A stretch of 64,000 bases of DNA, from IMG/VR virus record IMGVR_UViG_3300044475_000063, positions 32,001 to 96,000 of that record. One strand, written 5' to 3'. Of the stretch, positions 1 to 64,000 are shown in pieces. The stretch comes from a virus. Below the pieces are notes generated by a model that did not search any database, was not told the DNA's origin, and saw only the letters and a list, made by a program, of their open reading frames with translations. The translations under genes and the position numbers were made by a program. Every line of letters starts with the position of its first letter. Positions within the stretch are counted from its first letter, which is position 1.

Positions 1-76
1 ATAGCACCATGACCGAAATCCCCCACGTAATGCCAATCAAAGACTATGAGCGCATCAAGGCGCAGGAGGAAAAGAA

Positions 77-382
77 ATGCCAGCTTTACAAGCAAGCAAT
101 TTCAAATGCTTCATGATTATGCCCGATGGAAAAGAAGTTGAATTGAAAGCATATTGCGAGCCTTTAAACCCGCGCCGCTTTCCATCAAGAATTATGAAAA
201 TGTCACATCGACGGAAAAAGAAAGCAGCTTCGGCATGGCTTAAAAATCTTCTTATTGCGCAGATTCATGCCAAATGTCATTTAACCGACAAAGGCTACCA
301 AGCTTCTGATGTCGAAAAAGTGATGATTGAAACGCTGGATAGTTTTGAAGACAAACCGAAATATAAATTGGAAATACTATGA
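77..382 (+). CDS. hypothetical early protein (101 aa)
   Basis: ATG preceded by an aggagg RBS. Stop overlaps the next start (ATGA at 379-382). Confidence 0.55.
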   Translation: MPALQASNFKCFMIMPDGKEVELKAYCEPLNPRRFPSRIMKMSHRRKKKAASAWLKNLLIAQIHAKCHLTDKGYQASDVEKVMIETLDSFEDKPKYKLEIL

Positions 383-651
383 CCATCAACCTAACCCAAA
401 TCCGCAGCGACTTCGATAACGGCATCATCGTAAGCAAGCAGACTTTGCTTGCTCTGGTGGATTATGCAAAAAGCCTTGAGAAAGATGCGGAGCGCTATCG
501 TTGGCTGCGCGATCCACAAACTGACGTTGCCTTAGTCATTGACAAGTTGTCGCATGAAAAGGATGCATACGGCGGCGATATCTATGAATACCGCGCTAGT
601 GATGAATTGGATTCTGAGATTGATAAGGCAAGGGCTAGCCATGCGCTTTGA
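379..651 (+). CDS. hypothetical early protein with ERYRWLRD motif
   Basis: First ~30 aa (MTINLTQIRSDFDNGIIVSKQTLLALVDYA) are identical to the 49619-50029 product. The C-terminus is unrelated. Confidence 0.65.
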   Translation: MTINLTQIRSDFDNGIIVSKQTLLALVDYAKSLEKDAERYRWLRDPQTDVALVIDKLSHEKDAYGGDIYEYRASDELDSEIDKARASHAL

Positions 652-826
652 ATCCGATAAATCCGGCCTGTACCGCTTCAATACCCAGCAGATGAAGCCG
701 GGGCCGAATGCTACGTTTTTCTGCTGCCGCTGCGCTAAACCAAAACAGATCGTAGGACGCAAAAAAGTAGGCCAGAACGGGCGGCAAAAACTTTACGCTT
801 GTGTGGCTTGCCAGGAGGACAAATGA
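641..826 (+). CDS. small zinc-ribbon-like protein (CxxC...CxxC)
   Basis: 61 aa, homolog of 50029-50214. Start chosen by alignment to copy B. The ORF-track start at 539 is an upstream extension. Confidence 0.65.
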   Translation: MRFESDKSGLYRFNTQQMKPGPNATFFCCRCAKPKQIVGRKKVGQNGRQKLYACVACQEDK

Positions 827-1278
827 GCCTAAAACGCTCAGAGATTAAGCGCAAAGTCTCCTTGCGGCCCTCTTCTATAACTAAGACGCCAAAGCCGCCG
901 AAGATCAAAAGTGCCAAATCTGGCACCTCTAAGGCAGCGCCAGCGCCACGCGCAAAGCTTAAAACAAAGCAACGCGCAGTAACAGATAAGGAAAAAGCGC
1001 TATGGGATGATCTTGCGCAGATTGGCTGCATTGCTTGCTTTAAAGAAGGAATTTACGAGCCTGATGTTTCGATCCATCACATTGATGGTCGAACAAAGCC
1101 TGATTGCCATAAGCTGGTTTTACCGCTGTGCGCAAGTCATCACCAAGACGGCACAGGCAAGAATCCTTATTACATTGCCGTGCATCCTTGGAAGGCTCGT
1201 TTTGAAGCAAGGTTTGGTGCGCAGTTGGAGCTTAGAGCTTTGTGCTTTGAATTGATTCGATATAAGGAGGCGGCATGA
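823..1278 (+). CDS. HNH-type nuclease, Ref/RecA-dependent-nuclease-like (tentative)
   Basis: CxxC ... HHIDGR ... LPLCASHH pattern. aggagg RBS and ATGA overlap. N-terminal ~25 aa shared with the NinG-like 50912-51523. Confidence 0.55.
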   Translation: MSLKRSEIKRKVSLRPSSITKTPKPPKIKSAKSGTSKAAPAPRAKLKTKQRAVTDKEKALWDDLAQIGCIACFKEGIYEPDVSIHHIDGRTKPDCHKLVLPLCASHHQDGTGKNPYYIAVHPWKARFEARFGAQLELRALCFELIRYKEAA

Positions 1279-1595
1279 GGGCGGCGAGGGTTGATGCAAA
1301 CCAAGGGAAAATCGTTGCTGTGCTGCGCAATGCTGGTGTGACTGTGCAGCCTTTGCATACGGTAGGCGGAGGCGTCCCAGACCTCCTATGCGCTTTTCTT
1401 GGCCTAAACTTCCTTGTTGAGGTGAAGGACGGGGCGAAGATTCCAAGCGAACAAAAGCTGACGCCGGATCAAGTAGAGTGGCATCAAAAATGGGGCGCTC
1501 CTGTTCATATTGTTAATTCAGAACAGGCAGCGCTTGAGGTAGTCGAATACTATCAGCGCCGAGTGCGCGAAATGAAAAGGGAAATCCATGACTGA
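1275..1595 (+). CDS. PD-(D/E)xK nuclease (VRR-NUC/resolvase-like, tentative)
   Basis: GVPDLL ... LVEVKD motif. C-terminal YQRRVREMKRE is shared with the end of 50912-51523. Confidence 0.55.
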   Translation: MRAARVDANQGKIVAVLRNAGVTVQPLHTVGGGVPDLLCAFLGLNFLVEVKDGAKIPSEQKLTPDQVEWHQKWGAPVHIVNSEQAALEVVEYYQRRVREMKREIHD

Positions 1596-1800
1596 CAATA
1601 TAAATCACCCGAAGCACTATACCAGCCATCCTAGCGGCATCGAGTGCATCCAGATCACAGAGCATATGTCGTTCAACCTTGGAAACGCGATCAAGTACCT
1701 ATGGCGCGCTGACGAGAAGGGAGCGCCGCTAGATGACTTAAAAAAAGCAGCTTGGTACATTCAGCGCGAGATTGCAAAGCGTGAGCGCGAGGCAAAATGA
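1588..1800 (+). CDS. DUF3310-like phage protein
   Basis: NHPKHY ... IECIQI ... GNAIKYLWR pattern recalled for this family. Confidence 0.6.
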   Translation: MTDNINHPKHYTSHPSGIECIQITEHMSFNLGNAIKYLWRADEKGAPLDDLKKAAWYIQREIAKREREAK

Positions 1801-2099
1801 AAGTCACATACGGCGCACTCGCTGACTTAGTAGGCCAAGCAGAGCCTCTAGACCCAAGCAAGATGCAGTATCGGTCTGTCCCTGCTGTAGTGTGGGTATC
1901 GCGCAAGGATGCCTTAAAGTCTGAGCGAGCATGCAACCAGTGTGTGTTTAAGGGCCAGAAATCTAAAGTCTGTGTCCAAGCTGGGCAACTTGCGCGCCTT
2001 GCTGGTCACAACGACTGCGAGGATAGGGACGTTGAGACAGACAAGACTTTCATCTATGAGCTAGTCCCTACAGACCCACGCCAACTAACCATAGCCTAA
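1797..2099 (+). CDS. conserved hypothetical protein
   Basis: Near-identical to 51894-52196. Followed by a terminator. Confidence 0.65.
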   Translation: MKVTYGALADLVGQAEPLDPSKMQYRSVPAVVWVSRKDALKSERACNQCVFKGQKSKVCVQAGQLARLAGHNDCEDRDVETDKTFIYELVPTDPRQLTIA

Positions 2100-2103
2100 C
2101 CCT

Positions 2104-2126
2104 AAGCCGCCTAGTGCGGCTTTTTT
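2104..2126 (+). terminator. rho-independent terminator
   Basis: AAGCCGC-CTAGT-GCGGCTT hairpin followed by a T-run. Same element at 52201-52223. Confidence 0.75.
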
Positions 2127-2146
2127 GCAACCTCTTCATTTAGTTG

Positions 2147-2175
2147 TTGACGCGTGATAATCTTAGGGCTATGAT
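2147..2175 (+). promoter_or_regulatory. sigma70-like promoter
   Basis: TTGACG - 17 nt - TATGAT. Conserved at 52244-52272. Confidence 0.6.
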
Positions 2176-2212
2176 TCATACATCAGCAGCAAACAACCAA
2201 ACGGAGAAAATC

Positions 2213-2407
2213 ATGAATGCAGACCAAGCAAAAATTATCGGCAAACTCGTAACTGAATCGACCTTGGATTTTCTGGCATCGAAGCACAACACTACCGCCG
2301 TAGTAATTGCCGATCTGGTGCGCGCTGGTCATGAAAACATCAGCAAACAGTTTTATAAACTGATGCAACTAGGTTTGCAACAGGCTATTGTTGAATACAC
2401 TATCTAA
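2213..2407 (+). CDS. hypothetical protein (64 aa)
   Basis: ATG preceded by a ggag RBS. The ORF-track start at 2144 overlaps the promoter. Confidence 0.5.
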   Translation: MNADQAKIIGKLVTESTLDFLASKHNTTAVVIADLVRAGHENISKQFYKLMQLGLQQAIVEYTI

Positions 2408-2447
2408 CCCACCCAGCGCCTTCGGGCGCTACCTGAAAGGATGAATC

Positions 2448-2657
2448 ATGTTTGATGATTACGAAGACGAGCCAGAAGCAAAGCGTATTTTTGATATGGC
2501 CGATCAGTTGGATGATCGATTGGATGATTATGCGCTTGAGCGCTGCAAATCGTCGGAGCACGTTATACGCGGTGGCAATCATGGGCGCGTGTACACCTTT
2601 CACGATGGGAGCAAACTGACCACGGCTGAAACTGGCTATGTTGGTTGCGAATACTGA
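2448..2657 (+). CDS. hypothetical acidic protein (69 aa)
   Basis: aaagga RBS. Its homolog in copy B (52598-52806) has lost the ATG. Confidence 0.55.
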   Translation: MFDDYEDEPEAKRIFDMADQLDDRLDDYALERCKSSEHVIRGGNHGRVYTFHDGSKLTTAETGYVGCEY

Positions 2658-2731
2658 TTGACCGGCCCGCTAGACGGGCCTAAGCCACTAGAACCTAGCG
2701 CAATGGTGCGCTGGTATATTAAGGAGGAAGT

Positions 2732-2920
2732 ATGGATTGGCAGCCTATTGAAGTTTATGACGCGCTCAAAGTTAAGCCAAAAATGGCGGTGTTTCGATTT
2801 GAACCAGTTCCAAGCAAAAATGGTCGGGGCTTGTCTTTGCCGGAGCATTTTGAAATGAAAAGGACTTTCGGCTCTCGTGTCTGCACCCATTTCGTTGAGC
2901 TTCCACAGATTCAAAAATAG
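2732..2920 (+). CDS. hypothetical protein (62 aa)
   Basis: aaggagg RBS upstream of the ATG. Confidence 0.5.
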   Translation: MDWQPIEVYDALKVKPKMAVFRFEPVPSKNGRGLSLPEHFEMKRTFGSRVCTHFVELPQIQK

Positions 2921-2971
2921 CACCTAGCAACCAGCAGTAGAATAAACCAAGTTCACTAAGCGGAGGCTGTC

Positions 2972-3160
2972 ATGATTAGTATCGGTCAGATGGTGCGTGT
3001 TCTGAATTCGGATAATGTGTGTCGTCTTGAATCATGGGAGCGCGATGCTATCCATATGATTCATTCTAAGTCTGTAAATGGGCTGCGGCAGAATCTGCTA
3101 GACCTCCGCGAGTGCCAACTTATCATCACTATTTTTAACAGGGTATATCAAAATGCGTAA
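2972..3160 (+). CDS. conserved hypothetical protein
   Basis: Homolog of 53398-53586. ggagg RBS. Confidence 0.55.
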   Translation: MISIGQMVRVLNSDNVCRLESWERDAIHMIHSKSVNGLRQNLLDLRECQLIITIFNRVYQNA

Positions 3161-3251
3161 ATTGAATTGGGGATTAATCATCGCGCTTCTCACTTGCGTG
3201 ATTATCTGGACTGCTTTTGGCGTGCGTATGTACAGGTACTATCATGGCTAA
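3153..3251 (+). CDS. small single-pass membrane protein (32 aa)
   Basis: MRKLNWGLIIALLTCVIIWTAF... Overlaps both neighbours. Conserved small ORF at 53579-53677. Confidence 0.4.
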   Translation: MRKLNWGLIIALLTCVIIWTAFGVRMYRYYHG

Positions 3252-3453
3252 GATCGGACGACCATCGCACCTTGAAGCAGTAGCTTCTGCGCTTCCTGGC
3301 ACTCGCAACCAGATCGCCAAGCGAGTAGGAATCAGCGCAGCTTGTGTAGGCCGCTTGCTGCGCGTTCTGGAAGCGAATCGGGCGGTTTATGTGGTTACGC
3401 ATGCCGTTCCGAAATGCGGTCCTAAAATGCCTGTATTCGCTTTGAGGCGCTAA
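3244..3453 (+). CDS. small helix-turn-helix DNA-binding protein
   Basis: MAKIGRPSHLEAV...RNQIAKRVGISAACVGRLLRVL. Homolog at 53875-54096. Confidence 0.6.
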   Translation: MAKIGRPSHLEAVASALPGTRNQIAKRVGISAACVGRLLRVLEANRAVYVVTHAVPKCGPKMPVFALRR

Positions 3454-3843
3454 ATGGACCGCGTTGAAATGATCCTCAAGGCCATGCCAGCAACGCGCCT
3501 TGAGATTCAGCTACAAACGCGCATGGGCAAAAGCACGGTGCAGCATATCATTGAGCGATTGCATGAGCGCGGTTGGATTCACATCAGCGGCTGGGAGCGT
3601 ATCCTCAAGAACGGAACGGGCAAGTTCGTCATGCGATATAAAGCAGGTCAAGGCACTGACAAGCCCTGCAAGCTGGAACCAATGCCCCGCGCCGAGCTTG
3701 AAAAGCGCCGCCGCAAAAAGCTTCTCAAGACCGGCGAAATAGAAGAACGCAACAAGCGCAACCTCATGCGGTACTACGAGAAGCGAGCAAAGGAAAAATC
3801 CAAGGCAAAGCCTCAAACGTGGCTTTCTGCGCTTGGTGTGTGA
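3454..3843 (+). CDS. winged-helix-like DNA-binding protein with basic C-terminus
   Basis: TRLEIQLQTRMGKSTVQHIIERLHERGWI. Related to 54089-54502. Confidence 0.55.
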   Translation: MDRVEMILKAMPATRLEIQLQTRMGKSTVQHIIERLHERGWIHISGWERILKNGTGKFVMRYKAGQGTDKPCKLEPMPRAELEKRRRKKLLKTGEIEERNKRNLMRYYEKRAKEKSKAKPQTWLSALGV

Positions 3844-3851
3844 AAAACCTC

Positions 3852-3880
3852 TTGCAATTGGGTTTTTGCTGACCTAGAAT
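3852..3880 (+). promoter_or_regulatory. sigma70-like promoter in front of hairpin RNA
   Basis: TTGCAA - 17 nt - TAGAAT. Confidence 0.55.
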
Positions 3881-3905
3881 TCTAACTGTCAACGCCTGCC
3901 AGCGA

Positions 3906-4046
3906 AGACGAAAAAGAAAATGACTCTGTAGCAGCCCCAAGGTTTTTTGGTGGATCGCAAAATGGAGTGTGGACGTAACAGAGTCCGTTCACACTTCAGG
4001 TTGGCAGACCCGATCCACCAAAGCATCTTGGGGCTTTTTTTCGTCT
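3906..4046 (+). ncRNA. candidate ~150-nt rod-like sRNA ending in an intrinsic terminator
   Basis: Nested pairings: 3906-3915/4037-4046, 3934-3941/4027-4034, 3946-3957/4011-4022, 3964-3975/3986-3997. U7 run at 4035-4041. No ORF. Confidence 0.5.
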
Positions 4047-4271
4047 GCACTGTCTGAATTGACTAGCCTATCGTCGGGAACGAAAGCAACAGGGCGATAG
4101 CGTGAATACTGGAACTGTGGCAAAGCAAGGGAAGCACCAGAATGAGGCGTCGAAGATAGCACCTCACTTGCGCAAGGCTGTCGGGTCAGCGATTCCTCAA
4201 TGGATACGTTGTGATGGGCCTTAGCTAAGTCTAGGTCCGCTCAAACCTCTTGGATAATACGAAAGATAAGA

Positions 4272-4970
4272 ATGAACCTGATGCTTGTAAATACTAAAGA
4301 ACAGACCATGACAAGCAAGGAAATGGCTGAGCTTACAGAAAAGCGCCATGACAGCGTCAAACGGACCATTGAAAACCTTGCTTCTACTGGCGTGATCGGC
4401 CAACCACAAATTGTGGATGGAGAAAAAGCAGGCAACAACGTTGTTGAAAAGCTATATTTGTTTGGGAAGCGTGACAGCTATGTGATCGTTGCCCAGCTTT
4501 CGCCGCTGTTCACTGCCCGACTTGTAGACCGCTGGCAAGAGTTGGAATCCCGAGAATCCTCGGTAGATGGCTTTGAGATTCCCAAGACTTTTGCAGAGGC
4601 ATTGCGGCTTGCTGCTGACCAGCAAGAGACGATTGCAAAACAGGCCTTGCAGATTGAGACGAATGCGCCAAAGGTTGCATTTGCCGAAGCAATTCGCGCC
4701 ACTGAGGGCGTTTGCAGCGTTGAGAAGATCGCAAAAACGCTTGGCTGGGGGCGTAACAAGTTTTTCGACAGGCTGCGCACTGATGGCATTCTGATGGCTA
4801 ACAACCTGCCATATCAGAAGTACATTGACCGCGAGTATTTCACCGTCATTGAGCAGGAACCATACACGGATAGTAAAGGAGTCGTGCACCCTACGTTCAC
4901 GACTCGTGTAACGGGCGCTGGACAGGTGTTCCTTGCCAAAAAGTATGCAAACATCATGGGTGTAGTATGA
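4272..4970 (+). CDS. antirepressor-type regulator (Rha-like N-domain plus KilAC/ANT-like C-domain)
   Basis: N-terminus TSKEMAELTEKRHDSVKRTIENL. C-terminus IAKTLGWGRNKFFDRLRTDGIL...YFTV. Both recognised by eye. Confidence 0.7.
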   Translation: MNLMLVNTKEQTMTSKEMAELTEKRHDSVKRTIENLASTGVIGQPQIVDGEKAGNNVVEKLYLFGKRDSYVIVAQLSPLFTARLVDRWQELESRESSVDGFEIPKTFAEALRLAADQQETIAKQALQIETNAPKVAFAEAIRATEGVCSVEKIAKTLGWGRNKFFDRLRTDGILMANNLPYQKYIDREYFTVIEQEPYTDSKGVVHPTFTTRVTGAGQVFLAKKYANIMGVV

Positions 4971-5272
4971 CTACATTGCCTGATTGGATTCCTGCCGATG
5001 CGTGGGCCGGATACGTTGAAATGCGCAAGAAAAAGCGCGCCGTGATGACTGAGCGCGCTACCGAGCTACGCATTAAAGACCTTGCCAAGCTGCGCGATGC
5101 AGGGCAAGACGTAGGCGCGGTCTTAGATCAATCGACTGCGAACGGCTGGACTGATGTGTATCCGGTGAAAGAGCGCCGTGTCGAGCCGCGCAACCAGTTC
5201 GACACTTCGCGCCTTGGAAAGCACGGGCAGGCTACCGCAAATAACGCACTTGATTGGTTGGAGGGGAAATGA
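4967..5272 (+). CDS. hypothetical protein (replication-region)
   Basis: Start overlaps the previous stop. Function unknown. Confidence 0.55.
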   Translation: MTTLPDWIPADAWAGYVEMRKKKRAVMTERATELRIKDLAKLRDAGQDVGAVLDQSTANGWTDVYPVKERRVEPRNQFDTSRLGKHGQATANNALDWLEGK

Positions 5273-5433
5273 AATACATAATTATTTATAGCGATGGCTG
5301 TTACGAAAAAGCGGGTAGAGGAACTGGTTTTCCCACTACTGAAAAAGATGAGGCAAAAGTTTTTGATTCTGAAGATGATGCTCATGAATATTGCGCGTGG
5401 TTGATAGAGGCAAAAGTTATTCCGTTGAAATAA
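5269..5433 (+). CDS. small hypothetical protein (54 aa), AT-rich
   Basis: ATGA overlap with the upstream stop. TAA lies 1 nt before the next ATG. Below the ORF-track cutoff. Confidence 0.35.
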   Translation: MKYIIIYSDGCYEKAGRGTGFPTTEKDEAKVFDSEDDAHEYCAWLIEAKVIPLK

Positions 5434-5434
5434 T

Positions 5435-6067
5435 ATGATTGATAATCTAGAAGAAAAGCGCCGCTTCGCCTCGCTCATGACTGCCCTTGCTGACTATTAC
5501 GAGAAGTCGCTTTCTAAAGGTGTCCTGTCTCTCTATTGGGAAGGGCTGCGCCAGTATGACTATGAGGCAATCGAAAAGGCCGCATGGGCGCATACGCAAC
5601 TACCAGACGAGGCGGGGCGCTGGATGCCCAAGGTCAGCGACCTAAACAAGATGCTGGCGGGGCGCACCTCTGACCAAGGGCAGAGTGCATGGAGCAAGGT
5701 TGATCGCGCCGTGCGCACCATTGGCCCTTATAGCGACGTTGCTTTTGACGATCCGATTATCCACCGAGTTATTCAGGAAATGGGCGGCTGGATTCATCTT
5801 TGCGGACAAGACGAGAAACAATGGCCTTTCACAGCAAAAGAATTTGTTACGCGCTACCAGTCATACAAAATGACCGGTGATATTCCAGAACATGCGGGCT
5901 ATTTGACAGGAATCGCCTCATCGCAAAATGAGCATTCAGGTAATAAACAAAAGCGCGAGATTCATTTAATAGGCGATAAACAAAAAGCAATCGAATTAAT
6001 CCTTGGCGAGAAAAAGAAAGTCGAATCGCTAGGTTTATCAGTTCCAAAAGCAGCAGACGCTATTTAA
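5435..6067 (+). CDS. hypothetical replication-module protein
   Basis: 210 aa. The last residues VPKAADAI and downstream 39 nt are shared with 56592-56786 (mosaic joint). Confidence 0.55.
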   Translation: MIDNLEEKRRFASLMTALADYYEKSLSKGVLSLYWEGLRQYDYEAIEKAAWAHTQLPDEAGRWMPKVSDLNKMLAGRTSDQGQSAWSKVDRAVRTIGPYSDVAFDDPIIHRVIQEMGGWIHLCGQDEKQWPFTAKEFVTRYQSYKMTGDIPEHAGYLTGIASSQNEHSGNKQKREIHLIGDKQKAIELILGEKKKVESLGLSVPKAADAI

Positions 6068-6079
6068 AAGGAGAAGGAA

Positions 6080-6280
6080 GTGAAGAAAAACGAATACCCT
6101 TATTTGCAAATTATTGTTCACCACGGTCCGACAAATTCAACATCGATAACTGGCGATGAAGGAGTTATTGCTGCTGGGGTTTCATATCTTCCTCGGTCAA
6201 TGCAAAACAAACTTAAGGTGGAAACAATCAAGCGCTGGTCACGATTCATTAAAAGCAAATCAAAAGGAGAAGGAAAATGA
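6080..6280 (+). CDS. hypothetical protein (66 aa)
   Basis: GTG start after an aaggagaaggaa RBS. Confidence 0.45.
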   Translation: MKKNEYPYLQIIVHHGPTNSTSITGDEGVIAAGVSYLPRSMQNKLKVETIKRWSRFIKSKSKGEGK

Positions 6281-6471
6281 AGAAATCTCGTCTTGCATCA
6301 GCAATCAAAGAAGCAAAGCGGTTTTTAGAAATTGCAGAAACCGTAGAAATTGATCCGGACAGCCGTAATGATTACATCTACAGAAGCAAAGAATCGGCAT
6401 CTGTTCGCCGCGCTAGTATGGATTTGACTAATGCACTTGTTGAATTGCGTAAAGGAGATTACACAAAATGA
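6277..6471 (+). CDS. hypothetical protein (64 aa)
   Basis: aaggagaaggaaa RBS. Overlaps the previous stop. Confidence 0.5.
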   Translation: MKKSRLASAIKEAKRFLEIAETVEIDPDSRNDYIYRSKESASVRRASMDLTNALVELRKGDYTK

Positions 6472-6701
6472 GCAAAGCGAAATTAACCGACTGGTTCCCT
6501 GCTGATGTTAAGCCGGTGCATGTGGGTGTGTATGAGGTTCTTTATGAGAATGGCTGCTTTGGTAGCCGATATCGATACTGGAATGGCGTTCGGTTTTGCT
6601 ATCAATGTATGAATTCTCAGAAAGCTTTTCAAAAAAGGAACAATCACACTGGGCTTGACGCCTTTGTATCTTGGCGCGGCATCGCTGAAAAACCAAACTA
6701 A
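6468..6701 (+). CDS. conserved hypothetical protein
   Basis: Homolog of 56800-57033 (WFPADVKPVHVG...WRG.AEKPN). Confidence 0.6.
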   Translation: MSKAKLTDWFPADVKPVHVGVYEVLYENGCFGSRYRYWNGVRFCYQCMNSQKAFQKRNNHTGLDAFVSWRGIAEKPN

Positions 6702-6713
6702 AGGAGAATCACA

Positions 6714-7088
6714 ATGTACACTTCTGGCCGACTGATATACCAAGAGGATAGTGATGTATATACGCACATACTTCGTGATGTGACGGGCAATCGCATCATA
6801 CATCAAGGTCCGCAGGATTCTCGCGGTGAGGCTGAGGCAAATGCGCGAAGGCTTGCCGCATGTTGGAACGTTTGCGATGGGCTTGAAACTGCTGACCTTG
6901 AGGTAGGTGCGACGCTTGGAGATATTTGCGCCGATAGAAACGGCCTTGTAATCAAACTAGGTAAAGCGCAAGAAAAACTAGACATGGCCCGATCTATGCT
7001 GGAAGAGGCTTTAGATACATTTGACGACAACCCAGCAGAGGGCCATGAAATTGCAGACCGTATCCGTAGCTTTTTGGAGGTTAAATGA
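6714..7088 (+). CDS. hypothetical protein (124 aa)
   Basis: aaaggag RBS. Confidence 0.55.
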   Translation: MYTSGRLIYQEDSDVYTHILRDVTGNRIIHQGPQDSRGEAEANARRLAACWNVCDGLETADLEVGATLGDICADRNGLVIKLGKAQEKLDMARSMLEEALDTFDDNPAEGHEIADRIRSFLEVK

Positions 7089-7435
7089 GCAATGCAGAAC
7101 TATTGACTCTGGCAGCTAATGCCGCAGGATTGAAAGTCTTTAGCGTTACTCATCGTGGCATGGGTGGCTACAGTGACGATACTTTGCTCGGCTTGATTAT
7201 TGCGGATAGCGTTGGAACTCTATGGAATCCGCTAGAGAATGATTCTCAGGCGCTGCGCTTGGCGGTTGATTTGGGATTGCGATTGACACTGCCTAAATAC
7301 AAAGGATTTGGCACGACTGCCGATCATCAGGCGGATGGTATTGCTGGTTGCACGGCTTTCCGAGATGACCCAATGGCGCAGACGCGAGAGGCTATTGTGC
7401 GCGCTGCCGCCGAAAAAGGAAGGGCTATGCAATGA
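7085..7435 (+). CDS. hypothetical protein (116 aa)
   Basis: ggagg RBS and ATGA overlap. Confidence 0.55.
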   Translation: MSNAELLTLAANAAGLKVFSVTHRGMGGYSDDTLLGLIIADSVGTLWNPLENDSQALRLAVDLGLRLTLPKYKGFGTTADHQADGIAGCTAFRDDPMAQTREAIVRAAAEKGRAMQ

Positions 7436-7854
7436 AGGTTAAATCTTCCCGATTAATGGGTGTTAATGATATCGACGATTTGTTCAAGGCCAAGGCGCGC
7501 TTGATGCCTGATGATGTGAGCGAGATTCAGCTTAGGGTGCTTCTGGCGCTCGATTCGGCCAAGCGCTCACGCTGCCCACCAGGCCTCGCAAACCTGCTTA
7601 TCAAGCACATGGTCATGGCTGCTGCAATCGGTAGCCAGATGCGAGACCAAAGCTTCTACAATCTGGCGCAAAGGGCCTATGAGGCGCTTTACAACGCTTG
7701 CATGCGAGATACGGTGGACCTTGATCTAACAACCGGCGAGTACAGCGTAATCAAGCGAACGATTGCGCTATACTTGAACCATCTGCCTAAAGTCGAGCGC
7801 GGCTTGTTTGAGTTTGCAAGCAATCATGCTCAGAAAGTTTTAGCGCAAGGTTAA
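7432..7854 (+). CDS. conserved hypothetical protein, last early-right gene (possible late regulator, by position only)
   Basis: Homolog of 57342-57764. Both copies precede the tRNA/packaging region. Confidence 0.6.
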   Translation: MKVKSSRLMGVNDIDDLFKAKARLMPDDVSEIQLRVLLALDSAKRSRCPPGLANLLIKHMVMAAAIGSQMRDQSFYNLAQRAYEALYNACMRDTVDLDLTTGEYSVIKRTIALYLNHLPKVERGLFEFASNHAQKVLAQG

Positions 7855-7856
7855 AA

Positions 7857-7890
7857 ATAGCGGCTAATTTAATAATTAGCCGCTATTTTT
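7857..7890. terminator. bidirectional terminator hairpin
   Basis: 13-bp stem ATAGCGGCTAATT/AATTAGCCGCTAT flanked by A-run and T-run, between convergent genes. Confidence 0.75.
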
Positions 7891-8400
7891 CTATATTTCT
7901 ATATCAGCCCAGCTTTTCCCAAGTTTTATCATGCTTACGGTCGAATGGTGAACATTGAAGAGTTTTCCTAGCTCTTTGTTCGACATTCTAATCATAGAGG
8001 CTAGCTTTATATATCTAGCCTCTTCTTTGGTTAAGATTGATCTAGGATTCAACTCGCCAAAAATAGGTCGGCATGGCGATCTGCCTTTTGAAACCATATC
8101 ATTTGAATTGTCTTGTGCAGTACCAAGAAAAAGATGATTTGGGTTGGTACAGATAGGGTTATCACATTTATGGCATACCATAAAATCACCCGGCTCTATA
8201 CCAAAATGCAAAGCATAAGAAATTCTATGCGCGAATACAGATTGTCCGCGCTTGCCAACATGGGCAAGCCTCGCGTATCCCTTTTTGTCTACGAAACCAT
8301 TCCAAGACCAGCAATTGTCTTGCTTGACAACCTTTGACAGGTATCTCTGTTCTATTTTTGACAGAGGATCATTGATAAGAGGTAAAATAAGAATAGCCAT
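7891..8400 (-). CDS. HNH homing-type endonuclease with C-terminal HTH
   Basis: CWxW...GYAR...HR..Y...CHKCDNP.C.NP.HL..GT...N motif. GGAG RBS before the ATG at 8400 (ORF-track start 8448). AT-rich. Absent from copy B. Confidence 0.8.
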   Translation of the reverse strand: MAILILPLINDPLSKIEQRYLSKVVKQDNCWSWNGFVDKKGYARLAHVGKRGQSVFAHRISYALHFGIEPGDFMVCHKCDNPICTNPNHLFLGTAQDNSNDMVSKGRSPCRPIFGELNPRSILTKEEARYIKLASMIRMSNKELGKLFNVHHSTVSMIKLGKSWADIEI

Positions 8401-8493
8401 GAAGACTCCATGAAAGTCATTTGTGGTTAAAAGCCAACACGTGTGCAACCACTGTTGGCTTTGTCATTCTAACTCAGATACAATGAATTTGTC

Positions 8494-8569
8494 GCGGGGA
8501 TAGCTCAGTTGGTAGAGTCTCTGATTTCCAATCAGATTGTCGTCGGTTCAAGCCCGATTCCCCGCTCCA
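8494..8569 (+). tRNA. tRNA-Gly (anticodon UCC)
   Basis: 76 nt hand-folded cloverleaf: 7-bp acceptor, GCTC/GAGT D-stem, TCTGA/TCAGA anticodon stem, loop TTTCCAA, T-loop TTCAAGC, encoded CCA. Confidence 0.85.
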
Positions 8570-8574
8570 AGAAT

Positions 8575-8708
8575 TAGCGAAGGCAGATAGCCATGAACAA
8601 AAGCGCGTGCGCAAGTAGTCATGCTGGCATACTGGAAGTAGCTAAAGCAAAGCCGCTAATGCGTTATTAGGAATTGCGCCACACAGTTCGGAAACTGCGG
8701 CATGTGGC
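8575..8708 (+). ncRNA. conserved structured RNA module M1 (unknown class)
   Basis: No ORF. Nucleotide-level conservation with 58540-58672. Helix GCCACA/TGTGGC encloses hairpin CAGTT-CGGA-AACTG. Confidence 0.4.
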
Positions 8709-8718
8709 AAGAATAGTT

Positions 8719-9001
8719 GGTCCGATACCGCAGGGGCGCTCGGGACAATAAACGCCCCAGCATAAGCGCCGCCCTCCTTTCCCCAGCTATCGCTAGTGGG
8801 CGCAACAAGTAATTAGGCGTGATTATGCAGAGCCAAGTACAAGGGCGCAGAGCGTGGAAGCCGCTAGTTGTTTGTCTCGCAAGAGACGCCACATAAAACC
8901 AGCCCGTGACGCCCTATTGCAGGGCATATGAGCGAACGAAGTAAGGGCGGCAGTCTTTGCATCTTAGTAGGCCAAGGAAACGTTGGTTGGTTTTATGTGG
9001 T
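8719..9001 (+). ncRNA. conserved structured RNA module M2 (unknown class)
   Basis: 5' two-thirds conserved with 59160-59330. 3' closing helix GCCACATAAAACCA/TGGTTTTATGTGGT corresponds to a different but still complementary helix in copy B. Confidence 0.45.
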
Positions 9002-9086
9002 GCAATGCTCGGGGATTTTTTTGTCTATTGCCTATCTAGAGTAGAATGTCAAGACAGAATTCACCATCACAGATTCAAGGCAAAAC

Positions 9087-9509
9087 ATGGCACTTACTCC
9101 AAAGCAAGCACTATTCGTCAAAGAATACCTAATCGACCTGAATGCAACTCAGGCCGCGATTCGTGCTGGTTATTCGGAAAAGACGGCTTACTCTATTGGT
9201 GAAGAAAACCTGAAGAAGCCTGAAATTGCAGAGGCGATTGCCGAGCATCAACAGGCCAAGGCAAAGAAGCTAGATATCACTGTTGATACGATACTTGCGG
9301 AGCTTGAGGAAGCGCGTCAATTGGCTCTAGAAACTGGTAAGGCTGGCCCAGCAGTTCAGGCTTCGATGGGTAAGGCAAAGATTTTAGGTTTGGAAAAGCA
9401 AGTCATCGATCATACATCTAGCGATGGCACTATGACGCCTAAAGCGCCTATCGTTGTTGACAAGGATACTGCTGCGCAGGTGGCGGCGAATATCAATGGT
9501 GGCATCTGA
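9087..9509 (+). CDS. terS: terminase small subunit (Terminase_2/P27-like)
   Basis: LTPKQALFVKEYLIDLNATQAAIRAGYSEKTAYSIGEENLKKPEI signature. Immediately upstream of TerL. Confidence 0.85.
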   Translation: MALTPKQALFVKEYLIDLNATQAAIRAGYSEKTAYSIGEENLKKPEIAEAIAEHQQAKAKKLDITVDTILAELEEARQLALETGKAGPAVQASMGKAKILGLEKQVIDHTSSDGTMTPKAPIVVDKDTAAQVAANINGGI

Positions 9510-10926
9510 CGACCCAGAGGTAATCAAGGCAGTAACTCGCGCACTATGCCTTGAGGATCACCTATTCTTTACTCGCTACTTCTTTAAGCTGCGCGAGGGG
9601 ATTAAATTCCGCGTCAACTGGCACCATAAGCGCATGGCTGAGGCTATCCAGCGCGTGATTGATGGGCATTGCAAGCGGCTAATCATCAATGTGCCTCCTG
9701 GCTCGTCTAAGACGGAAATGGCGGTTATTAACCTGATTGCGCGTGGGCTTGCGATTAATCCTCGTGCGCGCTTCCTGCACCTATCGTACTCTGCTGACCT
9801 TGCCGAACTGAATAGCGCCAAGGCAAAGGAGCTAATCACGTCCAGCGAGTATCAAGAGTTATTCACGATCCCGATTAAGACCGACTCCAAGGCGCGGGGC
9901 CGCTGGAACGTGGTTGATGAAAAAGGCGTGTCTATCGGCGGATGCTATGCGACCTCGACGCTTGGTCAGGTAACTGGCTTTCGTGCCGGTCACATGGCTG
10001 ATGGGTTTCAGGGCGCGATCATCATCGATGATCCATTAAAGCCTGTAGACAGCCTATCAAAGACCAAGCGCGATGCAGTCAACAATGCCTTTATCAATAC
10101 CGTGCAGAGCCGCAAGGCATCGCCTGATACTCCTATCATCGTCATCATGCAACGCCTCGCAGACGAGGATTTAACGGGCTTCCTGTTGAATGGCGGCGAC
10201 GGCAAAGAGTGGGAGCATGTTTGCATCCCAGCTATTGACGACGATTCCGGCAAGAGCTATTGGCCTGAGAAAGAGCCTATCGAATCGCTCTTGCAACTTA
10301 AGGAAAAGGGTAACTTCACCTTTGAGGGGCAGTACCAGCAGCGACCATATGTGCTAGGTGGTGAAATTATCAGGGGCGAATGGTTCGGGCGCTATAGCGA
10401 ACTGCCGCCGCAGAAATGGTGTGTGCAGCGCGCCGTATTCGCTGATACAGCCATGAAAACAGGCGAGCAGAACGACTACACGGTATTTATTGATGCCGCG
10501 CTCTATACCGATGGCAAGGTACGTATCCTTAACCTATGGCGCAAGAAAGTGAATGCCGTGGGCCTTCTTCAATTAGCCAAAGAGGTTTGGGCCTCGACAG
10601 AAGGGCTAGCTAGCGCCATGTACATTGAAGACAAGGCATCTGGCACCGGCCTAATCCAGCAGCTACAGGAAAACGACGTATTTATCCCGGTTATCCCAAT
10701 CGAGCGCACCAAAGACAAGCTAACCCGCGTCATGGAAGTGCAGCCAAGGATTCAGGCTGGCGGCGTTTTGCTGCCTACCTATGCGCCTTGGGTAACTGAG
10801 TTCATTAGCGAATGTGAGGCATTCACTGCAAACGATAGCCATAAACACGATGACCAAGTAGACCCGCTTGTAGATGCTGTAAATACGTTCATGGCTAACA
10901 GTTTCAACCTATCAGCCTTGGTTTAG
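9496..10926 (+). CDS. terL: terminase large subunit
   Basis: Walker-A-like VPPGSSKTE, IIIDDP Walker B, C-terminal nuclease region. Start at MVASDD overlapping the terS end. Unrelated to the copy B TerL. Confidence 0.85.
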   Translation: MVASDDPEVIKAVTRALCLEDHLFFTRYFFKLREGIKFRVNWHHKRMAEAIQRVIDGHCKRLIINVPPGSSKTEMAVINLIARGLAINPRARFLHLSYSADLAELNSAKAKELITSSEYQELFTIPIKTDSKARGRWNVVDEKGVSIGGCYATSTLGQVTGFRAGHMADGFQGAIIIDDPLKPVDSLSKTKRDAVNNAFINTVQSRKASPDTPIIVIMQRLADEDLTGFLLNGGDGKEWEHVCIPAIDDDSGKSYWPEKEPIESLLQLKEKGNFTFEGQYQQRPYVLGGEIIRGEWFGRYSELPPQKWCVQRAVFADTAMKTGEQNDYTVFIDAALYTDGKVRILNLWRKKVNAVGLLQLAKEVWASTEGLASAMYIEDKASGTGLIQQLQENDVFIPVIPIERTKDKLTRVMEVQPRIQAGGVLLPTYAPWVTEFISECEAFTANDSHKHDDQVDPLVDAVNTFMANSFNLSALV

Positions 10927-10945
10927 ATAAGAGAACATAAATAAA

Positions 10946-10963
10946 AACCCGCCGAAGCGGGTT
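10946..10963 (-). terminator. terminator of the reverse-strand cassette
   Basis: AACCCGC-CGAA-GCGGGTT hairpin. The T-run (TTTTTATTT) follows only on the minus strand. Confidence 0.65.
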
Positions 10964-10970
10964 GATTATG

Positions 10971-11345
10971 TTAGCCGTCGCCGGAGCCGTAGCCGTAGCC
11001 GGAGCCGTAGCCGTAGCCGGAGCCGGAGCCGTAGCCGTAGCCGGAGCCGGAGCCGTAGCTGTCGCCGGAGCCGTCGCCGTAGCCGGAGCCGTAGCCGGAG
11101 CCGTCGCCGGAGCCGGAGCCGTAGCCGTAGCCGGAGCCGGAGCCGTAGCTGTCGCCGGAGCCGTCGCCGTAGCCGGAGCCGTAGCCGGAGCCGTCGCCGG
11201 AGCCGTAGCCGGAGCCGTAGCCGGAGCCGGAGCCGTAGCTGTCGCCGGAGCCGTCGCCGGAGCCGTCGCCGGAGCCGTCGCCGGAGCCGTCGCCGGAGCC
11301 GTAGCCGTAGCCGGAGCCGTCAGTAAAAGTTTTATTGGTAGCCAT
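10971..11345 (-). CDS. (Gly-X)n repeat protein, X = Ser/Tyr/Asp (124 aa)
   Basis: MATNKTFTD then 115 aa with Gly at nearly every second position (57 of 115; the few exceptions are DSY motifs). AAGGA RBS 8 nt before the ATG. Overlaps the upstream gene end. Terminator downstream. Confidence 0.55.
   Translation of the reverse strand: MATNKTFTDGSGYGYGSGDGSGDGSGDGSGDGSGDSYGSGSGYGSGYGSGDGSGYGSGYGDGSGDSYGSGSGYGYGSGSGDGSGYGSGYGDGSGDSYGSGSGYGYGSGSGYGYGSGYGYGSGDG
10974..11318. repeat. hexanucleotide tandem array (GCC-GNN)n, 345 nt, with ~90-nt higher-order repeats
   Basis: Direct reading: gccgga/gccgta/gccgtc/gctgtc units without interruption. Open on both strands. Confidence 0.95.
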
Positions 11346-11706
11346 CAATGCTGTCCTTTGCAGCTTGGGTAGCTGGGATCAGTTCGCAGATGCCAGTCAG
11401 ATAAATTTCTGGGTTGACCACATCGACTTTCCCGCCGTCTTTTTTAAGGCCGTGTTGAGCAACGCCCGATAGCGCAACGCCGTCTTTAGCTTTCCACGAC
11501 CACAGGCGGCGCGAGTTTTTCAGAACTGCGGTATCGCCGTCAACGCTTACGACTTCGCCAGCATGCACACCAGCGGCATAGCAGCGTGCGATTACGTACT
11601 TGCCAACGAATGGATGAGGTAATACGGCTTGATATACTTGAGCCGACGCGCCAAACAAGGCGGCAAGTTCTTTAGCTTGGCCGATGGTGAGTTCGTTAAT
11701 GTTCAA
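11332..11706 (-). CDS. hypothetical protein (124 aa), partner of the repeat gene
   Basis: Reverse-strand ORF with aggagaag RBS. The RRLWSW motif is reminiscent of a phage DUF family. Absent from copy B. Confidence 0.6.
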   Translation of the reverse strand: MNINELTIGQAKELAALFGASAQVYQAVLPHPFVGKYVIARCYAAGVHAGEVVSVDGDTAVLKNSRRLWSWKAKDGVALSGVAQHGLKKDGGKVDVVNPEIYLTGICELIPATQAAKDSIDGYQ

Positions 11707-11841
11707 TTTACTTCTCCTATGGTTTTGCCTTTCGGCGTTGTGCTACGGATGACTAATGATAACTAAGGTTTCTCTATCTGTATATTTGAAATAAACTATA
11801 AAATACTAGAGTAAAATAGAGAAATACTATGAGGGGTTAAG

Positions 11842-13197
11842 ATGGGCCGACCATTGGGAAGTAAGAACAAGCCGAAAGAGCCGCAGCAGAATGTAGTTGT
11901 GACGGACGGGTACGCTGAGGCATTTACGGGAGCAGGAACAAATCGGGACCGTAGCAGCTACACGCGCATCGGGCGCACCGCCATGCTGCAACAGATGGAA
12001 TGTTCGCTACTGTACTTGGGTGATGGCTTTGCGCGCAAGATTGTGGACGTTCCAGCAGAGGAAATGACGCGCTCGGGCCTTGAGCTTGAGGATTTAGAGG
12101 ACGAGGAACTAGAGCAATTCGTCATGGCGCGTCTTGATGATCTGGACGCCATGCGGCACTTTAACGATGCGGTGGCGTGGTCTAGGTTGCACGGCGGCGC
12201 TGTGATGATCTTCGGCCTGAATGATGGCGGCACGCTTGATGTGCCTCTTAATCCCGAAGGGATCAAGAGCGTTGAATTTCTCCGAGTCTATGACCGCTGG
12301 CAAGCGACTATCCAGACCCGCGTGACCGATCCGAACAGCCCGGACTACGGCAAGCCGGACATCTGGCTCATTTCGCCGCTTGATGGTGCGCAACCGTACA
12401 AAGTGCATAACTCGCGCCTTTGGATGTTCGACGGCGACCGCATTCCAGACTTTGACCGCAATGCCAATCTCGGCTGGGGCGCATCGGCCCTGCAAGCCTG
12501 CCAAGATCAGCTTAAGCGCCTCGGCATGGGCCACCAATGGACGCTGGCGATTCTTGAGAGGGCGCAACAGGCAGTTCATAAGATTCCACGCCTCGGCCAA
12601 ACGCTGCAATCCCCAGGCGGCGAAGCAATGGTACGCAAGCGCGTGGACGTTGTAGACATGGTGCGCGGCATCCTGAATACGATTGTTGTAGACGGAGAAG
12701 AGGATTACCAAGTAACAACAGCTACGCTAACCGGCTATACGGACGTGCTAGACCGCTTTGCAGAGGCTTTGGCTGCTACTAGTGGCATCCCAGTATTTAA
12801 GCTGATGGAGCGCACGCAAGGGGGGTTGAGCAATACCGACAAGGGCGCTAGCGATGCTTGGTATGCTCGCATTGAGTCATGGTGGAATAATCTGCTTCGT
12901 AAGCCTCAAGACTTGCTAATCCAGTACATCATGATTTCTAAGAACGGCGAAGCGCCAGATTACAAGCTGTGCATGGCCCCGCTGTCGGTACTGAGCGCGA
13001 CTGAGCAAGCAGAGGTTGATTTGAAGAAAGCACAGGCATTGCAGGCTCGTGCAGATGCAGCTATTAAATTCATGACTGGTGGTGTTCTTGCGGCGGATGA
13101 TGTACGCCCTTCTATCGCGGAAGAATATGGTCTGAAAGAAGATAGCCAAGCGCCGGGGATTATTGAACCAGATGACGGCATGACAGAAAATGGCTAA
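11842..13197 (+). CDS. portal protein (DUF1073/HI1409-like)
   Basis: 451 aa after the terminase. Near-identical core to 62234-63592. Confidence 0.85.
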   Translation: MGRPLGSKNKPKEPQQNVVVTDGYAEAFTGAGTNRDRSSYTRIGRTAMLQQMECSLLYLGDGFARKIVDVPAEEMTRSGLELEDLEDEELEQFVMARLDDLDAMRHFNDAVAWSRLHGGAVMIFGLNDGGTLDVPLNPEGIKSVEFLRVYDRWQATIQTRVTDPNSPDYGKPDIWLISPLDGAQPYKVHNSRLWMFDGDRIPDFDRNANLGWGASALQACQDQLKRLGMGHQWTLAILERAQQAVHKIPRLGQTLQSPGGEAMVRKRVDVVDMVRGILNTIVVDGEEDYQVTTATLTGYTDVLDRFAEALAATSGIPVFKLMERTQGGLSNTDKGASDAWYARIESWWNNLLRKPQDLLIQYIMISKNGEAPDYKLCMAPLSVLSATEQAEVDLKKAQALQARADAAIKFMTGGVLAADDVRPSIAEEYGLKEDSQAPGIIEPDDGMTENG

Positions 13198-14203
13198 ACA
13201 ATGGTTATATCCTCATGCTCAAGAGAGGCAACTTGATAAAGCGATGCAGGCTTATGCACGTCAGGTGATGGCTGACGTTGATGCTGTTATAGTATCCAAC
13301 ATGGGTTACTTCATGTCGAAGGCTAAGCTTGATGCTGAATCTAGCGAAGAACCAGAAGAACAGGAGTCCTGGAGTGAAGAGCTAGCACTTTTAGTGGCTA
13401 TTCTTTTGACGCGATCTGCTAGCTATGATTTCTCAGCAATCTACACTGCTGGTAGAAACATTGCCGCATTTAATGATTATCAATTCAAATCAGTAATTAA
13501 TTCTGTATTAAACGTTGTTCCGCGAATAGCAGAGCCTTTTTTAAACGGAATTCTTTCTGATTGGTATAAAAAAACCACGGATTTAGTTAAAGACAAAGCT
13601 TCTGAATACATAAAGTCAGTAGAGGCAATTATTAGAAATCAGTCGGCAATTGAATCAACTCAAAAAGCAGCAAAAGAAGTAATAGCAAAGAGAAAAGAAG
13701 TTTTCTCAGGCAAAATGACATTCACTGCTATTAATGAAACAGGGATGCTGAACTCAATGCTGCAACGTAGCCGCTTGATGGCAATTGGAGCGCTGTCGTA
13801 CATCTGGACTACTCAACGGGACGAGCGAGTTAGGCCGCTTCACCAGCAAAGGCAAGGTAAGATGTTTTCATGGACTGTTCCTCCATCAGATGGGCATCCA
13901 GGTATGCCGATTCGTTGCCGATGCATCGCTACGCCAGTAATTGATTTCGATTTTGAAGGACAATTCCCAACTGATCCAGCAAAAGTTTTTGAGCTTCGGC
14001 AATATCGACGTGGAGTTTCAGAAAATCAGCGCCTAGAAAGAAATAAAGATTATGGCGCAGCATTTAGAAGTGGGAAATTGACGCCCGGGGAAATTATTTC
14101 TCTTAACAGAGATAAGACCTCTGCACGATCTGTTGTAAACTCCTTATTGACAAGCGGGCGACTCACCCAATCCCAACTAAACAATCTCTACAAGGATTTG
14201 TGA
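13190..14203 (+). CDS. head morphogenesis protein (Mu F / SPP1 gp7-like)
   Basis: RDERVRPLHQQRQGKMFSW...GHPGMPIRCRCIA motif. Follows the portal. Confidence 0.8.
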   Translation: MAKQWLYPHAQERQLDKAMQAYARQVMADVDAVIVSNMGYFMSKAKLDAESSEEPEEQESWSEELALLVAILLTRSASYDFSAIYTAGRNIAAFNDYQFKSVINSVLNVVPRIAEPFLNGILSDWYKKTTDLVKDKASEYIKSVEAIIRNQSAIESTQKAAKEVIAKRKEVFSGKMTFTAINETGMLNSMLQRSRLMAIGALSYIWTTQRDERVRPLHQQRQGKMFSWTVPPSDGHPGMPIRCRCIATPVIDFDFEGQFPTDPAKVFELRQYRRGVSENQRLERNKDYGAAFRSGKLTPGEIISLNRDKTSARSVVNSLLTSGRLTQSQLNNLYKDL

Positions 14204-14685
14204 TGGCTACTAGAGATAGAGACATGGGCTTAAAAAAAATACTGAATGGTATGCGTGTGCTGAAGCGTAAATCAATCACTATCGGCCTTCACGAAGATTT
14301 AGGAATTCATCCCGGAGAGCATAATTCAGAAGGTCTTACTCATGCTCAGATCGGGGCTATACAGGAGTTTGGCGCTACGAGGACATTCTTGGACGGACAT
14401 ACGATGGAGATTCCGTCTCGCCCATTCACAAGAGATTCTTTCGATAGAAACCTAGAAAATATATGGCGAGACATACAGAGGTCATTTGAGGCAGCAAAAC
14501 CAACTGGAAATTTTATACAAGCAATGTTTGATGTTGGCAAGCGTCATGCAGAATACCAGCGGAAAGTAATGGATGCTTGGTCTGATCCGCCAAATTCTGC
14601 GCGGACTATCAAGTACAAAAAGAAAAATGATCCGCTTGATTGGACTGGTGCAATGATCCATGCAGTAAAGGCAAAAATAGAATGA
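14200..14685 (+). CDS. HK97 gp10-like protein (first copy, tentative)
   Basis: IGAIQEFGAT...IPSRPF resembles the NEFGT...IPERSF motif of 22166-22624. Confidence 0.5.
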   Translation: MMATRDRDMGLKKILNGMRVLKRKSITIGLHEDLGIHPGEHNSEGLTHAQIGAIQEFGATRTFLDGHTMEIPSRPFTRDSFDRNLENIWRDIQRSFEAAKPTGNFIQAMFDVGKRHAEYQRKVMDAWSDPPNSARTIKYKKKNDPLDWTGAMIHAVKAKIE

Positions 14686-14888
14686 ATTGCGAAAAAGGAG
14701 ATATTGCTATAGTTACAGCAATCGGAGAATTGGAAGGCAAGGTAGTTATCCTTACTGATCTTATAAAAACCGAAAAGGGGTATGCTTGGAGATATGAGCC
14801 TCCCTTGCTAAAGCTTAAAAATGGCAACGAACAATCTAGCTTATTTGATAGCGCTTTAATGCCTGTAGAAATGAAATTTTCCAATTAG
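14682..14888 (+). CDS. hypothetical protein (68 aa)
   Basis: ATGA overlap with the previous gene. AT-rich. Confidence 0.45.
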   Translation: MNCEKGDIAIVTAIGELEGKVVILTDLIKTEKGYAWRYEPPLLKLKNGNEQSSLFDSALMPVEMKFSN

Positions 14889-14930
14889 GGCACTTCGATA
14901 GGCTATGATCGCCTTTGCAGAGTGGGCAGG

Positions 14931-15128
14931 TCATAACTTCACCACTTCTTCAAGATGAATAGTGGCCTGGAATCGATTTGGAACAAGCGCAGAAAAATAT
15001 GATGAATGCTCTTCAAACCTGATTTCCTTAATCATGTATGTTACGCCAACAATATCAATTAAGCCATTTGAATCGTAGACTTTTTTGTACGCCTCAAAGG
15101 TTTTGCGGTTGTTTGTGGTAATCATCAC
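14931..15128 (-). CDS. hypothetical protein (65 aa), last gene of the reverse-strand island
   Basis: Start overlaps the stop of 15125-15463. Confidence 0.5.
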   Translation of the reverse strand: MMITTNNRKTFEAYKKVYDSNGLIDIVGVTYMIKEIRFEEHSSYFSALVPNRFQATIHLEEVVKL

Positions 15129-15463
15129 GCTTCCCCAAAAAGGGCAGCGACCAGCGGGTCACGTTGCACACGCTCAGGAAGCAACTCACCCTGAACATTG
15201 CGCGGCTTCTTAAAGGTGTAGAACTGCACTTTTTGGCTATCGTCGCCAAGAATTCTCTTCTCGCCTTTAAAAATCCCCTCGGCTTGATAAAGACCACGGA
15301 ACAAGCTCGTGGCCTCCTGAATGCTCAAGCCTAGCTCTTTGGCTACATACTGTGGACAGCTTTCGCCGTCGCGCTCTATGATTTCCTCAACCTCGGCCAT
15401 GAGTTCTAACCGTGACTTCTTCGTAGCCGCCTGCAAAAACTTGATAGTGAGCGATTTAAGCAT
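15125..15463 (-). CDS. hypothetical protein (112 aa)
   Basis: Reverse-strand operon member. Confidence 0.55.
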   Translation of the reverse strand: MLKSLTIKFLQAATKKSRLELMAEVEEIIERDGESCPQYVAKELGLSIQEATSLFRGLYQAEGIFKGEKRILGDDSQKVQFYTFKKPRNVQGELLPERVQRDPLVAALFGEA

Positions 15464-15502
15464 TTTAAGTTCCGATGGTTGATTTGCATTAATCTATCAC
15501 AA

Positions 15503-15649
15503 TCAATGCTGGACTTTTTGAAAGCATTTCTTAGGGCCTTCCCAACTGCCGCCAGATTTTGAGCAATTAGCAATTTCCTTTTCGTTGGCAAGAAATACAA
15601 AGCTCAAGAACGCAACAAAGCATAGAATTGACAGAAAGAGGCGCATCAT
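15503..15649 (-). CDS. small secreted/membrane-anchored Cys-containing protein (48 aa)
   Basis: MMRLFLSILCFVAFLSFVFLA signal-like N-terminus. ATGA overlap with the upstream stop. Below the ORF-track cutoff. Confidence 0.45.
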   Translation of the reverse strand: MMRLFLSILCFVAFLSFVFLANEKEIANCSKSGGSWEGPKKCFQKVQH

Positions 15650-16104
15650 TCCTCCGTGTTGATTGGTTCTTGGCTTAGACCGCGCCAGAAAAGAAGATCA
15701 CTTTTCCACCAAGCATGTTTGCCCATAGACGATGCGCTATTCACATCATAAGCACCATACATGAAAGCAGCTCCATCCCAATAGCGATAGAACTCCTCGC
15801 CGCGATCTACAGTTGCTAGATACACCCCTTTTTTATTCCGATCAGGAAGCTCATTTACTCCATATCGCCAATCAGTTAGAGGAATCGCCGCATTGATTTC
15901 GTCCGCTACTTCGGAGAAGGATTTGACCTTAATTCCACTCATGCGAAGATTAAATGGCCCGTCAACGAAATAGACATAACCACGGCTTGAAATCATGCCG
16001 ATGTTGAATAATCCGCCATTGCGCAGCCCATAGAACTTAGCAATCCTCTCAGCGAAGCGAGTTTTGCCGTTGGGAACGCCGTATATGATTAGGGATGGTT
16101 TCAT
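15646..16104 (-). CDS. hypothetical protein with N-terminal Walker-A-like GVPNGKT
   Basis: MKPSLIIYGVPNGKTRF. ATGA overlap with the lipoprotein gene stop. Confidence 0.55.
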   Translation of the reverse strand: MKPSLIIYGVPNGKTRFAERIAKFYGLRNGGLFNIGMISSRGYVYFVDGPFNLRMSGIKVKSFSEVADEINAAIPLTDWRYGVNELPDRNKKGVYLATVDRGEEFYRYWDGAAFMYGAYDVNSASSMGKHAWWKSDLLFWRGLSQEPINTEE

Positions 16105-16373
16105 TTGCACACCTGTTTTCCATTGTTGTCCATGCGAGGCGTAATTGCTGCGCCTCGGTTATAAGCGCCGTCCCAGCCAAGATAGTGACAGCCGGTGCGC
16201 GCATCAATTAGAACCCACATACCGCTGCGCCCATTTGGTGGGTCTGAGTCATCGCGTACAGTGTTGTCATAGGGCTTCGCTTCGGCTTTTATTGGGGCGA
16301 TTTTAGGCTCACATTGAGGCGAGCCAGAGCAGCCAGATAAAAGAACAAACAAAACACCAAAGAAGATTTTCAT
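16101..16373 (-). CDS. lipoprotein (90 aa)
   Basis: Signal peptide with lipobox LLSGC. Confidence 0.65.
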   Translation of the reverse strand: MKIFFGVLFVLLSGCSGSPQCEPKIAPIKAEAKPYDNTVRDDSDPPNGRSGMWVLIDARTGCHYLGWDGAYNRGAAITPRMDNNGKQVCK

Positions 16374-16618
16374 TTCTCGCGCTCCTTAAGCATGGCATCG
16401 GCAATTAAGAAAGCTTGCTTAGCCGCAAAATCATAAACATCAACAAGATAGTTATCCCCTGGCCGTGTTAAATCGACATTGAGCCACGCTTGCATCGCCT
16501 TTGCCGCGAAGTAGTCACGGATCGAAAGGCCGGGGAATTGCCAAGTATTAGGGCCGTCTTGATGCCCCTCTACGCCAGAAGTAGAAACTGGGAATGCTGG
16601 CTCACTAACTTTGCTCAT
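16370..16618 (-). CDS. hypothetical protein (82 aa)
   Basis: Overlapping start/stop with neighbours. Confidence 0.55.
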   Translation of the reverse strand: MSKVSEPAFPVSTSGVEGHQDGPNTWQFPGLSIRDYFAAKAMQAWLNVDLTRPGDNYLVDVYDFAAKQAFLIADAMLKEREK

Positions 16619-16986
16619 TCCTTCTCTCCCGGCAGCACTACGTCTCCGTCTTGGATGGCGCGGCGGATGGCGGCGTTGGCGATTGTTCGCTTAGAGAACA
16701 AAGCTGCTGAATCGCTTACTGCGTCCAATTCCTCATTGGTCATGCGAGTCTCTGGAGACTTAGGTTCTGGCTTGATGCGGAACGTGCCATGCAGAGGAAA
16801 ATTCCAATCATCATCCTCCATATCCTTAAAGAAAGCTTTGCCATCTGCAACACCAGCGAATCGTTGCACAACTTCTCCGTTTGCCTTGGCAATAATGAAT
16901 TCTGCTAGTTTGTGAGGTTTTTTCATTTGCATTCCTTTGAAGTATATTTCAGAGCGAATTTCTGCCATAAAGTCTACGGCGCTCAT
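16615..16986 (-). CDS. hypothetical protein (123 aa)
   Basis: ATGA overlap with the upstream gene. Alternative internal start at 16926. Confidence 0.55.
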   Translation of the reverse strand: MSAVDFMAEIRSEIYFKGMQMKKPHKLAEFIIAKANGEVVQRFAGVADGKAFFKDMEDDDWNFPLHGTFRIKPEPKSPETRMTNEELDAVSDSAALFSKRTIANAAIRRAIQDGDVVLPGEKE

Positions 16987-17201
16987 TTTGAAAGTTCCCA
17001 GCCTTCCTCTTGAAGCTTTTCAGCATAGAGGCGGTTAATCGAGAACATGTAGTAGAAATTGGCGAAACCGAACGTAAAGAACGAGATAGCCGCTTGAGGC
17101 CACATGCCACGGCTGATGAAAACGAGGAAGCCGAAGAAGAAAGTAGTCCAGCTAAAGCCCTCGGGGACGTGGCGGGTGATGTTGTTGCGGGTTGCGATCA
17201 T
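16983..17201 (-). CDS. two-pass membrane protein (72 aa)
   Basis: Two hydrophobic segments: WTTFFFGFLVFI and AAISFFTFGFANFYYMF. Confidence 0.6.
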   Translation of the reverse strand: MIATRNNITRHVPEGFSWTTFFFGFLVFISRGMWPQAAISFFTFGFANFYYMFSINRLYAEKLQEEGWELSK

Positions 17202-17335
17202 TACATTTCCTTTGGGTGGACTCGTTCGGTTTTAATGAAAAGTGGGATAAAACCAAATAGACACACTTTGGTTGTACGATGAAGTTTTTCATTTTGTGGG
17301 CCAGATAGGTGATAGCTCACATCAAAAGTAATCAT
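17201..17335 (-). CDS. small hypothetical protein (44 aa), first gene of the island
   Basis: TAATG overlap with the next gene. Below the ORF-track cutoff. Confidence 0.35.
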   Translation of the reverse strand: MITFDVSYHLSGPQNEKLHRTTKVCLFGFIPLFIKTERVHPKEM

Positions 17336-17438
17336 TTAAATCTCCTATAAATTATTCAGTAACAACATCATGCCTTAGATGGTTGCGCGTTACCAATAGA
17401 TTTTTTCTATTGAATTTGGATTGTGATATTATTCCGCT

Positions 17439-18530
17439 ATGGCTACCTATCAAAGATACGACCGCGCCGAATTTAAGGCAACCAAGACTGACGAGGGCTT
17501 TCTAGTCGATAGCCCTATCGTCGGTCGAGTCGGCATTCAAGAGTATCGCCGCGCTGATGGCACGATGCGACGTGAGTTGCGCTTGCCTGAGAATGTATTC
17601 CATGCCGATGCGCTGGCTTCAATGCGCGGCAAGCCGATTACTAGCGGCCATCCGGGCTCGGGAAAAGTTACTGCGGCTGATTCTCACCGCGTGACTATTG
17701 GAACGATCCTGAGTGAAGGTCGTCAAGATGGCGATAATATGCGCACCGACATTGTTATCCATAATGTGGCGGCAATGGGGAAGAATAAAGAGCTTTCCCT
17801 AGGATATACGTGCCATATGGACGAAACGCCCGGTGTGCATCCGGTGTATGGCCCTTACGACGCTATTCAAGGCGTCCCAATTACCAATCATTTATCCGTT
17901 GTCCCCGTTGCTCGCGCTGGCGCAATCGCCCGCTTGAACTTGGATAGCATGGATCAGGAAGATTTTTCAACCCAGCAGGAGCAACAAACTATGAGCATGG
18001 TCAAAGTACGACTTGACAGCGGCTTAGAGTATGAATGCGCTCCCGAAGTCTCGGTGGCGCTCGACAAGCTGCGCTCCGATGCTGCGGAAGCTGCAACCAA
18101 ACTCGCGGCCATTCCAACCCTGACGGCAGAGCGCGATACGCTGAAAGCGCGTGTTGACGGCTTTGCGGCAGAACTGACTAAGGCTAAAGACGAAGGCAAG
18201 GCCGCTGGCCGCGCCGAAGTTGAAGCTAAGGCCAAGCTGGATGCGGTTGCTACTGCATTCAAGATCGACGCTAAAGACATGACTGAGCGCCAAGTCAAGG
18301 AAGCGGTTATCAAAGCCGTTACCCCAGCGCTGGTTCTGGATGGCAAAGACGATGCCTATATCGATGTTGCCTTCGCAATGGCCCAAGAGTTCAAAGGCGA
18401 TGCAGCCATGGCAGATCAGCGCCAGAAAGCGCAACATCGCAACGACGGAGGCGATAACAAAGCCCAAGGCAGCATGTCGGCGCGTGACAAAATGATTGCT
18501 CGTATGAGCGGTAAGAAGGAGGACAAATAA
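17439..18530 (+). CDS. prohead scaffold/protease-like protein (DUF2213-like)
   Basis: N-terminal GIQEYRRADG...GKPITSGHP pattern. Ala/Lys/Glu-rich coiled-coil C-terminus. Sits upstream of the capsid gene. Confidence 0.65.
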   Translation: MATYQRYDRAEFKATKTDEGFLVDSPIVGRVGIQEYRRADGTMRRELRLPENVFHADALASMRGKPITSGHPGSGKVTAADSHRVTIGTILSEGRQDGDNMRTDIVIHNVAAMGKNKELSLGYTCHMDETPGVHPVYGPYDAIQGVPITNHLSVVPVARAGAIARLNLDSMDQEDFSTQQEQQTMSMVKVRLDSGLEYECAPEVSVALDKLRSDAAEAATKLAAIPTLTAERDTLKARVDGFAAELTKAKDEGKAAGRAEVEAKAKLDAVATAFKIDAKDMTERQVKEAVIKAVTPALVLDGKDDAYIDVAFAMAQEFKGDAAMADQRQKAQHRNDGGDNKAQGSMSARDKMIARMSGKKEDK

Positions 18531-19018
18531 TGCCTATCCCACAAACTACCTTCGGCCAGTACTCGGCTGCTGGCTTCGCTGGCTTGCTGTACGATTCTGG
18601 CTTCCGCGACACTATGTCTTATTCGGCAGAGGGCGCGATTCCATTCGGCACCTTCGTTAAACTGGGTACGAACAAAGAACGCCAAGTTCTGGCCCCTACC
18701 ACTGCTGCCGGTCAAGCCGCGCTGCTGATTGGCGTAGCTGCCGCAAGCGCCATGGCAGAACAAGCCTACCCTTCGACTGGCGCGGCTGCCGCATATGCTG
18801 CTACTGAAAGCGTATCGGTGCTGAAAGACGGCCGTATTTGGGTCCAAACCAATGATGCCGTAGTAGCTGGTGCAACCGCTAACTTTGTGCTGGCTAACGG
18901 CACTGTTACCGATGAAGCCGTTACTACCGGCATCGAAGCCTTCACGCAACTGACCGTGAAGTTTATCACCGGCACGACTGCTGCTGGCCTCGCTGTTGTG
19001 GAGATTGCGCCAAAATGA
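18530..19018 (+). CDS. head decoration/cement-like protein (tentative)
   Basis: 162 aa between the scaffold and major capsid genes. Confidence 0.5.
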   Translation: MPIPQTTFGQYSAAGFAGLLYDSGFRDTMSYSAEGAIPFGTFVKLGTNKERQVLAPTTAAGQAALLIGVAAASAMAEQAYPSTGAAAAYAATESVSVLKDGRIWVQTNDAVVAGATANFVLANGTVTDEAVTTGIEAFTQLTVKFITGTTAAGLAVVEIAPK

Positions 19019-19995
19019 ACATGAAAACTGACAACATGCACTACGATGCCCAAGACCTGCGCATCATCGAAAACACCGGCCTGCTGCGTGAGGATGCTGG
19101 CGAGTCGGTATTCTTCGCTCGACAACTGGAGTATGTGCGCTCCAAGACCTATGATGTTGAGTACGTCAACCTGTCGGCAATGGAACTGTTCCCGATTGAT
19201 ACTTCGGTTCCCTCTGGCGCGAAGTTCATTACGTGGCGTCAATGGGACGGCGTAGGCTCGGCAAAGATCATCGCCAACTATGCGGACGATCTGCCACGCG
19301 TTGACGTGCAAGCGCTGGAAATGACCACTCCAATCCGTTCGATTGGTGACAGCTACGGCTACGACGTGCAAGAGATTCGTTCGGCGCAGTTCGCTGGCGT
19401 GGCTCTGGACGCAAAGCGCGCTACCCAGGCTCGCAAGGTCATCGACCAGAAGTTCAATCAACTGGCATGGTTTGGCGACACCGTATCAGGTCTGCCGGGC
19501 TTCCTGTCGAACGCGAATATCCCTGCTGTGGTTCTGGCTGCTGATGGTACTGGCTCGTCCAAGACCTTCGCAAGCAAAACGCCAGATAATATCATCCGCG
19601 ATATGAATGCTTTGGTGAACTCGATCTTCGTTACCACGAAGGGCATTCACCGCGCTAACGAACTGTGGATGCCTCTGGCTCAGTATGCCTACATTAGCTC
19701 GACTGCTCGCAGCGCAACCAGCGATACGACCATTCTCGACTTCTTCCTCGCCAACAACCCGTTCATTCAATCGGTCAAGCCGATCTTCGAACTGACTGGC
19801 GCTGGCGCTGGCGGTGTTGATCGCATGGTGGCTGCTGAAAACAGCGCTGATAACTACCAGATGAACATCACCATGCCGTTCATGCAGCACCCTCCACAGC
19901 CTCGCAACCTGTACTTTGAAGTCCCTTGCGAAGCCCGCTTCGGCGGCGTAACCATCGAACGTCCGCTGGCATTTGCATACGCTGACGGCATCTAA
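19015..19995 (+). CDS. major capsid protein
   Basis: 326 aa, by position after scaffold/decoration. Strong terminator downstream. Confidence 0.75.
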   Translation: MNMKTDNMHYDAQDLRIIENTGLLREDAGESVFFARQLEYVRSKTYDVEYVNLSAMELFPIDTSVPSGAKFITWRQWDGVGSAKIIANYADDLPRVDVQALEMTTPIRSIGDSYGYDVQEIRSAQFAGVALDAKRATQARKVIDQKFNQLAWFGDTVSGLPGFLSNANIPAVVLAADGTGSSKTFASKTPDNIIRDMNALVNSIFVTTKGIHRANELWMPLAQYAYISSTARSATSDTTILDFFLANNPFIQSVKPIFELTGAGAGGVDRMVAAENSADNYQMNITMPFMQHPPQPRNLYFEVPCEARFGGVTIERPLAFAYADGI

Positions 19996-20023
19996 ACTCG
20001 CGTGATGGTGAGTGTGTAGCACT

Positions 20024-20051
20024 AGCCCGCCCTTCACCGGGCGGGCTTTTT
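20024..20051 (+). terminator. rho-independent terminator after the capsid gene
   Basis: AGCCCGCCC-TTCACC-GGGCGGGCT followed by TTTTT. Confidence 0.8.
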
Positions 20052-20067
20052 ACTTTTGGGGAATTAC

Positions 20068-21414
20068 ATGGCACTTTTCGGGCGTACAAAACAGCAGGCG
20101 CTAGCTGCGATAGCGCGCACAAAAGATCGCAAGGGGCGTCGTCGCGTAGGTGGAGGGCAGGGGAATATTGTTCCAGCAGTTTCGCCTCTGCGTTTTGTTA
20201 CCACGCAAAACAGGATGGCTAGCGGCCTTGGAACCGTTCCTGCAAATCGTTCTGCATGGGACTTCCGTATGCCTTACGTAATCGCCAGTGGCGACGTGGA
20301 TGGTATCGTTTTCACATGGACCAATCAGAACCCAGCAGCCCCAGACTCAACCGCGCTTTCGCCTATTGTTCTGAATGACGTCTACATCGAAAACTCTAAC
20401 GCAACCGCTGCAAAACAGCTTTCGCTCGACGGACAAAGCTACCCATACACGCTGGTATCTGGAGCCAATGATATCCGGCATGTGAAATTGCTCCCATCCG
20501 ACCTTGGCGTTTCAGTTTTCACGCCCGGCGATACCTTGTACGTAAAAGGCCGTGGCAGCATGACTCCTGGTATGCAGTTCCCGAACATGGCAGACCGTAT
20601 TCCAGTATCGGACGCTAGCAAAATTTTGTGGACCCTCTACGACCCTACCGCTACTACGCCATCCGCGCTGTCAACGCCGGGAGTCCAGACGGTTGTATCG
20701 GGGGCTGCCTTCCCGATTACCAGCAGCGGCGGATTCTGCCCGTTTGCTCTCGGCACGTTTGTGCAGCCGTTGGCCTCTCGTAAGCCAACGTTTGCCGGCT
20801 TCGGCGACAGTAATTTGTTTGGCTTCCGGGATACCGCCCTTTTGTACCATGGAAAAGGCGAATTCCAGCGCATGCTTACTGGCAACGGAACGAATAGCGA
20901 CCTCATGGCAGGCGGGAATTTCTCTGTGACTGGTTACACGATTCAGCAGATTAACCACCCAAAAATCATCTACTGGAGCCAGTTTGCGGACAAGATTATT
21001 GATGAAGTTCTGGTCAATTCGTTTGGCTCCACTGGTGTAACCGACCAAGCCACTATTCGGCCTATTAAACAAGCTCTATGGGACGCCTATAAATCAGCAA
21101 ACCCAAATGCTACGGTGTATAGCTGCGATGTCGGCCCGCGCACTAATGGTGCATGGACACTTGCAGATCAGTCGGACCAAACTTATTTTGCTGGCTTTGG
21201 TCCGGGCGGCAACATTGAGACGTTCCGCACATGGTTTATTGCACAGGCCGGGCTGCCGAACACCTACAACACGCTGGTGCAGTTCACTGCATGGCGCGGC
21301 AGTCCAGACCCGCTGAAATGGCCGGGGGGTGGCCTTACTGATGACGGCACTCACGCGCTATCAACGACCGTAGCAGCAAAAGCAGCACAACTGCGTAGTA
21401 TTGTTTTGTCTTGA
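20068..21414 (+). CDS. protein with C-terminal SGNH/GDSL-type hydrolase domain
   Basis: FAGFGDSNLFGF (block I) and LTDDGTHAL (block V Dxx H). Basic N-terminus. Confidence 0.6.
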   Translation: MALFGRTKQQALAAIARTKDRKGRRRVGGGQGNIVPAVSPLRFVTTQNRMASGLGTVPANRSAWDFRMPYVIASGDVDGIVFTWTNQNPAAPDSTALSPIVLNDVYIENSNATAAKQLSLDGQSYPYTLVSGANDIRHVKLLPSDLGVSVFTPGDTLYVKGRGSMTPGMQFPNMADRIPVSDASKILWTLYDPTATTPSALSTPGVQTVVSGAAFPITSSGGFCPFALGTFVQPLASRKPTFAGFGDSNLFGFRDTALLYHGKGEFQRMLTGNGTNSDLMAGGNFSVTGYTIQQINHPKIIYWSQFADKIIDEVLVNSFGSTGVTDQATIRPIKQALWDAYKSANPNATVYSCDVGPRTNGAWTLADQSDQTYFAGFGPGGNIETFRTWFIAQAGLPNTYNTLVQFTAWRGSPDPLKWPGGGLTDDGTHALSTTVAAKAAQLRSIVLS

Positions 21415-21484
21415 TATTTAGACATAAAAACAGAAATCTTCTGCAAGGTTATAATCTAATTTCATCATCACTACGGAGAATCAA

Positions 21485-21772
21485 ATGAAAATCGAAAACA
21501 TTAGCGCACGTCTGTACATTCTTTCGGATGGTACTAAGCTGATCCCTAACGAAACTACCAAAGGCGTTTCTGACAGTCTTGCAAAAGAAGTCGAGGGCAT
21601 CAAAGAACTAAAGGTGACGCAAGAAACTAAGGCTCAAGAAGTTGAGTTCAAGGAAGTACCAACTACTGTCAAGGAACTGAAAGCGGCGCTTGATAGTCTG
21701 AATGTTGAGTACGCATCGAATGCCGACAAGGCTGAACTGCAAGCCCTGTACGACGAAAACAAAGCCAAGTAA
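21485..21772 (+). CDS. hypothetical head-associated protein with HeH/SAP-like C-terminal motif
   Basis: TVKELKAALDSLNVEY...KAELQALY. Confidence 0.5.
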   Translation: MKIENISARLYILSDGTKLIPNETTKGVSDSLAKEVEGIKELKVTQETKAQEVEFKEVPTTVKELKAALDSLNVEYASNADKAELQALYDENKAK

Positions 21773-21774
21773 TC

Positions 21775-22194
21775 ATGACGACCGCGCTGGAATATTTTCG
21801 CATCATCGGCAAGCAGTTCGCCGCGCTATCTGACGCTGAGGTACAGGCATGGTTAGATATGGCGACGACACTTGGTGCTGCCGGTTGTCTCTTGGGCGAT
21901 CCGGCTAACCTTGCTACGGCGCTTTATGCTGCACACTTGCTGCAACTAGATGCGGAGAATTCCAGCGGCGAAGGCGGGCGCGGGCCTGTGAAGTCAGAGA
22001 AAGAAGGCGACTTGGCCCGCTCCTATGGTACTGGCGGCTATACCGATGGCTGGCTAGGTTCCACAGGCTACGGGCAACAGTACGCAAACATGCAGCTTGG
22101 ATGCACTGGCGCTACGATCATGACGCGCTATGGTCAAGATATCCCACAAGGAATCGAGGTAATCAATGGCCTCCCGCCATACTACAGACCGTGA
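21775..22194 (+). CDS. head-tail adaptor (DUF4054-like, tentative)
   Basis: Position and N-terminal pattern FAALSDAEVQAWLDMA. Confidence 0.55.
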   Translation: MTTALEYFRIIGKQFAALSDAEVQAWLDMATTLGAAGCLLGDPANLATALYAAHLLQLDAENSSGEGGRGPVKSEKEGDLARSYGTGGYTDGWLGSTGYGQQYANMQLGCTGATIMTRYGQDIPQGIEVINGLPPYYRP

Positions 22195-22624
22195 TTTGGG
22201 CCTAAAGCGCTTCATGCGAGAACTTCAGAAGGCGCGAGTCACTGAGGTTGTAGTGGGTGTGCAGCAAGGCTCTGATAACGCCGATGGTGAATCTATTGCT
22301 GAGTATGCCGCATACAATGAGTTCGGCACAGAAAAGATTCCTGAGCGCTCTTTTATGCGCTCAGCGTTTGATGAAAACGTAAATGACCTGAGCAATCAAC
22401 TGGATCGAAGCTATGCGCAGATTCAAGCAGGAACGATGACCGTTTATCGTGCGCTCGGCTTAGTCGGTTTGCGCCATCAAGATCAGATACAGCACAAGAT
22501 TGATACGAACGTGCCGCCGCCCAATGCGCCAGCAACGATTGCAGCTAAAGGATCAAGCCACACGCTGATTGACACAGGCGCTATGCGCGCTTCAATTCGA
22601 TACATTATCAGGCCCGTACGATGA
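22166..22624 (+). CDS. HK97 gp10-like head-tail joining protein
   Basis: IAEYAAYNEFGTEKIPERSFMR motif. Confidence 0.6.
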   Translation: MASRHTTDRDLGLKRFMRELQKARVTEVVVGVQQGSDNADGESIAEYAAYNEFGTEKIPERSFMRSAFDENVNDLSNQLDRSYAQIQAGTMTVYRALGLVGLRHQDQIQHKIDTNVPPPNAPATIAAKGSSHTLIDTGAMRASIRYIIRPVR

Positions 22625-22959
22625 GTTTTAGAAAGCCACAAACGATTATCCGCACTACGCCGGGACAGTATGCCGATGGCAAGTGGGTAGAAGGCGCACA
22701 AGTTACTGTGCCTATTTTGGCATCGGTTCAGCCTGTAACGGCAGAAGATCAGATCGTCATGCCAGCCGGTAAGCGATTGTCAGACTACGTGAAGCTTTAC
22801 ACCTCGACGGAGCTAATCCCGTTGAGTGAAGGTAGTCAGCAGCAGCCTGACCGCTTAGTTTGGCGCGGCAAGGAATATGAATGTATTGAGCTTGGAGTAC
22901 GACAGATGCGGGTAATTGACCACTTCAAAGCGATCTTCTCATTGGTGCAGCAATCATGA
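22621..22959 (+). CDS. head-tail/neck protein (by position)
   Basis: Overlapping starts in the late operon. Confidence 0.5.
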   Translation: MSFRKPQTIIRTTPGQYADGKWVEGAQVTVPILASVQPVTAEDQIVMPAGKRLSDYVKLYTSTELIPLSEGSQQQPDRLVWRGKEYECIELGVRQMRVIDHFKAIFSLVQQS

Positions 22960-23474
22960 TTTCAGATACCGTATTGCAGCGCCTAATTGTGCAAATCAGC
23001 GGCGAACCATCCGGCAAAGTTATCTGGATGAATGAGAATGCGCCGCGCCCCGTTTTGCCATATCTGGCGATTCGGGTTAGCCCTGCGCGCCGCATCAACA
23101 AAGACCGCTATTCAGACGTAGATGCTAACGGAATTCAGACGGTAGTAGGCGACCGAGAATTTACCTTGAGTGTGCAAGCGTTCGGCTACGATAGCCCTGT
23201 CTCGTACTTGCAAGACTTTGCCGACAAGCTGCAACTAATCACGAACAATGACCGCTTCCGCGCCCAAGGAATGGCTTTGCGCGATACAAGTACGGTCATG
23301 GATATTTCTTCGTTGCTGAGCAATACTAAAATCGAGAAACGCGCCAATCTAGATTTGACTATCGGCTATCGCTCGGTGCAGACGGATAATGTGGGCGTCA
23401 TCGAAACCGCAAACATCGAGGGGCGCGACAATGGTATTAATTCGCCCGTTTATACCATCATCGCTAACGTTTAA
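22956..23474 (+). CDS. tail completion/terminator-like protein (by position)
   Basis: Last gene before the sheath. Confidence 0.5.
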   Translation: MISDTVLQRLIVQISGEPSGKVIWMNENAPRPVLPYLAIRVSPARRINKDRYSDVDANGIQTVVGDREFTLSVQAFGYDSPVSYLQDFADKLQLITNNDRFRAQGMALRDTSTVMDISSLLSNTKIEKRANLDLTIGYRSVQTDNVGVIETANIEGRDNGINSPVYTIIANV

Positions 23475-23558
23475 ATCAGAAATAGCAATTGTTTTTACCT
23501 ATTGAAATTAAAGGTATAATCAGTTTTATCTAAACCACGTTTGATAGGAAGCCCGAGA

Positions 23559-24890
23559 ATGGCTACTCTCCAAGACATCACAAATGTAGTTATTACTTTG
23601 AACACTGCTTCTGTTCAGCGTGGTAACTTTGGTATTCCCCTGATTGCTGCTCCTTTGGCGTCTTTCTCTGAGCGAGTCCGTAGCTACACGGATTATGACG
23701 CTCTGAATCCAGATAACCTCCCGGCAAATGTGCAAACCGCACTGTCGGACGCATTCGGCCAAACACCTCGCCCTTCCGTGGTTAAAGTAGGCCGCTTGAG
23801 CATTGCAAGCGTGGTTATTACGCCTGTTGATGCAACGCCTAACGGCGTGTACTCGCTGAACGTAGGCGCTACGCTTGTTTCGGTGACTGCCGTTGCATCG
23901 CCAACCACTACCACTATCGCCGCGCAGCTTGCAGCCGCGATTACTACTGCGCTTGGCGCTGGTGGCACGGCAACCGCATCCGGCGCTAACGTGACGATTA
24001 CTTACAGCGGCAATGTTATCCCGCTAACCAACTTCGTAAAAGTGGCATTCGGCATGATTACCCCATCGTCTACTGCTGGTATCGTCGCAACCGATCTGGC
24101 TGCAATCCAAGCTGCTGATAGCGTTTGGTACTTCCTGATTATGGCGGAGCGTACCAAGCAACGCGTACTAGATGCTGCTGCATGGGTTGAGACGCAAGAC
24201 AAGATGTTCTTCGCCGCAGCAGACGAGGCTGCGATTCTGACTCAAGGCGGCACTACTGACCTTCTGGCGCAATTGAAGGCGCTGAACTATTTCCGAACTG
24301 TTGGCGCATATCACAGCACCGCAGCGACCGAATACGCCGATGCCGCATGGGTTGGCCGCGTCTCGCCTACTCAGCCGGGTTCGGAAACTTGGGCGCTGAA
24401 ACGCCTTGCTAGCGTCACTAGCGACAATCTGTCGAAAACCGATCAAACTACGATCTTTGGCAAAGGCGGCAATACCTTTGAGCGCTATAGCGATCAATTC
24501 TCGCTGACCAATCTGGGTAAAGTTGCTGCTGGTGAGTGGATCGACGTTATCCGCTTCCGCGACTGGCTGAAAGATTACATTCAGACGAGCATGGTTCAAC
24601 TGATGGTGAACCGTGACAAGATTCCGTACACCGATGCGGGTATCCAACTGCTGGCAACCAATCTGCGCGCCTCGCTGCGCCAAGGTCAGACCGTTGGCGG
24701 CATCGCACCGGATGAAACCGCAGAGGATGGCACCAAACGTCCCGGCTTCAATATTACTGTGCCTCGCGCTTCGGAAGTTGACGACGCAACCAAAGCATCG
24801 CGCATCGTCTATCTGAAATTCAACGCCCGCATCGCTGGCGCTATCCATGTAGCCGATATTAACGGCGCGCTGGCTTACAGCCTTGACTAA
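23559..24890 (+). CDS. tail sheath protein (DUF3383-like)
   Basis: 443 aa directly upstream of the tube gene. ATG at 23559 with an aggaag RBS. Confidence 0.75.
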   Translation: MATLQDITNVVITLNTASVQRGNFGIPLIAAPLASFSERVRSYTDYDALNPDNLPANVQTALSDAFGQTPRPSVVKVGRLSIASVVITPVDATPNGVYSLNVGATLVSVTAVASPTTTTIAAQLAAAITTALGAGGTATASGANVTITYSGNVIPLTNFVKVAFGMITPSSTAGIVATDLAAIQAADSVWYFLIMAERTKQRVLDAAAWVETQDKMFFAAADEAAILTQGGTTDLLAQLKALNYFRTVGAYHSTAATEYADAAWVGRVSPTQPGSETWALKRLASVTSDNLSKTDQTTIFGKGGNTFERYSDQFSLTNLGKVAAGEWIDVIRFRDWLKDYIQTSMVQLMVNRDKIPYTDAGIQLLATNLRASLRQGQTVGGIAPDETAEDGTKRPGFNITVPRASEVDDATKASRIVYLKFNARIAGAIHVADINGALAYSLD

Positions 24891-24904
24891 TCAGGAGAAA
24901 ACAA

Positions 24905-25333
24905 ATGAGTGCAGGTGATGTGCAACGTACTTATGACCCGCAACAGGTGATTATCACTGTTGGCGGTGCAATTGTAAGTGGCTTTACGGACGGCGACTTT
25001 ATTACCGTAAGATATGACGAAGAACGCTACAACGTTAAGGCAGGCGCTGATGGCGAGGTAGCACGAGCCAAGAATGCTAACCGTATGGGGACATTTGAAA
25101 TTACCCTTTCGGCTACTAGTGCTGCAAATGCTGAATTGTCGGCGCTGTTCAATCTGGAAATGCTCGGCGGCTTTGACGTAGTTCTGCCTGTTGCTGTGGC
25201 TGACTTGTCTGGAACTTCTGGCGCCTTTGCTTCCAAGTGCTGGATTAAGCAAGCGCCTGATTTCACTCGTGGCAAGGAGGTAGCAGACCAGACGTGGGCT
25301 ATTTCGGCTGCTGATTTGACCATTTCGTACTAA
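24905..25333 (+). CDS. tail tube protein (DUF3277-like)
   Basis: 142 aa between the sheath and chaperone genes. Confidence 0.7.
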   Translation: MSAGDVQRTYDPQQVIITVGGAIVSGFTDGDFITVRYDEERYNVKAGADGEVARAKNANRMGTFEITLSATSAANAELSALFNLEMLGGFDVVLPVAVADLSGTSGAFASKCWIKQAPDFTRGKEVADQTWAISAADLTISY

Positions 25334-25361
25334 GTAGTAACCTCACCATCACGGAGAACAA

Positions 25362-25823
25362 ATGCAACGCGAAACTTTTATCATCGGTAACAAAGAATTC
25401 TCGGCAATGAAGATCGCGCCGTTCCAGGCGAACTCTATTGCTTTGAAACTGCAAAAGATCATCCTGCCAGTATTGGGTGAATTCACTGGTGGCGGCAAAG
25501 GCAACTTGATGGATATGGATATCAGCGGCCCGCTTAAAACGCTGTCTGAGAGCCTTGACGACAAGGTTATGACTGATATCGTGCTGCCGATGTTTAAAGC
25601 CTCTGGCGTGGTTTGCGTAAGCGAGAACGTCAAGGTTGATAGCGAAGGCGCTATCAATAAAGTATTCGTTGACGCCGATGGCTTGGCTGATCTATACGAA
25701 CTGATTTACGAAGTCGCCATGTTCAACTTCAAGCCTTTTTTTATCAAGCTGAAGGACCGCTTTGGAGCCAGCGTTACCGGAGCAAATCAAGCGGAATTGA
25801 CTTCAGCCGTTGCGGCAGTCTAA
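25362..25823 (+). CDS. tail assembly chaperone (G-like)
   Basis: Lies between tube and tape measure. Contains a T7 slippery run near its 3' end. Confidence 0.7.
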   Translation: MQRETFIIGNKEFSAMKIAPFQANSIALKLQKIILPVLGEFTGGGKGNLMDMDISGPLKTLSESLDDKVMTDIVLPMFKASGVVCVSENVKVDSEGAINKVFVDADGLADLYELIYEVAMFNFKPFFIKLKDRFGASVTGANQAELTSAVAAV

Positions 25824-26005
25824 GCCCTACGTTGCAAGATGAGCTTTGGCTATGGCGTCCAATACTAGCTGGGAAATGCACGCTAGAGGGAGTTAAAAGC
25901 GGAGTAGTGACAGTAGAGGATTTGCTTAAGCTAAATGCTTTGCTTGATATGTCTGAATGCTACCAAGCCTATGCAGATGAGAAATCGAAAAGCAGCCGGA
26001 AATGA
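25362..26005 (+). CDS. tail assembly chaperone frameshift product (GT-like)
   Basis: -1 frame extension ...DELWLWRPILAGKCTLEGVKSGVVTVEDLLKLNALLDM... No independent start or RBS. Confidence 0.5.
25736..25742 (+). other. putative -1 frameshift slippery run T TTT TTT
   Basis: Zero-frame codons CCT TTT TTT ATC. The -1 frame is open from here to the TGA at 26003-26005. Confidence 0.55.
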
Positions 26006-26019
26006 CCGGCTGTTTTTTT
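25993..26019 (+). terminator. terminator-like hairpin before the tape measure gene
   Basis: CAGCCGG-AAATGA-CCGGCTG followed by T7. Confidence 0.55.
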
Positions 26020-26030
26020 AAGGAAGAGAG

Positions 26031-27815
26031 ATGATTGTACGGGAGCTTTTAAGTCGCTTCACTTTCGCGGTTAATGAAAGCCAATTGCGCCGCTATGAGC
26101 AAGGCGTGAATAACTTCCGTCGCCAAGCAGACGAGGCTGCGGAATCGTTCCGTAATATCTTCTTGGCCTTTGCTGGCTTTGGCGCTTTGCGCTCTATTGC
26201 GCATGTCGCAGATGATATGCAATCGCTTGAGGCCCGAGTAGGCCAATTGCCGCAAACGATCACGAGTGCTGCTGATGCTTTCGACGTTGTTACGGCCAGC
26301 GCAAGCGCCGCACGTCAATCTATTGACGCATACACCAACTTCTACATTAAGCTGCAACACGCTGGCAAAGATTTCATCAAGACCCAAGAGGAAGGGCTTT
26401 TGATTACTGATACGATCAGTAAAGCCCTTATTCTTGGCGGCGCTACGGCGCAAGAGCAAGCTTCTACGCTGCTCCAATTTGGCCAAGCAATCGGCTCAAA
26501 TGTGCTGCAAGGCGATGAGTTCCGCGCCCTTGCGGAATCCGCGCCTCAATTGGTCGATGCAATTGGTAAGCAACTAGGAATTGCTCGTGCTGACCTGAAA
26601 AAATACGCTAGTGAAGGAAAGCTAACCTCTAAAGTAGTAGTAGAGGCGGTGAAAGCTATTTCTAGCCAGTTCGATGACAGGTTCAAAGAAATGCCGCTGA
26701 CTATCGGATCAGCAACAACTATCGTTGCTAACCGATGGGCTGTATTTATCAATCGCTTGAATCGTGAAAGTTCTGCCGTCACAAAAACTGCTAATTTTTT
26801 CTTGAAGTCGTTTGATACCATCGAAAAAGGTTTGGCGGATATGGTCAAGTTCTTCGGAGGCGCAACCAATACTCTCAAGTTCTTCGGTATCGCCTTGGCT
26901 GCTGCATTGGCTCCGTTCGTGTTCCGCACTGCTGCGGGAGCAATCGCATTCCTGCTTTCTCCTATGGGCCTATTACTGGCTTCGCTGCTGCTGCTTGGCT
27001 TGGCTATTGAGGACTTCTACCAATGGATGACAGGCGGTAAATCTGTATTCCAAGAGTGGTTTGGCAACTTTGATGATGCCAAGAAAAAGCTTGATGAATA
27101 TAGTGGCTGGATTCAGGCAGTGAAAATTGCTGTTGTATCCGCTGTTGGTGTGATGGTTGCAAATTGGATTTGGGCTGCTGGCATTGCCATAGTGAGTGCT
27201 GGGCAAGCATTTGGTGCTTGGATAGCTGGCCTTGTACGTTTTGGTATTGCAATGGCAGTTAATTTATTAGCAGTTGGCGCTTGGGTTGTAGGAATTTTGG
27301 CGCAAACCGCAATTCTTGTGGCTGGTTGGATTGCATCATTCGTAAGTATGGCGCTGGCTGCTGCACCAGTGATTTTACCAATCCTAGCAATTATCGCTGC
27401 TATAGCATTGGTTGTATCAGGTATTTACTACCTGTACAAAAATTGGAATAAAGTATGGACAGGAATAAAAGATATAGCATCTAATGTATGGGATGGTATA
27501 TCAGGCGGATTTAGTGCTATGGTAAATAAGTTAAAAGTCTACTGGAATTCTTTTAAATCATTCTTCGGAATGAAGGTAGATACAACTATCGGCGCAACTG
27601 GAACAGCACCTGTTGTTACTCCTACCGTTGCTGCTGGGGCTGCTGTTTCTGCTGGTGGAGTTGCTGGCGGTAATTCATCTGTTGTTATTAATCAGACTTT
27701 GCCACCAGGAAGCCCGGCGGAAACAGCAGAAGCAGCTAGGGTAGCAACTCAACAGGCTTTGGATGATGCAGCAATTAGCCGTTTATCTCGGCAGATGGGG
27801 CAGGTAGGTGGATGA
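26031..27815 (+). CDS. tail tape measure protein
   Basis: 594 aa. N-terminal tape-measure domain pattern (LQFGQAIGSNVLQGDEFRALAESAPQL). Central hydrophobic Ala/Gly/Ile-rich segments. Confidence 0.85.
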   Translation: MIVRELLSRFTFAVNESQLRRYEQGVNNFRRQADEAAESFRNIFLAFAGFGALRSIAHVADDMQSLEARVGQLPQTITSAADAFDVVTASASAARQSIDAYTNFYIKLQHAGKDFIKTQEEGLLITDTISKALILGGATAQEQASTLLQFGQAIGSNVLQGDEFRALAESAPQLVDAIGKQLGIARADLKKYASEGKLTSKVVVEAVKAISSQFDDRFKEMPLTIGSATTIVANRWAVFINRLNRESSAVTKTANFFLKSFDTIEKGLADMVKFFGGATNTLKFFGIALAAALAPFVFRTAAGAIAFLLSPMGLLLASLLLLGLAIEDFYQWMTGGKSVFQEWFGNFDDAKKKLDEYSGWIQAVKIAVVSAVGVMVANWIWAAGIAIVSAGQAFGAWIAGLVRFGIAMAVNLLAVGAWVVGILAQTAILVAGWIASFVSMALAAAPVILPILAIIAAIALVVSGIYYLYKNWNKVWTGIKDIASNVWDGISGGFSAMVNKLKVYWNSFKSFFGMKVDTTIGATGTAPVVTPTVAAGAAVSAGGVAGGNSSVVINQTLPPGSPAETAEAARVATQQALDDAAISRLSRQMGQVGG

Positions 27816-28468
27816 GTGAGCAAGTAGGGATTCTGTTTAGGGATGGGAAACCATTATCTAGGTTTGAATCTGATCTATTTTCCATGGAGTTTGACGCTGT
27901 TCTTACAGAGGGCCACTCATGGTCAAATGATATTACGTCTAACCCTGTAGAGCGTGGCGTAGATGTTACTGACCATATCCGCGAGATTCCAGATCAAATT
28001 ACACTTGTTGGGTTTGTTACTAATACGCCTTTTCTTGAAGGCGTAGATACAAACACAATTACAGATGACGACGAGGATAAAGTACAAGCAATAATTGATA
28101 GGATGCGTCTTATCAGGGCAGAAAGATCAACTGTAGTCATATATACTAAATATGTTCAATATAAAGATATGGCTATTAAGTCAATAGACTTTACGCGTGA
28201 TTCAAGCAATACAAATTCTGTAATTTTCACAATACAATTCCAGAATATAAAATTGGTTGAAACACAAACAGTTGATGTTCCTGCTGGTATAAGCAAAAAA
28301 CTAGACAAAAAATCTGGCGATGCGGTAAAGAAAAAAACTGAGCCACAAAAGGCAGGCGGGGCAAAGCAGCCGAAGGAGCCTGAAAAGGCAAGTTCCGTAC
28401 TTTCAAACACTTTGCCAAAACTAAAAGATTTTATTTTGGGGAAACAGCCAACAATCCCAGGATCGTAA
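27812..28468 (+). CDS. tail/baseplate-associated protein
   Basis: By position after the tape measure. Lys-rich C-terminus. Confidence 0.5.
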   Translation: MSEQVGILFRDGKPLSRFESDLFSMEFDAVLTEGHSWSNDITSNPVERGVDVTDHIREIPDQITLVGFVTNTPFLEGVDTNTITDDDEDKVQAIIDRMRLIRAERSTVVIYTKYVQYKDMAIKSIDFTRDSSNTNSVIFTIQFQNIKLVETQTVDVPAGISKKLDKKSGDAVKKKTEPQKAGGAKQPKEPEKASSVLSNTLPKLKDFILGKQPTIPGS

Positions 28469-28473
28469 TAATC

Positions 28474-28839
28474 ATGACAATAGCATTTGAAATACCATTA
28501 CTTTCTGAAACTGCGGATCAAACGCTAGATATCACGATTGATAGCATTCCTTACACAATGCGCGTATTGTGGAATGTGCGCTTTGAATACTTCTCTCTAA
28601 GCATCTATGAGAAGGGAGGCGATGCTATCCTGACCAATGTTAAGATGGTTCCATACTTCCCACTGGTAGGCATATATAGGAAATTTCCTTTTGCTGGCGA
28701 TCTTTATTTTCTTCATCGTGGTGGAAAGACCTATCGCCCAGGATATGAGGATATTGGAGGATCGGCCTATGGGCTGTACTACTACGATCCAGAAACGCCG
28801 ATTGAGTACCCTATACCTTTAGAGCCTGTGGAGCCTTGA
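28474..28839 (+). CDS. small baseplate/tail protein
   Basis: By position. Confidence 0.5.
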   Translation: MTIAFEIPLLSETADQTLDITIDSIPYTMRVLWNVRFEYFSLSIYEKGGDAILTNVKMVPYFPLVGIYRKFPFAGDLYFLHRGGKTYRPGYEDIGGSAYGLYYYDPETPIEYPIPLEPVEP

Positions 28840-28840
28840 T

Positions 28841-29773
28841 ATGCCATTGTTCAATAGGGTTGCTGAGTTGGTTGTAGGCCAATCAGGCAAGGAAGGCTTG
28901 CTCATTAAGGATTTGCGTATTTCATTTTCGATTGAGAAGACGCTCACGGAGACGCTTAACACGTCAACAGTTCGCATCTACAACCTGAATCCGACCTCGC
29001 GCAAGCTGGTGGAGACGCCAAACAATGCGGTTATATTGAAAGCTGGATATAGTCAGGACAAAGGGGCGCTGACAATCTTTGTTGGAATCGTGCGCCGCTC
29101 CTTGACAGTGCGCGAGGGTGTTGATTGGGTGACTGAGCTAGAGCTTGATGACGGACTGATTGCATACCGTGACAGCAAGTTTTCGACTAGCTTTGCTCCG
29201 GGCGCAAAAGGCGTTGATGTTCTTAAGCAGGTCGCTGATAAATTCGGCATTACTGTAGGCAAGCTGCCGGATGCAATCGAGCAAAAGATTTACCCTAACG
29301 GCTTCTCGTTCGTTGGCCGCGCTCGTGACGCTATGGCAAAGGTCTGCAATTACTTGGGCCTTGAATGGTCGATTCAAAATCAGACTATTCAAGTTCTGAA
29401 AAAAGGCGGCTACCGAGAGCGCACGGCAATTGTCATTTCACCAGAAACCGGCATGATTAAGTCGCCGCAGCTTGAGGCTAAGACGATGAGTGATAAGCTA
29501 GCAGCAAAGCAGGGCTTGACGACGAATAGCGCAGGCGTAGTGACAAAGAAATCAGATAAACTGACTGTCAGCGGGAATCCGCCAAAAGACCGCCTTGAGG
29601 TGCAGGGATACAAGGTTGAGACTCTTATGCAGCCTACTATCTTGCCTGGTGACGTAGTTAAGATCAAAGCAGAAGGTGTTGATAACTTCTTTAAAGTGGA
29701 GAAAGTTACCCATCAAGGAGATACTCATGGTGATGAATGGGTATCCGAATGCAGCGTACGATTTATAAGTTGA
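28841..29773 (+). CDS. baseplate hub protein (gpD/XkdQ-like, tentative)
   Basis: 310 aa, by position upstream of the spike-like gene. Confidence 0.5.
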   Translation: MPLFNRVAELVVGQSGKEGLLIKDLRISFSIEKTLTETLNTSTVRIYNLNPTSRKLVETPNNAVILKAGYSQDKGALTIFVGIVRRSLTVREGVDWVTELELDDGLIAYRDSKFSTSFAPGAKGVDVLKQVADKFGITVGKLPDAIEQKIYPNGFSFVGRARDAMAKVCNYLGLEWSIQNQTIQVLKKGGYRERTAIVISPETGMIKSPQLEAKTMSDKLAAKQGLTTNSAGVVTKKSDKLTVSGNPPKDRLEVQGYKVETLMQPTILPGDVVKIKAEGVDNFFKVEKVTHQGDTHGDEWVSECSVRFIS

Positions 29774-29774
29774 T

Positions 29775-30449
29775 ATGGCAGAAGAAACTAATGACTTCGT
29801 AGCGAGCCTGCGAACCCTAATTCAAAGCGAACTACTGGACTTCAATACGTCCGTAGAAGGCACTGTGCGAGCCTATGCAAACGGCTTGGCTACGGTTCTT
29901 CCTGACGCTACTAAACGATTTGCAGACGGCGATACGCTGCCCTTCCCCCAGCTTTTCCAAGTTCCCATCCGTTGGCCTTCTTTTAATGGTGGAAGTTGCG
30001 GCATCAAAGGCCCGATTCGTGTAGGTGATAAAGTTCTAGTAGTGTTCGCGCAGCAAGCACGAGATGGGACTGACGACGAACGCCGCTTTGATATGACTGA
30101 TGCCTACGCTATCCCATGCGGAAATGCACAAGCTGGTCAGGCATCAAACAATGCTGACATGATTATGTGGTTTGGTGATGCGTATATCAAATTGACAGAA
30201 AGCGGCGCTCTTGAGATTAATGCCCCAGGCGGCAGTAAGATTATCACGCCAAACAATGAATTTACCGGAAATAATAAAGTTGATGGAAATCAGCAGACTA
30301 TCGGGACAACAACTAATACTGGAGCAACTGCAATGAATGGCGGATTTAGTAGCATTGGCTCTGCAACCAATGATGGTAAAAACATTGGTGACGATCATCG
30401 CCATAGCGGCGTACAAACTGGCACTGGTCAGTCTGGTCCAGTTGTATAA
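29775..30449 (+). CDS. baseplate spike/gpV-like protein (tentative)
   Basis: N-terminal pattern VEGTV...GDKVLVVF typical of gpV/Gp138-N OB folds. Confidence 0.5.
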   Translation: MAEETNDFVASLRTLIQSELLDFNTSVEGTVRAYANGLATVLPDATKRFADGDTLPFPQLFQVPIRWPSFNGGSCGIKGPIRVGDKVLVVFAQQARDGTDDERRFDMTDAYAIPCGNAQAGQASNNADMIMWFGDAYIKLTESGALEINAPGGSKIITPNNEFTGNNKVDGNQQTIGTTTNTGATAMNGGFSSIGSATNDGKNIGDDHRHSGVQTGTGQSGPVV

Positions 30450-30457
30450 TCTAGAAT

Positions 30458-30808
30458 ATGAACGATTTAGCCCTAGACCCTGCAACTGGAGATCTTTCCA
30501 TAGTTGGCTTTGAACTTTATGTAGTTCAAGGCGCTGATGCTGTACGACAACAGCTTGATATGAAATTATCGCTATGGACTGGCGCATGGTTTCTGGATAC
30601 TGAGTTTGGTACACCATATTTGGATAGTGTCTTGGGCAAACAAGTAAGTTTGAATGGTGCTATATCAGCGCTTAAAAAGTCGATCCTTGAAGTTCAAGAC
30701 GTGGATAAAATTACACAATTCAATTTCAGTTTTGATCGACAGCAACGGAAAATAAGCGTTTCTTTTGAATGCTCAACGGCATACGGACTAATTAGGACTA
30801 GCACATGA
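30458..30808 (+). CDS. small baseplate wedge protein (gpW/gp25- or DUF2634-like)
   Basis: 116 aa immediately upstream of the J-like gene. Confidence 0.5.
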   Translation: MNDLALDPATGDLSIVGFELYVVQGADAVRQQLDMKLSLWTGAWFLDTEFGTPYLDSVLGKQVSLNGAISALKKSILEVQDVDKITQFNFSFDRQQRKISVSFECSTAYGLIRTST

Positions 30809-32220
30809 GTTTGACCTCAACAGGGCTTGAGCGACCACGCCTAGCCGAACTAAAGGCCGATCTGGATCAAAGCATTACTGATGTGCTTGGTCCGGTAAAT
30901 GTCGCGCCAGATGCAGTTCTAGGACAGATTGACGGCATCAATGCCGCTGCCTTAGATGATGTATGGGAAGCAGTTCAGGATAATTATGACAGTATGTATC
31001 CATCTAGCGCGGAAGGTGTTAGTTTGGACCGTGCTGTATCGTTCTTGGGCCTTGTGCGAATCCCTGCTGCACCTGTTGTAGTTACAGCAGCTATCTATGG
31101 CACAGAAGGGGCAGTAGTTCCTGTAAATGCGCTGGCACATGCTGACGTACAATATTTCAATACTTCTCAAGTCACGATTACTCAAGCAAGCGTGATTGAT
31201 ACTATTGTTGGTGTTGCAGCCGCATTTGATGCGGTTACTTACACGGTGACACTTAATGGTACGCCATACTCTTATTTGTCAGGCGCTGGCGCTACAAAAA
31301 CTTCTATTGCACTTGGCTTAAAAACTGCAATTGGCGCTGCATATATAGTTTCTGTAACTGACGATAAGCTGCGCATCAGCGCATTGGATGGCGAAACGCC
31401 ATTTCCTATTCTCATAACTGATAATCTGACGCTTGATAGCATCGGCTCTCCTGCTATCTTCGTTTCTGTAGTTAGTGGCGCTCGTGGTTTGCCTGTTGGT
31501 GCATTATCGAATGTAGATACTCCTGTATTCGGCTGGACTGGTATATATAACTTGCTTCCAGGCGCTGGCAGTCGAGATGTTGAGTCAGATATTGATTTGC
31601 GCCTACGTCATGCTACGGCATCTCGTGCTACTGGTTCAGCAACCGTTAAGGCAATTCGTGCGCGCTTGCTAGCAGAGGTTCCAGGGGTTACGGCTGTCTC
31701 TATCTATGAGAATCGTACCAGCAGTGTAGTTTCTTCGCGTCCACCTCATTCATTTGAAGCAGTTGTACAAGGTGGAGTAGACCAGCTTGTAGGAAACAAC
31801 ATTTGGGAAAATAAACCAGCAGGTATAGAAACTTATGGCAACGTGACAGTTAATGTCACTGATGATAATGGCGATCTGCAAGCTACTAAATTTTCGCGCC
31901 CAACCTCTAAATATCTATGGGTACGCGTGACTGTTACCGCACTTTATCCAGAAGAGGATTTGCCGTCAAATACTGAGCAAGCAATCATAGATGCTGTGTT
32001 AGCAACATCAAGCGCGCTCACTGTTGGAGAGGACGTTATTACTCAGCGCTTTATCGGACCGATTTATGCCGCAACTACGGGCATCGGAATGATTACTGTT
32101 GAAACTGCTTTGACTAATTTACCCGGCGATACTCCAACCTACACAACTGCAAACAAAGCAATCTCGTTTGCAGAATTAGCTATTGCTGCTCAAAGTCGAA
32201 TCACGGTACTTGGCCTATGA
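30805..32220 (+). CDS. baseplate J-like wedge protein
   Basis: 471 aa, by size and position. Confidence 0.6.
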   Translation: MSLTSTGLERPRLAELKADLDQSITDVLGPVNVAPDAVLGQIDGINAAALDDVWEAVQDNYDSMYPSSAEGVSLDRAVSFLGLVRIPAAPVVVTAAIYGTEGAVVPVNALAHADVQYFNTSQVTITQASVIDTIVGVAAAFDAVTYTVTLNGTPYSYLSGAGATKTSIALGLKTAIGAAYIVSVTDDKLRISALDGETPFPILITDNLTLDSIGSPAIFVSVVSGARGLPVGALSNVDTPVFGWTGIYNLLPGAGSRDVESDIDLRLRHATASRATGSATVKAIRARLLAEVPGVTAVSIYENRTSSVVSSRPPHSFEAVVQGGVDQLVGNNIWENKPAGIETYGNVTVNVTDDNGDLQATKFSRPTSKYLWVRVTVTALYPEEDLPSNTEQAIIDAVLATSSALTVGEDVITQRFIGPIYAATTGIGMITVETALTNLPGDTPTYTTANKAISFAELAIAAQSRITVLGL

Positions 32221-32873
32221 TGGATTACTCTTCTGTAGCTCGTGTTAGATTGGCGGGTAGAATAAATCAAAAGCCTTTAGTAGAGGCGGTTGCTACTTCT
32301 TTGCCTAAGCAATTGACCATTGTTGAAGCAACTCTTGACCAACTAAAGAATGAGCGCTCAATCGATACAGCAATTGGAGTGCAGCTAGATAGGGTAGGTG
32401 AGATTGTTGGCGAACCACGTAATGGGCGTGATGATGAAACTTATCGTCAATACATAAAATTCCGTGTTTTTGTTAATGTATCAAAAGGTAGGCCGCATGA
32501 TGTAAGCTATGCAACTAGATTTATTACGCAAGGGGATGATATCCAATATCAAGAATTCTTCCCGGCGCAAGTTGTAATGTTTAGTGATGGCTATGCAGCA
32601 AATCAGGATACGCCATCGCTTTTACAAGATGTCTCTCCCGCAGCAGTTTTTGATATCCCTTTAGTAGTTTCATTTGGCGAGACGCCATTTAGAACTTCTA
32701 CAGTTAATATGAATATCGACAATGATTCTGAACTTGCTGGTATACAATTAGGGGTGTTTGTTACGCTTCGTAATAAACGTTTAATGACGTTAAGCGGCAA
32801 GCGAATAAGAATTAAACAAAATTATCGTACATACACTAGCGATACTAGACTAAATGGGGTTTATCAAGCATGA
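32217..32873 (+). CDS. baseplate/tail-fibre adaptor (gpI/DUF2612-like, tentative)
   Basis: By position after the J-like gene. Confidence 0.5.
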   Translation: MMDYSSVARVRLAGRINQKPLVEAVATSLPKQLTIVEATLDQLKNERSIDTAIGVQLDRVGEIVGEPRNGRDDETYRQYIKFRVFVNVSKGRPHDVSYATRFITQGDDIQYQEFFPAQVVMFSDGYAANQDTPSLLQDVSPAAVFDIPLVVSFGETPFRTSTVNMNIDNDSELAGIQLGVFVTLRNKRLMTLSGKRIRIKQNYRTYTSDTRLNGVYQA

Positions 32874-33310
32874 CGACATTTGCTGAAACTTCTGTGCAAT
32901 ATCCAGATGGGCAATCAAATGTCTATCCATTGCCTGAAAATATTATGACTCAAGGATTTGCGCCTAAGCAATCAGGAGTTCGCGGGCAACCTCTAGCGGC
33001 TAATTGGCTTAATTGGCTTTTCCGAGAGCTTTTTCGACGTGTAAATAAAGATAGGCTTACTGATGGGAATGGCTCAGGTATTTTGTCCTCTGCTGATTCT
33101 GATTCGTTTGTAACTATTCATGCTGTTGTAAAAACAGACCCTACAAAATGGATATCCGCTATTGGTTATAAGACTGCAAATGGAGTACCAGCAATGAAAG
33201 TTACTAGTTCAGGAACGCTTGCTTTAGGTACTCTTACAGCAACAGATATCCCAATCACTGGTGCAACTGCAAGCACTATTGCATTGCGTGTAACCGTTAC
33301 GGGGGCATAA
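32870..33310 (+). CDS. tail fibre protein (short)
   Basis: ANWLNWLFRELF motif common at fibre N-termini. AT-rich region. Confidence 0.5.
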   Translation: MTTFAETSVQYPDGQSNVYPLPENIMTQGFAPKQSGVRGQPLAANWLNWLFRELFRRVNKDRLTDGNGSGILSSADSDSFVTIHAVVKTDPTKWISAIGYKTANGVPAMKVTSSGTLALGTLTATDIPITGATASTIALRVTVTGA

Positions 33311-33612
33311 TGGCACTTACCGCAGTTGAAGAAGGACAATTACGCGACCTTCTACAATATTTTTCTGGACTTTCTGACATTGGGGCTTCTTCTTCCGATG
33401 TTATGGCCGCACTTGCTTATGGAGAAGTGGTAGTAACAGACTTGCCAAGTGCTGGGACTTATAATGCTAGTGATGTTTTTTATCTTGCACAAAATGGGCA
33501 GGACGTTAAAACTAGCGTAACAGATTTTGCAACTTATGTAGCCGCTGCTGTTACTGGCGGTATTCCAATCGGCGTAACCGCTGAAGAACTTTACTTCATG
33601 AGTCAATCATAA
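33310..33612 (+). CDS. hypothetical fibre-region protein
   Basis: Abutting starts and stops. Confidence 0.45.
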   Translation: MALTAVEEGQLRDLLQYFSGLSDIGASSSDVMAALAYGEVVVTDLPSAGTYNASDVFYLAQNGQDVKTSVTDFATYVAAAVTGGIPIGVTAEELYFMSQS

Positions 33613-33932
33613 TGGCAAACGGAACTTTAGCCCAAGGCCGATTAACGGCTAATACAATTGTGCCTGTTTATCCTGTACCTTCGGGGAAGGTTACTAACTA
33701 CAATATTAGGATTGTAAATAATGATCCTATTAATGCTGTAGCAATTAGATATACTCATTCAGTTGCTAATAATGCGCAGGCCAATGGTGAATATATGCTT
33801 CCTAAAGATATTGTTTTGGAAGCTGGAGGTTTTTTTGAGGAAACTGCTTTAATGATAAGCGGCAATAGGTTTATTAACCTATTTACAACTGGTAGCCAAG
33901 TAGATTATAACGTTTATGGGTATGAAAAATAA
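33612..33932 (+). CDS. hypothetical fibre-region protein
   Basis: Abutting starts and stops. Confidence 0.45.
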   Translation: MANGTLAQGRLTANTIVPVYPVPSGKVTNYNIRIVNNDPINAVAIRYTHSVANNAQANGEYMLPKDIVLEAGGFFEETALMISGNRFINLFTTGSQVDYNVYGYEK

Positions 33933-34714
33933 TGGGCCATTATACTAAACCTGTTCAAAATACGAACATAATTTCTAGCGCTGCAAATAATATAGCCACT
34001 GGCAAGTTTGGCAATGGTAATGTGGCATTTATTAATTCAACCCAAACATTTACTATTCCAGCTGTTAATATTAGGGTTAGGGGTTGGGGCGCTGGTGGGA
34101 ATGTAGCAGCTATTAGCAATGCTGGCGGCGCTGGTGCTGGTGGATTTTTTCTTAAAACGATTACCGGCCTAACTGTTGGGGCAACTGTTTCAGCTACAGT
34201 TGGGGCAACTGCTGGCTCAAGCACATCTTTTGGAGCTTATGCTTCGGCTACTGGCGGCGCTAGCTCTACAACCTCTTCTGGTGGGGCTGGTGGTAGTGGC
34301 TCTAGTGGCGATATTAATTCCACAGGTGGTTCTGGTGGGGTCAATGGAGCATCTGGCGGTGTAGGGGGGGTTTTTGGAAATGGCGGCGCTGGCTGGTTAT
34401 CTGGCGGAACGTCAAGTATGAATGGCAATTCTGGCGGTGGTTCATCTAGTTCTACTATACCTGCTGGTAATGGTGTATTTGGTCATGGTGGAAATATTAC
34501 AAGCGGCAATGGTGAACCCGGTGATAACTATTCCATAGATTGGATTGGTACTGGTGGTGGCGGCGGTCCTTCCACTGCTGGTAATGGAGCAGGACACGGA
34601 GCAAACGGGGGGGGTGGTGGCGGAAGTACCAATGGAGCAAACTGCGGAGATGGTGGATTCCCTGGCGGTGGCGGCAGGATTGGCGCTCGTGGTCTAATTA
34701 TCGTGGAGTGGTAA
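33932..34714 (+). CDS. glycine-rich domain protein (fibre region)
   Basis: 260 aa with GGxGG-type runs throughout. Contains G7 and G8 homopolymer tracts. Confidence 0.65.
   Translation: MGHYTKPVQNTNIISSAANNIATGKFGNGNVAFINSTQTFTIPAVNIRVRGWGAGGNVAAISNAGGAGAGGFFLKTITGLTVGATVSATVGATAGSSTSFGAYASATGGASSTTSSGGAGGSGSSGDINSTGGSGGVNGASGGVGGVFGNGGAGWLSGGTSSMNGNSGGGSSSSTIPAGNGVFGHGGNITSGNGEPGDNYSIDWIGTGGGGGPSTAGNGAGHGANGGGGGGSTNGANCGDGGFPGGGGRIGARGLIIVEW
34364..34370 (+). repeat. poly-G tract (G7) inside 33932-34714
   Basis: Direct reading. Confidence 0.9.
34607..34614 (+). repeat. poly-G tract (G8) inside 33932-34714
   Basis: Direct reading. Confidence 0.9.
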
Positions 34715-34715
34715 A

Positions 34716-34889
34716 ATGACGTCCTATGCTCGCGTGATTGATGACGTTGCAGTAGAGATTTTTGTTCCATTGCCGGGATTTACGCTTGAAGAATCCTTCA
34801 CGCCAGAAGTAGCGGCAATGTTTCAAGAGGTTCCAGACAATGTAAAAGTTGGATGGATTTATAAAAACGGTAAATGGGTTAAACCATAA
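34716..34889 (+). CDS. small protein (57 aa), possible fibre assembly factor
   Basis: MTSYARVIDDVAVEIFVP... Starts 1 nt after the previous stop. Below the ORF-track cutoff. Confidence 0.4.
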   Translation: MTSYARVIDDVAVEIFVPLPGFTLEESFTPEVAAMFQEVPDNVKVGWIYKNGKWVKP

Positions 34890-34901
34890 TAGGAACTGAA
34901 A

Positions 34902-35006
34902 ATGAAAATTTATGAAATGTCTGGTCATGGCGACCCTCCACCAAAGCCTACTACGCCTCCTACTCCACAAGCAGTTCCCCCAGTAGACGACGAGACGAAA
35001 GTCTAA
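34902..35006 (+). CDS. small Pro-rich protein (34 aa)
   Basis: Short ORF filling the gap. The stop lies 1 nt before the next ATG. Confidence 0.3.
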   Translation: MKIYEMSGHGDPPPKPTTPPTPQAVPPVDDETKV

Positions 35007-35007
35007 A

Positions 35008-35406
35008 ATGCTGTACGCGGCATTTAGTCTGTTAATACTGATTGCCGCTGTCCTCAACAAAGAGGATAAAAAAACGCTCGTGCTCTGCCTAATGGTAAGC
35101 GCGGGTTTTTTTTCGCCACTCCCAAACAACGATTGGTTGATGTTTTATGTTTGTGGCATTTGCACTGAATTGTGCGTTGCCATGTTAGCGTGGCACTTAA
35201 ATTGCGCCGCATCTAGATCAATCGTGGTAGTGTCGCTGTTGATGGCGATATGTCACACAACAGGAATTATTTACGATGGATATCCGCCACTCAGCCCATA
35301 CAGAATTCTCGTGCCAGCGTTTGAGCTTGCAGAGCCGTTTTTCATCATTCTTACTTCGCGTTGGGTTTCAAACCTACTTCACAATCATGAATCGCCGCCT
35401 GTCTGA
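35008..35406 (+). CDS. multi-pass membrane protein (holin candidate)
   Basis: Several hydrophobic helices. Upstream of the endolysin candidate. Confidence 0.55.
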   Translation: MLYAAFSLLILIAAVLNKEDKKTLVLCLMVSAGFFSPLPNNDWLMFYVCGICTELCVAMLAWHLNCAASRSIVVVSLLMAICHTTGIIYDGYPPLSPYRILVPAFELAEPFFIILTSRWVSNLLHNHESPPV

Positions 35407-35815
35407 TTACGCATTGACCGTGTTACGGATTTACATGGGGGGGAATGCCATTGTTGCGTGGCATACGGCTATTAGCGAGCCTAGATCATTGATTGCAGAG
35501 GCTACACGCACTCCAGATTCACTAGTTCTTATTTGGCTTCTAGGCATTGTAGGAGTACTTTTTGCGGTAGACGTTATAATAAATGACATTATGCCGCAGC
35601 GATTTATTTGGAAGCGAGCGCTTAAATACAGGCATTTCCTATTTTCAGCGCTCGCATATTGCTATGTTGCGCAATTGTTTGTCGGTGTTATGGCTCATCA
35701 AGGCTTAGCACTGCTTATTTCTTTCGTCTGGAATGCTTCGATAATTATGATTGCGGCATTCTTGGACGCTAAAAAACGTTCAAGGGACGCGGGATGCGCA
35801 ATGTTATACAACTGA
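35387..35815 (+). CDS. multi-pass membrane protein (holin/antiholin candidate)
   Basis: Start at MNRRLSDY. Hydrophobic helices. Confidence 0.5.
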   Translation: MNRRLSDYALTVLRIYMGGNAIVAWHTAISEPRSLIAEATRTPDSLVLIWLLGIVGVLFAVDVIINDIMPQRFIWKRALKYRHFLFSALAYCYVAQLFVGVMAHQGLALLISFVWNASIIMIAAFLDAKKRSRDAGCAMLYN

Positions 35816-36225
35816 GAAAGTTTGTCTTTGCATGGCTGATAGTTCTTTGGAGCGTAGCCGCATGGGCCGCTGAATCAACCTTTGCAAAAGATATGGCCTC
35901 GATTCCACTAGAGGCTATTCAGTTGACGGTTTTCCTTTCTTTTATTGGTGGCTTAGCATTCACTACCAACAAAATATCAAAGCCCGATGTAGTCGTAAAA
36001 AATGTTTGGCTTGAAATGGCAAAGGACATTCTTGCTTCTGTAGTCGCTGGTCTTGTTACTTTCTTCTTCGGCTTGTGGGTCGGCGCTCCGTGGGCGCTTC
36101 AAGCTGCACTGATTACCATTGCTGGGTTTGGTGGTTCTAAAACCCTTGATAAATACCTCAACGATGCACTGTTTTCTTGGATCGAGAAAGCAAAGGCAGC
36201 GCCTACCGGAGATAAAGCACCATGA
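35794..36225 (+). CDS. membrane protein (holin-associated candidate)
   Basis: N-terminal signal/anchor plus at least 2 TM segments. Confidence 0.5.
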   Translation: MRNVIQLRKFVFAWLIVLWSVAAWAAESTFAKDMASIPLEAIQLTVFLSFIGGLAFTTNKISKPDVVVKNVWLEMAKDILASVVAGLVTFFFGLWVGAPWALQAALITIAGFGGSKTLDKYLNDALFSWIEKAKAAPTGDKAP

Positions 36226-36611
36226 AACTGACTCTTAAGCGCGAACCATCGACTACCAAATCTACGCCGAGTAAGCTGTATGTAGATGGCGTCTTTGAGT
36301 GCTATACGCTTGAGGACGTTGTTAGGCCGTCTAAAATCTACGGTGAGGCGGCGATTCCTGCTGGGACGTACAAAGTTATCATCAATATGTCAAATCGCTT
36401 CAAGCGGCTTCTACCGTTGTTGTTGAACGTGCCGAATTATGAGGGCATCCGTATTCATCCGGGCAACACGGACAAAGACACAGAAGGCTGCATTCTTCCA
36501 GGCGTGACTCGTAGCGTTGATTTTGTCGGCAATAGCCGTGTGGCCTTCGATGCGCTTTTCGCCAAGATGCAGAAGGCGGATTCCATTGAAATTACTATCG
36601 AGCCAGCATGA
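36222..36611 (+). CDS. endolysin candidate, DUF5675-like with His...Cys motif
   Basis: IRIHPGNTDKDTEGCILPG resembles L,D-transpeptidase/peptidase H-x(n)-GC active sites. Lies between membrane proteins and spanins. Confidence 0.55.
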   Translation: MKLTLKREPSTTKSTPSKLYVDGVFECYTLEDVVRPSKIYGEAAIPAGTYKVIINMSNRFKRLLPLLLNVPNYEGIRIHPGNTDKDTEGCILPGVTRSVDFVGNSRVAFDALFAKMQKADSIEITIEPA

Positions 36612-37099
36612 TTTCTATCATCGCCCAATACAAGCGATGGTTTGAGATAGGCACTATTGCGCTGGTGATTATTGGCGCATTGTGGGGCTTTCATGCTTTC
36701 TCGGAAAGGCAGCGCGAGATAGGCAGAAACGAGATTCGCTTAGAATGGCGTGAGGCCGAAGTTAAGCGCATAGAGGCTGAAAACAAACTATTGGCCGTAC
36801 AAAATGCGGCTCGTGATATAGCAAACAAAGAAGGACAAGAACGTGAAAAAGCTATCAATAATGCTTTTGCCGCTAACAGCGCTGCTCTTGTCAGCCTGCG
36901 CGGCACAATCTCAAACCAGCAGGCCCAGCTTGCCACCGCCAATATCGAAACCCTCCGTCGATATTCCAGCACAGCCAGCGCCGTATTTGCAGAATGCGCA
37001 GCAGAATATAGCGAAATGGCAAAAGAAGCTGCAAGAGGCTATAACGCCGCCAGAACGCTAGATCAAGCTTGGCCTACTTCTCCTGCCGAAGCAAAATAG
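36608..37099 (+). CDS. i-spanin (Rz-like)
   Basis: N-terminal TM (IGTIALVIIGALWGF) and a coiled-coil periplasmic domain. Contains the embedded o-spanin ORF. Confidence 0.7.
   Translation: MISIIAQYKRWFEIGTIALVIIGALWGFHAFSERQREIGRNEIRLEWREAEVKRIEAENKLLAVQNAARDIANKEGQEREKAINNAFAANSAALVSLRGTISNQQAQLATANIETLRRYSSTASAVFAECAAEYSEMAKEAARGYNAARTLDQAWPTSPAEAK
36843..37061 (+). CDS. o-spanin (Rz1-like lipoprotein), embedded in the +1 frame
   Basis: MKKLSIMLLPLTALLLSAC lipobox, Pro-rich mature part. Lies wholly inside 36608-37099. Confidence 0.7.
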   Translation: MKKLSIMLLPLTALLLSACAAQSQTSRPSLPPPISKPSVDIPAQPAPYLQNAQQNIAKWQKKLQEAITPPER

Positions 37100-37313
37100 G
37101 AACCCACTTAGCAAGCCATTCCTTGTCTGCTTTCGAGTAACGGCGAAGTTTGATCTTCGCCCGCTTCACGCAAGACAAAAACAGTTCCTCGCTCGATTGA
37201 ATATCGCCAAGACGCCCTATAAGCGCTTGGCGTTCTTCCTCATCACGCATTGAGATATCCATAGAAGCCATCCTTAAAACTATATTCTGAATGGCTTCTA
37301 TGATACCGTCCAA
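37074..37313 (-). CDS. hypothetical protein (79 aa), last gene of the leftward arm
   Basis: Its 3' end overlaps the i-spanin 3' end by 26 nt (convergent). Confidence 0.5.
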   Translation of the reverse strand: MDGIIEAIQNIVLRMASMDISMRDEEERQALIGRLGDIQSSEELFLSCVKRAKIKLRRYSKADKEWLAKWVPILLRQEK

Positions 37314-37358
37314 TTGATTGTTGCTATCAAAATGCGTGGGCCTCGCCTAGTTCGTTGG

Positions 37359-38207
37359 TCATGGCTCGTCCACTTCACGATAGATAAAGCACTTTTCGCA
37401 TTGGTCATTAAGGCCAATACCTGCTGGTTTCCATTGGTGGGTGCATGAATCACTTAAGCCGGCAGCTTTGAGGGCAGCACGACCATCGTCAAGAGCTTTA
37501 GCCCATCGGCCAGCCCAATGGGGCTCTTTCGGTTGGTTCGGCCACGTTACAAGGATATTTCGTAGCGCTTCTACCAGCACCTTGTTAGGCTGTGTTTGCG
37601 CTTCAATATCTCGTGCAAATGCAATCAGCGCCGCGTCAGGAACGTCATCAGATGTTTCTATGCCAAATTGCGCAGCAGTCATCAACACCGCAGTATCATC
37701 TAAGCCATCGCTATGTGTCGCCTTGTTAGGCGCACTGTTGGCGAGAATGGCACGGGCGAACTGCAAGTAACCGAAGCTTTTGCAGAACTCGCTATAGCCG
37801 CCCAACTCATCGAAAATCGCGCCGATACGCTCATCGCTCATCACCACTGGCTTAGCTTGTGCAGCGATGGCGGCGCGGGCGTAGTCCTTCATGGCGCTGA
37901 TGTTCCAGTAGCGCACCTTGGCGATCTCGCCGTCTGCATTTGGCAGCGGTGGAAGTTCCGGCTCTTCCGCTCCGCTGGCTGGTGGAGTGGCAGCGCGGAG
38001 CATCGCTTGCCGCGCCGTCTCGGATTGCGCCAAGGGGATAGCGTGAGGCTTGTCCAGCGCACCGAATAACTTGGCCGCTTCGCGTAATTTGCCATCGCGC
38101 AGCAAGCCGGTGTCTTGCCATTCGATCTCGTCTGCGCAGCATTCCGCCAGATTGGCCGCGACAAATTCCTGCGCTTTGCTGCGCGCATCTTTCATTTCGT
38201 TGCTCAT
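37359..38207 (-). CDS. hypothetical early protein (282 aa), paralog-family member
   Basis: MSDERIGAIFDELGG...FARAILA module similar to the N-terminus of 41436-42938. Confidence 0.6.
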   Translation of the reverse strand: MSNEMKDARSKAQEFVAANLAECCADEIEWQDTGLLRDGKLREAAKLFGALDKPHAIPLAQSETARQAMLRAATPPASGAEEPELPPLPNADGEIAKVRYWNISAMKDYARAAIAAQAKPVVMSDERIGAIFDELGGYSEFCKSFGYLQFARAILANSAPNKATHSDGLDDTAVLMTAAQFGIETSDDVPDAALIAFARDIEAQTQPNKVLVEALRNILVTWPNQPKEPHWAGRWAKALDDGRAALKAAGLSDSCTHQWKPAGIGLNDQCEKCFIYREVDEP

Positions 38208-38464
38208 GCTTTCTCCTTTGCGATAGCCGCATCGATTGCCGCATCAATCCCCATGCCGCCAGCATGGATGCGCTTGCTCATTGGCTCCCAGGTTGAATCG
38301 CCAACATCGCGGAGCCATTTGTATCGCTCAGCATCGGCAGCGAGGGACTCGATGCGAGCGCGGAGTTCGGCGATTTCTGCACGGTACAGTTCGCAGTTAT
38401 GTTCGTGACTGACGAAGCCGTGTTCTCGCAAGCGCTCTTGATGAGTCTTGATTTCGTTGTTCAT
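38204..38464 (-). CDS. hypothetical coiled-coil protein with ERYKWLRD motif
   Basis: Same motif as the 379-651 product. Confidence 0.55.
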   Translation of the reverse strand: MNNEIKTHQERLREHGFVSHEHNCELYRAEIAELRARIESLAADAERYKWLRDVGDSTWEPMSKRIHAGGMGIDAAIDAAIAKEKA

Positions 38465-38467
38465 GGT

Positions 38468-38713
38468 TTATTCCTTAGTTGCGCGATTTTCGTATTGTTC
38501 GGACTCGACAGAGCGCGAGTAAGCGCCGTAGAGGTACATTGGGACAAAGACAGCGGCCATCACGCCAGCGCCTAATAGTGCGCCTTGCCAGCCCCCTTTA
38601 GAGCCAGCCAGCGCGCCAATGAGAAGGAATGCGACTATCAGCAATGTGCCGGGATGCTCCCCTACGTGCGGAAGAGTCCCGCAGCCGCGTATGATGTGGC
38701 GAAGTGTTTTCAT
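38468..38713 (-). CDS. two-pass membrane protein (81 aa)
   Basis: LLIVAFLLIGALAG and LLGAGVMAAVFVPMYLY segments. Confidence 0.55.
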   Translation of the reverse strand: MKTLRHIIRGCGTLPHVGEHPGTLLIVAFLLIGALAGSKGGWQGALLGAGVMAAVFVPMYLYGAYSRSVESEQYENRATKE

Positions 38714-38715
38714 GG

Positions 38716-39132
38716 CTATTCCTTGGTTGCGGTAATGGCGGCTCTTTGGCGATCAATAGACGCCTTGGCGGCATCGCAGCAGCATCCTGCTCCCCGGTGG
38801 TCATGCATGCCGCCGTTCGGGTCTTCGTAGTCGCAGCCTGGATTGCAGAACGGCCAGTCCGGAACAATTTCTATTGCCGTCGCTGTATTTTGTCGCATCA
38901 GGCGGTATTGTTCAGCGTCCTTTGCCATTCTGCTTACTTGCTCTAGCACAGTAACGTTTCCACCGTCTGGTTGATCCATGTAGTAGGTCGATGGAAGCAA
39001 AGAAGCAACTGCATCCATAGCAGCTAGCCAGCCTTCCCCGCGTAGTTGTTCCGCATCATCGCCAGAAGGCGCGGCGGGTGGTTGAGGGGGCATGTCAGTT
39101 TCGCCGCCGATAAAATCGGCTCGCTCCCACAT
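38716..39132 (-). CDS. hypothetical protein, probably the 3' part of a split gene
   Basis: Starts with MWERADFIGGETD, a motif that is internal in paralog 41436-42938. Overlaps 39024-39932 by 109 nt in another frame. Confidence 0.45.
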   Translation of the reverse strand: MWERADFIGGETDMPPQPPAAPSGDDAEQLRGEGWLAAMDAVASLLPSTYYMDQPDGGNVTVLEQVSRMAKDAEQYRLMRQNTATAIEIVPDWPFCNPGCDYEDPNGGMHDHRGAGCCCDAAKASIDRQRAAITATKE

Positions 39133-39932
39133 GCCAGGAAATCTGTATCTGCAAACAGGTTAGCCGTGGCGTTGCGGACATAAGCAGCCACAGCTTTCCC
39201 CAGCAAGTTACCCTCTTCAGTCAGCGTATTCACATACGGATGCTCGATGTGGCTGGCTTCGCTCCAGCCCACCGGACGACATGCTTCCCACCATGCAATA
39301 GCCGCTTTAATGACGCCTTCCGGCACCTCTACAACTGCTTGCAGGGAGGGTGCTGGGTTGGTGTATAGTGGAGTAACTTCCCAATGCTTCGCTTTTTGAT
39401 CTCGCATCTCAACCATTTCTGATTGCGAATTGGTATAACGCATTTTCCCGGTTACAGTATTTACGCAGAACCATGCCAACGGCTCTTGCTTCTCCCCCTC
39501 GCGCAGCACAGGAGCAGCCTTGTAAGCTTGCAAAGCTCGCTCCAGACGATCTCCAACCTCTTCGCCATGACCGTTCTGCCAGCCAGTCCACGATTGTTCG
39601 TTGCAGCCTTCATGCAGAGCATCCAACGCGGCAATTACTTCGTCGGCTAGCATAACCTTGTCTAGGCTTTCGCGCAGCACGCGCTCAGCCTGAACAGGGC
39701 GCGGACGCTTAGTCGCAGGGTCCCAATCTTCTGCTTTCAATTGCGCACGCGGAGGGAACATGGCGGCGTCAATTTCAGCATCAGTCAGCGGTAGCGATTT
39801 CAGCACGCGCTCAGCATTAGCCTGTGCCGCGTTGAGCTTCTGCCACAGTTCCGGCGACTCTCCGCAGTCTTTGAAGTCAACCAGCTTCATCGCCTCTATG
39901 CACTGGCGGAGGGCTTCGTGGGCGGTAATCAT
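39024..39932 (-). CDS. hypothetical early protein, probably the 5' part of a split gene
   Basis: 302 aa. The C-terminal ~36 aa overlap the next ORF out of frame. Confidence 0.5.
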   Translation of the reverse strand: MITAHEALRQCIEAMKLVDFKDCGESPELWQKLNAAQANAERVLKSLPLTDAEIDAAMFPPRAQLKAEDWDPATKRPRPVQAERVLRESLDKVMLADEVIAALDALHEGCNEQSWTGWQNGHGEEVGDRLERALQAYKAAPVLREGEKQEPLAWFCVNTVTGKMRYTNSQSEMVEMRDQKAKHWEVTPLYTNPAPSLQAVVEVPEGVIKAAIAWWEACRPVGWSEASHIEHPYVNTLTEEGNLLGKAVAAYVRNATANLFADTDFLACGSEPILSAAKLTCPLNHPPRLLAMMRNNYAGKAG

Positions 39933-40345
39933 GCGAATGGGCCCGTTCGATTGTCGTCGCCCATCTTCTTCAAACCTTGCAGAATATGGGTTGCCAGAGT
40001 CATGTATTCGCTGATCTGGCTTTCAGTCGGTGGCTCGCTGCTGTATTCGCTGATCGCCTGCAACGTGTCGCATCCGCTGCACGAGCCGTAGCTGACTTTC
40101 ACATACCAGTAATCATCAGGCTGATAACCACCGGCCGCGATTACGAAAACGAGCGTTCCTTGGTAGTCACCGTCATCAATCTGGTGGATGCGGGCCGGAT
40201 CTGGTGAGTCGTATTCGCTATCGCCGCCTACTACGCGAACAACGGCTTCTACGATATCCTTGTAACTGTCAGGATGCTTTGCTGCGAACACAGAACGCAA
40301 CGACTCACGGTTTGCATCAAAGCGCTCGATAAATTCTTTGATCAT
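39929..40345 (-). CDS. hypothetical protein (138 aa)
   Basis: aggagaag RBS. Overlapping stop/start. Confidence 0.55.
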   Translation of the reverse strand: MIKEFIERFDANRESLRSVFAAKHPDSYKDIVEAVVRVVGGDSEYDSPDPARIHQIDDGDYQGTLVFVIAAGGYQPDDYWYVKVSYGSCSGCDTLQAISEYSSEPPTESQISEYMTLATHILQGLKKMGDDNRTGPFA

Positions 40346-40375
40346 TCTCTTCTCCTATGCTGGCACTGCCGGCGG

Positions 40376-40606
40376 TTAGACTTCTGGTGGTGGTGGAAGT
40401 GGCTGCCAATGTGTTGGCTGGCTATCTCGGGTATCACGAGTTCCAAACGTGCGCTCACGGTCATCGGACCAATATGGCCGAGGTTTTTTGGCGTAACGGT
40501 CATCGTTGTACCATCCGAAAACAATCTTATCGCGTTCGCCTCGGCGTGCAAAAAGCATGATTCGGCTACCATCACGCGGAGCGGTTTCGATTGGCAGCCA
40601 GCTCAT
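40376..40606 (-). CDS. DUF551-like protein
   Basis: MSWLPIETAPRDG...THWQPLPPPP pattern. Confidence 0.55.
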   Translation of the reverse strand: MSWLPIETAPRDGSRIMLFARRGERDKIVFGWYNDDRYAKKPRPYWSDDRERTFGTRDTRDSQPTHWQPLPPPPEV

Positions 40607-40749
40607 AGCATCACTCCCTTATACCAAGCCGCAAACTCAGGCGCATAAAACAGCACCACACAGCCAGCCACCAGACCAGCAAAACCGGCAAAGTAGTAGA
40701 GCGCTCCGGTCAGCAACCATGGGCGCGATGTTGGGATGGCGGCCTTCAT
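40603..40749 (-). CDS. small membrane protein (48 aa)
   Basis: LLTGALYYFAGFAGLVAGCVVLFY. ATGA overlaps on both sides. Below the ORF-track cutoff. Confidence 0.4.
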   Translation of the reverse strand: MKAAIPTSRPWLLTGALYYFAGFAGLVAGCVVLFYAPEFAAWYKGVML

Positions 40750-40943
40750 TGCGAAGCCGCCATAGCGTAGATTTCTTCCTGTACCGATTCACGCGGCGTG
40801 CTCATATCGCCGAACTCGGCATAATCAGTAGCCGACCAGTCCCACCACATAGCGATGCCCATGCTTGGAATTTTGTGGGAGCCGATGAAGGTATAACGGA
40901 CGCGCCATTGCAGACGGTGAATTGCTTTGATGATCTTGCTCAT
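40746..40943 (-). CDS. hypothetical protein (65 aa)
   Basis: aggagaga RBS. Confidence 0.5.
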   Translation of the reverse strand: MSKIIKAIHRLQWRVRYTFIGSHKIPSMGIAMWWDWSATDYAEFGDMSTPRESVQEEIYAMAASQ

Positions 40944-41025
40944 GCTTCTCTCCTATTGGTTGTGGGTACTGCCTCAGTGCTTAACCCGGCTCGGGGCCGG
41001 GATGGGTGATGCTGCTGTGATTTGA

Positions 41026-41190
41026 TTATTCCGGCTTTACATCGATCTTGATGATGATGTCGTTGCCTTGGCCGTCGGAAGAGTTAATCATTGCCATAGT
41101 GTCGCCGGTTGCAACGCCAGCGAAGCCATAGGCGGCATTCAAGCGCTGAGTAGCGTAACGAACGATGTCTGCGAGGATTGCGTCTTTCAT
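41026..41190 (-). CDS. small hypothetical protein (54 aa)
   Basis: gaaggagaaacaca RBS before the ATG. Below the ORF-track cutoff. Confidence 0.45.
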   Translation of the reverse strand: MKDAILADIVRYATQRLNAAYGFAGVATGDTMAMINSSDGQGNDIIIKIDVKPE

Positions 41191-41219
41191 TGTGTTTCTC
41201 CTTCTTGGTGGTGGTTGAA

Positions 41220-41300
41220 TTACTTCCCAGCTTTGATGAACTGCGCAGCCATTGGAGCTACGATCAGAGACAGCAGAAGCCAGATGATGAAAATGTGCAT
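41220..41300 (-). CDS. very small hydrophobic peptide (26 aa)
   Basis: MHIFIIWLLLSLIVAPMAAQFIKAGK. aggagaa RBS. First ORF after the internal promoter. Confidence 0.35.
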   Translation of the reverse strand: MHIFIIWLLLSLIVAPMAAQFIKAGK

Positions 41301-41345
41301 GGTGTTCTCCTATTTGCGCTGCGGGATTCGCTGCGGCATGTAGTA

Positions 41346-41374
41346 ACTATACGCACTAGATTATTTAGCGTCAA
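41346..41374 (-). promoter_or_regulatory. near-consensus sigma70 promoter inside the leftward arm, with overlapping palindrome
   Basis: Minus strand TTGACG - 17 nt - TATAGT. Inverted repeat GTCAAC-TTTTAT-GTTGAC at 41370-41387 overlaps the -35. Confidence 0.6.
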
Positions 41375-41410
41375 CATAAAAGTTGACTTGTGTGGAAATA
41401 CAACAGGCGT

Positions 41411-41432
41411 AAAAAAGCCCAGTTAGGGGCTT
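41411..41432 (-). terminator. rho-independent terminator after 41436-42938
   Basis: Minus strand AAGCCCC-TAACT-GGGCTT followed by T6. Confidence 0.65.
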
Positions 41433-41435
41433 GTG

Positions 41436-42938
41436 TTATTCCGCTGGCTTGGCGGCGAGAGCGCGGATAGCCATTGCCTGTTCGGTGAAGGTCACGATGC
41501 CTTGATCGGCCTGATAGTCCTCGATAGTACGCGCCGCTTCCTCAATCCCGGCAGCGCGGCCCTTGGCGAACGCCTCGTCGCGTTCAGCCATCAGCCCGTG
41601 CGTTACCTTGCAGGCTTGCTCATTGGCGCGACGCATGCCTGCCTCGAATGCCTGGCTCAGCGCATCGCCCTGTGCGACAGGTGGCACCTTCCATGCCAGC
41701 GTGTACTTGCCGCATGCGCTTTGTTGCGCTTTCATCATCTCGCCAGGCTTAATATTTACGGGGATTACCCCGGTAACGAAGTTGCCATTGCTATCTGGCC
41801 AGCCACCATTTTCGGCAACGTGGATTTCTACACCGGCCGGTGGCGCATCACCCTGACAAGCACCAGCGTCAACCGCTTTCTGCTTCCAGTATTTGATTTC
41901 CGCCCTGGCGTCCGAAAGCCGTAGATCGGCCAGCGCATCACCCTGCGCGGTGGATGACTGGGCGGAAAACTTCGACACAACGGCTGCTGCTGCGTGAATA
42001 GCGCCGTTGAACGCAAAGCGCTTGTCCGGCGTCATCGAAGGATCAGGCTTTATCGCCAACACAGCGGCGTGAATAGCCTTCGCATCTACTGGTGCTACAT
42101 CTGCCTTCGCTTTCAGCCGCTCAATCTCCCGGCGCACGATGCCCAGCGCGGCGAACTCGTACCCTGTCAGATCGCCATCCGGCACACACGATTGCAGGCC
42201 CAGCAGGTCAACGATGCTGCGCAGGCGCGCGGTGGCGTCGACGTCCCAGGCTGGCGCTGTCTCAGTCTCGCCCCCGGTAAAGTCGGCCGGCTCCCACATG
42301 CCGGGGAGTTCTTCGGCTGGCGCTGCATCTGCTGGGGGATGGGCGGCTTCCAGTTCCCATTCACCGTACATGCCGCCTGTTCCGTTTTCACCAACCACGT
42401 TGTAAGGTTTAGTTTGGTCAGGGTAGATGCGTTGAATCACCCCTTCTCGCTTAAAACTATCCGTGGTTATTACTCGATCCCCGGCAGAGAACTTCATAGC
42501 AACACCTGCCTGCTTGGAGGATGCTGTCACATCAGCGGCTACAGGCGCGGCGGCTGGCTGTGGGGAGGCGACAGTGAGAATCTGACTAGGGACAACCTGA
42601 GACGATGAAGTATCTCCGTCTGCGCGCACTTGATAAAAAATGTGCGGTCGCTTGTCCTTGCTCCAACGGGTTTCAGATTTCGTGATGATGCCGCCGTAAA
42701 TGTGGCCAAACTCGTTGCGTACCTCTACCCTGTCTCCCTTATAAAATGATGGAATTCCTTCCGGCACCGCCACTGTCGGCACGCTGGCTACTGGCGCGGA
42801 CTGGCGGGTGGCGGCGATGGCGCGGGCGAACGCTCGGTAGTTCTCGACGCCGCCCAGCGCTGCATACGGCTCAGCAATCACATCGATCTGCTCGTCGCTC
42901 AGCCCTTGAATGTCTTTGTTCGTTTCCATGGTGGTCAT
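41436..42938 (-). CDS. large hypothetical early protein (500 aa), multi-module paralog-family member
   Basis: Contains LSDEQIDVIAEPYAALGG...FARAIAA and an internal GMWEPADFTGGETE. Confidence 0.65.
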   Translation of the reverse strand: MTTMETNKDIQGLSDEQIDVIAEPYAALGGVENYRAFARAIAATRQSAPVASVPTVAVPEGIPSFYKGDRVEVRNEFGHIYGGIITKSETRWSKDKRPHIFYQVRADGDTSSSQVVPSQILTVASPQPAAAPVAADVTASSKQAGVAMKFSAGDRVITTDSFKREGVIQRIYPDQTKPYNVVGENGTGGMYGEWELEAAHPPADAAPAEELPGMWEPADFTGGETETAPAWDVDATARLRSIVDLLGLQSCVPDGDLTGYEFAALGIVRREIERLKAKADVAPVDAKAIHAAVLAIKPDPSMTPDKRFAFNGAIHAAAAVVSKFSAQSSTAQGDALADLRLSDARAEIKYWKQKAVDAGACQGDAPPAGVEIHVAENGGWPDSNGNFVTGVIPVNIKPGEMMKAQQSACGKYTLAWKVPPVAQGDALSQAFEAGMRRANEQACKVTHGLMAERDEAFAKGRAAGIEEAARTIEDYQADQGIVTFTEQAMAIRALAAKPAE

Positions 42939-43120
42939 TCCTTAGGTTTTGGTTTCACCGCATCGGTGACGTTTTTGCCTGCGGAGTGGAGCAGGTCAGC
43001 GGTGCGACTGAACGGATGACGCCCGGAGTCGGCGGATTCCGGCAGCGTTACCACATCAACCACGACAGCGACTGGGGACAGCGTGACAGCTACAGCGGCT
43101 TTTACGAGTTTTAGCAACAT
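42935..43120 (-). CDS. hypothetical protein (61 aa)
   Basis: Overlapping start/stop with neighbours. Confidence 0.5.
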   Translation of the reverse strand: MLLKLVKAAVAVTLSPVAVVVDVVTLPESADSGRHPFSRTADLLHSAGKNVTDAVKPKPKE

Positions 43121-43864
43121 TCACCCCTCCGTTTTGCTGAGTGCGCGAATGGCGGCGGCATAAGCCAAGCCCATCAGGTTATGTTTATTGCGCGGCGTTA
43201 CGGTACGCTCGTTTGTCTGACCATCAGGGCCGTTTATGACGTGCGTTTCCTGCGTCTGCTCAATCAGCTTCGCCGCCTCTTCCAGCGCAGCAGCGCGGCA
43301 CTGGTGGCCGTAGGTGCGGAGCATGTTGCGGATACGCTGCTGCTCCACGCGGCTCCAATCGCCTTCAATAAGATCAAGCAGCGGCGGCAACTCCCCTGCT
43401 ATGGGCTGGGCCGGTGCTGGGTCATCGCAGCCGGGCTTGCATTGACCGAAGCCTTGGCATGCACAACCACGCAGCGCCGCTTGCGCATGCTGCTGTGGGG
43501 CGGAGGCTCGCTCCTTCAGGTTGCCGACATGGCGAACTGCATCAGCCAGCGCCGCGCGCTCAACACTTAATTCAGCTTGGACATCGGCCACAGCCTTTGC
43601 TGCAACTGCTGCGGTGTGGGCGTCGATGTGGCCTACTAGTGCAGCATGATTCTCGCGGTAATTTTCAATTCTTGCGGCGTATTGGCCTAGCAGGTTGTTG
43701 AATTCAGGCGTGTCTATAGTGCCTGTTATCACGATAGGCTGAGTAAAAAGCACGCGCCCCAACCAGTCGCATTTGTTGACCATTTCTTCTTGCTTTTTTT
43801 TAGTCGTTGCAAACCATTCGGCTTCTTCGTTAGGGCGCATCTGATATATTATTTCTTGGCTCAC
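43121..43864 (-). CDS. hypothetical early protein (247 aa)
   Basis: Operon member. Confidence 0.6.
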   Translation of the reverse strand: MSQEIIYQMRPNEEAEWFATTKKKQEEMVNKCDWLGRVLFTQPIVITGTIDTPEFNNLLGQYAARIENYRENHAALVGHIDAHTAAVAAKAVADVQAELSVERAALADAVRHVGNLKERASAPQQHAQAALRGCACQGFGQCKPGCDDPAPAQPIAGELPPLLDLIEGDWSRVEQQRIRNMLRTYGHQCRAAALEEAAKLIEQTQETHVINGPDGQTNERTVTPRNKHNLMGLAYAAAIRALSKTEG

Positions 43865-44091
43865 TTTGGTTCCTCTTTGATGGTGATTTCGCTTGCTGGT
43901 ATGAGTTCAGGATTGCCAGCTAGATAGACTGCTGTAGACCAACCAGCGCCAATCGGGCTTGGGAAGCGCTGGAACTCTTGAATGTAATGCTTGGTTCCCT
44001 TGTAGACCACAGGCCAGCCCAATTCCTGCGCATTCATTAGCATGCGAGCGTGTTTGTATTCTGCTTCGGCTGGGCTGGTTTTGTCTGTCAT
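43861..44091 (-). CDS. hypothetical protein (76 aa)
   Basis: ATGA overlap with the upstream small ORF. Confidence 0.55.
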   Translation of the reverse strand: MTDKTSPAEAEYKHARMLMNAQELGWPVVYKGTKHYIQEFQRFPSPIGAGWSTAVYLAGNPELIPASEITIKEEPK

Positions 44092-44267
44092 TTTTTTTCT
44101 TCAAAATTAGCGCACGATGTAAGTTCACCATTGTTATTTCGGAAGAAATACAAATCATTACCTTCTCGGCGCTCAACATTATATGTTTTTCCAAGTGTAA
44201 CAATCCCATCTTCAATATCCCACTGTGCAGCAGAATTGGTAGCTTTATATGGGGTGATAGTTTTCAT
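44088..44267 (-). CDS. hypothetical protein (59 aa), AT-rich
   Basis: aggagaggg RBS. Ends in an A8 run overlapping the next start. Below the ORF-track cutoff. Confidence 0.45.
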   Translation of the reverse strand: MKTITPYKATNSAAQWDIEDGIVTLGKTYNVERREGNDLYFFRNNNGELTSCANFEEKK

Positions 44268-44315
44268 TTTTCCCTCTCCTATTTATCCCGCAGCCCAACG
44301 CCGCGCCATGTAGAA

Positions 44316-44344
44316 AGCATACCTATCCAATTATCCGGCGTCAA
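44316..44344 (-). promoter_or_regulatory. sigma70-like promoter
   Basis: Minus strand TTGACG - 17 nt - TATGCT. The -35 overlaps the NinB-like stop codon. Confidence 0.5.
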
Positions 44345-44622
44345 CCAAAATCGCTAAACGATACGCCAATGTTGCAGCCAAGCCACAGCATGAATTCAAT
44401 AAAACAATCAGCGCGTGAAACGTCCATACGCGATGTTTTCTCCGGTAGCGGAATGTCTGAAACGGGCCTGCCGTCTGCCTCTGCAAGCGACGCTTCAAAG
44501 TATGAACACAAGACTATCTTCCACTCAGCAGACGTTAGATAAACGCCTTCGTGATGCCATGAGCGCGCAAAATCGCCTATTAGGGCGTGAATGGCTTTAT
44601 TTTGTTGCGCACTCCTAAGCAT
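44341..44622 (-). CDS. ninB: NinB/Orf-like recombination mediator (short)
   Basis: QNKAIHALIGDFAR...EWK...TSRM...FIEFM aligns by eye with lambda NinB (QNRKLWACLGDVSR...SWK...TSRM...ELLEL). Confidence 0.55.
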   Translation of the reverse strand: MLRSAQQNKAIHALIGDFARSWHHEGVYLTSAEWKIVLCSYFEASLAEADGRPVSDIPLPEKTSRMDVSRADCFIEFMLWLGCNIGVSFSDFG

Positions 44623-45707
44623 TAGTACGCGATGCTCACGTTAGCAACTTTGCCTTGCGCAATCAGCTTTACCGCCATCATTGCCTGCTCTGCTGATAAG
44701 CCTCCAGCAATAAGGCATTCCATTGCATCGCGGTTGATTTTTGCTTTATGTTCCTTGTTGCGCTCGCGTGCGGCTGCTTCGTCAGCTACGCGCTGGGCTT
44801 CCGCTGCAATACGGTCCTGCTCTGCCTTGATCGCACGCTGCTTATCTTCCTCTGCACGCTTCTCGGCGGCGATACGGCGCTGCTCTGCCTCGGCTGCTTC
44901 TGCAATGCGGCGACGTTCTGCGGCTTCGGCGTCACGTTGGGCCTTTTCTTCAGCTTGCTTGATTGCCAGTGCTGCCGCCTCTTCCTTGCGCTTGGCTTCG
45001 GCTTGGGCTGCTTCCAATTCCTTGCGCGCCTTCTCTGCCTCAGCCGCTGCCTTTGCTTCGGATTCGCGCTGGGCCTTCTCTGCTGCCGCTTTGGCAATAG
45101 CCGCTTCATGCTCGGCCTTAGCTCGGGCTTCTGCTTCGGCGCGCAAGCGGGCCAGTTCTGCGGCTTCCTCGTCGCGCTTGATGGCTGCTTGCAGCGTGTC
45201 GTTCAGCTTCTGCAAAACTGCTTCCTTGGTAGTAGCGGCTTGCGCCATCATTTCTTCCCAATCGGCAGTAATGGCGATAGCCTCAACACGCGCAATCTCG
45301 GTTCGGATATCTGCCGCCTCGTTGAATGCACCAAGGTTCTGCGAGATTTCCTCGTAGCGCTTTTGTAGGGCGGCTACACGGTCTTTCTCGCGCTGTTCGA
45401 TTTCGTCCAACTTAGTTTGGTGAACGGTAATCATCGCCTCAATGCGAGATTCAATCTCGGCGGCTTCCGAGTCAACAGCGCGGCCCAATCGCAGGTATTC
45501 TGCCTTAGCTTCCTTGCGGACGCGCTCCAATGCTCCCTTGGTCTTGCGCAGGCTGAATACGTGGCTACGCGCTTCCTTGTTACCTTTGGGCGATTCGTAG
45601 TTGAACACTAGCGCCGCATTGTCCGCTTCCAGCTTTGCCAGTTCGGAATAGAAGGGTTGATAAGCTGCTACTTGCGTGGTTTGTGCATCAAGGATTTCGG
45701 TAGTCAT
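44622..45707 (-). CDS. DUF1351-like protein with long Ala/Glu/Lys/Arg low-complexity coiled coil
   Basis: N-terminal pattern and position next to the SSAP/exonuclease. ~170 aa AEAKR-rich segment. Confidence 0.55.
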   Translation of the reverse strand: MTTEILDAQTTQVAAYQPFYSELAKLEADNAALVFNYESPKGNKEARSHVFSLRKTKGALERVRKEAKAEYLRLGRAVDSEAAEIESRIEAMITVHQTKLDEIEQREKDRVAALQKRYEEISQNLGAFNEAADIRTEIARVEAIAITADWEEMMAQAATTKEAVLQKLNDTLQAAIKRDEEAAELARLRAEAEARAKAEHEAAIAKAAAEKAQRESEAKAAAEAEKARKELEAAQAEAKRKEEAAALAIKQAEEKAQRDAEAAERRRIAEAAEAEQRRIAAEKRAEEDKQRAIKAEQDRIAAEAQRVADEAAARERNKEHKAKINRDAMECLIAGGLSAEQAMMAVKLIAQGKVANVSIAY

Positions 45708-46357
45708 TAGGCTTCTCCATGTTCTTCGTAAATTTGCTCAACACGGCGGCGCAGGTAGGCTTGCGCAACCTTCACTTTTGCGATCATTTTTGCTTCGATT
45801 TCTGCATCGCGCTTGATCGTGGCGCGGGTTACTCGTAAAGCTGGGTCGATATGGTCAACTTCGTGCAGCGATGCTTGCTCCCACTTGCGTAGTTCTTCGG
45901 GAGTGCTTACCATCGTATAGGCTACCTCGCCTTCGTCTACATCGTAAAGAGCCATGTAAGACCACAGTTGATAGTCATAGCCTGATTTCTTTGCGATGGC
46001 TAGAACTTCCTCGCTGGTGGCGGGGAACGTCGCTAGTGACCATGCGTTTTTAATGTCGATAACTTTGGTCTTTGGAACCAAGATATCGCACTCACCAGTT
46101 ACCCATTCATTCGTTAAGCGAACCGTGTTTTTCTCATGGCGCGACAGCGTGACCATGTTGTAAAGGTCAATTGCTGCCTGTTCGCACTCAATGCCCTTTT
46201 TTAAATACTTGGTGTCGATTTCCTCGCGGAAGCCGTAGACGTATTCCTTGGCAATGCCGTTCAGGAAGGTTTTAGCGCCGACACTTAGGCCATCAGCGCC
46301 TTTGCCATCAGCCATCAACTCAGCAATCGAAGAAGCGCGGAAAGTGATATCGATCAT
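45707..46357 (-). CDS. PD-(D/E)xK exonuclease (lambda Exo/YqaJ-like, tentative)
   Basis: ECDIL...VIDIKN motif. ATGA overlap with the annealase stop. ORF-track start 46420 is an extension. Confidence 0.6.
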   Translation of the reverse strand: MIDITFRASSIAELMADGKGADGLSVGAKTFLNGIAKEYVYGFREEIDTKYLKKGIECEQAAIDLYNMVTLSRHEKNTVRLTNEWVTGECDILVPKTKVIDIKNAWSLATFPATSEEVLAIAKKSGYDYQLWSYMALYDVDEGEVAYTMVSTPEELRKWEQASLHEVDHIDPALRVTRATIKRDAEIEAKMIAKVKVAQAYLRRRVEQIYEEHGEA

Positions 46358-47100
46358 TTCTGCACCTCTTTTTGCGCCGCGATCATAGCCAATTCCTGAT
46401 CTGCATTCAGGGTGTACCACGCCTTAATTTCCTCAATTGTGTATTCTCCAGCCTTAACCGACTTCATCGCGTTTTCAAACTTCTTAGCGCTCATGATCGG
46501 CAGCGCCTTGGTTTTGGCTTGCTCGGCTTGACTTGCGCCGTTGCCGTCGTCATCGCTGTTTGCATCGGTCGAAGCGAGGCCGCAAACGGATTCGTAAGTA
46601 ACCGCCTTGGCATAGGTGATTGCGCTCTTAATCTTCTGAATCTCGTTTTTTGCACCAGTTCCATCTGGCGGCACAACGAACGGCACAGATTCAGAGTGGC
46701 CCAGCGAATGCGACAGAATGCACGTTACCTTAATCATGCTGCCGTTTTGCTCGATCTGCCAATCAGCCGACAAGCCGTGCTTACTCAGATAAGGCGCTAC
46801 AGTGTTGACCACGTTGCCAAGCGACGAATACCACGACTTGAACTGAGTATTGTATTTATCCTTGATGATCTTGATTGCCTCGCCTTTGAAAGCAGCCTTA
46901 GCAGCAGTGAAAGCCTTGCGCGCTTCATTGGCATCGTGACGCTCTTTCAAGGCCATCATGCGCTCGATAGTGTCGATATTGCCGCTTTGCAGGGCAACCA
47001 TCAGCATGTTGTCAGGCGTCGCCGACAATGCCGTCTGAGGCTGCGCTACAGGCAAAGCTTGCGCCCGCTGGTCATCGACCAACTGAATTTCTTGGTTCAT
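46354..47100 (-). CDS. single-strand annealing protein, ERF-like
   Basis: FKSWYSSLGNVVNTVAPYLSKHGL ... ILSHSLGHSE ... QKIKSAITYAK matches the ERF pattern recalled from P22 Erf. Confidence 0.6.
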   Translation of the reverse strand: MNQEIQLVDDQRAQALPVAQPQTALSATPDNMLMVALQSGNIDTIERMMALKERHDANEARKAFTAAKAAFKGEAIKIIKDKYNTQFKSWYSSLGNVVNTVAPYLSKHGLSADWQIEQNGSMIKVTCILSHSLGHSESVPFVVPPDGTGAKNEIQKIKSAITYAKAVTYESVCGLASTDANSDDDGNGASQAEQAKTKALPIMSAKKFENAMKSVKAGEYTIEEIKAWYTLNADQELAMIAAQKEVQK

Positions 47101-47104
47101 GGTT

Positions 47105-47685
47105 TCTCCGTGATGGGTAGTGTAAGGAGGGGATTTTCACCCCATTCCTTTTTAAGCGTGGTCGCTGTATGCAATAACTCTGGCGGGACGTTGTTTATCC
47201 TGAGTCTACTCAGAACCCGTCTTTGCATCTTCGATTCTGACCATATCGACCATGGGCATGTGCGCGTTCATGCTAGCGTGTGGTGGCCGGTGCTGATATC
47301 CGGCATTGGGCGTCTTATCCACGTTTCCCCATCCTTACTACCCAGCGTTTGGAACCCTGGTTGACAAGTAAGCGCATCAGCTTGCGCATTCACCACATCG
47401 AAACGGGCTAGGGCTTGATACCTAGCTAATCGTATGTCGGTCATACGACTACCAACCAGTTGCGGAACCCCTTTTTAACGAGTCGGTTAAGCCTCTTTTG
47501 TCGCCTTCAGGTTGGTTAAGCACCCTAAGCTCCGTTTCCGCCGACCTTGCTTAGCACGTCCTTCCGTGCTGCCGTTTCGATGTGGTTCCTAGCACTTACG
47601 CGGCTAGGTTACGATACTAGGAATTAATCCCTTGTCCTAGTAGCTTGCTAGATTCTTTCGCCGTTCTTGGCTCTAGCGGGCCAAA
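47105..47685 (-). ncRNA. large structured RNA candidate R (unknown class), paralog of 59461-59974
   Basis: ~580 nt with no credible ORF. 14-bp long-range helix 47572-47585/47393-47406. Blocks at 47555-47573, 47404-47424 and 47280-47296 are identical to blocks in the plus-strand copy. Confidence 0.5.
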
Positions 47686-47689
47686 AGGA

Positions 47690-47869
47690 TTACTTAACCG
47701 CCTTGTCAATCACGTCAACAAACAGCCAGCCGACGAAAGGCAAGAGAATCAAGCACAAGGTAAGTATAGCAACCTTATCCGCGTCATCGTTATCCTTTTT
47801 GTGTCGCTGCTGCATTTCTTTCCAGCTTTCGTTGCGTTTAGGCCACTTGTCGAATGGATCGTTAAGCAT
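47690..47869 (-). CDS. small C-terminally anchored membrane protein (59 aa)
   Basis: MLNDPFDKW... then AILTLCLILLPFVGWLFV. Confidence 0.5.
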   Translation of the reverse strand: MLNDPFDKWPKRNESWKEMQQRHKKDNDDADKVAILTLCLILLPFVGWLFVDVIDKAVK

Positions 47870-47870
47870 T

Positions 47871-48173
47871 TCATTCCCCTTTGGTGTGAACGTACATATC
47901 ATCGCGCTCGCGCTGCTCTGCGCGCATCTGCTTTTCAAGTGCGCGGCGGTCGCAAAGGTGCGTTACCTCGTAGCATGGGCCGTAGCTCAGTTTGATCCCG
48001 CCGCTTTCTGTTGCAAACTCTACGCCATCGTCTGCATAAACGCGAACGATAGTGCCGTCTTCGATAATACAGGTCAGAGTTACCGCCTGCACCTGCTTTA
48101 CAGGCATGCTTAATCCGCCGCCTATGCTGATATCCGTCTCAAGGTTGCTTACTACTAAGCCGATTGCTGGCAT
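47871..48173 (-). CDS. first leftward early protein (100 aa), unknown function
   Basis: ggagga RBS before the ATG at 48173. Not recognisably a repressor. Confidence 0.55.
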   Translation of the reverse strand: MPAIGLVVSNLETDISIGGGLSMPVKQVQAVTLTCIIEDGTIVRVYADDGVEFATESGGIKLSYGPCYEVTHLCDRRALEKQMRAEQRERDDMYVHTKGE

Positions 48174-48197
48174 ATTTCCTCCGTGTCGATGTGATGA

Positions 48198-48226
48198 ATA
48201 GTACATGCAATCTAGTTGATACGCAA
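48198..48226 (-). promoter_or_regulatory. leftward early promoter
   Basis: Minus strand TTGCGT - 17 nt - TACTAT. Inverted repeat ATACG-N6-CGTAT at 48219-48234 overlaps the -35. Confidence 0.55.
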
Positions 48227-48250
48227 TATCGTATTTTTACAACAGTTAGA

Positions 48251-48279
48251 TTGATGACGGATAACTCTCGTGCTACTAT
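48251..48279 (+). promoter_or_regulatory. rightward early promoter
   Basis: TTGATG - 17 nt - TACTAT. TTGAT(A/G)ACG repeated at 48216-48224 and 48251-48259. Confidence 0.55.
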
Positions 48280-48307
48280 TGAGGCTCAACAACCAAAGAG
48301 GTAACAC

Positions 48308-48571
48308 ATGACCGACATTGAGCAACCCAAGGAAGCAAAGAAGTACCCGAACGACACCAGCGGCAACCTGTTCGACTACATCAAGCGTAAGTTTGACCTT
48401 ACTACAGACGAAGCGCTGGCTCAGAAAACCGGCCTATGGAAGAACGACATCAGCCGCATCCGCAACGGCAAGCGCAAAGGCCTGACCAATAGCAACAAGC
48501 TGAAAATCCACGTATCAACCAAGCTGTCGATAGCAAAGATTGAGCGGCTTATTGCGAAGGAGGAAGAATGA
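48308..48571 (+). CDS. Cro/Ner-like helix-turn-helix regulator
   Basis: First rightward gene. LTTDEALAQKTGLWKNDISRIRNGKR HTH-like segment. Confidence 0.6.
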   Translation: MTDIEQPKEAKKYPNDTSGNLFDYIKRKFDLTTDEALAQKTGLWKNDISRIRNGKRKGLTNSNKLKIHVSTKLSIAKIERLIAKEEE

Positions 48572-48804
48572 GCGACGTTATGTTTTACGGCGTGTTGCGC
48601 ATGCCCTACGAAATGGCGATGGATGGCGAGATTAGCCGCTGGCAGTTCTGGCAGCGCGCACAGGAGGCCGTAGAACGAGTTGCGAAAGCTGAGGCCCGAG
48701 TAGCTGAATTGTCAGCCGCAATCGACAAACTAGCCGCTTGCAAAGGCCGCTATCACACAGAAGCTAATTTTAAGGAACTGCTTGCAGTTCGGGAGGGGAA
48801 ATAA
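48568..48804 (+). CDS. hypothetical protein (78 aa)
   Basis: ggaggaag RBS and overlap. Confidence 0.55.
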   Translation: MSDVMFYGVLRMPYEMAMDGEISRWQFWQRAQEAVERVAKAEARVAELSAAIDKLAACKGRYHTEANFKELLAVREGK

Positions 48805-49142
48805 TGGGCAATGCAATCCGTTTTGGAATACTTGGCGATGCTGGCTTGTCGCCCGTTATCGGTGAAGAATTTGAAATTGATGGAACCAAAGAACAATTTG
48901 CTGTTCACCCTTCTACCTATCGTGAGCGCGTTGAATTAGATTTCCTTTGGTGCGCAACTCATGTTGAAACAGGACTTCGCATTGCAAAAGGAAATGATAT
49001 CGATGAGGTTATTGAATTAGCGCGAGTGGCATGGAAAGATAAAACGCCTGAGCAAATCGAGTCTGCACTGGTTAATGGCCGCGCCATGCGACGCCAAGCA
49101 TTTCTTCAAAATCTAGATATATCTGACTTATGTAATGACTGA
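48804..49142 (+). CDS. hypothetical protein (112 aa)
   Basis: TAATG overlap. Confidence 0.55.
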   Translation: MGNAIRFGILGDAGLSPVIGEEFEIDGTKEQFAVHPSTYRERVELDFLWCATHVETGLRIAKGNDIDEVIELARVAWKDKTPEQIESALVNGRAMRRQAFLQNLDISDLCND

Positions 49143-49202
49143 TATTCCCCACGTAATGCCAATCAAAGACTTTGAGCGCATCAAGGCGCAGGAGGAAAAG
49201 AA

Positions 49203-49622
49203 ATGAAAATCGAACTGACCAAAATAGCAGAAGTTGAAGTCTCGGCGCTGGAAGTTGAAGCGGAAGTACGTTATTGGGAAGATGCTTCAATTGATGGCGT
49301 AGAAGATACCGAAGGCAAGATTCCTCTGCGCGATGGCGATTGCTGGCGTCCAATCATCAATCTGGCGACAGGCTTTATCAAAGACTGGCCGCAAGGCGTA
49401 ACAGCCAATGTTCATTACAAGGTCTGCGACCAAGGGCAATACTGGTTGCTGGATGAGGAAGGAAGGCGCGTAGCCAAGTGGAAGGGTTACTATGTCCCTG
49501 ACAGCCTCCTATGCCCGAATGGTAACGGCTACGGCGATTACATCATTCTCCAAATCGAGCAAGACGGCCATATCAATAGCTGGCGCTCTGCAATCGATAG
49601 CGAAGAATGGGAGGCGGTATGA
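49203..49622 (+). CDS. hypothetical protein (139 aa)
   Basis: aggagg RBS. The upstream 70 nt are homologous to window positions 9-76. Confidence 0.55.
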   Translation: MKIELTKIAEVEVSALEVEAEVRYWEDASIDGVEDTEGKIPLRDGDCWRPIINLATGFIKDWPQGVTANVHYKVCDQGQYWLLDEEGRRVAKWKGYYVPDSLLCPNGNGYGDYIILQIEQDGHINSWRSAIDSEEWEAV

Positions 49623-50029
49623 CCATCAACCTAACCCAAATCCGCAGCGACTTCGATAACGGCATCATCGTAAGCAAGCAGACTTTGCTTGCTCTGGTGG
49701 ATTATGCGATTGAGTTGGAAGGCAAGCCAATCACGCGGCAAGAGTATTGCAGCGAGCGCCCAGCGCGGTTTGTAGTATGTGCCGCCAATAAATACGGCGA
49801 TCTTGTTTTTACCGGCGTGCGGCATTTCTGTCCCGTTATGCAGGTCAATATGCAAGCCTACGATATTCCGGCGCTTCGCAAAGAGCGCGGCGAGGTGCAG
49901 GGCTTCATCGACCAGTTTGGCGTGTTCATGACACGCGAGGAGGCGGCAATCGTGGCAAAAGAATCGGGGCAGCTTGCGCGTTATGGCAATCATTGCCCAA
50001 CCGTTTTGTTTAGCGAGGACTTGTACTGA
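49619..50029 (+). CDS. hypothetical protein sharing its N-terminus with 379-651
   Basis: Identical first ~30 aa, different C-terminal domain (…GFIDQFGVFMTREEAA…LFSEDLY). Confidence 0.6.
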   Translation: MTINLTQIRSDFDNGIIVSKQTLLALVDYAIELEGKPITRQEYCSERPARFVVCAANKYGDLVFTGVRHFCPVMQVNMQAYDIPALRKERGEVQGFIDQFGVFMTREEAAIVAKESGQLARYGNHCPTVLFSEDLY

Positions 50030-50214
50030 TGCGATTTGAGAGCGATAAGATTGGCTTATACCGCCAAGCCACAGCAACGCGCAGCCCCGGCCCGAATAGC
50101 ACCTTTTTCTGCTGCCGCTGCGCTAAACCAAAACAGATCGTAGGACGCAAAAAAGTCGGCCAGAACGGGCGGCAGGCTTTGTATGCTTGTGTGTCTTGTC
50201 AGGAGGTGAAATGA
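50029..50214 (+). CDS. small zinc-ribbon-like protein
   Basis: Homolog of 641-826. Confidence 0.65.
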   Translation: MRFESDKIGLYRQATATRSPGPNSTFFCCRCAKPKQIVGRKKVGQNGRQALYACVSCQEVK

Positions 50215-50915
50215 AGCCGGTAATTATTAGTGATGCTGAACTGTGGCTGGGCGATTGTGCAGAAATTTTGCCGTTGATTGGTAAGGTGGATGCTGTTATT
50301 ACTGACCCACCATATGGTATTGGGGAGCGTAAAGGGACAATTTCCAAGGCCAGAAACCGCAATAATTATGAAAATTTTGATGATACTCCAGAAGCAATAA
50401 AAAATGAGATAGTCCCACGTTTTGAGCTTGCGCTCTCATTGGCTAATAGAGCAATTATGACTCCGGGAGGAAAGTGCTTTTCGATGTATCCGGCCCCTGT
50501 TGATATCGGCATGTCTTTTCAACCTGCAACATCGTCAATGACGCATTGGGGCCGCGCCACTTGCCAGCCAATTTTTTATTATGGGAAAGACCCGATGGCA
50601 GGGAAAACCATTAAGCCAATTCACTATCAGCTAACCGAAGCTCCGGAAAAAAATGGCCATCCATGTCCTAAGCCAATTGGATTTATGATGTGGATGGTTG
50701 ATAGAGGATCATTAAATGGCGAAGTAATTTTAGACCCATTCATGGGAAGTGGCACAACTGGAGTGGCATGTGTTCAACTTGGACGAAAGTTTATTGGCAT
50801 TGAGCGCGATGAACGATATTTTGAAATTGCTTGCCAGCGCATCGAGCGTGCCGTATCTCAAGGCCAGCTTTTTGCGCCAGCGCCTGTTAAACAAATACAG
50901 GAGCCTATGTTTTGA
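50211..50915 (+). CDS. DNA methyltransferase (beta-class N6A/N4C, DPPY)
   Basis: VITDPPYG near the N-terminus and ILDPFMGSGTTGVA near the C-terminus. No cognate nuclease evident. Absent from copy A. Confidence 0.8.
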   Translation: MKPVIISDAELWLGDCAEILPLIGKVDAVITDPPYGIGERKGTISKARNRNNYENFDDTPEAIKNEIVPRFELALSLANRAIMTPGGKCFSMYPAPVDIGMSFQPATSSMTHWGRATCQPIFYYGKDPMAGKTIKPIHYQLTEAPEKNGHPCPKPIGFMMWMVDRGSLNGEVILDPFMGSGTTGVACVQLGRKFIGIERDERYFEIACQRIERAVSQGQLFAPAPVKQIQEPMF

Positions 50916-51523
50916 AGCGCACCGAGCTAAAACGAAAAGTTGGCTTGCGGCCTTCGTCTATAACTAAGATGCCAAAGCCGCCGAAAGGGCCAAGAAAGCG
51001 TAAATGCGTGGTCTGCAAAGAACTGTTTGAGCCGCGCAGCATGACGCACAAAGCCTGTAAGCCAGAATGCGCAGCAATCCACGCAGAAGCGGTCAGGAAG
51101 GTGCAAGAGCGCAAGTCTGATCGAGAGCGCAAGCAAGCATTAAAAACGCGCCAAGACTGGTTACGCGAGGCGCAAGCAGCATTCAATACTTGGATTCGGC
51201 TGCGCGACCATGACCAGCCCTGCATTAGCTGTGGGCGGTTTCATGCTGGCTCCTTTGATGCGGGGCATTTTCGCTCTGTAGGTGCTGCACCAGCTTTGAG
51301 ATTTGATGAGAATAATTGCCATAAACAATGCGTCCCCTGCAACCAACACAAAGGCGGAAACATTCTTGAGTACCGTATCAGACTGATTGAAAAAATAGGC
51401 CGTGTTGCTGTCGAATGGCTAGAGCGTGAGCCGCCGCCAGCTAAGTACACGATTGAGGATGCGCAGCGGATTAAAGCTGAATATCAGCGCCGAGTGCGCG
51501 AAATGAAAAGGGAATTGCCTTGA
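50912..51523 (+). CDS. ninG: NinG/Rap-like recombination protein
   Basis: CxxC...CKPEC...CISCGR...DAGHF...CVPCNQHKGGN pattern. TTG start overlapping the MTase stop. Confidence 0.7.
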   Translation: MKRTELKRKVGLRPSSITKMPKPPKGPRKRKCVVCKELFEPRSMTHKACKPECAAIHAEAVRKVQERKSDRERKQALKTRQDWLREAQAAFNTWIRLRDHDQPCISCGRFHAGSFDAGHFRSVGAAPALRFDENNCHKQCVPCNQHKGGNILEYRIRLIEKIGRVAVEWLEREPPPAKYTIEDAQRIKAEYQRRVREMKRELP

Positions 51524-51897
51524 AACTTACAAAAATTCAGCGCGCAACCTTGCGAGAAATGTTCGGTGGCCTGTGCGCCTATTGCGGCCAGTCATTGGGC
51601 GACCGATGGCATGCTGACCATAAAGAACCAGTGTTGCGAGGATATGCACCTACGAGTGAAGAAAATCCTTTAGGAATCCTGCATACACAGCGCGACCAGA
51701 TAGAAAACCTGATGCCAGCATGTGCGCCATGTAATCTCGATAAGGCCAGCTATTCGCTGGATCAGTGGCGCGGAAAATTGGAGCGCTCGGCATCCTCGTT
51801 GCAGCGTTACAGTTCTACGTACCGCCATGCTTTCAGGTTTGGCCTTGTAGCTCCGATTGCTGAAAAAGTCGTTTTCCACTTTGAGAAAGTCAAATGA
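51520..51897 (+). CDS. HNH endonuclease
   Basis: CAYCG...HADHKEP...NLMPACAPCNLDK. Confidence 0.75.
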   Translation: MKLTKIQRATLREMFGGLCAYCGQSLGDRWHADHKEPVLRGYAPTSEENPLGILHTQRDQIENLMPACAPCNLDKASYSLDQWRGKLERSASSLQRYSSTYRHAFRFGLVAPIAEKVVFHFEKVK

Positions 51898-52196
51898 AAG
51901 TCACCTATGGCGCACTAGCTGACCTAGTAGGCCAAGCAGAGCCACTAGACCCAAGCAAGATGCAGTATCGGTCTGTCCCTGCTGTAGTATGGGTGTCGCG
52001 TAAGGATGCCTTAAAGTCTGAGCGAGCGTGTAACCAATGCATCTTCAAGGGCCAGAAATCGAAAGTCTGCGTACAGGCTGGGCAGCTTGCGCGCCTTGCT
52101 GGGCATAACGACTGCGAGGACCGAGACACTGAGACAGACAAGACTTTCATCTATGAGCTAGTCCCTACAGACCCTCGCCAACTAACCATAGCCTAA
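51894..52196 (+). CDS. conserved hypothetical protein
   Basis: Near-identical to 1797-2099. Confidence 0.65.
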   Translation: MKVTYGALADLVGQAEPLDPSKMQYRSVPAVVWVSRKDALKSERACNQCIFKGQKSKVCVQAGQLARLAGHNDCEDRDTETDKTFIYELVPTDPRQLTIA

Positions 52197-52200
52197 CCCT

Positions 52201-52223
52201 AAGCCGCCTAGTGCGGCTTTTTT
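52201..52223 (+). terminator. rho-independent terminator
   Basis: Same hairpin as 2104-2126. Confidence 0.75.
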
Positions 52224-52243
52224 GCAACTTCGCAATTTTGTTG

Positions 52244-52272
52244 TTGACGCGTGATAATCTTAGGTCTATGAT
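52244..52272 (+). promoter_or_regulatory. sigma70-like promoter
   Basis: TTGACG - 17 nt - TATGAT, as at 2147-2175. Confidence 0.6.
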
Positions 52273-52322
52273 TCTTCACATGGGCAGCGCATTGTGTGCT
52301 GCGGAGATAGGAGCAAGACATC

Positions 52323-52550
52323 ATGGAAACCAGCAAAGAGGGCATCAAGTTTCAAATAAAAGAAACGCACATCGCAGACATCAAAGCTGGCGACACCGTG
52401 CTGCATAACGGGCATCTGAAAACTGTTTGCGGTAAAAATATCAAGAGCGACAAATTCCTCGGCACGTCTTTGTTTGGCGATACATACATGGGTGGTCGCT
52501 TGATGGTTAAGAAAGCTGAGATATTCCACGCAATGCCTGCCCGTCACTAA
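52323..52550 (+). CDS. hypothetical protein (75 aa)
   Basis: ORF after the promoter. Not homologous to the copy A gene at this position. Confidence 0.5.
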   Translation: METSKEGIKFQIKETHIADIKAGDTVLHNGHLKTVCGKNIKSDKFLGTSLFGDTYMGGRLMVKKAEIFHAMPARH

Positions 52551-52597
52551 CCCACCCCGCCCGCGACAAGCGGGCGCTACCTGAAAGGATGAATCAC

Positions 52598-52806
52598 GTT
52601 TGATGACTATGAAGAAGAGCCAGAAGCAAAGCGCATCTTTGACATTGCCGATCAGCTAGATGATCGCTTGGATGATTACGCGCTTGAGCGCTGCAAATCG
52701 TCGGAGGACGTTATACGCGGCGGCAAGCATGGGCGCGTGTACACCTTTCACGATGGGAGCAAATTGACCACGGCTGAAACTGGCTATGTTGGTTGCGAAT
52801 ACTGAT
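52598..52806 (+). pseudogene. homolog of 2448-2657 lacking a start codon (ATG to ACG)
   Basis: Frame otherwise intact and conserved. In-frame TGA lies 2 codons upstream. No internal Met. Confidence 0.5.
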
Positions 52807-52879
52807 TAACCGGCCCGCTAGACGGGCCTAAGCCACTAGAACCTAGCGCAATTGTGCGCTGGTAGATATAGGAGGAAGT

Positions 52880-53170
52880 ATGAGCAAGCATACGCCGGGA
52901 CCTTGGGTAATCAATCGCAATCAAACTGATTGCGGCGAAGATAAAATCAGCATTGAAGCCGCTGATGAATATTTTATCGCGCAAGTTGATCCCGGAGTAA
53001 GTCAAGAAGCAAACGCTAGCCTGATCGCTGCCGCGCCTGAACTGCTGGAAGCTTGCCAATTGATGCTTACTGCAATGAAGCTGGCAAATTGGGAGGGCGA
53101 TTTTGCAGCGCTAAAAGGAATTGCGGCGATTGCCAAAGCAACCGGCGAAACTCATGAGGAGGAAGTATGA
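52880..53170 (+). CDS. hypothetical protein with PGPW...AAAPELLEA motif
   Basis: ggagg RBS. Confidence 0.55.
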   Translation: MSKHTPGPWVINRNQTDCGEDKISIEAADEYFIAQVDPGVSQEANASLIAAAPELLEACQLMLTAMKLANWEGDFAALKGIAAIAKATGETHEEEV

Positions 53171-53346
53171 GTGAAGATGAAAAAGACGAGTGGTTTTCTA
53201 AGGGATACAGTTCCTATACTTCACTGGGAGATATAACGCCACCTGAGAATGCCACTCAAGAACAGAAACACGAATGGTATGAAGGCTGGCAACAGGCTGT
53301 GCGCGACAGTTATGAGTTCCATGATGATTATGGAGCTTCACTTTAG
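53167..53346 (+). CDS. hypothetical acidic protein (59 aa)
   Basis: ATGA overlap. Below the ORF-track cutoff. Confidence 0.4.
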   Translation: MSEDEKDEWFSKGYSSYTSLGDITPPENATQEQKHEWYEGWQQAVRDSYEFHDDYGASL

Positions 53347-53397
53347 CACCTAGCAACCAGCAGTAGAATAAACCAATTTCACTAAGCGGAGGCGGTC

Positions 53398-53586
53398 ATG
53401 GTAACAGTGTCTCAGATGGTAAGGGCGTTAAATTCGGATCAGCATTGCCACATGGCTTCATGGGAGCGTGACGCGGTGCATCGAGCGCATATTCGATCTT
53501 GCCACGGCCTGAAGCCTTATCACCTGACGCTCCGCGAGTGCGAATTAATCATCACTATTTTTAACAGGGTGTACCAAAATGCGTAA
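53398..53586 (+). CDS. conserved hypothetical protein
   Basis: Homolog of 2972-3160. Confidence 0.55.
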   Translation: MVTVSQMVRALNSDQHCHMASWERDAVHRAHIRSCHGLKPYHLTLRECELIITIFNRVYQNA

Positions 53587-53677
53587 ATTCAACTGGCCGT
53601 TTTTGATCGCCATGCTAATCAGCGCTGGCATTTGGGGCGCTGTAATCTGGCGCGTGTGGAGTGCTAATCATGGCTGA
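53579..53677 (+). CDS. small single-pass membrane protein (32 aa)
   Basis: MRKFNWPFLIAMLISAGIWGAVIW. Homolog of 3153-3251. Confidence 0.4.
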   Translation: MRKFNWPFLIAMLISAGIWGAVIWRVWSANHG

Positions 53678-53882
53678 AATTCGCATGACAGAGCGTGAAA
53701 AAGCTTTGAGCCGTGCTAGTGAGGCTGGCGAGAATGATTTTTTTCGCCGTGGCTCAATAAACCCAGCGTATGAAAAAGATGCAGGGCTAAAGCAAGCATG
53801 GGAACAAGGCTATAAGCGCGCCAAACAAAACGAAATTGCGTGGCAAAGGTATGAGCAAAACATCGGGAGATATCATGATTAA
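53670..53882 (+). CDS. hypothetical protein (70 aa)
   Basis: ATG at 53670 overlapping the small ORF end. No copy A counterpart. Confidence 0.45.
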   Translation: MAEIRMTEREKALSRASEAGENDFFRRGSINPAYEKDAGLKQAWEQGYKRAKQNEIAWQRYEQNIGRYHD

Positions 53883-54096
53883 AATTGGACGACCATCGCA
53901 CCTTGAAGCAGTAGCTTCCGCGCTTCCCGGCACTCGCAACCAGATCGCCAAGAGAGTAGGCATCAGCGCTGCTTGTGCAGGCCGTTTGCTGCGCGTTCTG
54001 GACGAAAAAAAGGCGATCTATGTGGTTACACATGCCGTTCCAAAACAAGGCCCCAAAATGCCTATATTCGCGTTGAAGAGGCAAACAAATGGCTAA
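53875..54096 (+). CDS. small helix-turn-helix DNA-binding protein
   Basis: Homolog of 3244-3453. Confidence 0.6.
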   Translation: MIKIGRPSHLEAVASALPGTRNQIAKRVGISAACAGRLLRVLDEKKAIYVVTHAVPKQGPKMPIFALKRQTNG

Positions 54097-54502
54097 GATG
54101 GGCCGTCCCGATTGCCGCGATAAAGTCTTGGCTGCGCTTCCTGGCATCCGTAGCCAAGTTGCAAAACGCGCTGGCGTTGCAGTTTCAAGCGCTGGAAAGT
54201 GGCTCGATATCCTGCACAAGGAAGGCTTGCTCTACATTAGCCAGTGGCGCACTCAAAAGGGTAATGGCGCTCGCTTGCCGCTTTACAAGCTAAAGGTAAC
54301 GGGCAAAGAGGTAGACCGGCCTCGACCACCAGCGCTAGGCGAAGAAACGTACCAGCAGCGCTACAACGAGCGCCATCCGCACCGCCGCACCGAGATTCGC
54401 AAGGCGTATGAAGAACGCCAGCGGCAAGCAGCGCTCAAGCGGAAGAAGGCCATAGCAGCTTGGGCCGCGCCCCTGACTACTGTTGTTTCTAAGTCGTGGT
54501 AA
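54089..54502 (+). CDS. winged-helix-like DNA-binding protein with basic C-terminus
   Basis: Related to 3454-3843. Confidence 0.55.
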   Translation: MAKMGRPDCRDKVLAALPGIRSQVAKRAGVAVSSAGKWLDILHKEGLLYISQWRTQKGNGARLPLYKLKVTGKEVDRPRPPALGEETYQQRYNERHPHRRTEIRKAYEERQRQAALKRKKAIAAWAAPLTTVVSKSW

Positions 54503-54687
54503 CTCTATAGCAGTTTTTTAGTGTAGAATCGTATTCGTTGGGCTAGTAATCCAACACCTCAGACGAAAGCAAAGCATGAACACCTATCAGAGTATTTTCT
54601 GGAGCGACATGGGCGAAAGCCTGTCCTTCCGTCCGGGGTTACGTCCTGCTGGCCTTACTAACCAGCCTCTCCAGAAAGTGCTTTGAT

Positions 54688-55002
54688 ATGAAAATCAAGA
54701 AACTTACCAAGCTACTCAATATTGCCGATCTGGCTATTGAGCATCAAAAAGCGCAAAACGCTACCAAAGAAGCGCAACGCCGCTATCACATCGCATGGCA
54801 GAAATACGAAACTGGTGACGAATGGCGGGGTGATGACGAAGATTTTTACGTCCATCCAGAAGAACGAATATCGCGCCATCATCCTGAATTTGAAGAAGCT
54901 TGCAAGGCAACCAAGGCTGTTTATGAAAAATACAAAGCGAAGAAACGCGCCGAGTACAACATCAGCCGCCGTCTTAAAACAGCAATTCGTAATCTGAAAT
55001 AA
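54688..55002 (+). CDS. hypothetical basic protein (104 aa)
   Basis: ORF after a 185-nt gap. Confidence 0.5.
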   Translation: MKIKKLTKLLNIADLAIEHQKAQNATKEAQRRYHIAWQKYETGDEWRGDDEDFYVHPEERISRHHPEFEEACKATKAVYEKYKAKKRAEYNISRRLKTAIRNLK

Positions 55003-55014
55003 ATAAGGTATCAA

Positions 55015-55944
55015 ATGAGGGACTATTCCAAAATTGGGCCTAAGTTCTGGATCGGGAAAACCGGGAAAGAGCTTCGTGCGCGAGGGCTTGAGGCTCAGAT
55101 TGTCGCAATGTATTTGTTGACTAGCCCTCATGCAAACATGCTTGGCCTCTACTATTGCCCGTTAATGTTCATCGCGCATGAGACAGGAATGGGCATGGAA
55201 GGGGCTAACAAGGGGCTTCAAAGCTGCATTGAAGTGGGGTTTTGTGAGTATGATGTCAACACTGAGATGACTTGGGTTATCGAAATGGCTTCATATCAGA
55301 TAGCAGACAGTCTTGCAGAGAAGGATTTGCGAGTAAAAGGCGTCATGAATGAGTATGCCAGTCTGCCAGATAACCCTTATTTGGCGCGGTTTTACGATAG
55401 ATATGGCCAAGCTTTCCTGATGTCAGAAAAACGGATTCCTCAATGCTCTGAACAAGCCCCTTTGAAGCCCCTTGAAAGCCAAGAGCAGGAACAAGAGCAG
55501 GAACAGAAGAAAGAGCAAGAGCAGGATGGTTACGCCGGGGCTTCGCCCTCGTCGGCCCCGAAAAAAAATCAGATGAGCGTTGTAAGGCAAAACAAGGAGC
55601 CAGCACCGACCAGCGCAACATGGCACTCATATTCCGATGCTTACGAATTGAGGTATAGAGCGCCTCCGGTTAGGAATGCAAAGGTTAATGGTCAGCTTGC
55701 CCAACTGATTGCAAGGCTTGGGGCGGAAGAAGCGCCAGCAGTAGCGGCCTTCTACGTGAGCCACAACAATCGGTACTACATCAACAAGATGCACTCTGTA
55801 GACCTTTTGCTTGCCGATGCTGAAAAACTTAGGACGGAGTGGGCGACAGGGCGTAGGGTCACAGCAACAGCCGCCCAAGAGGCGGATAGGCTACAAGAAA
55901 CCGGCGATATGTGGAGTCGGATCATGGACGAACAAGGAAAGTAA
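55015..55944 (+). CDS. putative replication initiator/replisome organiser (tentative)
   Basis: By position. N-terminal domain, then a QEQEQEQEQKKEQEQ linker and a basic C-domain. Not homologous to copy A at this position. Confidence 0.5.
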   Translation: MRDYSKIGPKFWIGKTGKELRARGLEAQIVAMYLLTSPHANMLGLYYCPLMFIAHETGMGMEGANKGLQSCIEVGFCEYDVNTEMTWVIEMASYQIADSLAEKDLRVKGVMNEYASLPDNPYLARFYDRYGQAFLMSEKRIPQCSEQAPLKPLESQEQEQEQEQKKEQEQDGYAGASPSSAPKKNQMSVVRQNKEPAPTSATWHSYSDAYELRYRAPPVRNAKVNGQLAQLIARLGAEEAPAVAAFYVSHNNRYYINKMHSVDLLLADAEKLRTEWATGRRVTATAAQEADRLQETGDMWSRIMDEQGK

Positions 55945-55947
55945 AAA

Positions 55948-56595
55948 ATGGCATCGAAAGAACTTATTCAGGCAATAGCAGCTACGGCAGAACTATGCGG
56001 TGCAAAGCTATCGGAAGCGGCGGCAAAGATGCTTGTAGCCGATCTGTCGCACTTCAACGAGCAAGACGTTATGGCGGCGTTGTCTCGCGTAAGGAAAAGC
56101 GGCAAGCGATTCTCATTGAGCGCAATCACTGACGAAATGTCTGAGGTTGATGGCCGTCCTGGCGTTGAGGAAGCTTGGGCGCTAGTTCCCCATTCGGAAG
56201 AGGCTTCTGTCGTGTGGACTGAGGAAATAGCAAAAGCGCATGGCGTTGTCTATGATCTTCTGAGAACAGATAAAGTCGCTGCGCGAATGGCATTCAAGGA
56301 AACTTATGTCCGTATTGTTGCGGAAGCAAGGGAGCAAGGTATCCCCGTTAAATGGTTCCCCTCGCTTGGCGGCGATGTGCTGGGCCGTCAGCAAGCATTA
56401 ATTGACGCCGTTAATAAAAATCGCCTCAAGGCAGAATATGCGATCAGGTTATTGCCGCCTGATTATGCTGATGGGCTTTTAGCTCTGACGAATAATCAAA
56501 CTATGATGCTTCCAGCGCCTGATCCAGAAGCAAAAAAACGGGTTTTTCTAATGCTAGAAAATTTGAAACAATCTTTGATTAAAAATCAATCATGA
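55948..56595 (+). CDS. putative replication accessory protein (tentative)
   Basis: By position after the initiator candidate. Confidence 0.45.
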   Translation: MASKELIQAIAATAELCGAKLSEAAAKMLVADLSHFNEQDVMAALSRVRKSGKRFSLSAITDEMSEVDGRPGVEEAWALVPHSEEASVVWTEEIAKAHGVVYDLLRTDKVAARMAFKETYVRIVAEAREQGIPVKWFPSLGGDVLGRQQALIDAVNKNRLKAEYAIRLLPPDYADGLLALTNNQTMMLPAPDPEAKKRVFLMLENLKQSLIKNQS

Positions 56596-56786
56596 GTTAT
56601 GCGATAAGGGCAGAAGCAGAGGCGCGGCATCCTGTCGTAAGTAGTCAAGGCCGCGATCCTAGAGCATGGGCAAAGAGAATAATTTACCGCGCCGAGAGAA
56701 ATGATAAATCTCTCTTGCACGTTCAAATTCAATTTGCTTATGAAGCAATGGGTTTAGAAGTTCCAAAAGCAGCAGACGCTATTTAA
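56592..56786 (+). CDS. hypothetical protein (64 aa)
   Basis: C-terminal VPKAADAI and downstream sequence shared with 5435-6067. Confidence 0.5.
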   Translation: MSYAIRAEAEARHPVVSSQGRDPRAWAKRIIYRAERNDKSLLHVQIQFAYEAMGLEVPKAADAI

Positions 56787-56799
56787 AAGGAGAAGGAAA

Positions 56800-57033
56800 A
56801 TGAAACAGAAATTGACGCCGTGGTTCCCTGCTGATGTTAAGCCGGTGCATGTGGGGTTATATGAAACTGATTGCTACAACACTTGTCAAAAAAGTTACCA
56901 ATTTTGGAACGGAGAATATTGGGGACTTCAATGTTTTGAAGAAGATATCAAACCATTTTTTCCTGAACGTGCAAAAAATAAAAGCCGTTATCAATATGTT
57001 TGCTGGCGCGGCCTTGCTGAAAAACCAAACTAA
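56800..57033 (+). CDS. conserved hypothetical protein
   Basis: Homolog of 6468-6701. Confidence 0.6.
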   Translation: MKQKLTPWFPADVKPVHVGLYETDCYNTCQKSYQFWNGEYWGLQCFEEDIKPFFPERAKNKSRYQYVCWRGLAEKPN

Positions 57034-57045
57034 AGGGGAATTACC

Positions 57046-57333
57046 ATGTACGAAGAATGGGACTACGGGCCTTTCAAGAAAGGGGATGAGGTTGAGCTTT
57101 TTGGCCTTAAAAAAGACATTTTACTAAATGGAAAAACAATTCGTATCTTAGAAGTTTTTCAAGTTGGTGTACTCCAAGGATACTATATGTCAAGCGTGGA
57201 AAATCGTTTGGTAGGATTTGAAAATTGCCGCCGACGTAAGCCGCCAATGACCGGCTTAGATAATATTCTTGCGCTTTTCAAAAAAGAACCAGAAGATCGC
57301 CCAATCAACACTAAGACGCCTGAAATGGCATAG
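57046..57333 (+). CDS. hypothetical protein (95 aa)
   Basis: aaagggg RBS. Confidence 0.5.
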   Translation: MYEEWDYGPFKKGDEVELFGLKKDILLNGKTIRILEVFQVGVLQGYYMSSVENRLVGFENCRRRKPPMTGLDNILALFKKEPEDRPINTKTPEMA

Positions 57334-57341
57334 GAGGGTAA

Positions 57342-57764
57342 GTGGCAACAAAATCATCCCGCCTAATGGGCGCAAAAGGCTTGTACGAGGTGCTGGTTGC
57401 CAAGTCTAGGCTTGAGCCAGAAGATGTGCGCGAGATTCAGCTACGGGTGCTTTTAGCGCTTGATTCGGCAAAGCGCTCGCGCTGCCCACCGGGCCTAGCA
57501 AACCTGCTAATCCGCCACATGATTATGGCAGCAGCAATCGGAAGCCAGATGCGCGATCAGTCGTTCTACAAGCTGGCGCAACGGGCCTATGCAGAGCTTT
57601 ACAAGGCCAGCATGAGAGACACGCAAGACCTAGACCTGACAACCGGCGAGTACAGCGTAATCAAGCGCACAATCGCGCTTTACCTTAACCACTTGCCAAA
57701 CGTAGAGCGCGGCTTGTTTGAGTTTGCAAGTAATCATGCGCAGAAAGTTTTGGCGCAAGGTTGA
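57342..57764 (+). CDS. conserved hypothetical protein (possible late regulator, by position only)
   Basis: GTG start after aggagg. Homolog of 7432-7854. Confidence 0.6.
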   Translation: MATKSSRLMGAKGLYEVLVAKSRLEPEDVREIQLRVLLALDSAKRSRCPPGLANLLIRHMIMAAAIGSQMRDQSFYKLAQRAYAELYKASMRDTQDLDLTTGEYSVIKRTIALYLNHLPNVERGLFEFASNHAQKVLAQG

Positions 57765-57782
57765 AATTATTTGGAGATAATT

Positions 57783-57983
57783 ATGACGTATGAACGTTAC
57801 AAAGTATTAAATGGATCGCAGAGCAAACATTGTTGTTTTGAGGCCACTGTGATTGATACAAATAAGCCAGTAATGTTGCGCGGAGAGAAAATGAGTTGGT
57901 TTCATACCGTAGCTGAATGTTTCGAGTTGGAAGATGCTATGTTAATTTGCGCCGCGCTCAACGCTAAGGAGAAAAAACCATGA
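57783..57983 (+). CDS. hypothetical protein (66 aa)
   Basis: ATG at 57783 (ORF-track start 57771). Confidence 0.45.
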   Translation: MTYERYKVLNGSQSKHCCFEATVIDTNKPVMLRGEKMSWFHTVAECFELEDAMLICAALNAKEKKP

Positions 57984-58234
57984 TGCGAATTAAACTATTC
58001 GGCCTGTTTATCGCCTTCGCCCTGCTGGCGCTGGTGCGCCCGCGCAAGTGCCTGAAACTGTTGGAGGCGGCTGACCGTGGCGTTAAAGCGGCGCACGAGG
58101 CAGAGCTATACCGCCAAATGAACATGCTAGTACAGCGTGCTGAAGAAGTGCCAGCAGCTACGGTAACGGCGGAAGATGCTATGCTAAACGGAGCGCAAAT
58201 AACTGGAATGATTCGGCGTTGCACGGCTATGTAA
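57980..58234 (+). CDS. signal-anchored small protein (84 aa)
   Basis: MMRIKLFGLFIAFALLALV N-terminus. Confidence 0.5.
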   Translation: MMRIKLFGLFIAFALLALVRPRKCLKLLEAADRGVKAAHEAELYRQMNMLVQRAEEVPAATVTAEDAMLNGAQITGMIRRCTAM

Positions 58235-58376
58235 AATTAAGTGTTGTATTTTTGCACTAGCGTTGACTTTGAATAATGGTTAAGGCATCATTACTACATC
58301 GAGCACCACTTTCCAGATAGGACTGGGTTCAAGCAACTTCCGCGCTGGCGAAGTGAAAGGCCAGCAAAAGATCAAA

Positions 58377-58452
58377 GCGCCGTTGGCAGACAGGATGATG
58401 CACCGGAATTCTAGTCCGACGTAAGGGAGTTCGAATCTCTCACGGCGCGCCA
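58377..58452 (+). tRNA. tRNA-Arg (anticodon UCU)
   Basis: 76 nt hand fold: perfect 7-bp acceptor, loop ATTCTAG (U33, UCU, A37), T-loop TTCGAAT, encoded CCA. C27-A43 and G13-A22 mismatches. Confidence 0.8.
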
Positions 58453-58460
58453 GTTTCAAA

Positions 58461-58534
58461 GCGGGTATAGCTGATTGGCACAGCAGAAGCCTTCCAAGCT
58501 TACGACTCGGGTTCGATTCCCGATATCCGCTCCA
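58461..58534 (+). tRNA. tRNA-Gly (anticodon UCC)
   Basis: 74 nt hand fold: acceptor GCGGGTA/TATCCGC, D-stem GCTG/CAGC, loop CTTCCAA, T-arm TCGGG-TTCGATT-CCCGA, CCA. Confidence 0.8.
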
Positions 58535-58539
58535 AGAAT

Positions 58540-58672
58540 TAGCGAAGGCAGATAGCCATGAATGAAAGCGCATGCGCAAGTAGTCATGCTGGCATACTGG
58601 AAGTAGCTAAAGCAAAGCCGCTGATGCGTTATGAGGAATTGCGCCACACAGTTCAAAACTGCGGCATGTGGT
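58540..58672 (+). ncRNA. structured RNA module M1 (copy B)
   Basis: Conserved with 8575-8708. The hairpin loop changes (CGGA to CAAA) while the stems are kept. Confidence 0.4.
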
Positions 58673-58680
58673 AAGATTAT

Positions 58681-58909
58681 GGGCCTGTGGCTGAGAGGAA
58701 AAGCACTCCTAATAATGGAAGGAGACAGGTAAAACTGATTTTCAAGTCGAAAGTTTTGCATGGTACACGGTTTGCAGAAGCACCTATAGCGGCCTGATTC
58801 AGGTGGCGGTTAAACAGCAAGGGAAGCGCGTTTCCAAGCTATGCAAAAGCTAGTAGTAATGCACTAGTACATGAAAATTACATGGGTTCAATTCCCATCA
58901 GGTCCACCA
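58681..58909 (+). ncRNA. tRNA-like RNA with ~150-nt insertion at the variable-arm position
   Basis: Acceptor GGGCCTG/CAGGTCC + A + CCA, D-arm GCT-GAGAGGAAA-AGC, stem CTCCT/AGGAG with 9-nt loop AATAATGGA, T-arm ATGGG-TTCAATT-CCCAT. 229 nt in total. Confidence 0.45.
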
Positions 58910-59150
58910 GTTGCAAGAATAGTAGTTGTAAGAGCCAATGCGAGACCCTGCGCGATCAACCTGCCCGGAGCAGGTTCCGTAAGGAAGGGGTGGCAGACCG
59001 GAAAGACGGTCACTGAATAGCAGTAGTGACGAGAGGACGTGGCAACCGCACGTTTGGCGAAGTTTGCTAATTCGGGACAGGCAACTGAAACATTGGAGTC
59101 ATGACCAATGGAACCAAGAGCTAAAACCTGATTACGTGGTTGACTAATTT
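58910..59150 (+). ncRNA. structured RNA module M3 (copy B only)
   Basis: No ORF. Local hairpins CCTGC-CCGGA-GCAGG, TTCC-GTAA-GGAA, GACCG-GAAAGA-CGGTC, GTCACT-N10-AGTGAC, CGTG-N7-CACG. Confidence 0.35.
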
Positions 59151-59159
59151 TGAATAGTT

Positions 59160-59428
59160 GGGCCGATACCGCAGGGGCGCTCGGGCCAATAAACGCCCCA
59201 GCATAAGCGCCGTCCTCCTTTCCCCAGCTATCGCTAGTGGGCGCAACAAGTAATTAGGCGTGATTATGCAGAGCCAAGTTAAGGGCGCATAGCGTGGAAG
59301 CCGCTAGTAGTTTTGTCTCGCAAGAGACGCCACAAGAAAGCCGATTTGTGAGATACGTGGTATATCAGCGCCCTCATAAGATGAAGTCCCTTGGTTCGAT
59401 TCCGAGGACAAGTCGGCCTCCTTGTGGC
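59160..59428 (+). ncRNA. structured RNA module M2 (copy B) with a tRNA-sized minihelix at its 3' end
   Basis: 5' part conserved with 8719-8890. Helix 59329-59344/59413-59428 encloses 59340-59417, which has a 10-bp acceptor-like stem stacked on T-arm CCTTGG-TTCGATT-CCGAGG. Confidence 0.45.
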
Positions 59429-59460
59429 CCCTACTATAAAACTGTAGGAATATAGATGGT

Positions 59461-59974
59461 GCATAATTCAATTGACGAATTGAATGTATGCCGAATGGTT
59501 CACGAAACGAGCCATTACATATCATCGGCAGCACGGAAGGACGTGGGTAAGCGCTGCAAATAGTCGGCAGAGAGATTGCGGCAATCCTAGGTGATTTGCT
59601 CTCATCATGCCAAGTTAGGTATCAAGCCCTAGCCCGATGATCTGTAATAAAGATTGGATGATGCCGGTCGTTACACGCCTGACTCTCGTTATAGAGTCAC
59701 TACACGCATGCTGATTGATAGGGATGGATACGTAGAACTGGACGCAGGGGCTATCCATAGAGTCTAGGCCTTGACCTAGAGCGCAAACTCCCCTAACTAC
59801 GATATTAGTCAGCAGTCGTGTGGTGCAATGCGGAGGCTGATCCGCGAAGCGTTCTATGAGTCCGATTGATTACCGGGATACTCGCAGGTTGGCTAGGCTT
59901 CGCGGGCCTAAACTTTAGCGCAGAATAATGCCAACAAAGCCAGAGTTCAGCACTGGCCACCACTTCAGTTTCAT
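59461..59974 (+). ncRNA. large structured RNA candidate P (unknown class), paralog of 47105-47685
   Basis: Helix 59521-59528/59634-59641. Blocks at 59527-59545, 59616-59636 and 59947-59963 are identical to blocks in the minus-strand copy. No ORF. Confidence 0.5.
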
Positions 59975-60052
59975 GCCAAGAGTAGCTCAACGGTTAGAGC
60001 GACGGATTAATAACCCGGATTATGCTGGTTCGATTCCAGCCTCGCGGCACCA
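59975..60052 (+). pseudogene. degenerate tRNA-like element ending in CCA
   Basis: D-arm GCTC-AACGGTTA-GAGC and T-arm GCTGG-TTCGATT-CCAGC are good. The acceptor has 2 mismatches and the anticodon stem has only 3 bp (loop TTAATAA). Confidence 0.4.
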
Positions 60053-60074
60053 GTTCTTTCCCGCAGCACCTTTC

Positions 60075-60102
60075 GCCCTGAATCCTATCAGGGCGTTTTT
60101 TT
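60075..60102 (+). terminator. rho-independent terminator closing the RNA island
   Basis: GCCCTGA-ATCCTA-TCAGGGC followed by GTTTTTTT. Confidence 0.8.
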
Positions 60103-60176
60103 GTCTAAAACGCCGCATTCAATTGCCGCATTAAGCCGCAAAAGCCGCACCATGCAAAATGCGCTAATATAGCGGC

Positions 60177-60755
60177 ATGGGACGAAAATCAGCACTCACG
60201 CCCGAGCAATGGGCAACCGTACAGCACCGCCATATCGTAGGCGGTGAATCTATTCGCATGCTTGCAAAAGAGTTCGGAGTCAACGAATCATCCATGCGCC
60301 GCAAGATCGGGCCTAAAGTGGTTGAGGCTGGCGAGACAGAGGACTTGCGAGAGCTAGCAGGGCGAAAAGCAAGAATCGACAGCGAGGCAAAGCGTATCAG
60401 CGCAGAGATTGAAGCGTTGCCGATTGCTAAGCAAATGATTGTTTCCGATCTGGCGCGTAAGCTGGGTGCGATCACAATGCACCTAAGCTCGTCAGGCGAA
60501 TATATGTCCTCATTGGTTCATCGCGTTACTGGTATTGCTTGCGGGCTATCCGAAAAGATTGATGACGCTGACCCAATGAAAAGCATTGACGTGCTTAAGC
60601 AAATTTCAAGCTTGGTTCACCTTGCTAACGAATCCTCGCAAATTCCTATGAACTTGATTAAGGCGAATAAGGAAACGATTGACGCTATGAGCGAAGCAGC
60701 AGAAGGCAATAGCTCGCGCCCAACAGCGCCGGTCTATCAGATCGTCCACGAATGA
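60177..60755 (+). CDS. terS: terminase small subunit (HTH type), unrelated to copy A TerS
   Basis: N-terminal HTH (ESIRMLAKEFGVNESSMRRKI), coiled-coil middle. Overlaps the TerL start. Confidence 0.65.
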   Translation: MGRKSALTPEQWATVQHRHIVGGESIRMLAKEFGVNESSMRRKIGPKVVEAGETEDLRELAGRKARIDSEAKRISAEIEALPIAKQMIVSDLARKLGAITMHLSSSGEYMSSLVHRVTGIACGLSEKIDDADPMKSIDVLKQISSLVHLANESSQIPMNLIKANKETIDAMSEAAEGNSSRPTAPVYQIVHE

Positions 60756-62185
60756 GCGCTATTGAGATTTTCCCGGCGTATGAGGAATATCTGCAGCCGG
60801 CTCGCTTCAAGGTTGCATACGGCGGGCGCGGATCGGCTAAAACGCGCACATTCGTAACCATTCTTCTAAGCAACGTCCTGCATTTTGGCTGGCGAGTTGT
60901 TGCTTTTAGGGAGTTAATGGAAAGCATCGAGGACTCAGTTTATCAAGAAGTGGTTGCAGAGATTACGCGCCGCGAGTGGGATAAATGGTTTGACGTGCTT
61001 AAGACAGAGATTCGCTGTCCTGTCAGCGGTGGTGTATTCAAGTTCTCAGGCATTAAATCGAGCGCTAAGCGCCTCAACAGCCAAAAGCTTAAGGGTTTCT
61101 CAGACTTTGATGCCGCATGGCTGGAGGAGGCCAATCCTGTGTCTGTCGAGTCATGGAATGCGCTCATTCCTACCATGCGTAAGCCGGGTTCAGAAATTTT
61201 CGTATCCTTTAACCCGGAAAACCCACTTGAGGAAACCTATAAGCGGTTTGTGACTGAGCGCAAATACCCTGATTACTTGGGTGGAAAGCGCTATTGCATA
61301 GTCAAAAAGCTGAATTACGATGCAAACCCGCGATTCCCTCAAGAGTTGCGCGACGACATGGAGTTAATGAAGGCGACGGACTTTGAAATGTACCGTCACG
61401 TCTATTTGGGTGAGCCTGTGAGCAATTCTGACTTGTCGATCATCAAGCCGATATGGATTGAAGCGGCAATGGATGCGCACCTGCACATTGCGGACTTCCC
61501 TATGGGAGGCGGCAAGATCGGCGGATTTGACGTATCTGGAGGCGTTGAGGGGGATATTGCAACACCCAAGGCAAACGATCCAAACGCCTTTGCATGGCGT
61601 CATGGCTGCATCCTGCAATCGCTTGAGGAATGGCATGACGAAGACCCTAATCGCGCCGCTGCGACGTGTTATGAGCATGCATATCGCTCTCAAGTGGACA
61701 CGCTCAATATTGACGATATTGGCGTTGGTGCCTCTGTTCCTGGCGAACTAAGGCGCTTGCAGGGCGAAGCCTATGCAAAGAGCGTTAAGATCAAGCAGAT
61801 CAATTTCCACGGCTGGACAGCATCCGAAGGACCGCAAGACCCTGATGCAGAGTACATGCCGGGTAAAACGAACTTTGATATGTTCGCCAACCTCAAGGCG
61901 CAGGGATGGGGAACGCTGGCAGATCGCTTTAGGGCAACTTGGCAAGCGCGTAACGGTCTGCCATACGACAAAGACAAGCTAATCAGCCTGCCTAGTGGTT
62001 TGTCTCTTGTTGACAAGCTTAAGGCAGAACTAGCCCAGCCGCGACGCGAGATTATCAATGGACGATTCAAGGTAGAAGGCAAGAAAAAGCTCAAAGAGCG
62101 CGGCATCCCATCGCACAACTTGGCCGATGCGGTTGTTATGGCATTTGCGCCGGGTGATAGCTTTGATCTATCAGCACTGATATGA
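60752..62185 (+). CDS. terL: terminase large subunit (PBSX/XtmB-like), unrelated to copy A TerL
   Basis: Walker A YGGRGSAKT near the N-terminus, DAAWLEEA Walker B. 477 aa directly upstream of the portal. Confidence 0.8.
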   Translation: MSAIEIFPAYEEYLQPARFKVAYGGRGSAKTRTFVTILLSNVLHFGWRVVAFRELMESIEDSVYQEVVAEITRREWDKWFDVLKTEIRCPVSGGVFKFSGIKSSAKRLNSQKLKGFSDFDAAWLEEANPVSVESWNALIPTMRKPGSEIFVSFNPENPLEETYKRFVTERKYPDYLGGKRYCIVKKLNYDANPRFPQELRDDMELMKATDFEMYRHVYLGEPVSNSDLSIIKPIWIEAAMDAHLHIADFPMGGGKIGGFDVSGGVEGDIATPKANDPNAFAWRHGCILQSLEEWHDEDPNRAAATCYEHAYRSQVDTLNIDDIGVGASVPGELRRLQGEAYAKSVKIKQINFHGWTASEGPQDPDAEYMPGKTNFDMFANLKAQGWGTLADRFRATWQARNGLPYDKDKLISLPSGLSLVDKLKAELAQPRREIINGRFKVEGKKKLKERGIPSHNLADAVVMAFAPGDSFDLSALI

Positions 62186-62233
62186 TTAATTAAATAGGAT
62201 ATATAATTGATTTATTGAATATCGGGATTAATC

Positions 62234-63592
62234 ATGGCACGAACTAAAGGCGCACTCGGCAAAAAGACATTGGAGCGAATGCAGCAAGGCGGAGGTGTAA
62301 CTGTAACAGACTCATATGCTGAGGTCTTTACGGGCGCAGGGACAAATCGGGACCGTAGCAGCTACACGCGCATTGCCCGCACCGCCATGCTGCAACAGAT
62401 GGAATGCTCTCTGCTGTACTTGGGCGACGGCTTTGCGCGCAAGATTGTGGACGTGCCAGCAGAGGAAATGACGCGCTCCGGGCTTGAGCTTGAGGATTTG
62501 GAGGACGAGGAACTAGAGCAGTTCGTCATGGCGCGGCTTGATGATCTGGACGCCATGCGGCACTTTAATGATGCTGTGGCGTGGTCTAGGCTGCATGGCG
62601 GCGCGGTGATGATCTTCGGCCTGAATGATGGAGGCACGCTTGACGTTCCGCTTAATCCAGATGGAATCAAGAGCGTTGAATTCCTCCGAGTTTATGACCG
62701 CTGGCAAGCGACTATCCAGACCCGCGTGACCGATCCGAGCAGCCCGGACTATGGAAAGCCTGATATTTGGCTCATTTCTCCGCTCGATGGTGCGCAACCG
62801 TACAAAGTGCATAACTCGCGCCTTTGGATGTTTGACGGCGACCGCATTCCCGATTTTGACCGCAATGCTAATCAAGGCTGGGGTGCATCGGCGCTACAAG
62901 CTTGCCAAGATCAGCTTAAGCGCCTCGGAATGGGCCATCAATGGACGCTGGCTATCCTTGAGCGTGCGCAACAGGCTGTGCATAAGATTCCGAATCTCGC
63001 GCAGACATTGCAAGCGCCAGGAGGTGAAGCACTGGTACGCAAGCGCGTTGACGTCGTTGACATGGTGCGTGGCATCCTGAATACCATCGTTGTAGACGAA
63101 AAGGAAGCATACGAAGTCACCACGGCCACGCTAACGGGCTATACGGACGTGCTAGACCGATTTGCGGAGGCACTGGCGGCTGTATCGGGCATTCCAGTGT
63201 CCATCCTCATGGGGCGCTCGCAGGGAGGCTTAAGCAATACCGAAAAAGGCACCATGGATGCTTGGTACGCTCGTATCGAATCGATGTGGAATGACATTCT
63301 GCGCAAGCCGCAAGATCGCCTGATTCAGTACATCATGATTGCGCAACAAGGCGAAGCGCCGGACTATAAGCTGTGCATGAAGCCTTTGAGCGTTCTCAGT
63401 GAGCAGGAAGAAGCCGATGTGGAACTGAAAGAGGCGCAAACTTGCAAAGCCCGCGCAGAGGCTGAGAGCATCCGAATTGCTGATGGCGTACTCGATCCGC
63501 TGGAAGTGCGCGAAACGCTCAAGGATGATTATCCTCTGTTCTCCACGCCACCAGAGCCGCCAGAAGCACCAGAGGTAACTAATGGCATCTAA
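62234..63592 (+). CDS. portal protein (DUF1073/HI1409-like)
   Basis: Core nearly identical to 11842-13197. The termini differ. Confidence 0.85.
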   Translation: MARTKGALGKKTLERMQQGGGVTVTDSYAEVFTGAGTNRDRSSYTRIARTAMLQQMECSLLYLGDGFARKIVDVPAEEMTRSGLELEDLEDEELEQFVMARLDDLDAMRHFNDAVAWSRLHGGAVMIFGLNDGGTLDVPLNPDGIKSVEFLRVYDRWQATIQTRVTDPSSPDYGKPDIWLISPLDGAQPYKVHNSRLWMFDGDRIPDFDRNANQGWGASALQACQDQLKRLGMGHQWTLAILERAQQAVHKIPNLAQTLQAPGGEALVRKRVDVVDMVRGILNTIVVDEKEAYEVTTATLTGYTDVLDRFAEALAAVSGIPVSILMGRSQGGLSNTEKGTMDAWYARIESMWNDILRKPQDRLIQYIMIAQQGEAPDYKLCMKPLSVLSEQEEADVELKEAQTCKARAEAESIRIADGVLDPLEVRETLKDDYPLFSTPPEPPEAPEVTNGI

Positions 63593-64000
63593 GACCCGCG
63601 CTTGGTTGTATCCTCACACAGCCGAGCGCAATTACCAGCGAATGCTAACCGCCTACGTGGACGAGTTCACGAAGGAGGGATTGGCGCATCTGAAAGAGCT
63701 TGAATTGCTGCGCATGGATGGTTGGAGCGATGATCTGACAAATGCTATTCTTTACATTCTGCAAACTGCGCTCACGGCAGGGCAAAGGGTAATCGCACGT
63801 CTGCCCGAAGTCTACGCGCAGGTCAACCAGTTCAATGACCGACAGTTTCGGCTAGTGGTCAAGGCTGGCACAGGTCTAGAGATTGGGCCTAGCGGACGAT
63901 TGCCGCCCGGTTCTGTGCCATTCGGTAACGTATCCGACCCGCGCTTGATTCGAGCACGTTTCGGTGTAGGCGTGGACGTTTATCGCTCCGAACCTTGGTT
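63582..64000 (+). CDS. head morphogenesis protein (Mu F-like), 5' partial
   Basis: MASKTRAWLYPHTAERNYQ aligns with MAKQWLYPHAQERQLD of 13190-14203. Runs off the window. Confidence 0.65.
   Translation, partial: MASKTRAWLYPHTAERNYQRMLTAYVDEFTKEGLAHLKELELLRMDGWSDDLTNAILYILQTALTAGQRVIARLPEVYAQVNQFNDRQFRLVVKAGTGLEIGPSGRLPPGSVPFGNVSDPRLIRARFGVGVDVYRSEPW

What the first reader, a model, noticed from the sequence alone, without database searches (positions are those of the whole stretch)
10946..11841. A reverse-strand cassette between TerL and portal (copy A only) encodes a 115-residue near-strict (Gly-X)n protein built from hexanucleotide repeats
In copy B the TerL stop and the portal start are 48 nt apart (62185/62234). 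In copy A, 915 nt separate them. That gap carries two minus-strand genes with an AT-rich promoter-like region (11707-11841) and their own minus-strand terminator (10946-10963). The distal gene (10971-11345) encodes MATNKTFTD followed by 115 residues in which about every second residue is Gly and the rest are only Ser, Tyr or Asp (GSGYGYGSGDGSGD...). It is coded by an unbroken (GGC-NNC)n array with ~90-nt higher-order repeats. This composition resembles silk-like (Gly-X)n or Gly/Tyr-rich low-complexity proteins, and I know of no characterised phage function for it. The 6-nt unit should allow in-frame expansion and contraction. The upstream gene (11332-11706, RRLWSW motif) is translationally coupled to it. 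The position and opposite orientation are typical of a moron expressed independently of late genes.
Basis: partly seen in the sequence, partly recalled or inferred. Interest (0 to 1): 0.7.

Follow-up and report, generated by a model that had tools for sequence, protein, structure and literature searches.

The report
Phage Sm-like protein with glycine-repeat partner
The gap between the terminase and portal genes holds a real two-gene phage cassette, a small Sm-like barrel protein followed by a fast-changing (Gly-Ser/Tyr/Asp)n disordered protein; the two genes sit together in every related phage I could check, and nobody has described their function.

Summary
Window 10946-11841 carries, on the minus strand, a promoter-like site, a 124-aa gene (Pfam DUF6948), a 124-aa (Gly-X)n gene that overlaps it by 14 nt, and a terminator.

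- **Conserved pair.** In 163 of 163 related loci with enough sequence, a (Gly-[Ser/Tyr/Asp])n ORF lies right after DUF6948. These include isolated Ralstonia, Pectobacterium, Iodobacter, Vibrio and Chlorobiaceae phages and a common human-gut phage lineage.
- **Coding frame.** The minus-strand frame is the selected one. Arrays built from GGT, GGG, NNT or AGT codons encode the same composition, while the antisense "AVAG" frame changes.
- **Fast array turnover.** Pectobacterium phages with 100% identical flanks carry arrays of different length and order.
- **Folds.** DUF6948 models confidently as an Sm/LSm-like small beta-barrel. The repeat protein models as disordered.
- **Prior knowledge.** No defence, PHROG, NCBIfam, Rfam or literature record explains the pair. 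A VIPR-like guide-RNA reading was tested and rejected.

Best guess (inferred): an oligomeric Sm-like scaffold plus a FUS/LARKS-like low-complexity partner, expressed apart from late genes, that builds a multivalent assembly for host takeover or anti-defence. It is an uncharacterised, widespread phage module.

The parts
11756..11784 (-). Promoter-like site (TATACA, 17-nt spacer, TATCAT) inside the AT-rich region 11707-11841
   Evidence: The consensus scan found one site where 0.7 were expected. The -10-like element and the SD/TTG start are kept in the close relative L109. This is a pattern match only; transcription has not been shown.
11332..11706 (-). Gene for a 124-aa DUF6948 protein with a predicted Sm/LSm-like small beta-barrel (TTG start, SD AGGAG at 11718-11714)
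   Evidence: Pfam PF22253 hit with E 7.9e-26, 90.5 bits against a cut-off of 27. There are 1797 homologues in the 90% clusters and 1904 50%-identity clusters at E<=1e-3. The AF2 model has pLDDT 86.5. The top 29 Foldseek PDB hits are all Sm/LSm chains, with probability about 1 and TM up to 0.71.
10971..11345 (-). Gene for a 124-aa protein: the leader MATNKTFTD followed by (Gly-[Ser/Tyr/Asp])n. It overlaps the upstream gene's stop by 14 nt.
   Evidence: ORF and sequence are shown. The same architecture is found in 163/163 evaluable relatives. AF2 on the single sequence gives pLDDT 38 and no secondary structure.
10974..11318 (-). Hexanucleotide (GGC-NNC) array of 345 nt (115 codons) with a roughly 90-nt higher-order repeat
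   Evidence: TRF periods 12 and 18. Direct-repeat family D1 has a 94% copy at +90 nt.
10946..10963 (-). Intrinsic terminator hairpin (AACCCGCTTCGGCGGGTT followed by TTTATTTAT) 7 nt after the stop codon
   Evidence: Found. Relatives also have a GC hairpin right after the array: the Pectobacterium phages carry GGAAACCCCCGAAAGGGGGTTT, and L033 and L032 have similar hairpins.
9454..10926 (+). Left flank: large terminase subunit (not part of the cassette)
   Evidence: Matches Terminase_6C and phrog_38. It is unrelated to the TerL of copy B.
11842..13197 (+). Right flank: portal protein (not part of the cassette)
   Evidence: Phage_portal_3 hit with E 2.4e-76. It is 84% identical to the copy B portal.

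Best explanation
**Shown.** This is a self-contained phage accessory cassette that encodes two proteins which always travel together.

- The first protein, DUF6948, is a strongly conserved small beta-barrel with an Sm/LSm-like predicted fold.
- The second is an intrinsically disordered copolymer (Gly-X)n. Across relatives X is about 40% Ser, 30% Tyr and 24% Asp, in random order. It is encoded by a hexanucleotide array.
- The array is reshuffled, lengthened and shortened by slippage or unequal recombination much faster than its flanks change. Selection still holds its composition and reading frame.

**Inferred.** The two proteins act as one complex.

- The Sm-like protein probably forms an oligomeric ring or scaffold, possibly one that binds RNA or ssDNA.
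- The repeat protein probably supplies a multivalent tail in trans. This tail is aromatic-rich, resembles FUS or LARKS sequences, and is mostly acidic.
- The arrangement would resemble the Hfq core with its disordered C-terminal domain, SSB with its Gly-rich linker, or Lsm4 and SmD with their low-complexity tails.
- Together they would build a higher-order assembly or condensate early in infection, or from the prophage. That assembly would sequester or reorganise a widely conserved host component or nucleic acid, serving host takeover or anti-defence.

My confidence that it is a real, conserved, protein-coding pair with a fast-evolving array is about 0.95. My confidence in the scaffold-plus-low-complexity-tail mechanism is about 0.3. 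The confidence value given for this explanation (0.35) is for the explanation as a whole.
For: - **Obligate linkage.** 87 of 93 loci in the first set and 76 of 80 in the second have the (Gly-X)n ORF at or within about 100 nt of the DUF6948 stop. All 10 exceptions have fewer than 80 nt of contig left. Distant members show the same pairing, including a Chlorobiaceae phage, spring-water phages and human-gut phages. In one of them (L103) the gene order is reversed.
- **Protein-level selection.** Most arrays use GGC with NNC codons. Others use all GGT (L047, L051, L090), all GGG (L044), NNT (L033 and others) or AGT for Ser (L088), and all encode the same composition. Each array is internally uniform, which indicates concerted evolution.
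- **Fast turnover.** Ymer and Amona have identical DUF6948 genes and an identical 300 nt downstream, yet their arrays are 222 and 204 nt with different order. The gut lineage keeps a C-terminal domain at 89% identity or more while total length ranges from 183 to 263 aa.
- **Fold.** AF2 gives pLDDT 86.5. Foldseek hits are SmD3, SmB, Lsm1-7 and archaeal Sm proteins.
- **Disorder.** The repeat protein models with pLDDT 38.
- **Composition.** The window protein has 19 [G/S]Y[G/S] motifs in 115 residues. Every array contains aromatic residues (at least 9% of X). X order is random, with observed/expected ratios of 0.91-1.17.
- **Independent expression.** The cassette has its own promoter-like site and terminator and is oriented against the late genes here, in L108 and in the Pectobacterium phages.
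- **Context.** Elsewhere it lies in early regions next to ERF, DNA methylases and Lar-like restriction alleviation genes.
- **Tether-like behaviour.** In gut phages the array sits between a short N-terminal peptide and a globular domain, which fits a role as a variable tether or sticker segment.
Against: - There is no direct evidence for a physical complex, oligomerisation, nucleic-acid binding or condensate formation.
- The Sm resemblance is fold-level only. Foldseek E-values are about 0.01. There is no Pfam LSM hit at E<=1, and no Sm protein appears in a PDB profile search. Small beta-barrels serve many functions.
- The disorder call rests on a single-sequence AF2 run, which is weak evidence.
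- Codon homogeneity shows strong concerted evolution, so part of the apparent composition constraint could be mutational inertia.
- Gene-neighbourhood evidence is anecdotal, from about 10 contexts.
Confidence: 0.35

Rival explanations
1. Anti-defence decoy or mimic. The acidic, Tyr-rich flexible polymer, presented by DUF6948, imitates a nucleic-acid backbone or a substrate. It would soak up a conserved host factor such as a restriction or defence sensor, a nucleic-acid-binding protein or a modifying enzyme.
For: The window protein has a net charge of about -13. Asp and Glu make up a median 26% of X across arrays. The cassette lies near DNA methylases, a PAPS-reductase-family gene and Lar restriction-alleviation genes. 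Both lytic and temperate phages of many host phyla carry it.
Against: Some arrays have almost no acidic residues (L053 uses Asn, L023 has about 3%), so charge is not essential. There are no anti-defence family hits, although PADLOC covers defence systems rather than anti-defence proteins. No target is known.
Confidence: 0.15
2. Toxin-antitoxin, abortive-infection or superinfection-exclusion moron. One partner, for example the aggregation-prone repeat protein, is toxic, and the other neutralises it. The module would protect the lysogen or exclude rival phages.
For: The cassette has two small overlapping genes, its own promoter and its own terminator, and it lies against the late genes in a probable prophage. 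It is present in copy A and absent from copy B.
Against: There are no PADLOC, NCBIfam or Pfam toxin-antitoxin hits. Isolated phages carry the pair, several of them inside early operons. The extreme tolerance of array length (16-129 residues) is unusual for a toxin.
Confidence: 0.1
3. Slippery substrate or inhibitor of a host AAA+ protease or other threading machine. This would be analogous to the Gly-Ala repeat of EBV EBNA1, with the short basic N-terminal leader serving as the recognition tag.
For: The protein is 50% Gly and the repeat length is variable. Short conserved Lys-containing leaders are seen: MA(T/S)NKxF, MSKLNKP and MSYLDKP. The target would be universal, which fits the broad host range. 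The EBNA1 comparison rests on established knowledge, not on a test run here.
Against: This reading gives the strictly linked Sm-like partner no role. Tyr at every fourth position should give good grip rather than slippage. Part of the leader's conservation is forced by the gene overlap.
Confidence: 0.07
4. The array works as RNA or DNA rather than as protein. It could be a VIPR-like non-contiguous guide (conserved GGY alternating with variable NN) or a repeat RNA bound by the Sm-like protein, in which case the ORF would be incidental.
For: In most arrays Gly is GGC (91%) and only the two middle bases of the next codon vary. Phage-encoded GGY/NN tandem-repeat guide RNAs exist (bioRxiv 10.64898/2026.04.26.720920). 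Sm folds often bind RNA.
Against: The period is 6, not 5. The partner is not a RAMP or RRM protein. Three dinucleotides (TC, TA, GA) fill about 93% of the NN positions. Arrays with GGG or GGT for Gly and AGT for Ser keep the protein but not the RNA motif. The start codon, the SD sequence, the overlap with the upstream stop, and a stop codon right after the array are all conserved. In gut phages the array is an internal segment of a longer protein. There is no Rfam hit.
Confidence: 0.03
5. The plus-strand 'AVAG' ORF (10962-11372) is the real gene, or the array is a neutral simple-sequence expansion with no function.
For: The antisense frame is open in the window. Gene callers pick the antisense ORF in some relatives (L107, L108).
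Against: The antisense composition changes with synonymous sense codons, from Ala-[Gly/Val] to Thr-, Pro- or [Arg/Ile]-containing copolymers (derived from the codon tables). The sense composition stays fixed. The array is present in 163/163 evaluable relatives across very distant phages, so it is not a recent neutral expansion.
Confidence: 0.02

Closest known systems
Sm/LSm/Hfq proteins with low-complexity tails (Hfq core with its disordered acidic C-terminal domain; SmB, SmD1 and SmD3 RG tails; yeast Lsm4 prion-like tail used in P-body assembly)
   Same: DUF6948 has a predicted N-terminal helix followed by a five-stranded bent beta-barrel, and its best structural matches are Sm/LSm chains. 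It is paired with a Gly-rich disordered segment.
   Different: There is no Sm1/Sm2 sequence signature, and a helix is inserted between strands 3 and 4. The low-complexity part is a separate polypeptide with strict Gly-X alternation and is hypervariable. Ring formation and RNA binding are untested.
FUS-type low-complexity domains and LARKS ([G/S]Y[G/S] motifs that drive reversible hydrogels and condensates)
   Same: The composition is Gly, Ser and Tyr with no aliphatic or basic residues. There are 19 [G/S]Y[G/S] motifs in 115 residues. The model is disordered.
   Different: The alternation with Gly is strict. Asp replaces Gln. The protein is bacteriophage-encoded, encoded by a homogeneous hexanucleotide array and very short-lived in evolution. 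Phase behaviour is untested.
Silk fibroin heavy-chain (Gly-X)n blocks. GenBank annotates the Ralstonia phage NK-7 homologue as 'fibroin heavy chain-like protein'.
   Same: Gly alternates with a small or aromatic residue.
   Different: There is no Ala, no GAGAGS crystalline blocks and no signal peptide. The protein is about 50-140 aa, acidic and cytoplasmic by default. The match is in composition only.
Gly-Ala repeat of Epstein-Barr virus EBNA1 (from established knowledge)
   Same: It is a virus-encoded irregular (Gly-X)n copolymer whose length varies between isolates and which acts through bulk properties.
   Different: X is Ala there, and the repeat is internal to a large DNA-binding protein. 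It comes from a eukaryotic virus. No homology is implied.
VIPR systems (Vipr RAMP protein plus vrRNA built of YNNGG repeats; bioRxiv 10.64898/2026.04.26.720920)
   Same: Both are phage-encoded, with a small protein next to a tandem array that has invariant GGY and a variable dinucleotide.
   Different: VIPR arrays are pentamers, non-coding, use all 16 dinucleotides and pair with a RAMP-fold protein. Here the array is a hexamer, translated, uses three dinucleotides and pairs with an Sm-like protein.
Tandem-repeat-encoded disordered regions in mobile elements (Borg amino-acid tandem repeats, PMC9879509)
   Same: Perfect nucleotide repeats evolve rapidly and create compositionally biased disordered protein segments.
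   Different: Borg repeats arise independently in many unrelated genes. This repeat is a single ancient gene family that is always linked to one partner gene.

Membership tests
Pfam DUF6948 (PF22253) | Match to the family HMM above the gathering score | tested here: met
   90.5 bits against a cut-off of 27, E 7.9e-26, covering profile positions 1-85 of 85.
Sm/LSm/Hfq superfamily | N-terminal helix followed by a strongly bent five-stranded beta-barrel | tested here: met
   The AF2 model (pLDDT 86.5) has H8-22, E37-42, E46-56, E59-70, E98-103 and E107-111. The top 29 Foldseek PDB hits are all Sm/LSm chains, with TM (target-normalised) up to 0.71 and rmsd 2.9 A over 85 columns. This rests on a prediction, and E-values are only about 0.01.
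Sm/LSm/Hfq superfamily | Sm1/Sm2 sequence motifs or a match to the LSM or Hfq profiles | tested here: not met
   Only DUF6948 is reported by Pfam at E<=1. Neither the single-sequence nor the profile search of PDB sequences finds any Sm protein.
Sm/LSm/Hfq superfamily | Hexameric or heptameric ring and RNA binding | not testable with these tools
   No multimer prediction or biochemistry was available.
VIPR (Vipr plus vrRNA) | Non-coding array of pentameric YNNGG repeats with hypervariable NN | tested here: not met
   The period is 6, 12 or 18. TC, TA and GA fill about 93% of NN positions. The ORF is conserved and synonymous codons are swapped between arrays.
VIPR (Vipr plus vrRNA) | Adjacent RAMP (RRM-core) protein | tested here: not met
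   The neighbouring protein is an Sm-like beta-barrel of 124 aa.
FUS-like low-complexity / LARKS proteins | High density of [G/S]Y[G/S] motifs in a disordered Gly/Ser-rich segment | tested here: met
   There are 19 motifs in 115 residues (sequence). AF2 gives pLDDT 38 and no secondary structure. Aromatic residues are present in every array.
FUS-like low-complexity / LARKS proteins | Reversible self-assembly or phase separation | not testable with these tools
   This needs purified protein or imaging.
Silk fibroin-type (Gly-X)n | Gly-Ala/Ser crystalline blocks in a secreted, very large protein | tested here: not met
   Ala is 0.5% of X. There is no signal peptide in the 9-residue leader, and proteins are 53-138 aa.
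Phage moron (independently transcribed accessory cassette) | Own promoter and terminator, and variable presence or position among related phages | tested here: met
   Promoter-like and terminator-like sites flank the pair (pattern matches only). The cassette is absent from copy B. It lies beside a different neighbouring gene in the closest relative, L109, and in different genome positions in other phages.
Phage moron (independently transcribed accessory cassette) | Expression from the prophage or independent of late transcription | not testable with these tools
   No transcriptome data were available.
Known defence or toxin-antitoxin systems | Match to a PADLOC, NCBIfam or Pfam defence or toxin-antitoxin model | tested here: not met
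   No family matched either protein in PADLOC. NCBIfam gave only a non-significant hit at E 0.069.

The most novel reading that the evidence does not exclude
The DUF6948 plus (Gly-Ser/Tyr/Asp)n pair is a previously unrecognised, very widespread class of phage effector. An Sm-like ring would nucleate a tyrosine-driven protein, or protein-RNA, condensate or gel inside the infected bacterium. The slippage-prone array would act as a built-in tuner of valency, or as a fast-evolving interface in an arms race. If so, this would be a bacterial-virus counterpart of eukaryotic Sm/LSm plus prion-like-domain granule assembly.
Probability: 0.25. Interest if true: 0.9.

Novelty: new variant of a known kind. 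Interest (0 to 1): 0.72.

Why it matters
The pair is common, not a curiosity of one prophage.

- The DUF6948 profile finds about 1,900 clusters at 50% identity.
- Two scans of viral contigs found 153 and at least 530 related loci.
- One human-gut phage lineage alone has more than 2,000 length variants of the repeat protein.

No function, complex or phenotype has been reported for it. It links a conserved nucleic-acid-binding-type fold to one of the fastest-changing coding sequences seen in phage genomes. It could show how phages use low-complexity proteins.

There are also practical consequences.

- The arrays break short-read assemblies, so many contigs end inside them.
- They mislead gene callers, which sometimes pick the antisense ORF and produce names such as "fibroin-like" or "Serglycin".
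- They could serve as strain-level markers for phage populations.

Isolated, tractable phages carry the pair (Pectobacterium Ymer-group phages, Ralstonia NK-7, Iodobacter phiPLPE), so it can be tested directly.

Tried and rejected
- **DNA similarity.** Megablast of the region against phage and E. coli collections gave no match.
- **Family libraries.** PHROGs, PADLOC, NCBIfam and Rfam gave nothing informative for either gene or for the region. The Pfam TrAA12 hit for the repeat protein and the Serglycin hit for the gut homologue are below cut-off and are low-complexity artefacts.
- **PDB sequence searches.** DUF6948 gave only non-significant hits (S17 and uL24), and the repeat protein gave only low-complexity noise.
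- **Literature.** 'DUF6948', 'fibroin heavy chain-like' with phage, repeat peptide strings, and the Ymer-genus paper gave no description of the pair.
- **VIPR-like guide-RNA idea.** It arose from a chance literature hit. I examined it and rejected it on period, partner fold, the restricted dinucleotide set and synonymous codon swaps.
- **Source organism.** Attempts failed. Exact look-ups of window proteins were not on record. Seven minus-strand ORFs at 37-47 kb had no NCBIfam hits. The closest portal relatives in isolated phages are only 31-37% identical.
- **Gut-phage C-terminal domain.** The roughly 150-aa domain fused to the array in gut phages has no Pfam, PHROG, NCBIfam or PDB match, so it gave no functional clue.
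- **ClpX-tag idea.** A ClpX N-degron-like reading of the leader was considered. The match to published motifs is poor, so it is kept only as a low-probability rival.
Full report
**1. What is in the window**

TerL (9454-10926, +) and portal (11842-13197, +) are 915 nt apart. The gap carries the following features on the minus strand:

- A promoter-like site, TATACA-17-TATCAT, at 11784-11756.
- An SD sequence (AGGAG) and a TTG start at 11706.
- A 124-aa ORF ending at 11332.
- A second ORF starting at the ATG at 11345, inside the first gene. Its SD is AAGGA, and the overlap ATGGCTACCAATAA is 14 nt long. It ends at 10971.
- A GC hairpin with a T-run at 10963-10946.

The second product is MATNKTFTD followed by 115 residues of Gly-X. 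It uses 55 GGC, 26 TCC, 3 AGC, 19 TAC and 13 GAC codons. The three AGC codons replace Gly at 90-nt intervals and mark the higher-order repeat.

Copy B has a 48-nt TerL-portal spacer and no such cassette anywhere. However, its TerL is unrelated to that of copy A, while the portals are 84% identical. The cassette lies at a module boundary.

**2. The upstream gene**

The upstream gene matches Pfam DUF6948 (E 7.9e-26). The family is large:

- 1797 hits among 90% clusters.
- 1904 clusters at 50% identity with E<=1e-3, of which 760 have E<=1e-10.

It has no PHROG function, PADLOC or NCBIfam assignment, and no paper in the held library mentions it.

An AlphaFold2 model built on 51 homologues is confident (pLDDT 86.5). 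It shows an N-terminal helix, three long bent strands, an inserted helix, two more strands and a C-terminal helix. Foldseek against the PDB puts Sm/LSm chains in all of the top 29 places: SmD3, SmB, Lsm1-7, Lsm2-8 and archaeal Sm. Probability is about 1, TM reaches 0.71, and E-values are only about 0.01. Sequence-level searches do not find Sm proteins. I therefore call it Sm-like in fold but do not file it in the Sm family.

**3. The pair is obligate**

The first two relatives I fetched (L001, L002) are contigs that end a few dozen bases after DUF6948. They stop inside an ORF beginning MATNK(T/K)F(T/V)DGSGYGYG, with the same 14-nt overlap. This shows both conservation and that short-read assemblies break in the array.

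Isolated phages carry the pair:

- Ralstonia NK-7, where the partner is annotated 'fibroin heavy chain-like protein'.
- Seven Pectobacterium phages of the Ymer group.
- Iodobacter phiPLPE, where the partner is unannotated.
- Vibrio IKEMa6-1.
- Chlorobiaceae phage CV-1-33.

In a scan of viral and genome contigs with the window-type profile, 87 of 93 loci have the Gly-X ORF at the DUF6948 stop. The other six have 48 nt or less of contig left. In a second scan with the Pectobacterium-type profile, 76 of 80 have it, and the other four have fewer than 80 nt left. That is 163 of 163 evaluable loci.

Variants exist:

- Two tandem Gly-X genes (L046, L100).
- Gly-X upstream of DUF6948 (L103).
- A human-gut lineage in which a Gly-X segment lies between a short N-terminal peptide and a conserved domain of about 150 aa with unknown function. 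Here too the gene directly follows a short DUF6948 gene.

**4. Protein or nucleic acid?**

Most arrays are GGC-NNC (Gly is 91% GGC). This initially looked like a nucleotide-level constraint, and it recalled the recently described VIPR guide RNAs built from alternating GGY/NN motifs.

Per-array analysis settles the question. Each array is internally uniform, but different arrays use different synonymous codons:

- GGT throughout (L047, L051, L090).
- GGG throughout (L044).
- T-ending X codons (L033 and about 25 others).
- AGT for Ser (L088).

All encode the same Gly-[Ser/Tyr/Asp] copolymer. The neighbouring DUF6948 genes use ordinary mixed codons.

The antisense 'AVAG' frame becomes Thr-, Pro- or Arg/Ile-rich in those arrays, so it is not conserved. 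In addition:

- The period is 6, not 5.
- Three dinucleotides fill about 93% of the variable positions.
- The partner is not a RAMP protein.
- The start, SD, overlap and stop are conserved.
- In gut phages the array is internal to a longer protein.

The sense frame is the selected product. Codon uniformity reflects concerted evolution by slippage or unequal recombination.

**5. Evolutionary dynamics**

In the Ymer group, DUF6948 is 88-100% identical at the DNA level, while the partner is 53-89 aa with a different residue order. Ymer and Amona have identical DUF6948 genes and an identical 300 nt downstream, but arrays of 222 and 204 nt.

In the gut lineage the C-terminal domain stays at 89% identity or more, while total length runs from 183 to 263 aa.

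Across 85 non-redundant arrays:

- X is 40% Ser, 30% Tyr and 24% Asp, with minor Asn, Glu, Phe, Ala and His.
- Neighbour preferences are random, with observed/expected ratios of 0.91-1.17.
- Aliphatic, basic and Pro residues are nearly absent.
- Every array contains aromatic residues.
- A few arrays nearly lack acidic ones.

Complete arrays span 16-129 residues. AF2 gives no structure for the window protein (pLDDT 38). Function therefore seems to depend on bulk composition: Gly spacers, Tyr stickers and polar or acidic fillers, rather than on sequence.

**6. Context**

The cassette takes two forms. In the window, in L108 and in the Pectobacterium phages it is an oppositely oriented island inside structural genes. 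In L105, L106, L107, phiPLPE, L103 and L190 it lies co-oriented in early regions next to ERF, RecE/Bet and SSB genes, DNA methylases, a PAPS-reductase-family gene and Lar-type restriction alleviation genes.

In the closest relative, L109 (DUF6948 DNA about 90% identical), a different 575-aa gene lies between the cassette and portal. That 50-kb contig ends in the array.

The pair is thus a mobile accessory unit expressed apart from late genes. The range of associated hosts argues for a very general target. It includes phages isolated on Beta- and Gammaproteobacteria, a phage of a Chlorobiaceae host, phages from human-gut and oral samples, and contigs binned with Alphaproteobacteria and Planctomycetes genomes.

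**7. Mechanism**

*Shown:* a conserved, coupled two-protein unit; an Sm-like fold; a disordered Tyr/Ser/Asp/Gly copolymer under selection on its composition; and rapid array turnover.

*Inferred:* the two form a complex in which an oligomeric beta-barrel scaffold carries multivalent low-complexity tails supplied in trans. This would be comparable to the Hfq core plus its C-terminal domain, SSB plus its Gly-rich linker, or Lsm4 and Sm proteins plus their low-complexity tails. The Tyr-rich tails would drive higher-order assembly, and array length would set valency.

I rate this about 0.3. The rivals are:

- An anti-defence decoy or mimic (0.15). It is weakened by arrays that lack acidic residues.
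- A toxin-antitoxin or exclusion module (0.1).
- An EBNA1-like slippery protease substrate (0.07).
- An RNA or DNA element (0.03).
- The antisense ORF or neutral repeat (0.02).

**8. Verdict**

Comparative data make it more interesting than one window suggests. It is an uncharacterised, very widespread, obligate phage gene pair that combines a known fold type with an unusual hypervariable (Gly-X)n protein.

I class it as a new variant of a known kind, namely a small beta-barrel protein with a low-complexity partner, or equivalently a tandem-repeat disordered protein. There is a real chance that it represents a new functional class.

Noticed in passing
window 1-14000 versus 49400-64000: The window holds two related phage genome segments about 50 kb apart, at 75-98% DNA identity in blocks. 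Their portals are homologous but their terminase modules are completely different. This could be two tandem prophages or two strain variants joined in assembly. A near-identical relative of the DUF6948 protein lies on a 98-kb JGI contig and on a 50-kb Logan contig.
   Followed up: partly
window 8494-8569, 58377-58452, 58461-58534, 59975-60052: There are phage-borne tRNA genes: tRNA-Gly(TCC) in both copies, and tRNA-Arg(TCT) and a tRNA-Ile with the unusual anticodon AAT in copy B only. The tRNA-Gly reads GGA/GGG, not the GGC used by the array.
   Followed up: no
L101, L102, L190 (human-gut phages); proteins P0272-P0391: A common gut-phage lineage has the Gly-X array fused between an N-terminal peptide (MTLDEKIKAFL) and a conserved domain of about 150 aa with no known family. 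There are more than 2,000 variants of 183-263 aa, one of them named 'Serglycin' in nr. Its neighbours include a DNA methylase, a PAPS-reductase-family gene and Lar.
   Followed up: partly
L001, L002, L034, L050, L067, L083, L091, L109, L148, L173, L174, L185 and others: Many metagenomic contigs stop inside or just before the array, including contigs of about 50 kb that are probably whole genomes. The repeat therefore breaks short-read assemblies and is under-represented in protein databases.
   Followed up: partly
L107 2051-2350 (-), L108 5356-5604 (-), L103 1222-1794, L036, P0229: Annotation artefacts are caused by the array. Gene callers choose the antisense ORF. In MW202478 the annotated CDS runs through the array in the wrong frame and reads on into DUF6948. 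Apparent frameshifts into the Leu/Arg frame appear in L036 and P0229.
   Followed up: no
L046 3360-3760; L100 1668-2298; L103 1146-1791: Architectural variants of the module occur. L046 and L100 have two tandem Gly-X genes, each with its own leader. L103 has the Gly-X gene upstream of DUF6948. P0167 is a tandem double DUF6948 protein.
   Followed up: no
L054 and L065: In these loci a short array runs directly into unrelated coding sequence. These may be deletions, fusions or chimeric assemblies.
   Followed up: no

Follow-up and report, generated by a model that had tools for sequence, protein, structure and literature searches.

The segment under study is a non-coding gap of 589 nt on the minus strand of the window (here the whole 64,000-nucleotide stretch of viral DNA that was analyzed), which extends from the stop of a small upstream ORF to the ATG of a gene for an ERF-family single-strand annealing protein (47101-47689; Table 1). 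The small ORF matched no Pfam or PHROG family, a protein search found no record of the exact ERF protein, and the best match of the terminase is only 54% identical. A sequence-only reading of the window had put the coding density of the leftward arm near 100%, which is slightly too strong, as 40345-41436 is without a long minus-strand ORF; its statement that the gap itself holds no credible ORF on the transcribed strand is borne out. There are just four small ORFs on that strand (58, 43, 38 and 30 aa), of which the three lying wholly inside the gap gave no match in a PHROG search, and the 58-aa ORF overlies a conserved RNA motif that shows no frame conservation: the lengths of this motif family have no mod-3 preference (58/47/60), every member has stops in two of the three frames, and the third frame is open in only 48/165 members. 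Protein coding can hence be ruled out.

Taken as a whole, the gap folds into a structure with an MFE of -198.3 kcal/mol, against -172.8 +/- 7.25 in 100 shuffles (z -3.5, with one shuffle equally good). Folded singly, its modules have z-scores from -0.35 to -2.55; since none of them is individually exceptional, the support for them rests on covariation and not on stability. The segment had previously been described as a densely paired, non-coding unit of about 580 nt. It is structured, but it is not one entity: the gap contains two adjacent, separately conserved RNA motifs, which we term A and B, and their flanks. Part of the 5' flank is kept upstream of motif A elsewhere, with window 47646-47549 being 76% identical to locus L301 and the similarity running into the motif A of that locus. 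Past the end of motif B, the homology of the loci L234, L127 (Massilia), L199 (Burkholderiaceae) and L110 extends to 47235-47253 in the 3' extension hairpin, two of the related copies with this hairpin being from Burkholderiales genomes. The ERF leader has at about 47150-47170 a 21-mer (CAGCGACCACGCUUAAAAAGG) that is common to the relative L230 in the alignment. No promoter-like sites were found in 46900-48700, and the only minus-strand terminator-like site in that interval is motif B's own P2 hairpin, a count within chance; co-transcription of the segment with the leftward operon, as proposed earlier, is therefore to be expected.

Table 1. Features of the gap, of the adjoining genes and of the tRNA island in window coordinates
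Feature	Position	Strand	Evidence or remark
ERF-family single-strand annealing protein, downstream gene	46354..47100	-	Pfam PF04404, E 6.5e-15
ERF leader with ribosome-binding site GGAGA	47101..47234	-	fold z -1.0, not exceptional
3' extension hairpin GCAUG-AACGCGCA-CAUGC	47235..47275	-	conserved after motif B in related copies
Motif B, copy 1	47276..47400	-	model R1: 77.7 bits, E 7.5e-20
3' arm of 15-bp inverted repeat, CCGUUUCGAUGUGGU	47392..47406	-	self-BLAST
Motif A, copy 1	47396..47582	-	model R2: 67.0 bits, E 9.3e-17, full length
5' arm of 15-bp inverted repeat, ACCACAUCGAAACGG	47572..47586	-	self-BLAST; helix formed in MFE structure
5' flank, CTAG-rich local hairpins	47583..47689	-	fold z -2.55
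Upstream small ORF, 59 aa	47690..47869	-	ORF list; its stop is the 5' border of the non-coding segment
Promoter-like site ahead of tRNA island	58263..58291	+	consensus scan, 9/12 matches; weak
tRNA-Arg(UCU) and tRNA-Gly(UCC), start of island	58377..58534	+	ARAGORN, Rfam
Motif A, copy 2	59518..59644	+	model R2: 69.3 bits, E 2.2e-17
Motif B, copy 2	59816..59967	+	model R1: 57.1 bits, E 4.7e-14
tRNA-Ile, directly after motif B copy 2	59975..60052	+	ARAGORN, Rfam
Strong terminator-like hairpin followed by seven T, TTTTTTTGTC	60074..60095	+	closes the tRNA/ncRNA island before the terminase genes

Copy 1 of motif B, of about 125 nt, opens with the 5' strand of a closing helix P1 (UGUGGUG/CACCACA), which is followed by an AAU linker, the hairpin P2 (GCGCA-AGCUGA-UGCGC), a 66-nt insert with two hairpins, the hairpin P3 (GCCGG-AUAUCAGCA-CCGGC) and the 3' strand of P1; all three helices are reproduced by the MFE of the module alone. 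Copy 1 of motif A, of about 187 nt, has the order P1 (UCGAAACGG/CCGUUUCGA), a CA linker, P2 (GCACG-GAAGGA-CGUGC), a variable insert of about 120 nt, a T-arm-like hairpin (CUAGG-UAUCAAGC-CCUAG) and the 3' strand of P1. What the two motifs have in common is a closing helix of 7 bp on which a 3' hairpin of 5 bp is stacked, together with a conserved 5' hairpin and a hypervariable middle. By eye, the GGAAGGA loop of A bears a loose resemblance to a CsrA site, to SRP and to sarcin-ricin.

The models used in the searches contain no window sequence: R1 (motif B) was built from 52 other phages and R2 (motif A) from 34 other phages. A search of the whole window with both returned exactly four sites, two of A and two of B (E 1e-14 to 1e-20). 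For motif B, 94% of the cells are paired, double-sided changes are seen in five pairs of P1 and three of P3, and the covariation score was reached by 0/500 shuffles; RNAalifold independently gave a 7-bp P1, a 5-bp P2 and a 5-bp P3 that directly adjoins P1. Moreover, the loop segments GCUGA and UCAGC of B pair with each other and this pairing also covaries: independent compensated variants are GUCGA/UCGAC (L330, L341, L344), UGCGA/UCGCA (L335), GUUGA/UCAAC (L340) and UCUGA/UCAGA (L251). The alignment of motif A (94 distinct sequences) is 95% paired with double changes in 16/19 pairs, comprising seven robust P1 pairs and then the 5-bp 3' hairpin. The helices and loops of B are near-invariant while its junction J2/3 takes inserts from 12 to >200 nt, which is the opposite of the pattern of a purine-type riboswitch, and that identity was rejected. 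Rfam 15 yielded nothing relevant for either motif in the two regions searched (46800-48000 and 58200-60300), be it at the gathering threshold or at E up to 10. To judge from these comparisons, A and B are two widespread phage and prophage RNA families that are unnamed and absent from Rfam 15.

A paralog of the segment had also been placed in the tRNA island before the terminase genes, and the same folds were held to arise from both transcription units. The folds do recur in the tRNA/late unit, where R1 and R2 match the second copies, but the likeness is partial: the two modules stand 171 nt apart there, and the 580 nt are not repeated as a whole. Relative to the copies in the gap, the changes are compensatory, both in P1 of motif A (AUCAUCGG/CCGAUGAU) and in P2 (GCGGA-GGCUGA-UCCGC) and P3 (GCCAG-AGUUCAGCA-CUGGC) of motif B, whose second copy ends 7 nt before tRNA-Ile. 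The island further contains a tmRNA-like element below threshold at 58790-58909, along with other tRNA-like debris.

The helix of 14 bp spanning about 190 nt that had been seen in the segment is real, and its length is in fact a perfect 15 bp (15/15 in self-BLAST). The inner 9 nt of its 5' arm are P1 of motif A, and the outer ACCACA repeats the 3' strand of B's P1; the last 6 nt of its 3' arm are 6/7 nt of the 5' strand of B's P1. Since these last 6 nt belong to both helices, the two pairings exclude each other. Helices that invade B's P1 are enriched family-wide (52/152 versus about 15/152), and such a pairing hints at a possible switch, which a simple stable-RNA model would not need.

Both families range widely. 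The 23-mer of B is present in at least 120 viral contigs and in 104 stretches of one-genome-per-species bacterial assemblies, which belong to gamma-, beta- and alpha-proteobacteria; a query consisting of one motif B copy with its upstream hairpin matched 169 records of isolated phages, and the presence of B in P1 and HK620 was confirmed by R1. Bas77-80 are further carriers of B. Taken together, the two motifs are known from hundreds of phages. The 18-mer of A is present in 93 viral contigs, within which R2 has 98 matches. The locations include tRNA arrays, late-operon leaders and the P1 ban operon, in whose leader the P1 sites lie at 69816-69919 and 70077-70202 of NC_005856. A and B mostly occur apart, as only 2/229 B sites are preceded by a near-canonical A at a distance of up to 400 nt, and the tandem of A and B was rejected as a rule; B-like variants, on the other hand, often follow A. 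Near-invariance of helix sequences across proteobacterial classes demands a specific partner.

The resemblance of both motifs to tRNA lies in the order of the helices (acceptor-like, D-like, variable, T-like, acceptor) and in their dimensions: a 7-bp acceptor-like helix is continuous with a 5-bp T-like stem in a 12-bp stack, and a D-like hairpin follows after a linker of 2-3 nt. In addition, B has an elbow-like contact between its first and last hairpin loops and A a T-loop-like 3' hairpin, the loop of which (UAUCAAGC, UUUCGAGC) resembles a T-loop only if 1-2 extra nucleotides are allowed. Unlike tRNA, the motifs have no fixed-size anticodon arm, and the elbow of B is a 5-bp Watson-Crick kissing contact (GCUGA/UCAGC) and not a T-loop/D-loop interaction; the canonical T-loop (UUCRA) and D-loop (GG) nucleotides are not present. 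Nor is there a conserved 3' NCCA: the nucleotides after the P1 3' strand vary (ACA, CAC, CCA, CUC and others), and 'GGCCACCA' was rejected as a tRNA-like 3' ACCA end of B because the base after CACC varies (CACCCU, CACCGC, CACCUA). ARAGORN and the Rfam tRNA model (RF00005) do not call the motifs and recognize only four ordinary tRNAs in the window, and an Rfam tRNA search of 46800-48000 gave no match at E up to 10. No tmRNA was found in 47101-47689 with ARAGORN or Rfam; a tag-like frame (ANDDVVLMAA with two stops) lies upstream of B in Bas80 and Magnus, the window segment has no such frame, and a tmRNA identity was rejected.

The physical association with tRNA genes is infrequent and strictly oriented. 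A called tRNA lies within 1 kb of only 12/106 B loci and 17/93 A loci, and the tRNAs within this distance are on the same strand as B in 23/23 cases and as A in 41/41. Spacers between motif and tRNA are as short as 5-15 nt (copy 2 in the window; L010, L060, L088, L251), and at L319 a tRNA ends 8 nt before A's conserved GCAG, which is 1-2 nt before the closing helix. The motif B of L109 encloses a complete tRNA-Pro, and in L076, L243 and L257 there are D and T arms of tRNA.

Among known RNAs, motif B can be compared in architecture with STnc100 and PasD, two sRNAs encoded by prophages of Salmonella and E. coli that associate with Hfq and for which action in trans is assumed. When the consensus of B is set against that of STnc100 (RF02076), the two agree in having a closing helix (UGGUG...CACCA in STnc100) joined through AAU to a 5' hairpin, then a variable part, and finally a 3' hairpin directly adjoining the closing helix. 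They do not agree in the sequences of hairpins and loops, and B ranges far beyond Enterobacteriaceae. The niche is shared: STnc100 is found in lambdoid late regions, where it follows stx2 at a distance of 75 nt, PasD lies near Q (bioRxiv 10.64898/2026.05.13.724894), and many copies of B stand between Q and the holin gene. The window copies, on the other hand, are in the early-left operon and the tRNA island and not in a late leader. The STnc100 model, with a gathering threshold of 47 bits, gave no match in 46800-48000 and 58200-60300 even at E up to 10. In the reverse search R1 aligns full-length, if weakly (19.2 bits, E 3e-4), to a true STnc100 that scores 207.7 bits in Rfam, and it reaches about 20 bits on the sites in L002 and L003 that are below threshold for STnc100. 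The second copy in phage P1 (35.7 bits with R1) has an STnc100-like P3 (CCGGG-AAGCA-CCCGG) and is intermediate between the two families. Motif B is probably a distant relative of STnc100, with the qualification that these scores are weak and that the function of STnc100 is itself hypothetical.

Several other phage RNAs invite comparison: RNAC and RNAD of T4 lie in its tRNA cluster and are co-processed with the tRNAs; GOLLD and ROOL are prophage-borne and often beside tRNAs, GOLLD sometimes with a nested tRNA; the C4/CI antisense RNAs of P1, P7 and P4 have a closing stem and two hairpin loops and are cut by RNase P from a longer transcript. The T4 RNAs, small and without known function (PMC9697503), are like A and B in being non-tRNA phage RNAs of tRNA clusters. 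GOLLD and ROOL, in which kissing loops are reported to be structurally important (PMC12286853), have hosts from different phyla and gave no Rfam match, and A and B are autonomous modules of about 125-190 nt and not a single fold of >500 nt. The Rfam C4 model had no match in the window; moreover, the loops of C4 pair with a target mRNA, whereas those of motif B pair with each other. YrlA, a modular RNA with a tRNA-like domain that occurs in some phages, has its T arm before the D arm, a GNCGAA motif to which Rsr binds, and a Ro60 gene no more than 4 kb away (PMC4201824); it differs from the motifs in this arm order, and there was no Rfam YrlA match. The put RNA of HK022 is alike in being a cis-encoded phage RNA that is present twice per genome, once in the leader of each major operon, and some copies of B occupy a PL-leader position. 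Yet put is about 70 nt long and consists of a pair of stem-loops arranged as a V, lacking a closing helix (PMC9378689), where the motifs have a three-way or multi-way junction closed by a helix; it has no loop-loop pairing and no evident sequence similarity to B. A put-like antiterminator identity was rejected on this difference of architecture and on the lack of minus-strand terminators after copy 1.

Of the three options that the sequence-only reading had left standing (a processed stable RNA, a leader controlling the recombination genes and an RNA cofactor), the processed stable RNA is the best fit. We propose that the gap consists of two tandem cargo genes for stable tRNA-shaped RNAs, which are excised like tRNAs, with no dedicated recombination leader, and we give this proposal an even chance of being correct. 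The place that A and B take in the early-left operon is filled by a tRNA gene in related phages. The RNAs of A and B would be transcribed within a long early (or tRNA-island) transcript and released by host tRNA processing, with RNase P acting 5' of each closing helix and endo- or exonucleases at the 3' side, and would then persist as discrete stable RNAs. On the minus strand, RNase P is predicted to cut immediately 5' of A's closing helix, near 47580, and between 47398 and 47397. The invariant scaffold may serve as a processing signal, as a source of nuclease resistance and as a docking surface for a conserved host partner, and the variable middle may provide specificity. In keeping with what is assumed for STnc100/PasD, their distant relatives, both RNAs would exert their effect in trans and not on the recombination genes.

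A role in controlling the recombination module as its leader, or in assisting annealase and exonuclease as an RNA cofactor, is suggested by the position of the segment directly upstream of the ERF and exonuclease genes with which it would be co-transcribed, but this is scarcely credible when the family is considered. There is no preferred neighbor: the downstream ORFs fall into 133 different protein clusters among 175 loci in unrelated contexts, and no conserved protein partner was found in the neighborhood, where about 170 flanking ORFs make up 133 and 131 clusters. The second copies precede tRNA-Ile and the terminase genes, and the relative with the most similar ERF found (L230/L231; 74% identical) lacks both motifs, has tRNA-Arg(UCU) in the same slot, and shares only the last 70 nt or so of the leader, outside A and B. 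These results contradict this part of the earlier reading. A different cis role is also conceivable, with the motifs as operon elements that make RNA polymerase resistant to termination (like put), block Rho loading on a long stretch without translation, or cap and stabilize the downstream mRNA. It accords with the location of B at the heads of long operons: in the PL-leader position downstream of cI-type repressors (the L007-type cluster); in HK620 between pR'/qut and the late terminator, where B lies in constitutive late-leader RNA; between Q and the holin gene in many copies in E. coli prophages. Terminator-like sites occur within 200 nt downstream at 26/162 loci as against 7/145 in a control interval, and copy 2 of B in the window is just upstream of the strong terminator preceding the terminase genes. 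That the motifs stay invariant from one host class to the next would be in keeping with their binding to a universally conserved machine such as RNA polymerase, the alternative pairing with B's P1 could be a switch, and most copies are located between the ORFs of an operon, a setting just as compatible with a cis role. We nonetheless consider such an element unlikely, for put itself has a different architecture, no convincing minus-strand intrinsic terminator was found downstream of copy 1 in the left operon, and the late operon of lambdoid prophages is already served by the Q antiterminator. Furthermore, several phages have 2-3 copies in one transcription unit or copies inside tRNA arrays, which a modifier of RNA polymerase would not need.

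HDV-like 'theta', hammerhead and twister ribozymes occur in phage tRNA regions, and A and B could likewise be self-cleaving or catalytic RNAs that punctuate polycistronic and tRNA transcripts. We regard this as improbable: the near-zero spacers to tRNAs (such as that at L319), the multiple copies per genome, the pseudoknot-like loop pairing of B and the combination of a core that is highly conserved with a peripheral domain of variable length all agree with it, but the conserved nucleotides are in helices and loops and not in a junction able to form an active site, and J2/3 of B tolerates inserts over the whole range given above. Rfam searches for self-cleaving ribozymes (hammerhead, twister, twister-sister, pistol, hatchet, HDV-like) gave no match even at E up to 10, and sequence inspection revealed no hammerhead, twister or HDV core. 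Very unlikely, too, are functionless remnants or selfish repeats, be they decayed tRNA or tmRNA genes or a mobile repeat at the DNA level. Pairs in P1, P3 and the kissing loops change in a compensatory way, which shows selection on pairing in RNA (or single strands), the core is invariant amid unrelated flanks and inserts in alpha-, beta- and gamma-proteobacterial hosts, and the orientation is strictly that of the nearby tRNAs; these facts weigh against the tRNA fragments embedded in many copies, the debris and tmRNA-like element of the tRNA island, and the patchy presence among related prophages (prophage 1 of the window lacks both motifs), all of which decay or mobility would explain.

Beyond the proposal of two stable cargo RNAs, we tentatively raise a wider one, which we think rather unlikely to hold. 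A, B, STnc100/PasD and the enterobacterial hairpin preceding B might form one undescribed superfamily of tRNA-shaped phage RNAs, whose invariant elbow would dock on a conserved host machine (RNA polymerase, the ribosome, RNase P or a tRNA-targeting defence nuclease). Phages would place them at the heads of operons and within tRNA arrays, either for reprogramming transcription or translation or as decoys for tRNA-directed immunity, and the upstream sequence able to replace B's P1 would be a switch. Such a family would frame the poorly understood STnc100/PasD sRNAs of Shiga-toxin phages. As to the two motifs themselves, RNA families with almost invariant cores across alpha-, beta- and gamma-proteobacterial phages are missing from Rfam 15, and naming them would improve phage annotation and account for many non-coding gaps. 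The combination of tRNA dimensions, a Watson-Crick elbow and a tRNA-carrying middle makes them a natural RNA scaffold of structural and engineering interest, and tractable phages now permit direct tests of what the conserved partner is. Motif B is unannotated in RefSeq E. coli genomes, and even the model phage P1 is mis-annotated at this motif, its two copies lying under the opposite-strand hypothetical genes plp and upl.

The gap at 47101-47689 on the minus strand, between a 59-aa ORF and an ERF-family annealase gene, consists of two RNA modules and is not one fold. These modules, here termed motif A and motif B, each represent a phage RNA family that is widespread and uncatalogued; one of the two families appears distantly related to STnc100. 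The sequence-only reading had described the gap as non-coding and strongly folded, and this is borne out: the transcribed strand holds only ORFs of 58, 43, 38 and 30 aa, a PHROG search with the three lying wholly inside the gap gave no match, and the 581-nt stretch folds at -198.3 kcal/mol versus -172.8 +/- 7.25 in shuffles (z -3.5). The helix it had given as 14 bp also exists, its length being that of a perfect 15-nt inverted repeat (47572-47586 with 47392-47406). A paralog proposed in the tRNA island holds for the two modules and not for the whole segment; self-BLAST gives three short collinear matches between the gap and 59526-59963.

Rfam 15 returned nothing for the gap, whether gathering thresholds were applied or E values up to 10 were admitted. 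The two motifs were recognized via short BLAST matches (at least 90% identity) in unrelated isolated phages of Escherichia, Klebsiella and others. Covariance models of motif B (R1) and motif A (R2) were built without sequence from the window: R1 finds two strong sites over the 64 kb, the two copies of motif B, and R2 no sites beyond the two copies of motif A.

Features of the gap, the tRNA island and the first prophage
Feature	Position	Strand	Details
59-aa ORF, 5' border of gap	47690-47869	-	Its stop marks the gap start
ERF-family annealase, ATG at other gap border	46354-47100	-	Pfam PF04404, E 6.5e-15
Motif A copy 1	47582-47396	-	R2: 67.0 bits, E 9.3e-17
Motif A copy 2	59518-59644	+	R2: 69.3 bits, E 2.2e-17
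Motif B copy 1	47400-47276	-	R1: 77.7 bits, E 7.5e-20
Motif B copy 2	59816-59967	+	R1: 57.1 bits, E 4.7e-14
tRNA-Ile	59975-60052	+	Anticodon AAT per ARAGORN; Rfam alignment 47.2 bits, several non-standard acceptor-stem pairs
tmRNA tRNA-like-domain look-alike	58790-58909	+	Ends ...GGGTTCAATTCCCATCAGGTCCACCA; Rfam tmRNA 25.6 bits (gathering score 47)
T-arm-like sequence	59351-59406		Very weak tRNA match, 16.6 bits, E 5.3
Betaproteobacteria-1 RNA (RF02932)	4066-4186	+	57.2 bits (gathering score 49.4); in first prophage

Copy 1 of motif B comprises the 5' strand of a closing helix (P1, UGUGGUG), an AAU linker, a 5' hairpin (P2, GCGCA-AGCUGA-UGCGC), a 66-nt insert, a 3' hairpin (P3, GCCGG-AUAUCAGCA-CCGGC) and the 3' strand of the closing helix (P1', CACCACA). 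RNAalifold, applied independently to the alignment of 52 diverse copies from which R1 was built, gives lengths of 7 bp for P1 and 5 bp each for P2 and P3, P3 abutting P1' directly. Within this alignment 94% of cells are paired, double-sided changes occur in five P1 and three P3 pairs, and the covariation score is reached by none of 500 shuffles. The window copies themselves differ by compensatory changes in P2 (GCGCA/UGCGC versus GCGGA/UCCGC) and P3 (GCCGG/CCGGC versus GCCAG/CUGGC). Further, GCUGA in the P2 loop is complementary to UCAGC in the P3 loop. Loop variants were sought with a pattern that excluded C from position 2 of the loop pairing; matched changes are GUCGA/UCGAC (L330, L341, L344), UGCGA/UCGCA (L335), GUUGA/UCAAC (L340) and UCUGA/UCAGA (L251). 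Despite one recurring uncompensated variant, GAUGA, the predicted loop-loop pairing is well supported. A motif B 23-mer, GGTGAATGCGCANGCTGATGCGC, is present in >120 IMG/VR contigs and in 104 stretches of one-genome-per-species bacterial assemblies, from Enterobacterales, Pseudomonas, Moraxellaceae, Halomonadaceae, Burkholderiales and some alpha-proteobacteria; it occurs, unannotated, in just 13/5426 complete E. coli genomes.

Motif A is laid out as P1, a CA linker, P2 (GCACG-GAAGGA-CGUGC), a variable insert, a T-arm-like hairpin (consensus GCCGG-UAUCAAGC-CCGGC; CUAGG...CCUAG in copy 1) and P1'. Its 18-mer GCAGCACGGAAGGACGTG is found in 93 IMG/VR contigs; on these loci R2, built from 34 copies (alignment A3), gives 98 matches, some being extra copies without the exact 18-mer. 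Across the 94 distinct sequences, 95% of cells pair and double changes occur in 16 of 19 pairs; seven P1 pairs are robust. These figures carry two caveats: the P1 3' strand of the seeds was chosen by complementarity, and the 94 sequences were aligned by fitting to R2.

The two motifs share a common design: a 7-bp closing helix runs into a 5-bp 3'-terminal hairpin, and the resulting 12 stacked pairs have the length of a tRNA acceptor plus T-stem; a conserved 5' hairpin follows the closing helix after a linker of 2-3 nt. Their central region varies freely in sequence, and in length between 12 nt (L115) and >200 nt; in some cases it carries the D and T arms of a tRNA (L076, L243, L257) or, in L109, a complete tRNA-Pro. 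Where tRNA has the D-loop/T-loop elbow, motif B has a Watson-Crick kissing contact; the 3' loop of motif A is similar to a T-loop enlarged by one or two nucleotides. Both motifs show conservation of RNA pairing, are tRNA-sized and tRNA-ordered, and travel with tRNAs. That the helices hardly vary between host classes implies a putative conserved partner.

Among the RNA families compared, motif A has no known relative. R1 matches a bona fide STnc100 (207.7 bits in Rfam, directly downstream of stx2B) at 19.2 bits (E 3e-4); the Rfam STnc100 model gives sub-threshold matches elsewhere in Klebsiella phage loci, and R1 finds the same places at ~20 bits. Since, in addition, the weaker motif B copy of phage P1 has an STnc100-like P3, motif B appears to be a distinct, far more widespread sister of STnc100, at a distant relation. 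STnc100 and PasD (for the latter, bioRxiv 10.64898/2026.05.13.724894) are Hfq-associated sRNAs that prophages encode close to Q and the lysis genes; their function is hypothetical. Two candidates were set apart by description: put RNA, with two stem-loops in a V shape (PMC9378689), and YrlA, whose arms come in permuted order and which carries a motif for Rsr binding and lies near a Ro60 gene (PMC4201824). GOLLD and ROOL, tmRNA, known self-cleaving ribozymes and purine-type riboswitches do not match A and B either. Large catalogues of candidate phage RNAs have been published (PMC10690425), and may already contain both motifs, unnamed.

The genomic settings are diverse. A called tRNA is nearby in a minority of loci (12/106 for B, 17/93 for A), and all tRNAs within 1 kb lie on the strand of the motif (23/23 and 41/41, respectively). 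A and B are each also seen embedded in tRNA arrays, at spacings like those of tRNAs (L010, L034, L088, L274, L319). Copy 2 of motif B ends 7 nt before tRNA-Ile, and L251 has the arrangement of the window, with A and B in tandem and a further B followed after 5 nt by a tRNA. Other recurrent slots lie downstream of cI-type repressors and in the lambdoid late leader, from Q to holin (L124, L125). In HK620 (L327) motif B (16093-16188, 83.8 bits) is flanked by pR'/qut and the late terminator tQ, and hence would belong to the short pR' leader transcript, which is made constitutively in lambda and, by analogy, in HK620. Phage P1 (L326, NC_005856) has copies at 69816-69919 and 70077-70202 (+; 67.4 and 35.7 bits) in the ban-operon leader, from tRNA-Thr to tciA; as they lie beneath CDSs annotated on the opposite strand as plp and upl, these two annotations may be wrong. 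Flanking proteins are otherwise unrelated, with 133 clusters among 175 downstream ORFs. Downstream of the ERF gene itself lie genes for an exonuclease (PHROG 5715) and for a NinB-like protein; in the nearest phage with an ERF relative (74% identity), tRNA-Arg(UCU) occupies the slot of the gap and only the last ~70 nt of the leader are shared. The motifs are cargo, not a constant component of the recombination module, leaving the proposal of a recombination leader or cofactor unsupported.

We consider it an even chance that, as a whole, the following holds: the A and B RNAs would be transcribed within early-left or tRNA-island transcripts, cut out by the tRNA-processing machinery, and work in trans as stable RNAs. 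Flanking the island are a promoter-like site (58263) and, at 60074-60095, a strong terminator; a scan of 46900-48700 gave neither a promoter-like site nor any convincing terminator. The main rival, in which the motifs act in cis on transcription or on the fate of the mRNA, agrees with operon-head positions and with a roughly three-fold enrichment of terminator-like sites downstream (26/162 versus 7/145), but we regard it as unlikely, given that the motifs occur in multiple copies and within tRNA arrays and that no minus-strand terminators follow copy 1.

The 15-bp inverted repeat lengthens P1 of motif A by ACCACA/UGUGGU, and thereby covers six of the seven nucleotides of the P1 5' strand of B; the upstream ACCACA duplicates the sequence of the P1 3' strand of B. 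In the resulting trio, ACCACA ... UGUGGU ... CACCACA (47586-47572 / 47406-47392 / 47285-47279), the long helix of A excludes the closing helix of B. Enterobacterial copies share this three-part layout in other sequences, and it is enriched family-wide: an upstream helix reaching into GGUG is seen in 52/152 loci versus ~15/152 in a conservative permutation control. Such exclusive pairing may serve as a switch, represent an intermediate in folding, or arise incidentally where two helices abut.

Enterobacterial B copies (L124, L001, L008, L014, L030 and others) usually have a third conserved element directly 5', present at 67/229 B sites: a long hairpin, CACAACAGGTAAGAGCATTG ... CAGTGCTCTTTCCGTTGTG, with tRNA-like T arms often at its apex. 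Upstream of B in E. coli phage Bas80 (L001, 1150-1330) and Klebsiella phage Magnus (L002, 1190-1350) is a tmRNA-like tag frame, GCAAACGATGATGTnGTTCTGATGGCGGCGTAATAG (ANDDVVLMAA, two stops). This region gives sub-threshold Rfam tmRNA_permuted and alpha_tmRNA matches and no tmRNA in ARAGORN, and may be a phage tmRNA variant.

The window comprises two tandem, mosaic, related prophages offset by ~50 kb (1-13000 versus 49135-63400), with 74-100% identity in patches and differing large-terminase ORFs (9454-10926 versus 60752-62185). The tRNA region of the first (8494-8893) has no motif A, motif B or tRNA-Ile; an Rfam search of the second found no counterpart of the Betaproteobacteria-1 RNA. ARAGORN made no tmRNA call on the look-alike at 58790-58909. 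The 150 nt at 58688-58838 (+) have 74% identity to an unannotated stretch (95509-95655) of the jumbo Ralstonia phage RSP15 and may be another conserved RNA module.
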